DNA of 64,000 bases. Source: Saccostrea cucullata (Eukaryota). Shown in pieces: positions 1-64,000 of this stretch. The position numbers and the translations under genes were made by a program. The DNA lies in contig NW_026928881.1 of NCBI RefSeq assembly GCF_032062105.1, positions 62,001-126,000 of the forward strand. Direction: 5' to 3'. Under the pieces are notes generated by a model, which worked only from the letters and a program-made list of their open reading frames with translations, was not told the origin of the DNA and did not search any database. Each line of letters starts with the position of its first letter. Within the stretch, counting starts at the first letter, position 1.

Positions 1-154
1 CAGAAATCTTTAGTTTTAGTTTTCTTTATAAATTGTGTGCCAAGTAATATTGATGTCAATCCAAACCTATTGCAGGTGTAATATTTTGAAATTGTTTCAC
101 AGAAATTTCTATTTAAGTAACAATCACGGCAACATCGTTCATCAAATTCTATCC

Positions 155-530
155 ACTCTCTCGCCCACTGACTCTCTCCCCCCTCACTATCCCCACTCAC
201 TCTCCCTCCCCACTCACACTCTCTCCCCACTCACCCTCCCTCTCCCCACTCACACACTCTCTCTCCCCAGTATCTCTCCCTCCCCACTCACACTCTCTCT
301 CTTCCCACCCACTCACTCTCTTCCCCCACTCTCTCCCTCTCCCCCCACTCACACTTTCACATACACACACACACACACACCCTCTCTCTCTACCCACTCT
401 CTCTAACTCTCCCCACTCACTCTCTGTCTCTCCTCACTCACTTTCTCTCACATTCACTCTCTGTCCCACTCACTCACGCTTTTTAATCGCTCTATCTCCC
501 ACTTTCTCTCTCTCCCCTCTTTCATCCCCT
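155..530. repeat. CT/CA-rich low-complexity degenerate microsatellite
   Basis: Runs of ctctcc/cccactca/cacaca; they explain the spurious Pro/Ser/Thr/His ORFs at 35-406 and 197-397. Confidence 0.9.
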
Positions 531-2139
531 ATCTTTATTTTTTTGGTTTAGTTTTGTGTTGGGTTTGAGAAATAAACTATATACATGCATAAAACATACA
601 CGTTTCAAAGTTTTTTACAACAAAAATAATGACAAAAATCTTTATCATTTTCTTAAATGAAATTATAAAATGTTTGTTCTTGATCTTTTTATTTGAATTG
701 GATTTAGCGAAATTGTTTATTTTTGCAAAAAATTAAAGTTATCCAAAATTATAAGGGCGATAACTTCACACAACAGAAAACACTGCTTCCCAGTTCACAA
801 TTTCATGATTGCTTTATTTGTCTGAGCATTTAATTTCGTATGCTTGAAGAACAATATTTATATGTTTTATATGACATGCAAGGAAGAAGATATGTCAGCT
901 TGAAATCCAAGTTGGATATTATTTGCATGAACCGTATATTAAAAGTACAGTGTAGATGAGCGGCTTATGTCATAAATTATCCACATGCAGAGAGGAGGTG
1001 TAAAAAATATACTTAAGTTTATTTAACCAAGTATTTAATTGGGGTTTGACATTTACTATCCCTTTACATAAATTTTCGTTTGTTGTTTTATTCATATGCG
1101 TACTATTAATAAACCTACATGTATCCTTTATTGTTGCATGGTTCTACTTTACTCACCATATATTTCTACTGAACGTTTTTGAATGGCTAGTGTTAAATTA
1201 TTAACCGTTAGGCCATCAGTTTAATCGGAGTACATGCTCATCTTGTTATAGGCCTTACCATGCTTCTGGAAAATAAAAAATCATTCAGTGAAGCAAAAGA
1301 GCCATTCATTGATTCAATCAAACAGCTATGCAAATTGTGGCCTTAAAAATGCTATAAGGTTGCCTCTGCCGTGCATCTTTAGGCGCCGTCCTCAATCTAT
1401 GCAACATTTTAGAGATAAAGTTTGTGAATCGTTCAACAATTGAAATACAGTGTAAGCATTCAAATCTACATGTTAGTCCAAATGAAGAATTTAGGATATA
1501 GAAAGTACCAGGGGTAAGGGAAAGGTGGAGAAGAATGTGTTAGAAATTCGAAATTCCTTAGAAAGCCTAAAAAAATTAATGAACATGGACTTTATTTGAG
1601 AGATGAATTTAATTCTCACCAACAAACATCAACGTAAGTGGAGTCGTAGAATTACCGGCCTAGAAGGAATTTCTACGATTGAATGAAAAAAAAAAACAAT
1701 CCTACTTAAATTGTCGTAGAATATTGATCTGGGGTCATATTTGACCCCCGGTCGATATTCTCCGGGGGAGGGGTCACTTTTCGACACAAACATTGTTCAT
1801 TTTCGATATATCTTTGTAAGAATTTTTAATTAAATTTAGGAATCACGACATAAAAAGACAGATAGAAGTCACCTTGCGTGGTCAAAAAAAACACTGAAAT
1901 GTGATAGTGAGGAATTTCAACTTTAGAAAGTTCATTATGAGTAAAAATTGAATTTTCAGGCGTAGTTTCTTCCAAAGTACAGTTATATTAATGAACCATA
2001 CATAGAACGATTATTATTATTACAACCCTTGTCTACTGGAACAATAACATTGTTAATGTAGGCTTTATATCATCGCCTATGTTTTATTCAAAACGCAAGG
2101 ATGGTTCTCGTATTGCCTTTTGACTTTCTAACACAACTT

Positions 2140-2350
2140 TTTAAAAAAAAAAAAAAAAATCTGATCAAGTGTTCAGATGCTCATGGGTTTCTCATTGACA
2201 GCATATATGACGAAGTCTTCCATTAATAATTGATTTTCCATTAACATTAATTTTGCCCCTTTATAAGAAGGCCTGTTTTTGTATTTGTATAAAGCAGACT
2301 CTTTTTTTAAACCTAATTATGAGATGATCCAGTCTCTCTAGCTCTTGCCT
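2140..2350 (+). mobile_element. Highly decayed Penelope-like RT relic
   Basis: tttgcccctttataagaaggcctgtttttgtatttgtataaagcagac resembles the CAPLLADLxLYSYEAEF-coding segment of the RT at 35.9-36.0 kb. Confidence 0.4.
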
Positions 2351-3169
2351 CCGACTCTAAATATATTTTTTTTTATCAACAAATAATATTCAGATTAATT
2401 CCTAGATTGACTAAGTATTTATAAATGAGTTTAATAATAATTTTCAGTTTACTTCTCATATTCTTCATCTGTTTTAGAGTATCCTTTTTATTGAATCAGA
2501 CTTATTTTATTTAAATATAAATTTATTCATATTTATTTAATTATCAATTTATTTTTTGTAAATACATCTTAAAATTAGAAAAATGGAGGAGGGAAACTGA
2601 CAATATAAATGCAAGTTCTTAAAACAGACATCAGCAAAATGTCTAACATTCGTGTACATGTACCGTACGTTATCTCTGTATTTTCATGATTTCCGAATTA
2701 ACTTTATCTGTCTCTTTGTTCTTTGCGGAAGTCTGACGATTGCGCCCTTTTAAAAAACATTTCCAAATTTGTCCTTGTATTCAGGTTAAATTTTAAGTAT
2801 TCTCAATTCTGTTGTAATACTCGAATATCAGTAATTAAAATTTTTAAAATGAAATATTTGTAGTATAATGTATTACTTTTTCAAGCATAAACAAGAACAG
2901 TGGTTTCAGTATAACTACATTGCTATTGGAAAAAGTTAATTACAAGTATCTAACTTGTTTTGAATTTTTTATGTGGTTAGTTTTAAAAAAAAGAGATGCA
3001 TAGAAATGAAAATACAATTATTCAAACAAATGTAAACAATTTGAATTTCCCACAATGCAATGAGGAGGCATTAATGTATTATATCAAGCAGATTTTACTT
3101 TGAAAAGCTGGAGTTGTCTTTCTTTGCTCCAGATGGATATCTTTGTAGACTCCGATCGTATCAGAGGTT

Positions 3170-3308
3170 CCGTGCGCGCTGGCACGAAAAAATCCTTTAC
3201 TGCTCAAGGGCCCCGAGTTCCGAGTATGGGCCTAAATTCACAGCCCCCCACCTCCAATTGGTGGAGACTCTCTGAGTGAACAATGCTCGAGAGGAAAGTT
3301 ATTCAATC
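3170..3308 (+). mobile_element. tRNA-derived SINE, 3' half
   Basis: ctggcacgaaaaaatcctttactgctcaagggcc...ccgagtatgggcctaaatt matches the body of the SINE at 41615-41878. Confidence 0.7.
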
Positions 3309-3820
3309 ACATTCCTACCGGCGGCACGTTGATTCAGTTTGGATAAAAATGAAGAGGTAGTTCAGTTGGACAATGTGAGTCTAAAATAAGAAATATTAAA
3401 CATACTATTACATAGGAGAAAATAATTTTTAAATCATTCTTCTTTTCAAGAACATCGAGGATTCTACTTTATAAGTGTGGATTAACGTTGGTTAAGTCTT
3501 GCCCTGTTGGGGCTTGTGTGGGAGCCAAATTTTTTATGCAGAGGAAAATTCTTTTAAAAGCAATCTTAAGAAGGACGGCAAAATTTCATAGTAAAATGTT
3601 TGGCGTAAATATATACGCCCCACCCAACCCTAGTTTATGTTTTGAAATCTGCACGTGATATGAACATTCATTTAGAATTTCTCTCTGTTCGTTTGATAAT
3701 TTTTAAAAGGGACGTTTTTATCAATCGAATTATGAGACTTATAGACAATTTAATGAAATATTTGAACTTTCAGCATGATAACATTGAACTTTTTTCTATT
3801 AGTTGTATCTCGATTAGAGC

Positions 3821-4086
3821 TGTGTGTTTGATTGCGTGTTGTTTAACGTCCTTCTCGAGAATTTTTCACTCATATGGAGATGCCACCACATACCGGTGGA
3901 GAGCTACATATTTCGACCTATACTTGGCACTCGGGGCCATTGAGCAGTGAGGGATCTTTTTCGTGCCAGCACCTACTGCGACACGGTATCTCGATTTATA
4001 CGGTCTCATCCGAAGGACCGGTCTCCATGTCCCACGGTGGGATTCGAACTCGCGACGTAAGGATCAACTCCTTACTTCGCGACTCT
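3821..4086 (-). mobile_element. tRNA-derived SINE (Deu/Nin-like core)
   Basis: Reverse strand has a B-box GTTCGAATCCC, core CCTTCGGATGAGAC...GGCACGAAAAAGATCCC and tail GGACGTTAAACAA; about 12 copies occur in the window. Confidence 0.85.
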
Positions 4087-4087
4087 T

Positions 4088-5734
4088 GAGCAGCAATGTA
4101 CCTGGAGCCAGGAGCCTCAAACAGGACATCAACAATGTCAAACAGGATATCAACAATGTCAAACAGGATATCAACAAAGTAAGAAATGTACCTGAAGCCA
4201 GCAGTCTTCTAGAGAATATCAACAATCAAAGAAATATACCTGTAGCCTGCAGTCTTTTACAAGATAGCAGCATCTCTGAGAATTATCTTATCAGAAAAAC
4301 ACAAAAGCATGTGTACATTTATGATGAACGATTGAAATTTGTGGAGATTCATGTTCAATACCTTCCAATGGATTCAAAAGAGGATGGAAAAAATCTACCA
4401 ACACGATCAGTTACTGTAGACATTTATCCCCAACATCCCCAATGCGCATGGAGTGATATGTCAAAGCAAAACATCATAAAGGTAATTAAAGAATACATTC
4501 TAACGAATTATATTTATGACAATTATACCTGGAGAATAAGATAGCGCGAACTATTTAACCTATTACTAGTATTTAAGGGTCATTGATACTCTGATAAGAG
4601 AGATAACTCTAAATTACATAAATGTCTATTATTCCTTTATAGATTTGCCATGTTGAAGTGTCTTTTTTGTCCAATTTTGCCCCGCAAGCTATGCTATACT
4701 AGTTGGTATTTTACTTATAAAAATACATTTCTTTTGGAAAATCATTAAGGTTCAAGCATTATTTTATATGAGTGAACAGAGGGTTTATGAACCTTAATCT
4801 TGTATTCCATTACAGATTTCCAGTGATGGGATGGAAACGGGTACTGTAGATTTTACACAGGATGCTTCTGTGACGCCATTGAAGACGTTTATCGTTTTGA
4901 TTTATAAACATTTGGAAATATGTCAAATCAAAAAAGAAATCTTATTAATAAATGATTATTTAGACAAGTTTACTATGTATGTTTTTCTATTCCTTTAGGA
5001 ATTATTCCAGAAAGAATTTTCTGGATTCTGAGATTTACTTATTATCAACAGAGGTAAGGGGATACTGATTTGGATTCCATCATGTTTTGGCTCTATGATA
5101 AAACTTATAGAAGTCATTCCGTTTTCAAAACAAAGTGTATTATAGACAGTACGGATGTACTAAGGTGAATATTGACCCATTCGAAGTGTCGTCTCTGATG
5201 TAGAAAAATATGTTCTTCAATAGTTAAAAAAGAGCATTTTTTATATAATTATTAAAACATATATTTCAAACCCCCAAAATTATTAGCAATAAAAATCAGA
5301 GAATTACACAAAAAATTCTCGAATATACAATAAAAAATATTGACAATATAAATCTGTTTCCAAATGACAAATAATTTATCCAGAGGAGATTCGGCTTCAG
5401 GTAACGAACCTGAATGAAAGTGATATTATTGCTGATGACGAAGACTATACTGAACACACTGCTAGAGTATCTAAGAAGAAACTGCCTTTCTGGCACACGT
5501 TTCTATGCGGGTCCTGTTCCTCAACAAGTGACTGTAAGTACATATTCAGTTTTCTTGTACTTTATATTTAAAAAAAGTTTTGTATACTGCTTATCTGAAA
5601 CAACTTATACTTGTAGCAATTTTATTGATTTTTTTAAATTGCATTTTACTTTCAGAAAAAAGAAAAACCCTATTCATAAGAAAAGAGTTGAAATTCTTCA
5701 GAGAATTCGGAATTTTTTCTGGAGGAATTTTTAA
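4088..5734 (+). pseudogene. Degenerate multi-exon gene of unknown function, duplicate copy A
   Basis: Phase-compatible exons ..4481 (AAG|GTAAT), 4816-4886 (ISSDGMETGTVDFTQDASVTPLK) and 4999-5053 (NYSRKNFLDSEIYLLSTE|GTAAG); a frameshifted exon ends at ~5533 (GACT|GTAAGT) and a last exon begins at ~5656. A SINE interrupts the 5' part. Confidence 0.5.
4118..4180 (+). repeat. 21-bp tandem repeat x3 encoding KQDINNV
   Basis: caaacaggaYatcaacaaWgt x3, nested in looser NVPxAxSL repeats. Confidence 0.9.
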
Positions 5735-8250
5735 AAAAAAAGCACTCACAGAATAATTTGTAATTTATATTTGTAAATAAAAAGTATATTTTACCATTAT
5801 ATCATTTTATTATACTTTCATGTTAAATACTACAATCTGATTGGTTTAGAGTAACTTTAGACGCAGTTAACAATCCGTTCGATTACCCTGAGCCTTAGCA
5901 ACACATGTGACAACGGGTAACAAATGCGTGGAAATTATGCGCGTACGGTTCACCGTAGAATTCTCAAAACGTCAGTTGCGCGTTTGAAAGAACCGGAATT
6001 AACTTGACGTCAATAAAAGCTTGCGTCCGATATAGCTTACTTGAAAACAACAAATCACAGATGATACATGCTTGCAAGTGTAGGAAACATGCTTGCGAGG
6101 CAGAAATAACGAAACTTTATATGATAAATGACTCTAATTCGAGTATCAAATAAACAATAAAGAGATTAGTGAACCGGTGAGTGAAAGCTTTCTATACATG
6201 AACGTAAAGACGATCGACGTTTTTTTTTTTTTTTGCTGACGTCCTAAATCAATAAGACATTCAGTATAATAAAATAAATGGTGCCTGTTTTGGAGGGTAA
6301 CATTTGAAATTGACACCCCTCGGAAAACCATTGTCAACCTCCGCTGACGCGTCGGTTGACAATGGTTTTCCTTGGGGTGTCAATTTCAAATGTTACCCTC
6401 CAAAACAGGCACCATTTATATAGTGTTGAACAAAAAAGCATTATAAAGAAACGAGAGACGAATGCTGGCTGAGATTTCTTTCATGCATTTTTCAAGATAT
6501 GTCCGACTCAGCCATATGTAAAAATAGAGCTCTGGGCAAAAAGGACATGAAATAACTAACTGGAGAAACATTTGTTGTTGTTTTTTTTTTTTTTTTTTTA
6601 TAAAAAAATCACTCTATGACTCTGTCTCTCAGAAGTAGTAGAGTAAGGATGATATTTAATATGTGTGTGACGATTTTTCAATATTTCATGAAACTGGGGC
6701 CCTCTAGAGCCTTAGCAGAGGGGGATTACTGATTCCCGAGCCAGTATAAAATAAAAATAATTTCAAAATCAGGTTGGTTGAGAGACTAAATATATTATCG
6801 TGGTTTATCTATAGAAACAATTTGCCTGCTAAATGCTCAGGAAAAAAAAGAAAGTTTGAAGGAATTATATTTTCTTTTGTTCCCAGCTTTTGAAGGGAAG
6901 TCATGGATATTCATTTTTTTTCCTTTGCATCTGTAAAACCAAGATTAGTTAAAAAATAGTTTAGTACTTATAGAGAACATGAAAATTGCGTAATTTAAAT
7001 TCAGAAAATTTTGTTCGAATTATAATTCAGTACAAAATTAATGATTTTTTGAAGAATGTCCAAAACTTCCCTATCAAGTTATATTTTAAAAGCTATTCAT
7101 ATTTTACGTCAATAAATCCTCGAATATAAGGTATCAATATGTCATTAGAACGAATTAATAATCTCTGATTGAACGTTGCTAAGTAATTACATGTATGAAG
7201 CAGACTGGGCCTTAATTTCAAAATATTAGACTTTCATAAAATGAAAAGTTATCATATTTAAACTTACACTTTAAAAAAAGTTATTATTAATTATCAACGA
7301 ATAAGGAAACATTTAAATGGCATTTCAATTCTTATCCTTTTTCTTAAAATGATAAAAAAAAAAAAAAAATGCAGGAAAATGTGCAATTTCTGCATATACA
7401 TTTGATATTTTAAAAACATTTTTCCCCAAAATAAAAAAGAAATTAATCTTCTTACCATAATGTATGTACATGTAATATTAAGATTTTAATTTATTTATGA
7501 GGGAAATGCTTAAAATGTGAAGGACATTATTCTAAAAGTTCTTTGTCATTCTTGGTCAAAGATTTGGACTGGGAGACACAAGACACACTGAGTGTTGAGA
7601 TATTTTGTCGTTTTTAAGTACTCGTCTATCATCCTCTTTTAAAGACACATAGACCTCTAGATTCAATTCTGCCTCGTATCACTTTCGTTAAGTTTTAAAG
7701 GTCAATTTTTTGTAAGACACGAATAACACAAATGAAATTTTATTCACACAGAAAGGGAACACAAAAATTTTCATGTCTGATACTCCTTTGTCTCAAAAAA
7801 AAAGAAGAGATAATTATTGATCGAATTCAGACTAAATATGAACTTAAGTAAGTCAAATATATATATATACTCCTTTATTTCTCAGTAGAAACATCCGTTG
7901 ATGCACATTTCCTTATCTGTATTAACTTCAACACAAGATTTATCGTAGTATTTTAAAATATTGTCACTTGACATTGTTTATGACTACATCTTTTTGTCTT
8001 ATTCATATGTAAAAATCATTAACAAGTCGTGTCAATATGGAATTCAAATTTATATCTGAAATGGTCCAATGGGCCAGGTGCAAAATGATTGATTAGATTG
8101 AATTCATTTATGACACTTCAGAAAATGATTATATATGTATCTAACAGGTTTGATATCTCTACTTTTAGGTTAATCATCAGAAAATGTCACAATAAATTAA
8201 AAGAAAAATTATTTCATATTTTGTTTCATTTTTTATCTGCTTGGACTGGA
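4180..8250 (+). repeat. Tandem segmental duplication, copy A
   Basis: Collinear similarity to 8585-9725 plus 14156-15845 across exons, introns and downstream DNA, e.g. gattcaaaagaggatggaaaaa, gctgatgacgaagactatactgaacacactgctagagtatctaa and aaatggtccaatgggcc. Confidence 0.92.
5805..6423. mobile_element. Non-autonomous Crypton-like element ending in a ~146-bp hairpin
   Basis: Present in copy A and absent at the equivalent site of copy B (~14465). Starts ttattatac...atctgattggtt and ends in the near-perfect inverted repeat 6274-6419 with a GC-rich loop. The Crypton assignment rests on recalled structure only. Confidence 0.65.
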
Positions 8251-10130
8251 ACATTTATTATAAAGATTTAAATGCATTGTTGTATTACAAAAATAATAAT
8301 ATTGCAAACTTGTTTTAGATAAAATGTTTATAGGATATAAATAAATATACCTTCACCCCCACCCCCCCCCCACCCCCAAACAAAAATACTTACATATATT
8401 TTCAGTAAACTCGTCTGGTATATTATTAAGTTTAAATTTTAATGTAGTTTTCATTCAAAAACGTTAGCAATATGAATATTAAGCCATTACACTATAAACA
8501 CGTTGGAGAATCCCCGACATGTATGCTTTCGTGCACTTTGGACATGTACATTTTATATTTATTTGCATATAATTAAATAAGAACGTAGGAAATGAACATG
8601 TGGCTAGCAATCCCATAGAGGATAACAGTTATATTACTGGAAATAAAGATGACCGCCACCAAAACACAGAAACTCTTTATCGTGTTATTGACGCTTCAGA
8701 GAATTATCTCATTAGAAAAACACAAAAGACTGTGTACATTTATGATGAACGATGAGGAGATTCATGCTCAATATCATCCATTTGATTCAAAAGAGGATGG
8801 AAAAATTCAACCAACACGATTAGTAGACATTTACCCGCAAGACTCAAGGAGTGATATAGCAAATCAAAATATCATAAATGCAAAAATTAATGTATATTCT
8901 TACAAGTAATATTTATGACAATTATTATACATGGAGAATAAGATAGCAACGACTATATATTTAATTTAATTTATCTGATGTTCCATTACAGATTTCCAGT
9001 GATGAGAAGAAAACAATTGTTGATTATACACAAGATTCTTCTGTAATGCCATTTAAAAAGTAAGCATAAGCATGAGTTTTCGTTTATAAACCTTTAGAGT
9101 GTGTCAAATGTTCAAAAATCATTATATAAGACAAGTCTATGTTTTTTCTTTTACTTAAGGAATAATGCCAGGAAGAATGGTCTTAATTCTGAGATTTGCT
9201 TTTTATCAACAGAGGTGAGGCAATAGTGAATTGGATTCCTGCATGTGTTTAGCTTAAATTAAATTAATTCTAAGACTTTTAAATATGTTTAATCATCAAT
9301 TTAGTCTTTTAAAACAATAAAAACATGTATTATAGCCAGTTTCAAGGTGGAATTTTACCCATTCGAAGTATCGTCTCTGATTTAAAAAAAATATGCCTTA
9401 TAATAGTAAAATAGAACATTTCTTGGAAATAATGAAAAAGAAAACACTAATTAAGAATACAAACCCAAAATTATTGGCCAAAAAATCAGATAGAATTAGA
9501 CAACAAAAAAAAATCTTGAGTATACAATCAAAAATATTTACAATAATCTCTTTCCAAATGAAGATAATTTATCCAGAGGAGATTCAGCTTCAAGTAACGA
9601 ACCTGATTGACAGTGATATTATTGCTGATGACGAAGACTATACTGAACACACTGCTAGAGTATCTAACAAGAGATCCTCTTTCTGGCACGTGTTTCTATG
9701 TTGATCATGTTGTTCAACACTGATTTTTCCCCATTGAGAGCCTCAGTCTCAAATGAGATGAAGTTCAAGGTCACGTAATCATAGAAGTTTGTGTCTTTTC
9801 ATAGTTCAGACGCGAGTGATGTTAGAGAATTCTTTTCGGATTTTATTAATCACTTTAATTAAATTTTCCACTGGTTTTGTAGCCAGTGGTTTGTAGCAAT
9901 ATTGCTTGTACAGAACACATGTTCTTTGCGCTTTTCCCATGTGGGAATTGTAGCATTTAGCGTTGCATTCTTTCAACATGTGTTGATAAAGACGTGCAGC
10001 TTTTGATTCAGTGACGTCACTGATGCAGGGGCTGTAGCCCCGTGCGCCATTTAACTTTTACACGCCATGTGGTGTGGAGTTAACGTTAGCGTTTGAGAAT
10101 CTTTTAATCTCTGCATTCTTTCTTGGCGGC

Positions 10131-11312
10131 ATGGCTAATGAGCCGGGACCATCATCGCAAATGCGAGAATCCAGCAGCTATGATCTAGTAGATCAAGTTA
10201 ACGAGGATGCCCCTCGTGACGATAACACGATGCATTCGAAGCAGCATACTGAAAATATGAGTGGTATGTTTGACATTTTCATGCGTAAATTTGCAGATAT
10301 GTCTAAGACCATGACTTCAGTTCAAAAGGAACTTATTGCTTGGAAGTCTGATCGGTCTTCAACGGATACAATTCCGGACGTTTCGAGGAAACGCGGACAG
10401 AATAGATCTAAGAGTACTTCGCCACCTCGCAAGAAAACGAAAACGTCTCAAGCATGTATTCGTCCTTCTCACGAACTTAGTGATAATGATTCTGATGTAG
10501 AAAATTCAGACAAATCGGATGCTGATGAAGCACTTAATTCCCTTATTGAGGGAGATGATAGTTTTCATGATTCGTCAGATGATGATGAGGTTTCTGCTCT
10601 TAATGAACTGTCCGAATTTTTCGGTGATGAAGACAAGACGAGCGAACCGTTAAGTTCTGAGCTGGCAAAGATCATGGAGAAAATGTTCATGACGAAAACT
10701 AACTCGGAGAAAATTAAAGAAATCTCCAACAAGTATGATAGGCCGAAGAACATTAACAACATTTCTGCGCCAAAAGTCAACAAAGTCATTTGGGAAAACA
10801 TGTCATCCAAAAACAGAGCAAGCGATATCAAATTGCAGACTACCCAGAATCTCATAGGAAAAGCCATGATTCCGACATTGAGACTTTTTGACATGCTTAT
10901 TAATTGCAACTCGAAAAAAGGATCAGTTGATGTGAAGAAGGCAAAACAGCTGTGCGGTGACATCCTGAAGTTTCAGAAGTGTGTTTTCCATAATTTGTCC
11001 TACAAGAGGCGGGAACAAATTATCCAGCCAGAGAAAAACAAACAGTTTGTAAGTTTGTGTTCTGCAGAGAGTTTTTCAGAAAATTTATTCGGAGACGACT
11101 TGGGCAGTCAAGTTAAGAATGTGCTTGAAGCAAAGAAACTGGCTCAAAAGATAGGAAATAAAGATTACAGTGGAAAATACAGAATTCCCAAAGTGTCCCA
11201 TTACTCCCATAGCTATGGGAAGAAGCCAAGGTACGGGAACGGAAAAGGGAATTTTTTGGCCAAACAGTTCAGCTTCAACAAGAAAAAGAAGAAAGGAGAG
11301 TCAAATCAGTAG
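10131..11312 (+). CDS. DIRS ORF1 gag-like protein
   Basis: Long intact ORF (ATG 10131, MANEPG...), acidic/basic disordered N-half, KYDRPKN...APKVNKVIW...DIKLQ and LFGDDL motifs typical of DIRS ORF1; lies upstream of RT. Confidence 0.85.
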   Translation: MANEPGPSSQMRESSSYDLVDQVNEDAPRDDNTMHSKQHTENMSGMFDIFMRKFADMSKTMTSVQKELIAWKSDRSSTDTIPDVSRKRGQNRSKSTSPPRKKTKTSQACIRPSHELSDNDSDVENSDKSDADEALNSLIEGDDSFHDSSDDDEVSALNELSEFFGDEDKTSEPLSSELAKIMEKMFMTKTNSEKIKEISNKYDRPKNINNISAPKVNKVIWENMSSKNRASDIKLQTTQNLIGKAMIPTLRLFDMLINCNSKKGSVDVKKAKQLCGDILKFQKCVFHNLSYKRREQIIQPEKNKQFVSLCSAESFSENLFGDDLGSQVKNVLEAKKLAQKIGNKDYSGKYRIPKVSHYSHSYGKKPRYGNGKGNFLAKQFSFNKKKKKGESNQ

Positions 11313-11329
11313 ATTCACATGATGTTAGT

Positions 11330-13423
11330 ATGTCTAATGTTTGTACAATTGTAGATCAATTTGTATTGAAAAACACGCCTGAAAATTTTACTGCAGGCAA
11401 AATCAACAATTTTTTTACATAATTGGTGTACATTAACTCATGATAGTTGGATTCTTGATGTTGTTAAAGGTTACAAGATAGAATTCAAATATGAACCTTT
11501 TCAATTTCACATACCAAATTCGCTAAAATTTTCTGAAAATGAGTATGAAGCAGCTCAAAGAGAAGTAGAAAAATTTTTAAAGAAGGGAATTGTAGAGAGC
11601 GTTCATGAAAATGAGAATTTGTGTGAAAACTCTTTTTATTCAAACATTTTTCTGCGTCCCAAAAAAGATGGGTCTTTTAGAATTATTCTGAATTTAAAGA
11701 ATTTAAATGAGTTTGTTGACAATCATCATTTCAAGATGGAGACATTGAGGTCAGCATTATCTTTAATAAAACCAAATTGTTGGTTTAGCTCACTTGATAT
11801 CAAAGATGCTTATTATTCTGTGAAAATTCATAAATGTAGTAGACAATTCTTAAGATTCAGGTGGGAAAATAAAACGTATCAGTTCACCTGTCTGCCTATG
11901 GGATTAGCCAGTGCTCCACGTATTTTTACTAAAATCATGAAGCCTGTTTTTGCTGAACTTAGGAAATTTGGTCACTTGAATGTAATTTACATAGATGATG
12001 TTTTGTTATTGGGCAACACAAAAGATGAGTGTGAAGTTAATTTAAGAGACACTGTTAAGTCTTTAGATAGTCTAGGATTTACTATTCACCCTGATAAAAC
12101 TCAGTTTTATGCAAGCCAGAATGTTGTCTTTCTGGGATTTTTATTAGATTCGGTTACAGTGACGGTTAGACTTACACCAGAGAAAGCTCAATCTATTAAA
12201 GAATTTTGTGATATGGTTTTGAATCAAAATAAAGTGACAATTAAACAGGTTGCACAGCTTGTAGGCATGTTTGTAGCCTCTGAACCAGGGGTGGAATATG
12301 CCAGACTTTATTATAAGACCTTAGAAATTGAAAAAGATTTGGCTTTAAAACTTAATCGAGGCAATTTTGAAGCCCATATGACAATTTCTCATCAGAGTAG
12401 GATACTGCTAAACTGGTGGTCTCTTAATGTGTGTAAATCCTTTAAACCATTAACTAGAAAAACCCCAAAATTCATTTTCAAAAGTGATAGTTCAAAGTTT
12501 GGATGGGGTGGAGTGAATGAAGATTCAGGTGAAGCAATTAGTGGATTATGGGACAATAATATTTGTGAGGCACACATTAACTATTTAGAGCTTTTAGCTG
12601 GATTTTACACTCTAAAAGGATTGGGAGAAAATATTTCAGATTCCCATATTAGACTGTGTATGGACAATTCAGTAGCCGTGTCATATGTTAATAAGCAAGG
12701 GGGCAAGATTTCAAGATTGAATGAACTAGCTCGTGAATTATGGACTTGGTGCATAGATAGGAACATCTGGCTTAGTGCTGAACATGTCCAGGGTGCAACA
12801 AACATTATAGCCGATTCGTTATCTTGCAAAAATGTAGATATGGAATGGAAGTTAGATGAAGTGGTTTTTGATAAACTGACAAATTTGTGTGGAAAATGTG
12901 AAATAGATTTATTCGCATCAAAGGACAACCATCAGTTAAATAAATATTATTCATATACACCAGACCCAAATGCATTAGGAGTTGATGCCTTTGCACATTC
13001 TTGGAGAAATATTGACTGTTATTTATTTCCTCCTTTTAGTGTCATAAGCAGTGTCTTGAAGAAGATCGAGGAGGAGGAAGTGCAGTTTGCTCTGTTGATA
13101 GCTCCAGTGTGGAAGACGCAGCCATGGTTTCCGCAGCTGATGCATCAAGTTGCAGGTCCGTGTTTTCTTCTTCCGAAAACAGAGACTCTCTTGAAATTGC
13201 CAAAGATCCAAAACGACGACATCCCTTGACAAAGATGAAGATAGCTGCATTCAGTTTGTCCGGCAATGCTTGTTCAGTAGAGAATTATCAGGAGAAACTG
13301 TCAATATTATCTGCAGATCATGGCGGGAATCCACAAAAAGACAATATAGAGGTTATCAGCAAAAATGGTTGCAGTTTTGTTGTGAAAAACAGAGTGATCC
13401 ATTTAAAACAGATGTTAATTTAG
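11330..13423 (+). CDS. DIRS pol: reverse transcriptase, RNase H, DNA adenine methyltransferase-like domain (frameshifted near 11411-11416 and ~13203)
   Basis: RT: KKDGSFRIILNLK, LDIKDAY, LPMGLASAPRIF, YIDD. RNaseH: SDSSKFGWG, HINYLELLA, DNSVAV, NIIADSLS. MT: IDLFAS, DAF..SW, YLFPPF, PVWKTQPWFP. The C-terminal HPL...LSG lies in a shifted frame. Confidence 0.9.
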
Positions 13424-14155
13424 TTTTAGAATTTCTTACAAATTTGTATATGAAAAATCTTGGTTACAGTGCTTTGAACACGGCAAGATGCTCATTAAGT
13501 TCATTTTTGTCTCTTTCTGATCACTCGAGTGAGAAAATAGGTGATCATATATTAGTTAAACGTTTTATGAAGGGTGTATTTTTGTCAAGACCAACTTTAC
13601 CCAAATATCATTTTACATGGGATGTAAATAAGGTTTTAGGATATCTTAAGACATTGTCTCCTGTGCAGGATTTGTCTTTGTTTCAATCATTTTACATGGG
13701 ATGTAAATAAGGTTTTAGGATATCTTAAAACATTGTCTCCTGTGCAGGATTTGTCTTTGTTTCAATTGTCAAAGAAATTGGCAATGTTGTTAGCTTTATT
13801 ATCTGGACAGCGAAAACAAGGTTTACATCTTCTAGATGTTAGAAATGTTCTGTGAGAGATAATATGTTAATCATTAAATATGGTGACTTGTTAAAGCAAA
13901 CAAGACCAGGGCATCATTTAGATGAAATATCTGTTGCTGCTTATCCAAATGATATAGATTTATGTATTGTACATGTATATGAGGAATATATTCATAGAAC
14001 TAAAAAATTGAGGGGCTCAGAATGTAAATTGTTTATAAGTACCCAAAAGCCTCACAATCCAATTTCTGTAGATACCATTGGTCGCTGGATCAAATCAGTT
14101 ATGACAAATGCTGGAATAGACATGAACTGTTTTTCCCCGCATAGTACACGATCAG
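13270..14155 (+). pseudogene. DIRS tyrosine recombinase, disrupted and truncated
   Basis: SWRESTKRQY, YSALNTARCSLS, RPTLPKY..TWDV, LSGQR, LKQTRPG, TIGRWIK and HSTRSA are present. A 79-bp duplication shifts the frame and the C-terminus with the catalytic Tyr is missing. Confidence 0.9.
13608..13765 (+). repeat. 79-bp tandem duplication inside YR
   Basis: tcattttacatgggatg...tttgtttcaa occurs twice with one mismatch. Confidence 0.95.
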
Positions 14156-17100
14156 CACTGATTATAAGTGCATATTTAGTTTTCATGTACTTAATAGGTG
14201 CTGTACATCTTGGATGGTTTGTATACTGCGTATCTGAAACAACTTATATTCATAGCAACTCCATTGAGGTTTTTTTTTTATTGCATTTTACTTTTTAAAA
14301 AAGGAAACCCTATTCATAAGAAAAAAGTTGGAATATTCAGAGAATTCGGAAGTTTTTCAGGAGGAATCAAAGCTGCATGAATTCATGTGAAATTTTAAAA
14401 AAGCAATCAAGAAATAATTTGTAATTTACATTTGTTAATAAAAGTATATTTTATCACTGTATCATTGTTGTGAACCAAAAAGCATTATAGAGAAACAAGA
14501 GACGATAGCCGCCTGAGATTTCTTTCATGCATGATCTCTTAATATGTCTAACTCAGGCATATGTAAAATTAAGCTCTGGGCAAAAATACCAAAAAAGACA
14601 TGAAATTACAAACTGTGAGAATATTCATTGTTGTTTCTTTTAAAATCACTCTGTCTCTCAGAAGTAGTAGAGTAAGGATGATATTTATAATGTGATGATT
14701 TTTTTCTTCAATTTCATTAAACTGTAGCCCCAGCCTACAGAACCATACATTTGTTCAATTTCTCTAATTTTCGTTTCGTTACAATGAATGAATAATCTCT
14801 GATTGAACCTTGCCAAGTGATTGTGCCTTAATATTAGACATTCATAAAATGAAAAGTTATCATAAGTATACTTACTTACACTTAAAAATTATGAATAATT
14901 ATCAACAAATAAGGAAACATTTAAATGACATTTCAAATCTTATCCTATTTCTTAAAATAATAAAAACTGGAGGAAAATGTGCAAATTCTGCATAGACATT
15001 TGATATTTTAAAAACATTTTTCCCCAAAATAAAAAAAAATGAATAATCTTCTTACCATAATGAATGTAATATGACGATTTTTTTTATTTCTGAGGGAAAT
15101 GCTTAAAATGTGAAGGACACATGGAATTCTGACTGAATTCTAAAACTACTTTGTCATTCTTGGTCAAAGATTGAGATTGGAAGACCCAAGACATACTGAG
15201 TAAATTCTAGTGTTTATATATTTTGTCATTTTTAATTATTCGCCAATCTTCATTAGTTTAAGAATCACAATACTCTAAATTCAATTTTGCATCTATCACA
15301 TCTTTTAAGATCTAATGTCAATTTGGTTTGTAAGAGACGAATAATACAAGTGATTTTTATTCATACAGAAAACGAACACAATGAATTTTAATGTCTGATA
15401 TTATTTTTTCCGATAAAAGATTATAAATGATCGTATTCAAATAGAAGATAAACTCAAGAAAGTCATATATACTCATTTACTTATCAGTAGAAACATCGGT
15501 TGATGCATATTTCCATATCTGTGTTAACTTTAGCATAAGATTTATCTTGGTATTTTAAAATATTTTCACTTGACAGTGTTTATGACTACACCTTTTTTGT
15601 CGTATTCATATGTAAAAATTATTAATTAGTCATGTCAATATGTAATTCAAATTTATATCTAAAATGGTCCAATGGGCCTGGTGCAAATGGATTGATTAAA
15701 TTCATTCATGACACTTCAGAAAATGATTATTTATCTTTTAACAGGTTTGATATCTAAGGTTTTTGGTTTACCATGAAAAACTGTCACAAAATTGAAAAAA
15801 AATTATGTCATTTTCTGATTCAATTTTAGCCTGCTGTGGTTGGAAAGATATCTTTATTTGAAAATTTTGGATGTGTATTTTAATTTTTTTTATTCAACAG
15901 ATATAAAAGGTGCCCTGCTATAATTTTTACATTTATTTGCAAATAATTCAATTCGATTTGGTGATTTGTTTTTAGCTTTTAAACAATTTCAATTTCCTCG
16001 TTTAAAGTTCGTAAGTTGCATTTTGTTCAAATGGCCTTATCTTCAAATATATCATAACATTAAATAGTTTTTTTGCTAACGTGTTTTATACCAATTGTAA
16101 TGTCATTTGTTTTCATACCAAATTTGACTCGAAACATTCCGTCTACCCTTTTAACACATAAGAATACTGGCGAGCGTAACCGATCAACAGGGGTTAATGT
16201 TTCATGCCCTGTTCACGGAGTTGTATTGTGTGTTGATTTTTTTTAAAAATATGGATCAAGTTCATTACTTTCTTCTTCTTCTTCTACAAGATAAAAATAC
16301 TTGTTCATCATACTTAGGAATCGTAGCAACTGCATGATATATTTTGAATAGCAAATATATGTAGATTGGTTTAAAGTTTTAAAAAAAAATTAATTTGAAA
16401 AATGATAAAGCACAAAACCCCAAGAATTAATTGACAGAAAAAATATGTCATTAGTGTCATTATTTTATATGTATGCCAAATAAAGTTTAAAAACTTAAAC
16501 AAAAGTATGATGTTCTCTCCTGTAAACTGCATCTTAATTACAAAATTAAAATTCTAGTCTCATGAGCTACAAATGTAGAGATTCCTGTTAACACAATTTA
16601 ATGTCAGACAAGATTTTTTTAAAGGAGAAATTACATAACTTATCTCTCTTTCTTTTGAGTTTTTATAGCATTCTTTGCCTACAATTGCATACATAATAGA
16701 AATGAGAAAAGAATACATATGAAATTGTTTGATAGGGTTTCGGTAGAATATTACTAGGATCTTAAGAAAAAATATTCTTGAGATAACCATATGGCACACC
16801 GAAATGCACAAAAAGTCCAAAATGGCAGCTGCAGTCCTTCAACCAATGTGCATTAAGGAATACTTTATCATCTTTGCACTTTTTGTATTAAAGAGAACCA
16901 TGCAGTCTTACTTTTTGTTCAATGAAATATTATAAGGGAAATGTCATCTTGAACCACCAAACTTAATTTAAAGATAAAACTTCATAACATAGTGGAAAAT
17001 CCTATCGTAGGACAACCTGCAATCTCTGGGGGAAAAGTCATGCCTTAGGTTATGGTTATTTTTCAAAAAAATGTACACTTCAGACTTCTGTGGAACCTTT

Positions 17101-17269
17101 ACATTTCGTACCCTGCATCCACCTATTCACATCACGGACGAACTAATAATTAGGGTCTTAAAAGCCTTTTTTCTTTTGTAGATATACAAGAAAGAATTAT
17201 TTCGTTACTCTGACTCTGAGCATTATTCTTAATTTTACTCTTCACATGCTTGTTACATTCTGACCACTT

Positions 17270-17400
17270 CTTTTGTGTTCCAACAATTCGTGGGCACTAA
17301 CTGTGCTCCTTTATTACCCGGTCTATCTTCATGTTCTGATAAAGCAAAATTTATTTTCAAACTTCTGCAGAAGAAGAAGAAATTATTGCCGTTTCCACAT
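17270..17400 (+). mobile_element. Decayed Penelope-like RT relic
   Basis: Translates FQQFVGTNCAPLLPGL..., matching FQQSVGIPMGTNCAPLLADL at 36.0 kb. Confidence 0.65.
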
Positions 17401-17715
17401 TGGTTTCATATGATCTCAACAGAACAATCGTTACATAATCTGCTCGAAGAAAATCTGCAACTTTTTTCCTACACCGAAGTAAATTTATTTTCAGAAAAAG
17501 TTTATTCCTCTGAAAACACCGCGCATCTTCAATTTGTGTATGCTTGTCCACGCCAACATCAGGCACGTGTATTTTGAAGACCCCCCTCCACCCCTGCATT
17601 CCTACCCCTTAAAATGGGTATTAATGTGTCATGTAAAATTATATATTTGATTGGTTCTGATTTAATTTCTTTATATATATTTTTTTATGTACATGTATTT
17701 TGTTTCACTACTATC

Positions 17716-18048
17716 CTTGGCCTATTTTGTTTTGATGTGCCATCTTTTTGCTAACTTTTTCATATGATGTTTTGATTGTCTGGTCTTGGCCTATTTTGTT
17801 TTGATGTGCCATCTTTTTGCTAATTTTTTCATATGATGTTTTGATTGTCTTGTCTTACAGATACTTTTTCTAGTCAGTTTTGGGGGATCATCTTTTTGCT
17901 AATTTTTTCATATGATGTTTTGATTGTCTTGTCTTACAGATACTTTTTCTAGTCAGTTTTGGGGGATCATCTTTTTGCTAATTTTTTCATATGATGTTTT
18001 GATTGTCTTGTCTTACAGATACTTTTTCTAGTCAGTTTTGGGGGATCA
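17716..18048. repeat. Compound tandem repeat (~70-bp x2 overlapping 79-bp x3)
   Basis: atctttttgctaattttttcatatgatgtttttgattgtcttgtcttacagatactttttctagtcagttttgggggatc repeated near-perfectly. Confidence 0.9.
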
Positions 18049-19076
18049 GACATTATCATATTTTACGTAACTGCTAATCAAAGCTTGTGAATCTGATCCC
18101 CTTCTTGTTTGTTAAATTGTTCACATTTATACCGTCATTTTAATAAATGACATTATTCATCTCTATGAAAGTGTTTTATTTGACTTGTACAAAATAGCAA
18201 AAACAAGCTGCGGTGAGCTTGCCTATAAGCATAAGAATACATAAAGGTAATTGAGGAAATACCTTACTTACAATTAATTATAAATACATATGAATTAAGC
18301 ATGGTTAAAGAAATGTCTTTTTATTTTATTTATTAGATATATTAAAGCGAATTTCACATATTATTCATACTTGAAGCAAAAAATCAAATAATGTGGAGGC
18401 GTTTGAATACATGTAAATATAATTATTTGTATATTAGCGAATAGTAATTTGATGAATGAACCTCTTGTTTGGATAGCTCCAGCAAAACGTTAGTACATCT
18501 TCGAGGTCAATTTGCTGCCATAAAAGTCATAAAAAAAAATGTTTTTAAAGAGTTTCTGTTATGAAGACAATTTTTGAAAGCCTTTATTTCTTAATGATAG
18601 CTATATTTTCAAACTAACGAGTTACGTTTTTCAAGTCACACAAGAAATTTTTCGTTCCATCTTAAAGAGAACAAAAAATCTGAGACAAAAATTCTCAACT
18701 TTTATTGCAGCACACTGTATGCTATATTTTAGAAGCACATTCATTATGCATATACATAAGATATAAATGTATAAGAGTATACATAAACTTCTTTAAATAT
18801 AACAGCATTATTCTTTTCAAGTAAAGACAATTTTCCCCATTTACACTAAATTGCATCTTTTCAAATATCGGCATTCGAATGTCTACTATGTTTAGCACCC
18901 CTGAACAAGCAAACCGAACATTGTCTCATATGCAGCACAGCTTGGTCCCTGTCTTGTACGGCACCTCTTACACACTACATTTGTTCTTGAAGCAGCCTCT
19001 TTCTCTGCTAGTGATGAGAGATTAAATGCTTTGAATCCCTGCGCTTTGTTTTTGGAGTTTGGGATAACGACGTTTT

Positions 19077-20909
19077 TCATGACTTCATTCGACGACTGTA
19101 TTCATCCAGGAATGGACGAGGAATCGGAGAAGGTTGTGGCAAATGGAACTTATAGATGTCGTTATTGTTATTCATGATGTGAGATTTGTGTGCTTTTGTC
19201 AACGAAAAAGCTTTCTCTTTGTATGGAACACAGACCGAGTAAGTGTTCCTAGTGTGTTGGCAACAGGACATGTAAGAATCGCAGTCAATATCACTCTTGC
19301 ATTCTCTATTCGCAGAAGAAATGACGTAATGTGTGACGCATGTCCCTGATTGCGTCATCTTTGTGATATGTCTGGCTGCAAGAAAAAGAAATCTGGTAAA
19401 GAATATGAAAAAGAAGGTAGGTTTCATAAGCCTTTATTAAATCATGACTTCTGAATTGTTCAGTTCCATGCATACAAACTGCATTCTCATGAAACCTTCT
19501 AAATGCAATTGTGTATGCTTGAACTTGTACATCTATCTTATCGAAGTTGCAGAAAACAAATTCTTTCAGATAATATAGACCACATTGCATCGCCCATTGC
19601 CCAAAGAGATTTAAAGCAATGTCTGTTTACCAATTCAACAAACTAATGATGCCGTATTTCCAAAACTGTCTTCTTTATTACTGCAATATTCATTCACGAT
19701 TTATCACAGTATTTCATGACTCTGAAAACGTCCAGTTTAAAGGACATACATATGTACTGTTGCCAAAACTGTAAATTTCTGTATATTTCAATTTTCTAAG
19801 TAGTTATGCAATATATAAATATTTTTAAATTCTTTATTGCCCATATGTCTCATATCTCTCTATTTTTGAGCACACTGTTGCATTAATATTCTCTCTGTAA
19901 ATTTAAGCCGCCATAAATTTAAGAATGTGTTAAAGGAATGCCTTTTATAAATGAATAAGGTTAATTATTTGTTACACCTTGTAACAGAAACAATATATTA
20001 TCTATCATAGTCACTGAGGTAAACCAACTTCGTTTTTTAGCGACTTTTGATCATAACGTGATCTCCAGCGATACATCACAAACAATGTTGATTGATTCAA
20101 AGATCTTTAACATTTAACAGGTTAATGACTTCTAATTTATGTCAACTTCGATGGTGTTTTTGCGAGGAGAGTAATTTATCATGCATAACAAAACATTTGT
20201 TTAATTAAATTTTTCTTTTGTTAATTTTTAAATATTTGTGGTTAGTTTAAGACATATTCCAATACTGCTATATCAGATGATTTTGGAGGGTTACTTTTAA
20301 TTTAATGTGTTTGGCATACTGTACTCTACAAAATTTAGAATTTTCAATTAAATTGGTCATATATACAAATTTGTTGAACTTGAAAAATTCTAAATTTCTT
20401 AGAGGACAATACAATTACTTTGCCGGATTACAGATTATATTGGACCTTCCAATCATTTTATAAAAAAATTCTGAATATGCCAAGAAATAATGGTATGTAT
20501 TAAGATTTGTTGCTATTCCATGTCATTTTGGCAAGTTCTTTAAATAAAATACATTTCTCCAAGAGTATTAGAGATTAAGTTACTATTTTGTGATATGCGT
20601 GTATTTGTAACCAAGTTAGAAATTTAAGGTTTGAGGAAGATTTTGCATCAAATCCTTTGCTCATTAAGAAAAAAGTTGTAGAAAAATACAATATGCTTGT
20701 CTCATAGTTGAAATTAACTTGAAAAACATGCAAATATTTTCTGGAAAATATTTTCTATTATAAGAAATCTCTGGAAACGTCATTGGAATAAAGATACTGC
20801 AGTGAAGATAAAAAAAAAGAGCTGATGCCCCTTCAATTTAAGTTTTTTTCAAGTCCTCACCTTCTAAGAGACCAAAGCAGGCAAGAAGTACACACAAAAT
20901 CCAACTCAT
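19077..20909 (-). CDS. Secreted 6-Cys WAP-like / Pro-rich protein A (exons 20909-20861, 19375-19077; possibly extends to 18892)
   Basis: A 49-nt signal-peptide exon MSWILCVLLACFGLLE ends G|GTGAG (phase 1) and joins in frame to acceptor ttcttgcag|CCAGACAT. C-x12-C-x5-C-x5-CC-x9-C-VP, PSPIPRP; TATATA about 140 bp upstream of the ATG. Confidence 0.82.
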
Positions 20910-21799
20910 GATTTTGGAATGGAAATGTCTGCAAAGCTCGTAGTGTTGATTTGATTCAACTTTTCCTCAAATCTTGATTTTCCAAGAAGCAACCTAATCA
21001 CTTGTTAAACAGCGTTGAACTGAAGCGCCTGTCATGTAGGAGCCTTGTATATAGTCCTCGGTGACAACAGGAAGTCCCGTACAATGACATTTCAATTAAA
21101 AATGTGTTCTCGAGTTTCATCAAAACAAATGTCAACATTTTTAATTAATTCATCTGAAGCTATAAATTATTAACAACAGTTCCCAATGGTTACACATCTA
21201 ATTATCCCCGCTCTTAATGTTTTTTGTTTGTTCTTCGAGTCAAAGGCTCTTGTAAAATTTGAACCACAAACCACGAAAAAAGGTTGATAACATTTTACAA
21301 ACAGTTCAATTTTACGGTCAATCATTTAGTGATCGGGCGAATTAGCTTTGTTAATGTTTAGGCTTTATTGTGATTCACAATTTTCGAACTGTCACATTGA
21401 CAGGTTTACAGGTGTAGAGAATCTAGTGATGGTACTACGGGGTTGTTAATTAAATGAGTGCTCAGGGAAAAACCCTACTGATAATTTAATTTGCAAATAT
21501 TATGGAGTAGTTCAGTACAAATTTAAGACACATATTTTGACTGTGTCCTATGCTTAGGTAGATTTTGAGATTTATGTAATATATATCGTTTTCAATATTC
21601 GTAAGTTAAGATCTATATACCAATTAATTTACAGACAGTTTATTGTCAAATTTTCTGAAGAAGAAATCCTTTGCTTTCGAATTTACTCTAGACATTAATA
21701 TTAATCCATTAAACACAGAGAATAAAACATAATAGATGAAGTGTCTTAAAAATTTAAAATCATCATTAAAATGATCATTTTTTTGTTTTGGCTTCTGGA

Positions 21800-22100
21800 T
21801 TTGGGGTTGGTTTGTTGGATGGTTGCTGGCCTTACGTCTCCTAGCATTTTTCATTCATCTTGAGACTTCACCAATTGCTGATGGAGTGCTAAAAATTAAG
21901 ACTTGTCCTTGGTCGTTGTGGCAATTATGACTTTTTTCTTGCCAATATCTACTGCAACATGTACCTTAGTTACATGTACAGTCTCATCCGAAGGAACGTT
22001 CTCTGTGACCAGAAGTGGAATTCGAACCCGAAATACAAGGATTCAGTTCTTCCTTCACCATTCAGAACAATTACTCTAATCACTGCAGCGCGCGGGTCAC
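21800..22100 (-). mobile_element. Degenerate tRNA-SINE copy
   Basis: gtctcatccgaaggaac...gtggaattcgaacccg matches the family. Confidence 0.7.
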
Positions 22101-22144
22101 TCAGAAATTTGGTCTTGGAAAAATTATCTTAGCTCAGCGGTTTT

Positions 22145-22448
22145 GGTTTTGTTTGTTTGTATATACTATAGTTTAACGTCTTTGTCGATAATTTTTTAAT
22201 CAATGGATTCTCCACCATCTGCGGGGGAGAGCTGCAAATTTTGTGCTTTACATCTCGGCACTAAAAGCCTTTGAGTGAGGAATCTTTTTCGTGCCACCAC
22301 TTTCTGCAAAACGGGACCTCACTTATTAACGGTCTCGTCCGAAGAACTGGTCTCCATCTCCCACAATGGGATTCGAAGCCGCGACCTAAGGATCAACTCC
22401 TTCCGTCACGACACTAGAGCAGATGCTCTAACTACTGCGCCACGCGGG
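22145..22448 (-). mobile_element. Near full-length tRNA-SINE copy
   Basis: On the minus strand: head CCCGCGTGGCGCAGTAGTTAGAGC (A-box), B-box-like TTCGAATCCC, core and (aaac)n tail. Confidence 0.85.
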
Positions 22449-22997
22449 TTTTGGTAGATTTTTAGTATTATAGTCGTCAGATTTTTTTTTTTTTGAAAAC
22501 AGGTTTCTTGATTCTTAACTATTAGAAAAACACTTGTTATAAGTTTACTGTTATTATACACTGTACCAATACTAATTTTGAACGTATAAATTACTGTAAA
22601 TAGAAAACTGAAAAATATGCAGGTGCAAGCTTTCACACTGCATACATTTTATAGATATTTTGCTCTTGATTTCAGTACATCACTACGACATCAAGACATA
22701 TGTTTTAGCAGAATTACCCCACCTTAAATATTTGCATAATGTGCATGTATTTCTATTACCAAAATTTTAATTTGCATAATTATGTACAATGTTCTGCAAC
22801 ATTTTTATCCAATGTTAAATGACAAATTACACGATTACAATTTTATGCTACACCGGAGAGGTTTTATTGTCCTTGAGACTATTTCACCTTGTTTTGCTAT
22901 TTATATTCTTGAAATGAACAAGAATTTTCATTTCAATAGCTGGTTGTTGGTTGTAGCTATTCTTAAATGTTGTGAAATAAGAATCGAACGTTTCACC

Positions 22998-23575
22998 TTT
23001 TTATGCTCTCGTAATCGAAGTTTGGGAGTTCACAGGTATGCTCTGTCCGTACGTCTGTCTATCCGTCTGTTTGTCGGCAAAAATATTAACCTAGCCCATA
23101 TCTTAAATTTAATTTGGTGGAGCTAGAAATTTCATATAAATTTCACAGTGACAAGACCTAAAATAGGGTATCACAGCATTTAACCTCTTTACCTGGACCT
23201 TAGGGTTTCACCCACTTTTGCTGTAAAATCACCATACTTTAATCTTGGCTTTAACTGTTGAACGTTTGATTTCTAGGGATGTCATACTTCAATGTCTATT
23301 TCTTGTCACAAGACCTTTCCATAAGATTAAAGGCTTAAGATATTTTGACCTTGGAGTTTGACCAACTTTCAAAAACTTTTACCTTTGGCATTGGCCAGAA
23401 CTTTGGAATGATTGGTGCTTGAGCTTTCACGAGTATAGCCGGTACTCATTAAGACAAGTCATTTCTCTGGGTATCAACATTTTTGACCTTGGAGTTTGAC
23501 TTTTATTTGAGAAGCTTAATCATTCGCTATCAGCTGCCACAAGGGGGCTTCAGTATTTCACGAACACATCTTGTT
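22998..23575 (+). mobile_element. Degenerate Helentron-type non-autonomous element (HINE)
   Basis: 5' ttttatgct...gtccgt/ctgt microsatellite, internal gacaagacct/tttgaccttggagtttgac repeats, 3' end cacatcttgtt. Confidence 0.65.
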
Positions 23576-24360
23576 TATTCGTGCCCCTAGTACAGCAAAA
23601 ATTGGTGGAATTTAATGCAACTTTACATGAAGAATATTTCAATTCTTGAGCACACTTTCGTGATTCTGTACTTCTAAGATGTTTTCACAATCAACCGTTT
23701 GGCAAATACTGTTAATAAAGATGACAAAAAGATTTGCGTTGCTGATTAACATTTGATACATGTAACACTGTTTGATTCTTTTATGATCTTGCAGCAAAAA
23801 GTACAAATTTTAAATTTCTTTAACACATCGAAAAATTCAAGTAGAGTTCATTGCTGTAATTCGTGCTTCGTTGTAATTTCTAACATCACAAGGAAACAAG
23901 GAAAAAAAATTAATGTTCAGAAAAACATAAAATATATATTGTAACCCAGGTGTAATTAAATGTTATCCATTTAACGAATAAAAATAGCTAGAGATCTATC
24001 TTAGGGCTCCTGAATGCGATGATTAAACCGTATACAATTTCTGCCAAACACAATGGGCCGCACTTTGACGCGTTGACGTATTTCACATACTAGTAAATCC
24101 CCTCGACGTTAAAAAACCACAGTCTCTTGACACATCATATCCTTGAAAATGTCCGATGTAAAAACACACTTTAACTTTTAAAATAGAATTCACATTTTTT
24201 CAAGTACCTTCAAGTCTTATGAGGATATACATACCATCATCATGACTTTCAAATTGTCCATCACACATGTCTCCAGAAATCTTAAGGTATTCCGATGCAT
24301 ATTCGTTTTAAAAGTAATCTATTCACGATTAAGTCCTTCTTTGGTTCTTTAAGTTACATA

Positions 24361-24875
24361 TCACTTATAAACAATATTCGTAGGAGCATAGATATAATTT
24401 GGAGGCGACACGGAGGTGAACGAAGCAAGAAGAGGGATGGGAATAGGGCGGGGTATGGGTAGCGGTAATGTCGACTCCCCCGGGGGTCGTGACCTCGGGG
24501 GATACTGCACGATGACAATGTCTGTAGGTCTAAGAGGAACACATATTGATTGCTCCGATGATCGAATTCTACAACACACAGATGAAATGTCACAGTCTGA
24601 GTTACTTTTACACATTGTCGATATAGACACAAAATTAAATGCGTTCGCACAGTTCCCCGAATTTGTTAGTCTCTGTACTCCATTGATATAACGACCTGTG
24701 AAAAGAAAATCAATCAAGTTTTAATTTAACAGGATAACAGATCTTTTTTTTTAACCAGAGTTTTTAAACTTTAAAAATCAAATATTCTCGAATTTGTTTT
24801 TAAAATGTCATTGATTATCGGCGTACCTGTTACTGTTCCCAGGACGCTGAATAAAATAAAGTTTTCCCAAATCAT
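24361..24875 (-). CDS. Secreted 6-Cys WAP-like / Pro-rich protein B (exons 24875-24827, 24695-24361)
   Basis: A 49-nt signal exon MIWENFILFSVLGTVT ends CAG|GTACG (phase 1); acceptor ttttcacag|GTCGTTAT. Same Cys spacing as protein A; tail PPRSRPP...PLPIPRPIPIP. Confidence 0.85.
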
Positions 24876-26694
24876 TTCTAAAATCAAAAATACGTTAAAT
24901 TGAAAATAAAAATTTGTAAACAATAATAATGCTTATATTGTATATAACTATTTACGTGTATAAATTAAAAATATATTAGTACCTACTGATCAGAAATCAA
25001 TTTCAAATATTTCATGACCAAACCTACGGATCAATTAAATTTAAAAGCTATGTTTTAGCAGTTTTATATGATGACGGCTCATCATGTTTTCATTTTCTTT
25101 TACAAGGAAGTTTTATTACCATTATGTCAAAAGGTTAGTACTATGATAATTGATAATAATTAATTTCGTTAATCAAAGGGGTGAATTTTGGGAAAACTTG
25201 TACTTTTATGGCTGGAAAATATGAAACGAACCCGAAAATTACCTCAAAGTTCCCAGCAGACCATTCATAGGTTTTGTTTTTTGACAAGAGACATTAATGA
25301 AATCTATTAAGATAAAGGTAAAATAACTTATGGGATCTGTGTGACATCTCCGTGTTAGTGGAAAGTCTGATTAGCGGACGCTTAGAAATCATTTGAAAAA
25401 AGCCCGAATTTGCTGTAATTTATATACATCATTTGATTTACTTAATTTAATTACCTTGTAGTAAATTACCTTGTAGTAAATTAACTCATTTATTAATTCA
25501 ACTAATGAATATTTGTTATTGATATTAAGCAAGTAAGATTAGACAGCATAATCAACTCGGCTCATATTTTTATTTCATGTCATTCACAAATTCTATGTTT
25601 CGAGTGTATTTGCCGTCAAGGAAGTCTGTTTGCCTTCTTAACAAATTTCGATTCTTTGAAGCAAAATTAAGAATATATTGAACCACACAGAAAGAGGCTG
25701 ATTAAAGGTTCTCCAAAACCTCTTTGATCGGTGCAAAAACAGAAAAACTTGTATCATAGAATATTTCAACACAAGAGGTTACCCAAGAAAAGATGCGAAA
25801 TAGCTGAATGAAGATGTTACAAATTGGCCAGACGTTCACAGATTTTGCGTGTACGAATGCTTTGGATGCTGTTACTAATCAGGTTAAAACTGTTATGTAA
25901 TTATTAGTCCATGTAACCATAATTGGATTCTGTCTCTAGGAAGGAGCTACCCTTTCGACCCATGACCCTTCATGTTTTTTTTCTTTTTGGCTTAGTGTGA
26001 CATACATTGTCCAGTCATTCTTTTTTACGAATCTCTTTATGTAGCTTTTTTTTTTTTAACTTATATGAATAGAATGAATGTATTTCCTTGATGTAAAGTA
26101 TATGTAACTGTTTAGTTAATTGTGTGAAAAATATATATATAAAATATTTTCACTTACCTGAATTATTCTCGTTGGCCTAGTGTCAAAAGCTGAATCAGAA
26201 CTGAAGTATATATACTTGTGTGTATGGAATATGATAGACATTTGCTATCAATCTTGAAAATTGCTTCCTCTACGTTATGTTTTCTATCTATTACCAAATT
26301 TTTGCCACGCATGGTCACTAATTTTGATAAATTAAGCCTTGTCCATTATAAAAATTATATATTAAAAGCTTCGGTTGCTATGTGTGTCTTCGTTGTTATC
26401 GGGAAGAAAAGTTTGAGGTTCTCTGCTTCTTTGCATCGTATTGAGTTTCAACATTAAAGACTACGGCCATTCTAAGGAAATATGACACCTTGTTGCCACT
26501 TGTGCTTTAAAGAATATATGAAGAATATATTAATACATCTCTCACTGGTAACTATAAGTACATTTGGAATATTTTTAATGCCCAATGCCCCCAAATAATA
26601 ATCCTAAAAAATCAGTATTCACTTATGATGTGCCACCGCTTGTGGCAGGGGCTAGAGCTTTTGCTCTATACAAGGCTTGATATTTATGTTGCCT

Positions 26695-26860
26695 GTTCGA
26701 ATCTCACTGCGGGACGTGGAGACGGTTCTTCGAATGAGACCGTTAAAACCAAGGTCCCGTGTTGTAGTAGGTGTTGGTACAAAAGAGTTATGATTATTAT
26801 ATGCAGCTCTCCACCGTTACGTTATGGCGTCTGTGAGTGATTTCTCGAAGGGACATTCAA
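26695..26860 (+). mobile_element. tRNA-SINE fragment
   Basis: gttcgaatctcactgcgggacgtggagacggttcttcgaatgagaccg matches the family. Confidence 0.7.
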
Positions 26861-27539
26861 ATTGAAGCCAGTCTGACATAATCAAATTCAATCGACAAAA
26901 CACGAAAACATTTGTCCGTTATACTTTAAACAATATCTATTCAGTAAACTGAATAGATTGGGCAACAGGCTTAAGCCTATAGATACCCTCTCTATACAAC
27001 AGGTCAAGGTTACAATACAATGAACAGAGTATATATATTATAAACAATGCATATTTAGATATGAGTGCAGTCCGTTATGTCTGGCAACATATTTCTCAAA
27101 TATCTATTTTGTTTCTCTTTGTAATATTTAAAATAATTTATGATTTTGACATTATCTTGTATTTTAAAACTGTTTTAGACACGAAATAAGCCAATCTTGA
27201 CAATTCAAACGTTTTCAAATAGGATTATTGGCGGGTATATAGGAAACCCAACCCTATATGGCAAAGGTTGTCTTAAAAAGTTTTGTTCATTTCAGTGAAT
27301 GCCGTTGTCATCGTTACTAAAAATAGAAATATAAAAATAGAAATGTCTGTGGAAAAACTTTCCAAATGCTACATGTACTTATCTTTGGCAGATTTCAGTA
27401 TAATTTGGCACACAAATAGAACTAAGGAGACTAAATCAAGGATCATTATTTATTTCTGTTGCAAAGCTTTAGTTCAATTGCTCTTTTTCTCTTCTGTGAT
27501 TACTAAAAACCAGTGGAACTACAGTCTCGACAGATAACT

Positions 27540-27760
27540 CTGTTTTTAACGTCCCTTTCGAGAATTTCTCACTCATATTGAGACACCACGGCCTACTGGT
27601 AGAGATGCAAGTTTTAGACCTTAACTCGAAATTTAGGGCCATAGAACAGTAAGGGATCTTTTTCAAGCCAGCGCCTACTGCGACAGGGAACCTGATTCCG
27701 AAGGACCGGTCCTCAAGTCCCATAGTGGTATTCGAACTCGCGACATAAGGATGAACTTCA
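27540..27760 (-). mobile_element. tRNA-SINE copy
   Basis: ttaacgtccctttcgagaattt...ccgaaggaccggtc...attcgaactcgcgac. Confidence 0.8.
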
Positions 27761-29605
27761 TACTCCACTTGTAAGTTTGTAAAAGAGTATCTATGCAGAA
27801 ATTGTTGTTAAGTTTTGTTTAATGATGGCGTTTAAATATTAAATAACATTGTCTTTACATAATGGTTACCAAGAAGGGAAAAAGGTTCCATATTGTTAAA
27901 TTCATAGCAATATTACACCCTATGTCGTAGCTTCTATATTCTTAGAGATCGCGTGGCTGCCCAAGTTTCATTTTTTTTTAAATCAAGGTTTTATTCCCTA
28001 TTGTTATTTAATTTCTCATTTGCCGAAAACTTTCCGCAATACTTCTGCAGCAAAGCTGATTAATCTAGAGTATTGATAAAGGTCGTCTTTTGTGTTTATT
28101 CCTTTAGTCAAATGCAGTTAAACCTTGTTTTGAATGGCTTATTATGTCATCTAGCTTCTTAACTGATATAATTGTACAAGTATTGCTTGCCAATAATTTG
28201 AGCTTATCGCCGTTTCGCAAAAACCTTGAAATGGCAAGGCCATAAAACACATTAATACATATTATGCATTTAAGATTGTCACGACCATTTAAGTAGAAAT
28301 ATATTTCTTGTATACACTGCGAGAAAAGTAACATAATGGTGATGATGAAAATTAATTTTGTGTGTCACTTATGCATGCTCGATGTCTTTAATATAAATTT
28401 GTATACTATCTCATATCTTACAGCAACATTGTCTATGGCTTACTTGGGATGAAACAAATTTCAATGTTGCCCTCAACTTTATACAATTATTTCCTAAATA
28501 AAACCGAATGATTTATACAAATTCATAAAACAGTGAATCGTGAGCGCATTATTTCTGCACAGTCAACAGTTTGTGGAATATTGCACTTCTTCAACCAATA
28601 TAATGACCGTTGCTAATCGAGAGGGTGTGGTTCATCAATTATTTTTTATAAATAAATGTAACGCTACGAATGACATTCAAATAGTTTTCTTAAAAGTATA
28701 TTAGTACAGTATGTTTTCAATGCAGACAAATTATTTTAATCAACACATGCAAACATTGAATGAAAGGACAGTTGATTCTAAGAGAAAAATAATCAGCCAT
28801 GGAATTGACCTATCGATTCCGAGAAACACCCTTCTGATACGTCAAATTTTACTTCGATTATTTATTTCTTATCACTGGTAATTATTCTACATATTAATAA
28901 CTTGAATGATTTCAATATCAGAATTACGTAGCAAGAGAACTTCAAAAGAATGAGAAAGTTGACATTCTAAAACCATTAATGATAAAATGCAAAAGCGAAT
29001 TGACATTTCTTTAGTAATCTAAAGGCATTAATGATAAATATGATGTTATTATTGAATATTGATGAACCTTTTCTGTGGGCAGTAATTGTTTGCGATATCC
29101 CTATAGTTTATACAATTTTATGCAAGTTTGTTAAAACGATTTTATGTTTTAAGCATGGTTGGTCATCGAATTTAGGAGTGGTTTCTCTCTGCTTTGGATG
29201 AATAACAAATCTTTTTACAAAAATAAGGATATCAACTCGGAATTATTCTTTGAAAACCAATAAGAAACGTCAAACATACTTAAGTACAAATTAAATCAAA
29301 CGTTTTTTTTTTAATAAAAAAAAAACGCGAAATATTAACTTTAACATTTTAAAATGTAATTATAATACGGAGTCAGTCTTCATCAAAACTATATACATCT
29401 AGAAGAAAAAAAAACATATAAAGTTATCATTTAAAATATAATCCCAAATATCAGAAAATATGCAACATATGTATAAAGTAAATGAATCGATTTTTTTTTT
29501 AACTAAAAAAAAAAACAAAAACAAACACACACACACTCACCCTCACACACACCCTCATTCTCTCATAATCAGAATCAAGAACATATAAACAGAAAAATGT
29601 TGTGT

Positions 29606-32600
29606 TTATTCTGTCAGCCTGGTGTAATCTAGCTCAGAGTCCCTTTTCTTTTTTTGTTGATTTTTGAAACAGCACACGGCTACAAGAATGCCAGTAACAC
29701 AGAGACAGACAAGCCCAACACTGATCCCAATCTTCAAATACAACACTGTAATTAAAAAAAAAATCAATTGGGTTAATGATATGATAGTTGATGTCACTGT
29801 GAAAGTATTCTGGATATCTGGAGAAGACGGTAGAAAAGCAGAAGGAAAATAGCTCGTGTTTGGCAGGAGAGATACGTGGATAAGAACGAGAAGGCAGGTA
29901 TACAGAAGGGTTTGGAAAGAGGAAGAACATATCCGGACAGATATATGTAGTTGTGGTTCTGCAGAAGAATGCACGTGATGGGACAAATACATGTAGCTAA
30001 GTTCCGATAAATGTTCAATGGTTGGTGCCAAGACTTTCATGTCTCACATGACACATGTATTTCGTGTAAACCGTTTTTTAGGTTCAGTATGTCCTAATGA
30101 CTTTGACCTTGGGGTTTGACCTGCATTTTTAAAAACTTGAACCTTGTCTATAGCTCCTGGGCTTTCATATTTATTTATGCATTCCTTGTGACAAGACCTT
30201 TACATTGGTACTATTTTTTCCTTATGTATATGATCCTAGACCTCCCTGAATGGCAGGCACTAGGGTTATTTTTGTTCATATGTGTATTCCTTGTGACTAA
30301 TCCTTTCATGTACTCTGTATCCTGTAACATATGTCGGTGCTCTGTTTGACATAAATGAAAACGCAAAGTTGGAATTTAATGGTCATTTATATATATAATA
30401 AATGACAAAGCAACCAAAATATGTCAAAACATAGTATTATTGACATTACCAAACACAATTAAACATATTATGTAATAGAAACAACTGCATATAACTAAAA
30501 AAAAACCATACTAAAATCGTAAGTTCACAATTTTTAACCTTTGAATTCACCTACATTTAGATAAACTTGCTCTTTGGTTTTTTGTATAATTATGTGTTTA
30601 ACAAGCACATCTTGTTCTTTAATTGTTGGGAACACAATAAGTAAAATTTAGTAATAAATTGAGAAAGCAGCATAAAATGCGGAGAAACATGTATATAACA
30701 AGCGTGTGCTCGTTATGTGTGCAGTAAATATATACACTTTTTTCAATGCTCTCTGTTCGATAATCCTTTTATTTCCAGACCAATGAGCTACATATCTACA
30801 GCTACGTCAAAACATATTTGGTTTGGAGATGTGAATTTGATCAAACGAAGGGAAGTCCTTTATATTTTTTAAAATATGTAAATGGTGTAAATTCAATGAA
30901 AATATCCTCTAAAATCATGGTGTCCGAAAAATAAGTACTAGTATATGAGAAGTTCCTTTATACATCTTTAGTGTATTCAAATTTATCTGAATGACGGCCC
31001 CTAGGGCCAGAAAAGGGGCACACAAGGATGCCAAAATTTCAACATTTGAATAGGCATTTTTATCAGAAAAACAACGCTACATTTAAAATTACTGCAGATT
31101 ACGAAAGTAGCTGTTAAATAAGACCGTTGACTTTTTTTTCATGAAGGAGAGAGGGTCAATACAGGTTAGATTTTATTTTGTAATTATTACGATCTTTATT
31201 ACATACGCCAGAGAAGACCTGATCCATTACGTACTGCTGTACTATTGTAATCTTTATAAATTCATTACATGCAAAATTTTAATTGTTTCATTGCAAGGCT
31301 CCTACTTTGGTAACAGGTTTAAAGGCATTTGACAGTTAATGAATGTGTCAAAGTGCTGTGTCTGTTCATGTAAATTTATACTTAATTTCTAATAAACATT
31401 TATTTTTCAATTGCTTATGCAGATTTAATTGAAAGTTCTCTTGTTAAACTAGTTATTTGGCAAGTTCTGTCATAAGTAAGGCACTTGGTTGCATTTTTTT
31501 TGTGATTAGTTATCTTGTACACGCAATTAAACGGTAGATATTATCATATTTAATAGTTTTCATAAAGTTTAAGAAATGAATGGGGATTTCGGTTGTTACA
31601 AAAGACGGCCAGTCAGTTAAATTAGAACTCTTCACTGATTCTTTAATTGCCTGTCAAGACTGCGGTGATAAACTTTTCTGACAGATTTAAAAAGATATAA
31701 AAACTGCATACATTTTACTTCACGTATCCACCTTGAGCACAAACTGATAAATCATCCTAAGTGAATGTTTGAAAGACTTTGAATACTTACCTCTCAAAGA
31801 AAATTTCTTTGAAGAAGTTAATTGTAAACTTGAACTGCAACAGCAGATTGGATAATCAAAACATGCAACGTTTTACTTCTTAATTTTGAATTAGTGAAAG
31901 AAAATATTACCTATTCTAAATGTTACTTATATTTGACAAAAAATACATGGTACTTTGAAATTATCTTGTTTTGTTCAATTGATATTGGGTATATCTAAAA
32001 AAATATTAATATTGAGGATGGTATCTATGTAAGTCAATGAATCTTGAGGATGGTGTTTTACTAAAGAAGACATGGATAAGAGTTAAGCAGGAATTATTGA
32101 AGCTGACTAGAGAAATACTAGAGAGATTGAGGGAGATGTTGATAATTCTGATAATATTAAGAAGGATATGGGTAAGTCTGTAACGTGTGTAAATCTTGGA
32201 ATATTGAAGAATAGGTTGGTAATGTTAGGAACATAAAGAGGATGTGGATTATTCTGAAAATACGTACATGTATATGAAGGATGGCGGGGTAATAAAAGAA
32301 ATTTCAAGGATCCTGCATGATGTACGTAATTCTGGGAATAGAGAGATGGTTTGCGTTGTTTTTGGAATATTTAAGATGACCCGAAACTTGAGTAATTATA
32401 GAAATGATGAAGTAAACAGGGTAATGAATAATAAAATCGTAAGTATTACCAACATGTATTCAAGGATAAAATTAAAACAGTTGCTCTTACATGTGTTTTT
32501 CTTTTGTGCTGTTACCAGAATTTTGAATGAGGATGTGTTGAAAGAGTTTAGATTCGCTCCCATGAGGTCGATATTGGCAATCTGATTGTTTTCTGCGCAC

Positions 32601-33954
32601 CAAACTCTAGGCTTGTGGGTACACGAATAGTTCTGCAAAGCAACAATCATTTTACTGATATAATGCATGTAAATGTCTAAACTAAACATGTATTAACATA
32701 AAAATTATTTTTACTGCTTCAACTATGAAATCTTTATTATTTCTGAGAAAGTTAATATTTTATGCTGTTAATCGTTCCACCTTTCGAATTTATGATATTT
32801 TTTATCTAATTAAAAAATTTGCAATAACTCCTTCTAAGGTCTCTTCATTCAAGCATTTGCTTTATTGACTTCTAAGTTAATATTTTACTGTTGGTAGTTT
32901 AACGTAATGATAATAAGTTCAATTTTCATATTAAAAAAACACATACACTTCTGTTTACTTATGGCATCTTAAATAATATAAACTATACATTTTTTGCAAT
33001 ATGGAAAATTGCCAGTATATTAAATTTATGAACCATTAAAATTGTGAGGGTGGAAACACCTTAATGTTTGAAATAAAACATGACTATAGATTGGAAATGA
33101 TTGCACATGTATAAGTTTACAACCATTGGTTTGCTCACCATCTGTTGTGTTAATCCAGGTTTTACCTAGTACCTTTGTTTGATCTCTTTTATTACATGGA
33201 TATATACTCGACCGAACTTAAGCTTTTGCAAAACACTTTAGTAATCATTAAATAACTATAAAGCATTATAATTAAAACGAATAAATATACTTAAAAATAT
33301 GGTACTAGTAGCTCTAGGATGACATTGGCAATTAAAAAGTATGAAAAATCAATAAATGATTGCATTTTCGGCAACGCAACAGGTTCTCTGACGCAGAAAA
33401 GAGAAAGGGGGAGGGGGTTAAAAAAAATTTACAAACCGAGGCTTTCATTCCATTCTCTTCAGAAAACTGTAATACTACTTTGCAGTCCTTGACTTGGAAG
33501 GATATCGTGTCGTAACAGACGGACCTCGTGTATATGGTGTCTGCTATCGGCCCGGAGAACCCCAGTTTACAGGACGGCGAGGGCATCTGTTCTCCATGCC
33601 ACGTGACCATGTATGAGAGTTCTGAGCTCACATCCTTGACCTTGTATTGACCACAGTTTTTCAGGAAATGTAGTCCTTAAAATAAGGGAAAAGAAAGGTT
33701 ATCAATCTGCATACATACAAAACATACATGTGTACATGTTTGAACAATAAATATTTAATTACAATTAGATCTATTGTGTAATATCACAACTGATACGAAG
33801 ACGTTTACGATGATATTTTTAAGAAGCCAAGTAAAACATGGATGTCTTGCACGTTCTCATTACCTCTAGTTTCACTTTTAGTTGAGGGAAACAATGAAAA
33901 AAGGATGAAAGCAACGTTGATAAGAAAAACATGACGAATTCTTTCCAGGATCAT
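29606..33954 (-). CDS. Type I membrane protein with 6-Cys (CUB-like?) ectodomain, ~203 aa (exons 33954-33864, 33675-33437, 32632-32491, 29745-29606)
   Basis: Exon lengths 91+239+142+140 = 612 nt with consistent phases 1/0/1 and GT-AG introns. Signal-like N-terminus, TM IGISVGLVCLCVTGILVAVCC, basic stop-transfer KKKR, tail LDYTRLTE. Confidence 0.8.
30100..30615 (+). mobile_element. Decayed HINE relic in intron
   Basis: tttgaccttggggtttgac, ttccttgtgacaagaccttt and terminal cacatcttgtt, as in 22998-23575. Confidence 0.5.
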
Positions 33955-34734
33955 TCCAAAGTGTTTAAACACAAACTGTTCAGAAAATTTCAAGATTTTT
34001 CCAGTTTTCTGATGAAAGTAATTTTTTGGCGTGTAGGTAAATGACGAATTCAACCACTGAACGTAGCATGTGTCCTATATGTTTCCGACATAGTCATAAT
34101 ACCAGGTATACAGGACTACATTTGTATTGGATTGTAGGTCCTTACATCATGGATGAAAAACTATAGAATGTGTTCATAGTCTTATCGAGAAACCATCTGT
34201 TGCTTAGCCGATATCTTTCTGGAGGTATGGATCAATCTTAGTTGTTTACCAACAGTATAAATTCTAAAGGGAAATTCAATACGAATATCGAGTTTCACCA
34301 ATATATGAAAAGTAAACCATTGATTGATCGAATTAATTATAGAATAAGGACAGTGAACGTAACATATGCACATCAAGTTTCTAATTAAGTAAAAGAGGTT
34401 ATCAATATGCATTTTTGTTTTCAAAAGCTTGGCAGACAAATGTGTGTATATTATATAAGCACAACACATTGAACACTGCTTGTTCATTAAATTTCGCATA
34501 TCTGTCGCATGACGCATTGTCTACAAGACCGCGAATGAAATAAAAATAGTTATAGAAAGTACTAAAAAGATGATCAACGATGTTTTATATTAAAAATAAT
34601 TTTATACAACTTATTTCCAGGCATTTGACGAGGGGACATATTTTAGCATGAGTTAAGTAAAAATCCTTTAAAAACCTGAATGGCTGTTCATGTTTTTATC
34701 AAGTAAAAATTTTGTGCTGAGTATGGGTATTAAT

Positions 34735-34822
34735 TTGCAGCCCTCTACCTGCAAGTGGCGGCGTCTCCATATGAATGAAAAATTCTCAAGAGGGACGTTA
34801 AACGACAAGCTAAAACAAACAA
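34735..34822 (+). mobile_element. tRNA-SINE 3' tail fragment
   Basis: gtggcggcgtctccatatgaatgaaaaattctcaagagggacgttaaac. Confidence 0.75.
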
Positions 34823-35171
34823 AATGACGTTAAAAGACGATAAAAACGATAAGAAAATCCTAGAATGGATTATCAGTGAAAGTCAAAAATTTAAGTAACA
34901 TAATGGAAAGGGATGTGCGTTTTACTGCGGTGGAACCTCGTCAAAATGATCTCTGTCAAACGTGTTCAATATACAATGAACTGAATGAGCAAGCCCGTAA
35001 AATATTTTATAAAGTTTGTCAGGGGTCCCGCAACCACATGGTGGATTCTGGACACTGTGAGGATGTTGCACAACTTGTGAAATAACCGTCTTAATAACCT
35101 ACTCTAATAATTTATATCAAACTACATGCAAGTACATGTATCAAGAAGTATAGAACCTTCTTTTAGAAGAA

Positions 35172-36130
35172 ATGTAAGATATGGAGATAACGAGCAGTAC
35201 TCAATATCAAAGTCCATAAAACAATACAAAATAGGAGCAGAGCAAACACGGACCTCTAAAACATCAGAGGTGGGATCAGGTGCCATGGAGGAGTGAGCAT
35301 CCCCTGCTGACCGGTCCCACCCGCCGTGTGCTTCTTGTCATGATCGGGAAATAACGGAAAATTCCGTCGTCAATTCAGTGTATAAATAATGGACTACAGT
35401 GTAACAAATAGTATGAAAAACGTCAGTCAGCATTTTACTCAATGATAAATTGTGTTTGTTGACTAGGTCATTGTATCGACCAAAGAACTTAATAAATGAT
35501 GACTTTAAACGAGACTGTTGATATTCTTGTTTCATCAACTTGTTTGTCTATAATTTACCTCGTTTTAGAAATTGTTCATACGTAGAGCATGCTCTTGCGT
35601 ATCGAATTAACTGAGATATATAAACTCCGTATGCAGGTGATGCTGCATAAGTAAGGGAGGTTGACGATAGAAAAGTTATACTCATCACGTTTATGATAGA
35701 GCTTGATTGTTAGATTACCATTAACGTCCTTTTCAAGTAAAATATCCAAGTACTAGTATATAAAACAGATGTGTCAGACTCTGCGGTATCTTTTATCTCA
35801 AGCTCACCAGGATATATCGTATTGACATAGGAATGGAAATTGCCATTGTTAATTGAAGATACATCGTCGATATATCTAAATATTGAGTTGAAAGCCACAA
35901 CAAGTGTTTTCTTCTTTTCACGCATAAGATTTTGCACAAATTCTGCTTCATATGAATACAAACACAGGTCTGCTAGTAACGGAGCGCAATTGGTACCCAT
36001 GGGAATTCCAACAGATTGTTGGAAGAACCACATAGATATCGTCATTCAGAAACTCAAGCATCTTTTTGATGTCAACTTCAGAGTACTTGAGTGTGCAATC
36101 ACAGTGTGTTTTAACAAAATAATTTTGCAA
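35172..36130 (-). mobile_element. 5'-truncated Penelope-like retroelement (RT C-half and 3' region)
   Basis: GIPMGTNCAPLLADL, FRYIDDV and PAYGVYISQLIRYARACS motifs across frameshifted ORFs; no GIY-YIG domain after the RT thumb. Confidence 0.85.
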
Positions 36131-36632
36131 ATGAAAGAAAGAAAATGACGAAGGCGCTAAAGACTGTGAAATGAAAAGGCTGAGATTGGTCATTCATCAC
36201 AATTTTTACGACGAGCAAGCTACAAATAAAAGTGAAACTGCACACATCGACGAGTTTAAATGCATGTTTTTACAACTGATAATGTGTTGACTTTGAATGT
36301 CTAAAAAATTGAATTGACAAAGAACGACATTTCCTGCACATTTTAATGTTCCTTTTTTACTTTAATAATTTAATGAGTTCAAACTCAATTTTTCTCATAT
36401 CCAATTGATAAATAACCTACATATGAGTGCTTTCAGGTAGTTTTATTGATTTATTTATATACATATTTTGAATTATTTACAAAGTTTTGTCACATGCTTT
36501 GATAATCATATATTCCGAATCTCTATCTTGCTTTCACATTCCTCCAGTATTTGGCCCTTAGGCACAGGTATAGGAATTCTTATCAAAATTCTTTGTTATA
36601 TTAATACACATGATAAATAAATGACGCGGCCT

Positions 36633-37715
36633 TCAACCAACTCCACCCCCATCTTTTTGTTCGGAAGCTTTGTTTTTGCCGAGATTTGAGAGGAATTTAT
36701 TTGCGCTTCTCTTGACTGCAATGGCGGGAACGATCGACTGATCTCGGGCAATTCGTATGCTTGCTTTCTGCTTAGTCGCCATCTTCATCATAGAATGTAA
36801 ATTATCTTTTGTTTTATTTTGACAAAATTTATCAAAAGCCCGCTCCAGCTCACTCTTGTCAAGGGAAAGTTTTGTGCTCTTTTTTGCTACAAGCGGTTGT
36901 TGCTTTTTCCCATTGTTCTTATTGAAAGGATTGTACGCAAATCGCTGCTTAGCTCGAAAATTTAAAGTATATCCTGTGGGACGTTTGTTGAAATTGTCTT
37001 GTTCGTTTACAAATGTTTTCACTTTTTGCTGAAGTCTTGCATAGTTAATCTTTTCGAACAAAATTTCGCTGTTTCGTTCTTCTTCGTCTGTATCTTCAAA
37101 TCTGACGGATTTTCCTTGCATCTGAGTTGTTCCTGTTGTCAGGTACCTCGGAGATTCAATTCTACTGGTTGGATGAATCCCCGTGAAATATGGCAACGTG
37201 ACAGATGACTTAACGCTATTTCTTGAGGAAGACACAGTATGGAATGGTTCGGATACGGAACCCTTCCTTCCACCTATTTGTTCACTGTTAAGATTATTGC
37301 CCTTCATGTCCATGTTTTGAACTTCAGTCAAAAAGAATTCCGATTGCTTTTGCATCACGTCACCTAATATAGGTGGCGCTGATTTCCCGCGTTTAGTATT
37401 AATGTCGGGAATTGTATGGCACCGAGTATCTGTGGGATCGCTCTTAGCAGACGACAAACGTTTGAAAGCTATCTCCGATTTTCTCTGAAGAATTGCGTTT
37501 TTCTTTCTTTCCATCATTCTTTTCTCTATGTTTATGTTTTTAACCATGGTGTCCCTTTCTTTATCGTAAATCTGTTTAACTGTGCTGCACCTTGTTGACA
37601 AAGCTTTGTGTTTACTTGCAAGCAGTTGCGCATGGAGAGGTGCAAGCATCATCTCGACATTGATCGTGTGGTCCTGCCATGTCAGGTCGTGAGTCTTGAG
37701 CATCAACAGCGCCAT
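36633..37715 (-). CDS. Uncharacterised 360-aa protein, paralog 1 (N-terminal coiled coil, disordered middle, RVxF-like KSVRF)
   Basis: Long ORF in AT-rich DNA with a splice acceptor 7 nt before the ATG; homologous to 52476-53597 (KTxDLTWQD, SAPP, VRF, FNKR, AFDxFC). Confidence 0.88.
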   Translation of the reverse strand: MALLMLKTHDLTWQDHTINVEMMLAPLHAQLLASKHKALSTRCSTVKQIYDKERDTMVKNINIEKRMMERKKNAILQRKSEIAFKRLSSAKSDPTDTRCHTIPDINTKRGKSAPPILGDVMQKQSEFFLTEVQNMDMKGNNLNSEQIGGRKGSVSEPFHTVSSSRNSVKSSVTLPYFTGIHPTSRIESPRYLTTGTTQMQGKSVRFEDTDEEERNSEILFEKINYARLQQKVKTFVNEQDNFNKRPTGYTLNFRAKQRFAYNPFNKNNGKKQQPLVAKKSTKLSLDKSELERAFDKFCQNKTKDNLHSMMKMATKQKASIRIARDQSIVPAIAVKRSANKFLSNLGKNKASEQKDGGGVG

Positions 37716-51468: not shown

Positions 51469-52475
51469 TTTCTATTTCAAGACTAAAATCTAATATTCTT
51501 ACATTTAGAATTCAATAATATTCTTTATAAAATATACAAAAACTTTATACATTTTATTTTTCGGTTGTTTAATTACTTTTCACACATATGTACCTGTGAA
51601 ACAAGAAAGGAGTGCAAGACTAGATTCTGAACCAGGAATCCTGGAATTTAGACAGGCACCTATGAACTAAGCCACATAAATCAGATAAAATACTAATCAA
51701 ACGAACTTGTTCGAACATCGCACAACTTTCCAAACATTAACCTCCACCTTTTCATAAAGAATGACTTTCTCACCTTCATATATTTTTGAGCATGCGGATA
51801 ATATTGACATAGGACATAAACACCTCAGAAAAAATTTGTTATTCTACAGACTTGCTTCTCATTCAAAAGCACCACTCAAAAATGGGGGCTTCGTATAAGT
51901 TGTCATAAAAGTAAACAGAAAGAAAACAGCTGACACTTGTAGGTATTCCAAGTTCTTTATCACAGTAAGTATGTAATTTATGCACAAGATGCTGCAATCA
52001 GCCTTCAAAGTATCGAATAAATTTTGCCAGGCGGTTCCAAGGCCATGAAGATGATTGTATCATCTTTTAAAAAGAAAAGATGAATCGCTTTGATAGCGGA
52101 TACAGAAAGCTCTCATCAGTGTGGCGTACTGTATCATTTATAGATTTTTTCGACAGAGACATGTGCCATTCAAAATAATAAATCATTAATCAGATTGAAT
52201 TGCTGACATTTCATCAGGACAGACAGTGATCTATACAACAGCGTCATGTCTGGAAAAGATACATGAAAATCTGGTACCAGCATATTTGTTCACTTAAACA
52301 AATTTTACGCAAAACGCGTTTCTCTGATTCGTAATCAATTACTCGGTACATGTACGTATATTTACATCACAAATAAACAACCAAGCTGATCATGGCCCAG
52401 TCTGATTTTAGCCAGGTTATTTTTTTTCTGGAATATATTAACTTAATTTGGCGTGTCCAGAGTTTATTGCTTTCT

Positions 52476-53597
52476 TCACGTGCCTGGAACGAGATTTCGC
52501 GCCTGATTCCCCATTTGATTCTGTATCGTGATAAATGACCGGGATGCTTTTACTGTGTCCACCGAGGGCACGATTTTGGAAGACAAATGAGAGGCAACTT
52601 TGTACTTTGTAGCATATTTCACAAGTTTTTGAAAATTATCTCGATTTGACAATTCGCAAAAATCGTCAAATGCACTGACTAGCCTGGTTTTAGAAATTCC
52701 ACACAAGTCCTCTACATTGTTCCTCCTCGGCAATTCAGTTTTTGGGATCGGGGCCCTTTTATTGAATTTACTTTGTTCCAGTAAGAACGCGTTCACTTTC
52801 TTTTGGACTCTAGGCTTCAGATTTTCAATTCGATTTTTTTCTTCTTGATATGGGTCAATTCTTGGTTCCTTTGTATTTTTATTCTCCTCCTTCTCCTTTT
52901 CTGCAAATCTAACGGTTCTGTCTGTGAGCAAGGGATTTGCCGAGTTTCTTCTTTGATCCTTCATTATACCACTGGGCAAGGGTTGTTGGACTGAAGGGAG
53001 ATAACTAGGAATTGGTGTATTGTTTCGACTCGACTTTTGAGACTCAGGCGTACCATCCAGATCATTAACGTAAGCGGAAAACTCTTTTACGCGGTTATGG
53101 GAAGACAGATTCATCGAGGACTTCGCCTGTCGTTGAAACTGTATCCGGGGACTCGGTTCCGGTGTCTGCACTGTAATGGCGGGAAGTAACGTCTCCTCCT
53201 CTCGGGACATAATCCCTACCATGTTAGGCGGAGCCGAGGCTCTAGCATTTGATTCGTCATTGATATCTTTGGTGAGTTTGGTTAAACTAATTGAAAACGA
53301 TCTTCTGCTCAGGACCTGTTGCTTCATGTCCGGGGGAATACTCTGTAGGAATCTTTGAGTTTTAACGAGGTAGAGTTCTTGGTTTCGTTCATCCATATAC
53401 CTTTTCTCAGTCTTATAATTACGAATGGAGGCAGTTCGTTGTTTGTCATATCGTTGTCTGTCTTTTTCGCACCGCATGGAGAGAGTTTTGTTTTTCTTGA
53501 ACAAGAGCTGTGTTTTCTTTGGTTCTAGCATCACTTCCATGTTCAGAGCCCGGTCTTGCCATGTCAGGTCTTGTGTCTTTATCAAAAGGAGTGACAT
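52476..53597 (-). CDS. Uncharacterised 373-aa protein, paralog 2 (RVxF-like RTVRF)
   Basis: Long ORF with an acceptor AG immediately before the ATG; homologous to 36633-37715. Confidence 0.88.
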   Translation of the reverse strand: MSLLLIKTQDLTWQDRALNMEVMLEPKKTQLLFKKNKTLSMRCEKDRQRYDKQRTASIRNYKTEKRYMDERNQELYLVKTQRFLQSIPPDMKQQVLSRRSFSISLTKLTKDINDESNARASAPPNMVGIMSREEETLLPAITVQTPEPSPRIQFQRQAKSSMNLSSHNRVKEFSAYVNDLDGTPESQKSSRNNTPIPSYLPSVQQPLPSGIMKDQRRNSANPLLTDRTVRFAEKEKEENKNTKEPRIDPYQEEKNRIENLKPRVQKKVNAFLLEQSKFNKRAPIPKTELPRRNNVEDLCGISKTRLVSAFDDFCELSNRDNFQKLVKYATKYKVASHLSSKIVPSVDTVKASRSFITIQNQMGNQARNLVPGT

Positions 53598-54686
53598 CTA
53601 TACCGAGAGAAGACAAAATTTGTATATATTAATGTCTCACTTTAAACTTCAATAAATGAAATCGTGAAACCAACCAAGTACAATAATTTCACAAAAAGAA
53701 TGCATTGTGCCAAGGTACTTTTATATAGGTACATGTATGTCAAATTTATCCATATGTATTGCAAAAGAATGCATATCATACCTTAAGTTTCGAAAGGTAC
53801 TCCAAATGTATACAAATTTTTCTTTCCAATCCTAACTTTTGTTCAGTCAAGTCATGATTATGACATTTTCTTCAAATAGTTACCGAAATGGTTCATTCTG
53901 ACTCGCCAACACACACCTTAATAACAATTAGGGATAAAAGGCATTTTAAGCTGGCAAGATCGTGTGTTCTACTTTTTACTGTACCGTTTAATTATTTCAA
54001 TTAATAAATTTCATCCAACTTCGGACCATAAATGGAAAATATATTAAACAGTGCCAAAAACTTACAGGGGGAATTAGTGCACAACGTTCTTTTGCAGGTT
54101 GAAAAGCATTCGATCTCTTTGGATTAATCATACGGATTATGGAATTATTTCACGAGATTTATTAATCTTTGGAATGAAATGCGATCGAATGTTATTGTCA
54201 ATTTGGATTTCTCGGTCCGGTGGTGTAAATTTTCTTTTGTTTAGATGTGTGTGTCAATCAACAGCCAGGTTTTTTCGTTATAATAAGGTGTCAGAAGACT
54301 GGGTTAGGTCAACGAAGGATTTACTTGTAGGTCAGATTAAGGGACAATTTTTATTATTACATCATTTTATAACAGATTGTATTCCAACTGGCCCTTACTG
54401 ATCGATTTTTGCTTTACATACATTTTCAGTATTACTGTCAACACCATGCACTTGCAGTAGTTCAACATACATGCATGTATTTGTATTAAAGCACAAAATA
54501 CAAGATATTCCGCTATAACATTAACATTACTTAGAATAATATACTAGTACGTGTATATGAAATACAAAATATATTATGTTATAAGCTTATTTTATTTAAA
54601 TAAATAACAGAGTTCCTTTAGGAAAAATGAAAATGCATTGATTAAATAATTGCAAAAAAAAGCATTGAGTTCTCACTTTGATTCTT

Positions 54687-56405
54687 TTAATCGGATTTGA
54701 ATGTTCGGGTTAAATACTTCTTCTGCAATATAATGATAAGGCTTCCAAAGTTGGCCCTCGCGGGCATGGTTGTACTGTAGGTGTACTCAGTCCAATTTTT
54801 GTCGGGGTTCAAGAAGACTATCTTCTGACTGATTGCATTTCCACTTTCACCGCCGACCAATAGCAATCCCCCTTTTCTATGAAGTGCGCCAAATCGTCGT
54901 CTGTTGAAGTACTTCATAGTGTGAACACATTTCGCTTCTCCTTGGTCAGACATTTCTAAAATTGAGCCATCAGTGCAAACAATGTAGATGTGCTTATCAC
55001 AGACCACGGTTTTTGTTAATTTACATGGAGATGGAAGAAAAGATACAACAGAGCTTGTTGAAAGACGCGTGTCGAAACACTGGATGTGATTTGAATCCTT
55101 ATCATCCATAAGTATTCCACCGTAGATATATATTTTCTCTTTAGATACGGCAGCCGACATAGAGCGCACTGCGTGTATCATGTCACCTGCTTTCCGCCAG
55201 GTTCGCGCGTTGATCAGATATTCCTCCACCGAAGAAAGAGTGCGCTTGCTTTCATCTTTGATTGTGTCGTCATATCCTCCGAGGACGAATATACTTTCGC
55301 AGACTGCGACCATAACATGTCTTCTTCTGCCCTGAACAGGCGATGTACACCTATACCAATCATTATTTTCTGCGCGGTACCGAAGCAGACAGTCGAGTTT
55401 CTGAGATCCTCCAGAAACGAATATATCATTACCATAGACGATAGACGCAAACTCCCGACCGAGCTGAATCGGTATGGGAGTGAGAAAGAACCACTTGGCT
55501 TGGAGAAAACTATACGCCAACATATCGACAACCTTTTCTCCTACCGCATTATATCCCCCAATGACGATGAGAACGTCCTCAACAGAGGCATACTTTCGGA
55601 AGGCCACTCGAGGAGAATTTAGGTCCCATCGTCTTGAAGGCAACATTTGATACTGGATTGCTTCTTTGACGATCTCTCTGCAACGCGAATTTTCGTTCAC
55701 GATATCCAACGGTTCCACCTCATGAAGAAGATATTCAGAACCGAGCAGAGGAAGTCGGAGATATTCGAAAAGATGGATCGTGTCCTGTTTCCTCCCCTCC
55801 GGATCCGCCCCAAACCACCTAAATACAGAGTCGCAAACCAGCTCCTCGCTACTTATGTGCAAGTCATCGTGGGTTATTATTTCTATCAAATCATCTTTAT
55901 CAAGACACTGAAAATCTTCAGAGCGACATATGTCTTGAAAATTGTACATAATTATCCCCCAGGCTTTCTCTGATAATTTGGGACATTCGTGAGATTTCGC
56001 TAACTTCCAAGCCCCAATACAGTTTTCGTTGTTAACGTTTTCTAGTAAAAACTGTTCGCATTTTGAGTGCAGTTGTTTGATTTGGAAAAGGGCACTTGCT
56101 TTCAGAAGCTCCTCTGCATTGGCTTTTGTTACAACTTTAGATCCTGCGTAAATAAATTTCACAATGCTCTCAAAGTTTTCTTTGGATACTCCATGTAAAG
56201 TCACTATTCCATCGATACTTTCTTTCATTCCTGACGAAAACATGGCGTCGAAATATGGAGACACGGCAGCGAGAAGCGTTCTATGACACCGGAAGGTCCT
56301 GTCGTCCACGATGACATCAACATCAGTGTGTCGGCTCTCTCTGTACATTTCTTCAAAAGCACCATGAATAAGCAAGGCAATGTCGCTTCTCCACGAGTCC
56401 TCCAT
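54687..56405 (-). CDS. Kelch-like protein (BTB-BACK-Kelch, KLHL24-like), 572 aa, single coding exon
   Basis: BTB: TDVDVIV..FRCHRTLLAAVSPYFDAMFSSGMKES. BACK: NCIG..EDFQCL..SEELVCDSVFRW..LRLPLL. Kelch GG-Y-W repeats. Acceptor ttctctgcag at 56420-56421 puts the true start at MEDSW. Confidence 0.93.
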   Translation of the reverse strand: MEDSWRSDIALLIHGAFEEMYRESRHTDVDVIVDDRTFRCHRTLLAAVSPYFDAMFSSGMKESIDGIVTLHGVSKENFESIVKFIYAGSKVVTKANAEELLKASALFQIKQLHSKCEQFLLENVNNENCIGAWKLAKSHECPKLSEKAWGIIMYNFQDICRSEDFQCLDKDDLIEIITHDDLHISSEELVCDSVFRWFGADPEGRKQDTIHLFEYLRLPLLGSEYLLHEVEPLDIVNENSRCREIVKEAIQYQMLPSRRWDLNSPRVAFRKYASVEDVLIVIGGYNAVGEKVVDMLAYSFLQAKWFFLTPIPIQLGREFASIVYGNDIFVSGGSQKLDCLLRYRAENNDWYRCTSPVQGRRRHVMVAVCESIFVLGGYDDTIKDESKRTLSSVEEYLINARTWRKAGDMIHAVRSMSAAVSKEKIYIYGGILMDDKDSNHIQCFDTRLSTSSVVSFLPSPCKLTKTVVCDKHIYIVCTDGSILEMSDQGEAKCVHTMKYFNRRRFGALHRKGGLLLVGGESGNAISQKIVFLNPDKNWTEYTYSTTMPARANFGSLIIILQKKYLTRTFKSD

Positions 56406-58772
56406 TTTATTTTGATTTCCTGCAGAGAAAATAAAAGCAATCAACTGCCACTTCATATAAATATACCAGAATCAGAAATAATTACTACGGGTGCGTAGAA
56501 ATTAATGTACATTTATTGTTCCAAGATGGATAATTTATTTGAATTGTTACCAATGACAACATTTGAAACATCATCTATGAATGTGTTATCTCTGATTGCC
56601 ATCCTAAATATTTCAAATAGAATTGATTAATTGCGGGGCGGAAATGACAGGATCTGCAATGCTACACAAGGTCTTGCATGTTTATGTGTAGTAATGACAC
56701 GATAATCAGCCGCAAATTGATAATCAATAGGATAAACATTGTCATCAGATTAGAGGTGATCCAAATTTCTCAAATTAGAAGTCGACAAACTTCATCCTAA
56801 TCCAAATCTAGTTTCAATGGGATTGTATGTAGAGTATAATTGGAAACGGCAGGTGTGTGTCTGATTTGATTTTTCTAACGCTAAAGTCTATTGATATTGA
56901 TATTTTTTTTTCAATGTTGTAGTTTTTGATTGACAAAATTTCAGAGAGGTTTTTCTTTTTAAAATGCCCATCCTTCTCGTTATTCCGGACTAAACAAATT
57001 TGTCCACGCATTCATAGTCTAATTAGCGCAGATATGACGTAATCCCGTGTCATATTGACATTGAATATTGACATTTAATCATTGAATACTCCCTCTGAAG
57101 CGCTTTCAAAATACTTTAAACACTTATTTTCATCTGCTTCATTAAGGCGGAATCAATATACTCGAGAAAGTGTAAAGGATGTACGGATAAATTTACTATA
57201 TCTATGCACTTTTAGGAATAAATCTTAACGATTCCATACATTATAATTCATATTGCATTCCTTTTCAAAGAATTTTGATAAAAAATTATTAGAACTCTAA
57301 ATATATACATAAGGTGGAATCTGGTGGACTGATTCTGGGCTTTAGAGCAAGTTTTTGTCCGTAACTCTCTTTTTCGTGCCCCCATAATCTACGAGTCGGG
57401 CAATATAGTTTTTGCTGTCCGTCCGACTTTTTTCTGTCTGTTTATGTATAAAGGCAAGGGTAGGTTTGGAAAAATCTTCAGCTGTCTGCAATTTTATGTT
57501 AACTTGAGCTGTTAAACAACTCGTATGTCTGCCTCGACTCCCAATGGATTTGAAGTAATTCGATGCTTTGAATTTTAAATGAACATCCTTAAATGTATTA
57601 AAAACACGTCAATACCATGTTCTCTCTGTTGTTAATAAAACATAAAATGTTTGACTAAAATTTAGCAATTCGACATAATCAAAGGTGAACTGGAAATCCT
57701 CAGGAACAGCTGTGGATGTTACAAATGATGAACATTATCTTTAAAAAATTATAATAACGCTGCTCATATTACTATATTGAAATAAATTTTAAATAAACAA
57801 CAACAGAACAAGGATTCTGTAAATAACGGGCTTCAATATAATTTCAATAGAATTCTTGACATTAGATTGAAACCGAACTGATCAGAAAGTGTTTCGAATC
57901 AATATACAGCCAGCAGCCATTTAATCAGGTGATTCTCAAATAAGAATGCAACAAATACACTCGATATTGTTTATAGAATATTTAGCATCTTGGCGTGAAA
58001 ACTGTTGAAGAGGAAGGTGGTATTTTAAAAAAATTACCAATAGCATGTTTTACTCACAACTGTTTAGCAGAAAGTTTCCTTGTTGTCTTCAGTTCCGAAA
58101 GAACGGGTTTCTGTTGTTCAATCCATCGAGGCCATCTCGATCAGCACCATGCTAAATATGGAATATTTACCCGAGTATTTAGTTGAAATGTGAAAATTAC
58201 CCGTGATAACAGGCAGTGTATAGTTATATATAATATATACAGCGGAAAAGCGATCGATTCCTGCAACAAGTTCACGAAAATAATCAAAGAGGAATTTCCC
58301 AATGCATGTAGTTGTTTCAAACAATGGAAAAGCATCGATTTAAGTCGGATGTTAAAAAAATAGAACGAAAAACCAAGAGATGATTCATTTACGACCGAGA
58401 AAAAACAAATAACCGTCATATTCGAGTTCAAAAGACAAAAGCTTTTCCCCTAAACCATTGATCCATAATATTCCGTTCGATGTTTTGAGCAAAACGTCAA
58501 TACGCTCCGCAGCCTAGTTTCAAAGATACTTGTTTGAATAAGATTAGTCGGAAAACAATTTCCTTTTTATCTATGTCAACGCAGGAGGGTTTAATCAAAT
58601 ATTAATAAAGTATTTTTGTATATTGAACTTTCAAATTAAAAACCGTGTTAACGAGATAACATCTATTGGGGGTATTTACAGAAAGGTTAAAATGCACGTT
58701 TATGGATAAAATTGTATGTTAATTTTTATTATAAAAAAAAAGATTTTTTATCAAGATATTAGGCAGCAAGTA

Positions 58773-59819
58773 CGAGGGCCGTTCAAAAATTACGCGGACT
58801 GGGCTATTATTTACTCTTACAGACGTCATATAGTTATGAAATTTCACAGAAATATGTATCTTTAAGATTCCAATAAATTTCTGTATTTTAAAAATATTCT
58901 ACGAAAATTATCGGTATGTTGATATCGCTGATGGAGAGGTACGGAGCACGGCAAAAAATTTAAAGCAAAAGTATGCGGAATCTAAAATTTAACTCATTAA
59001 TTTTTCTATGATTCACGATATTTTTCGACACTTTTCTCAAATGTATCTTTAAATTGTTCTATTATTATGTATTTAGATTTCTGACGTGATATTTGTGGTA
59101 TTTACAGAAATATAGTGATTTTTCTCCGATGCGATTCCCGTGAAAACGACTGTGAAAATGACGTCTCCTTGAATTGACGGCGCACCACACTTGTGTTAAA
59201 TTATGTGTATTGCTCAAGATATCGCCAACATAGATCCAAAATATGCATAATAAAACATGTAGTAAACTAGGGTATTCATGACATTCGTCCACAAATAGCA
59301 AATTGAAATTTTAGACAGAGCTCTGTAAAAAAGGCTATACGGGAGGACGGGAAGAAGATTATCGACGAAAACTTTATCCGGACTGTAAAGAACGTGATTG
59401 AGAGTCACCAATATCACACTATATCTCATAAATACCTGCAGTTTTTGGTTTTAAAACAAAAAAGAATATTCTTGACTTGTTTAATAGATTTTAAGGTTGA
59501 CAAGAAATGGTGTTTGGATATTGAGTAGATAAGGTCAATCAATTAATGTACAGGTACTCTTGGGAAAATGTTGAGAAAATGAAACCTTAATCATATATAT
59601 TTTTATAATGCCTGTGACGTCGAAGATTTTGCTGCTCCGTGACTTAATGATATGTCCTGATAAATCACTCAAAATTGATACAAATTTACAACATTTTGAT
59701 ATGAAATTTTGAAGACCATAAGTAAAGATTCTTTTACATTATGTGTGACATTTTGCCCGATTATGTCGTCAAATATTTTTTCTGTGCAACAAGTCCGCTT
59801 AATTTTTGAACGGCCCTCG
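58773..59819. mobile_element. mariner-type non-autonomous element
   Basis: TA-CGAGGGCCGTTCAAAAATTACGCGGACT ... AGTCCGCTTAATTTTTGAACGGCCCTCG-TA. Confidence 0.9.
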
Positions 59820-59854
59820 TATTGTATATGTATAATATGTTGACGGTGCGACCG

Positions 59855-60159
59855 TTAGAGCGAGCACAAACTCCTCTATTGTTAAAATTTAGATCGGGCT
59901 CGTCAAACCGCACGTGACATTTGGTGCGTCTAGACTCTGACGTCACATGACGTCGTATGTAAGTTACAAATTAGCCATTGGCCGTCATTCTCGCGAGAAC
60001 GCAACTTTGCTAAGTGATGCATTGTGGGTCAAAATTACTGCAGCAAAAAATTCTAAAGAATGAATGTGCAGTAGTCCGAATTTTCTCTTCGCCCAGGCGT
60101 TGTCGCTAGAGCTCGCAGTTACGAGCGTCGCTTCGCGACGCTCCCTGCGCTCGCTTTAA
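59855..60159. promoter_or_regulatory. GC-rich element with clustered promoter motifs and terminal hairpin
   Basis: CACGTG 59911, TGACGTCA 59938, ATTGG 59977, TTCTCGCGAGAA 59988, TGCATTGTGGG 60018; hairpin GAGCGTCGC-TTC-GCGACGCTC at 60123-60143. Confidence 0.5.
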
Positions 60160-60807
60160 GTGTAATCAAGGATAGATTTAAAAATCATTTCTGTAGTCTT
60201 TGTTCAGTGAAGTAAAATTTAATAATTCATACAGGCTACAAACATTGGATGCATCTTAGGGCTTATTTTTGGTTGGAATCATAACATTTTAATATGTATA
60301 TTCTATATACACTTAATGAATATAGAATAATTGTTTACAGTTGCTATTAAATATTGTACCAATTAACATTTTTGTTAGCCATTGCTTTGAATCAGCTCCT
60401 AAATACTGTATGAAGCGTATATCCAAACTTGGAATAAATATTAATGAAGCCGGCTTGTCCCAGTTTCTTAACCTTTCGATTCCTTGTGACAATGACAATG
60501 ACGTAGACTGTGCTAATTCATTGTGAATGGGATTTCACACTCTGATTCAATAGAATCTGTTTTAATCAATAATTCCCATTATTTTGTTAATTAGTAATAG
60601 AACCTCGCTGATCAACCTTCCCAAAATCAAACTACACAGGCACTTGACGTTACACATAATTTTCAATTTTGAAACAAAAAAGATTTAAATCCTTACCTAA
60701 TATTAATCTTATGAGACATGGAGTTATATTTATAATATAAGAACAATATGTAGCGTCAAATATGTATTTTAACAGTTTGACACAGAAATACGAGGGAAAT
60801 TATCGAA

Positions 60808-61894
60808 TTTTTATACCCCCCGCAAACGAAGTTTGGGGGGTATATAGGAATCACCTTGTCCGTCTGTCTGTCTGTCCGTCTGTCCGTCTGTCCGTCTGTC
60901 TGTCTGTCCGTCTGTCCGTCTGTCTGTGCAATCGTGTCCGGTCCATATCTTTCTTACAGAGGGACATTAGAATCTACTACTCCACATTAAGATTGCTCAT
61001 AACCTAAGGGTGTGTCATGACCTTGACCCAAAGTCATTTGGGGAAGTTCAAGGTCACTGGAAGAAAAATTTCATAATTCGTGTCCGGTCCATATCTTTCT
61101 TATGGATAAACTTGGTAGGTTCTCATTTCACACAAAGATTGCCCATGACCCAAGGGTGTGTTATGACCTTGACCCAAGGTCATTTGGGGAAGTTCAAGGT
61201 CACTGGGAGAAAAATTTCAAAATTCATGTTTGACACATATCTTTTATGGATAAGCTTGGTAGGTTCTCATTTCACACAAAGATTGCCCATGACCCAAGGG
61301 TGTGTCATGACCTTGACCCAAGGTCATTTGGGGAAGTTCAAGGTCACTGGAAGAAAAATTTCATAATTCGTGTCCGGTCTATATCTTTCTTATGGATAAA
61401 CTTGGTAGGTTTTCATTTCACATAAAGATTGCCCATGACCCAAGGGTGTGTCATGACCTTGACCCAAGGTCATGTGGGGAAGTTCAAGGTCACTGGTAGA
61501 AAAATTTAATAATTCGTGTCCGGTCCATATCTTTCTTAAGGATAAACTTGGTAGGTTTTCATTTCATACAAAGATTACCCATGACCCAAGGGTGTGTCAT
61601 GACCTTGACCCAAGGTCATGTGGGGAAGTTCAAGGTCACTGGTAGAAAAATTTAATAATTCGTGTCCGTTCCATATCTTTCTTATGGATAAACTTGGTAG
61701 GTTCTTATTTCACTCAAAGATTGCCCATGACCCAAGGGTGTGTCCTGACCTTGACCCAAGGTCATTTGGGGAAGTTCAAGGTCACTGGAAGAAAAATTTT
61801 ATAATTCGTGTTTGATACATATCTTTATTATACAAAAACTTACTTCTGAAAAACCCAGCGGGGGGTATTTTGTCCCGATTGGACAGTTCTAGTT
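60808..61894 (+). mobile_element. Helentron-type HINE carrying ~6 copies of a ~146-bp satellite
   Basis: SubTIR ATACCCCCCGC / GCGGGGGGTAT, (GTCC/GTCT)n at 60858-60925, monomers starting ~60933, 61079, 61225, 61369, 61515 and 61661, 3' hairpin TGTCC..GGACA then CTAGTT. Confidence 0.88.
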
Positions 61895-62464
61895 TAATAT
61901 TGAAAGAGTTCATAAAAAAGAATAGGAAAATATACCCCGCGGATCACGTTTCCATTTAAAATTAAAGTTTTATAAACAAACTCGAAGCATGGTCGATGTC
62001 CATTTTACAATGTAGTAGTGTTATGTTTTTTAAAAAATACCAGTTTATCTCTTTTTGGCCTACAAAAGTGTTTAATTAATATGCTGAATTAATTTTTAAG
62101 GGATTTCTTCATCAGTAGTAATTTCAAATACATTTATGTGTATGCCCTCATTTTGAATATTAGTTCATCGTCAGCTCATATGCCTTGACTCATTACTTGC
62201 CCACAATATTTTTATTGATAGCGATTTATTTAAATTACATCACCATTACAAAACCTTTATACGAAGGTGTAAAATGTAAAAATTTAAAACAACAAACATA
62301 TGATTTTAACAAGAATATATAAAGTTAATGACTGATAGATCTGTGAACTAAAGAGACAAAGAAATGATTTAAAAAAAAAACAGATGCACAAAATAATGAT
62401 AATAAAATGGGAAACAGAATGAAAAGTGAAGACATAGTATAAAACCGATCAATGGGAAATTTTC

Positions 62465-62705
62465 TTTGTTTGTATGTTGTTTAACGTTCCTCTCGAGAAT
62501 GTTATACTCATATATGGAGACGCCACCACTTGGCACTTGCCGATGGAGGGCAGGAAATTTTGACCTATACTCGGCACACAGGGCCATTGGGCAATGAGGA
62601 ATCTTGTTCGTGCCAGCATCTAAATATACTGCGACATGGGACCTCGGTTAACAACCCTTCACTACGCTGCTCTAGAGCAGACGCTCTACTTCTGCGCCAC
62701 GCAGG
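62465..62705 (-). mobile_element. tRNA-SINE copy with internal deletion
   Basis: ttaacgttcctctcgagaat...cgtgccagca...ctagagcagacgctctacttctgcgccacgc. Confidence 0.8.
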
Positions 62706-63475
62706 CAACTCAGTGAGAAATAAGCGGGATGTGAAAAAAAAATTGACAAACACTGGGACAAGGTCCAGTTGGCAATTTCACTAGTTGATAGTTTCACAGA
62801 AAGGTTGGTTGCCCCCCTTTCCCATCCTTCCCTAACGAAATAGCTAGGATTCGTTTCAAGTTTGGATAATTTATTTATTTTCATTTTTCTGGCTCCTCCC
62901 TGCGACTTTCCAAAATGATGTTATGTCAAACGAAGTAAACGTGTACGTGTCTATCAGTAATGACAATCAGTAAATCTCTAAAGAGTGATCACAGTTATGG
63001 GGAGTGAATTCTTGAGATAAAACGTAAACAAGCCCCAGATTAACCTACTTTCACTTTGCGACCACAATCATCTCAACTGTACAAGTTTAGATTTTGACCT
63101 CAGGTAATCATTGTTTTATTGCTATATTGAACAGATACATCCATATTATTTTGTAAATGAGAATGTCACTCTATTGTTTCCAAGATTTTCTAGGCTTAGT
63201 GCTCATGGCTTGCATAGACGGCTGTATCTGGGGGGAGAGACGTAATTAACGTCAACTGAGTGTTAAGATATTGTATTATGTTAATCCTCTGGCTTATTGG
63301 TAGTATAGAAAAAAAGAATGCATTGGGCGATTTATTATTATTTGAGAAAGAAAATTCGTTATGATTAAGAATAAATTTGCTCAAAATCACCGCGTATACC
63401 TCTTCATTTGTCTGCAGGTGCGCACAGCCAACACACATTTATATCAATTTTTTTCTCATTTCAGAGAAGAACAAG

Positions 63476-63782
63476 ATGACATCGGCGGGTATAATTTGTA
63501 TTATATAAAATATAAAAATCAACTATCCATCAATTTTTGAGAAAAATAATTTATCTTGCTCTAAACTGAATCAAATGCTGATTATTAATATTTCTGGGCT
63601 TTTTTAAAAAGCAGTTCCAGCTATTTTGACTACTGTTACAGTAATAGTTTTCAGGCAATTTTGTGTAAGTGTGAATGAATGATCATTTTCTATTATGTAG
63701 AGTATGTTTATGAGGATGGAAAGTTTGAGATAACTGACAAAATGAAGAAAGATTTCGACAATTATGGTTACATAATGGTCAG
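63476..63782 (+). CDS. 5' exons of a phytanoyl-CoA dioxygenase (PhyH)-family Fe/2OG dioxygenase (63476-63488, 63701-63782; continues beyond window)
   Basis: Spliced MTSAEYVYEDGKFEITDKMKKDFDNYGYIMVR with canonical splice sites; the F-x-x-x-GY-I-x-V-R motif is typical of the PhyH N-terminus. Confidence 0.65.
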
Positions 63783-64000
63783 GTAAGTAAAAGAGAGAAA
63801 AATATTGCATCTAATAAATAAGATTTAGTAGATATCTGCAGGCATTTAAAGATGGAAATCCTCTATATTTCTCCCATCCAAGTGGTTTAATTTTTTTTAG
63901 ATAGAAACTGCTTAGTTAGGGATAAAGTAAGTGCATCTTTCAATGAGAAATGTTCAATGTTGCAGTGATACATGTTAGCAGTGCAGTGATTTTGTGGAAT

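What the first reader, a model, noticed from the sequence alone, without database searches (positions are those of the whole stretch)
19077..24875. Tandem pair of secreted 6-Cys WAP-like + Pro-rich (PIPRP) proteins: candidate undescribed defence or shell-matrix family
Seen: both genes have a 49-nt phase-1 signal-peptide exon and the identical spacing SGxC-x12-CKSxxDC-x5-CC-x9-CVP, while the inter-Cys residues have diverged; both carry a Pro-rich tail containing PIPRP. Established: the WAP four-disulfide core has 8 Cys with CxxDxDC..CC; WAP plus Pro/Arg-rich regions occur in type III crustins, and WAP domains in molluscan shell proteins (perlwapin, lustrin). Inference: this is a three-disulfide WAP variant missing the C2-C7 pair. 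Fixed Cys with divergent loops suggests a fast-evolving secreted effector (antimicrobial, protease inhibitor or biomineralisation).
Basis: partly seen in the sequence, partly recalled or inferred. Interest (0 to 1): 0.72.

Follow-up and report, generated by a model that had tools for sequence, protein, structure and literature searches.

The report
Oyster six-cysteine WAP gene pair
Two neighbouring oyster genes encode small, likely secreted proteins with a six-cysteine version of the WAP domain, a version already described in whipworms, plus a short conserved proline rod; they likely act as binding parts of an extracellular secretion rather than as antimicrobial peptides.

Summary
The gene pair is real. 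Both minus-strand genes have a 49-nt phase-1 first exon and one C-x12-C-x5-C-x5-CC-x9-C domain. Gene A equals RefSeq XP_062617295.1 of Saccostrea cucullata; Magallana orthologues are labelled 'WAP domain-containing'. Gene B was found only as unnamed ORFs in sequence collections. The B-then-A order appears kept in Magallana. Pfam WAP is the best family (A 21.5 bits, cut-off 20.8; B 15.5), consistent with loss of the C2-C7 pair; structure models could not separate WAP from knottin/Dickkopf hairpins. The six-Cys WAP is not new: it is described in Trichuris and Trichinella, and 9 of the 30 best WAP loci in this genome have it. SG, CKS and PIPRP are not family motifs. The real shared motif is L-P-x-P-x-P-I-P-x-P-x-L. 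Loops differ between the two old paralogues (6 of 31 identical) but are kept among orthologues, and charge is not conserved, which argues against a fast-evolving cationic antimicrobial. No expression data were available. Best guess (0.4): a secreted matrix or mucus binding protein. Side result: six-Cys WAP, called a trichocephalid adaptation in 2014, is abundant in an oyster.

The parts
24827..24875 (-). Gene B exon 1 (49 nt, ATG, hydrophobic signal-peptide-like stretch, phase-1 GT donor)
   Evidence: splicing inferred from sequence, no spliced record found
24361..24695 (-). Gene B exon 2 (six-Cys domain, x-Pro rod, Tyr-containing end, stop); protein 127 aa; no annotated protein returned for it
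   Evidence: homologous ORFs 47-49% identical, all unnamed Logan/ENA ORFs
24541..24651 (-). Gene B six-Cys WAP-like domain C-x12-C-x5-C-x5-CC-x9-C
   Evidence: Pfam WAP 15.5 bits, E 0.021, below cut-off
24427..24462 (-). Gene B conserved tail motif L-P-x-P-x-P-I-P-x-P-x-L (predicted polyproline-II rod)
20861..20909 (-). Gene A exon 1 (49 nt, ATG, signal-peptide-like, phase-1 GT donor)
   Evidence: joined frame identical to XP_062617295.1
19077..19375 (-). Gene A exon 2 (LOC134279000); protein 115 aa
19230..19340 (-). Gene A six-Cys WAP-like domain
   Evidence: Pfam WAP 21.5 bits, above the 20.8 cut-off
19107..19142 (-). Gene A conserved tail motif L-P-x-P-x-P-I-P-x-P-x-L

Best explanation
Two tandem paralogous oyster genes encode small, likely secreted proteins with a six-cysteine WAP-like domain and a conserved x-Pro rod, which likely work as binding components of an extracellular secretion (mantle, foot or mucus matrix). 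Shown: gene models, tandem pair, orthologues, motif conservation. Inferred: the domain would fold as a WAP core held by C1-C6, C3-C5 and C4-C8; without the C2-C7 bond that anchors the inhibitory loop, it would serve as a protease-resistant surface whose loops, different in A and B but kept within each, bind different partners. The shared hydrophobic x-Pro rod would form a polyproline-II helix that docks both proteins on the same matrix partner.
For: Gene A is a RefSeq model with spliced orthologues; one Logan ORF (P0033) carries signal peptide joined to exon 2, as from a spliced transcript. The ten family domains form one clade (96/91) with A and B subclades (98/90), each holding the window gene and more distant oyster sequences. 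The N-terminus of Magallana model K1PKY7 matches, 38 of 39 residues, the sequence read just past the stop of B-type ORFs, so B lies upstream of A there too (inference). Outside the cysteines, paralogues share 2 of 31 loop positions but 8 of 12 tail-motif positions in all 11 aligned rows, so the tail is the common constraint. No Met is conserved in the C1-C3 loop, where WAP inhibitors usually carry one near Cys2 (PMC9680087, passage). Net charge is 0 to +8 with an acidic or neutral domain. The same genome uses 'six-Cys WAP plus low-complexity tail' in a larger family with Gly/Val/Tyr tails. In a mussel atlas, Pfam WAP is enriched in foot and mantle rim (PMC5549309, passages).
Against: No expression, localisation or binding data at all. 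The A tail motif and accessions were not found in the supplements searched for four Magallana shell or larval-adhesive proteomes; the WAP entries listed there are 126-184 kDa proteins, so a shell-matrix role has no direct support. Evidence for WAP beyond the cysteines is modest (A: 15, 5 and 1 of 300 Cys-fixed shuffles reach the real score against three WAP profiles; B: 24, 20, 0; P0090: 110, 107, 40). Disulfide pairing is inferred, not seen. Gene B has no spliced record.
Confidence: 0.4

Rival explanations
1. Secreted serine-protease inhibitors (elafin/SLPI-like, MEROPS I17) that protect a secretion from proteolysis; A and B would block different proteases through their different C1-C3 loops.
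For: WAP is the only Pfam family matched by all 10 of 10 aligned members; paralogue-specific conserved loops fit different targets; Trichuris six-Cys WAPs are filed as SLPI-like inhibitors (PMC5012510, passage); elafin and SLPI appear among weak fold matches.
Against: The contact loop lies around Cys2 and usually has a Met (PMC9680087, passage); Cys2, its partner Cys7 and a conserved Met are all absent. The Trichuris paper states that the effect of the six-Cys change on function is unknown. Does not explain the conserved tail.
Confidence: 0.2
2. Antimicrobial or membrane-active defence proteins, like type III crustins or proline-rich peptides, or pore formers like the Trichuris WAP repeats.
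For: The window proteins are cationic (mature net +6 and +5, pI about 9.1); WAP plus Pro/Arg region is antibacterial in SWD crustins (PMC9680087, passage); Trichuris TT52/TT95 made pores in bilayers (PMC6130879, passage).
Against: Charge is not conserved (Magallana A net 0 with no Arg in the tail; B orthologues 0 to +3); Pro region is C-terminal, not N-terminal; one copy of each gene was found in this genome and loop polymorphism is low, unlike the expanded, hypervariable oyster antimicrobial families (recalled).
Confidence: 0.13
3. The domain is not a WAP descendant but a knottin or Dickkopf/prokineticin-type disulfide hairpin, acting as a signalling or reproductive ligand for a cell-surface receptor.
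For: The confident core of both models aligns best, though insignificantly, to knottins, Dkk1 and MIT1 (rmsd 0.9-1.6 over about 29 residues, E about 1 or worse); the domain ends C-x-P as in those families, not C-x-x-P as in most WAPs, and lacks the G/K residues before the CC (sequence); Atlas rank 2 is a cystine-knot cluster at 0.79.
Against: No Dickkopf, prokineticin, colipase or toxin Pfam family was reported for either window protein at E up to 10; Atlas rank 1 is a WAP cluster (0.86, 175 shared features; a lead only); unmistakable six-Cys WAPs in this genome have near-identical spacing, one exactly 12-5-5-9.
Confidence: 0.17
4. Gene A is real but gene B is a decaying duplicate or unexpressed ORF.
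For: No annotated protein was returned for B within 61-195 aa; no spliced record seen.
Against: B's frame, six cysteines, tail motif and stop position are kept in at least four diverged sequence types at 14-16 of 31 loop identities to the window; splice sites are intact.
Confidence: 0.05

Closest known systems
Six-cysteine WAP (SLPI-like) proteins of Trichuris and Trichinella (Tm-WAP, TT52, TT95; PMC5012510, PMC6130879)
   Same: Six Cys with spacing 12/13-5-5-7 against 12-5-5-9 here, i.e. the same pair missing; a T. suis protein was the best non-oyster hit of the family profile (E 7.5e-5); secreted.
   Different: Whipworm proteins hold 1 to many tandem WAP repeats with a clear KPGxCP start; the oyster proteins have one degenerate domain plus an x-Pro tail; the tree does not join them.
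Canonical WAP four-disulfide core proteins (elafin, SLPI, omwaprin, perlwapin)
   Same: Pfam PF00095 match; C-x5-C-x5-CC core with acidic residues; small secreted format.
   Different: Six Cys, not eight; no Cys2/Cys7, no conserved Met in the contact loop; perlwapin has three WAP domains (PMC3374290, passage).
Type III crustins (SWD)
   Same: Signal peptide, single WAP, a Pro-containing region.
   Different: SWDs have an N-terminal Pro/Arg region and a C-terminal WAP (PMC9680087, passage); here the order is reversed, the WAP has six Cys and Arg is not conserved.
Double six-Cys WAP, Gly-tailed proteins of the same oyster genome (L015-L053; no published name found)
   Same: Six-Cys WAP followed by a low-complexity tail; spacing up to identical.
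   Different: Two domains, intact KPG/KYG-x-C-P starts, Gly/Val/Tyr tails, many clustered copies; separate clades in the tree.

Membership tests
WAP four-disulfide core (canonical WFDC) | Eight cysteines, four disulfides | tested here: not met
   Six Cys in all 11 aligned rows
WAP four-disulfide core (canonical WFDC) | Pfam PF00095 score above the gathering cut-off | tested here: inconclusive
   A 21.5 bits passes 20.8; B 15.5 does not; 10 of 10 members match at E up to 1
WAP four-disulfide core (canonical WFDC) | WAP fold | tested here: inconclusive
   Models have mean pLDDT 55.5 and 59.9; no match at E <= 0.001 or Z >= 5; omwaprin Z 2.1, rmsd 3.0 over 31, tied with knottins
Six-Cys WAP variant (Trichuris type) | Exactly six Cys, with the C2 and C7 positions empty | tested here: met
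   Spacing 12-5-5-9; all Cys columns align with the genome's six-Cys WAP profile over 40 columns, HH probability 49.7%, E 1.7e-4
Six-Cys WAP variant (Trichuris type) | WAP-like residues besides the cysteines | tested here: inconclusive
   Real score above most Cys-fixed shuffles for 9 of 10 domains on the two oyster profiles (0-24 of 300 reach it); P0090 shows none
Six-Cys WAP variant (Trichuris type) | Disulfides C1-C6, C3-C5, C4-C8 | not testable with these tools
   Model coordinates are not returned; needs mass spectrometry or NMR
Elafin/SLPI-type inhibitor (MEROPS I17) | Contact loop around Cys2, usually with Met | tested here: not met
   No Cys2 and no conserved Met in the C1-C3 loop (feature from PMC9680087)
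Elafin/SLPI-type inhibitor (MEROPS I17) | Measured protease inhibition | not testable with these tools
   Bench assay
Type III crustin (SWD) | N-terminal Pro/Arg region and C-terminal eight-Cys WAP | tested here: not met
   Order reversed, six Cys, 0-5 Arg in the tail
Oyster shell-matrix protein | Peptides in shell proteomes or mantle-specific expression | tested here: inconclusive
   No hit in the supplements held as text, which may be partial; no RNA run was listed
Knottin / Dickkopf / prokineticin hairpin | Family profile or significant fold match | tested here: inconclusive
   No Pfam match reported; fold rows at Z 2.0-3.5 only

The most novel reading that the evidence does not exclude
Loss of the C2-C7 bond is a recurrent switch, reached in whipworms and several times in oysters, that turns the WAP inhibitor scaffold into a binding or membrane-active module; this oyster pair couples it to an undescribed extracellular polyproline docking tag, kept unchanged while everything else diverged, and is the smallest natural test case for the open question of what six-Cys WAPs do.
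Probability: 0.15. Interest if true: 0.6.

Novelty: new variant of a known kind. Interest (0 to 1): 0.3.

Why it matters
Modestly. The whipworm genome paper called the six-Cys WAP an apparently novel trichocephalid adaptation and left its function open (PMC5012510). An oyster with dozens of such domains shows that it is not confined to that lineage, and a single-domain 11-12 kDa protein is an easy object for disulfide mapping and inhibition assays. Gene B also looks like a conserved gene missed by annotation. Without functional data it remains one more lineage-restricted secreted mollusc family.

Tried and rejected
Expression: no RNA holder was listed for 19000-25000; no reads could be laid; this is no evidence either way. 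Structure: two AlphaFold models were low in confidence; Foldseek gave no match at E <= 0.001 and VIA-align none at Z >= 5. PDB sequence search gave only chance rows. Atlas search with B gave a 0.75 hit without family. Longer fused forms: none at E <= 10 among 7993 candidates of 425-2000 aa, weak evidence; lengths between the two ranges were not searched. More paralogues in the own genome: protein searches with B and A and a DNA search with B returned only the pair; weak rows L003, L058-L060 held no family domain; these searches are lower bounds. A rival prokineticin profile could not be built: only two weak own-genome matches, not used. Metagenome scan gave one locus with only the A tail at the contig edge, so no DNA for dN/dS or direct synteny. 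The P0091 cluster (15 ORFs listed) lacks Pro, His, Thr and Ala, as expected from C-to-T converted reads, and was dropped. C-terminal extensions of Logan ORFs look like TGA read-through and were ignored. Two mis-delimited six-Cys domains were dropped before the tree. My first exon coordinates were two bases off and were corrected. TATA-like and AATAAA sites are not counted, as the DNA is AT-rich. Paper searches for gene ids, accessions and two short motifs found 0 papers; keyword searches listed no paper describing this family or six-Cys WAPs in bivalves, judged from listings. Earlier-findings look-ups were empty. No complex prediction was sent, as no binding partner is claimed.
Full report
Observation. 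The window is AT-rich animal DNA. A search for ATG, a 49-nt exon, GT and an in-frame AG gives gene A as 20909-20861 joined to 19375-19077, 115 aa, and gene B as 24875-24827 joined to 24695-24361, 127 aa, with 3451 nt between B's stop and A's ATG. Gene A's product is identical to RefSeq XP_062617295.1, LOC134279000 of Saccostrea cucullata, so the window comes from this rock oyster or a very near relative. The two genes share no meaningful DNA similarity and about 28-30% protein identity.

Relatives. A has orthologues in S. echinata (80%) and Magallana gigas and M. angulata (44-46%); UniProt labels several 'WAP domain-containing protein'. B returned 8 of 8 candidates at 47-49%, all unnamed Logan ORFs, none from NCBI or UniRef. 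A profile of 10 sequences against 1.84 billion representatives found 11 proteins at E <= 0.001: nine of the family (one a conversion artefact), a Trichuris suis WAP-repeat protein (7.5e-5) and one unrelated-looking Cys-repeat protein (9.2e-4). All named family members are oysters. One Logan ORF, P0033, has the signal peptide continuous with exon 2 while genomic ORFs show an acceptor-like stretch there, which indicates splicing of the A orthologue. The false first exon of Magallana model K1PKY7 matches the stretch read just past B's stop (38 of 39 residues; 22 of 23 high-scoring rows are B-type), so B precedes A in Magallana too (inference). In a tree of 68 domains with only 48 columns, the 10 family domains form one group (96/91) split into A and B (98/90); deeper forks are open. 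The duplication therefore likely predates the split of these oyster genera.

What is conserved. In 11 aligned rows the invariant columns are six Cys, one Asp, one Ser, the Pro after the last Cys, and eight of twelve positions of the tail motif L-P-x-P-x-P-I-P-x-P-x-L. SG, CKS and PIPRP are not family features: among 42 A-type and 39 B-type redundant database ORFs they occur in 2 and 0, 1 and 38, 2 and 22 (after dropping 15 converted-read ORFs), and PIPRP sits four residues apart in the two window genes. Of 31 inter-Cys positions, A and B of the window share 6; window A shares 12-24 with four A orthologues and window B 14-16 with four B orthologues; 37 Magallana-type A ORFs vary at 5 positions, mostly conservatively. 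This is the pattern of two old, separately constrained paralogues, not of a hypervariable effector. I could not compare rates with neighbouring genes or compute dN/dS. Mature net charge runs from 0 to +8, the domain from -5 to +1.

Is it a WAP? Pfam WAP is the best family: A 21.5 bits, over the 20.8 cut-off, B 15.5; 10 of 10 aligned members match at E <= 1, other families at most 1 of 10. The own genome has 70 PF00095 matches from 74 candidates. Of the 30 best loci, 9 have six Cys with the usual KPG/KYG-x-C-P start and no C2 or C7. With 20 further stretches that I chose from lower-scoring matches, 50 loci hold 33 distinct six-Cys and 20 distinct eight-Cys domains; this ratio is biased by my choice and may include haplotype copies; one domain has exactly the 12-5-5-9 spacing. 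Profile-profile comparison aligns the family with this six-Cys set over 40 columns (49.7%), with the eight-Cys set over 19 (50.5%) and with Trichuris over 24 (34.2%). Against Cys-fixed shuffles the extra signal is modest. Two AlphaFold models are confident only in the hairpin core and the tail, and fold searches give tied, insignificant rows for knottins, Dkk1, MIT1, squash inhibitors, omwaprin, elafin and SLPI. So WAP descent is probable, about 0.8 in my judgement, and not proven. The pairing C1-C6, C2-C7, C3-C5, C4-C8 is recalled from elafin, not from a call.

What is known. Foth et al. 2014 (PMC5012510, passages) report that nearly all WAP domains of Trichuris and Trichinella have exactly six Cys, call this an apparently novel trichocephalid adaptation and say its functional effect is unknown. 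Briggs et al. 2018 (PMC6130879, passages) describe Tm-WAP repeats with six conserved Cys and pore formation by TT52/TT95. PMC9778506 (passages) added nothing on this. The crustin review (PMC9680087, passages) places the inhibitory contact region around Cys2, usually with Met, and defines type III crustins by an N-terminal Pro/Arg region and a C-terminal WAP. WAP domains occur in calcitic shells (PMC5854119, passages and supplement rows) and limpet shell (PMC3374290, passages), and are enriched in mussel foot and mantle rim (PMC5549309, passages). A preprint (10.1101/2023.01.19.524809, passages; its supplements were not seen and may list this gene) states that WAP protein function in Crassostrea is unknown. 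Supplement searches in PMC5854119, PMC11464482, PMC8382897, PMC5379566, PMC6193008 and PMC6231486 (supplement text only for the last five) found neither the accessions nor, where searched, the tail motif; the Magallana WAP entries in the two shell lists are 126-184 kDa. Old CGI identifiers for these genes were not known to me, so lists keyed by them could hide a hit. Ten library searches listed no description of this family; subscription papers are not covered.

How it most likely works. Shown: two intact, conserved, single-copy-as-found genes with hydrophobic first exons, a six-Cys module and a fixed x-Pro motif 25-35 residues behind it. Inferred: secretion; a three-disulfide WAP core that has lost the bond fixing the inhibitory loop and so serves as a stable binding surface; a polyproline-II rod that docks both paralogues to one partner in a secretion such as mucus, periostracum or cement. 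I give this 0.4, a non-WAP ligand 0.17, a protease inhibitor 0.2, an antimicrobial or membrane-active role 0.13, B non-functional 0.05. No functional evidence was obtained, and the shell proteomes searched give no support.

Verdict. A real, apparently undescribed oyster-restricted gene pair, but built on a WAP variant that is in print and common in this genome. New variant of a known kind; interest 0.3.

Noticed in passing
G000 contigs C16569, C11830, C12426, C2917, C4932 (L015, L018, L020, L023-L025, L027, L030, L033, L036, L044-L053): A large clustered family of proteins with two six-Cys WAP domains and a Gly/Val/Tyr-rich tail, often ending in basic residues plus Tyr, which recalls shematrin-type shell proteins (recalled, not tested). 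Some copies carry stops or frameshifts. It shows that six-Cys WAP is not confined to whipworms and may deserve its own look.
   Followed up: partly
L035, L037, L039, L041: Further single six-Cys WAP-like domains on other contigs, in separate branches of the tree, hinting at repeated loss of the C2-C7 pair; deep forks are unresolved.
   Followed up: partly
window 10038-14295 (+): DIRS-like retroelement: gag-like ORF, reverse transcriptase with Dam-like methyltransferase domain, and a tyrosine-recombinase region in pieces.
   Followed up: partly
window 36636-37748 (-) and 52479-53597 (-): A second pair of paralogous long single-frame ORFs (371 and 373 aa, 27% identical, E 1e-30) with no Pfam match, alike mainly at both ends.
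   Followed up: partly
window 54690-56471 (-): BTB-BACK-Kelch gene in one open frame.
   Followed up: partly
window 29609-30043 (-): Open frame holding a likely transmembrane exon followed by a basic stretch; no Pfam match.
   Followed up: no
P0011 (UniProt K1PKY7): This Magallana model likely has a false first exon taken from the sequence just behind gene B's stop.
   Followed up: yes
Atlas rank 1 for P0030: A cluster of 97-aa WAP proteins labelled as from large DNA viruses scored 0.86; a lead only.
   Followed up: no
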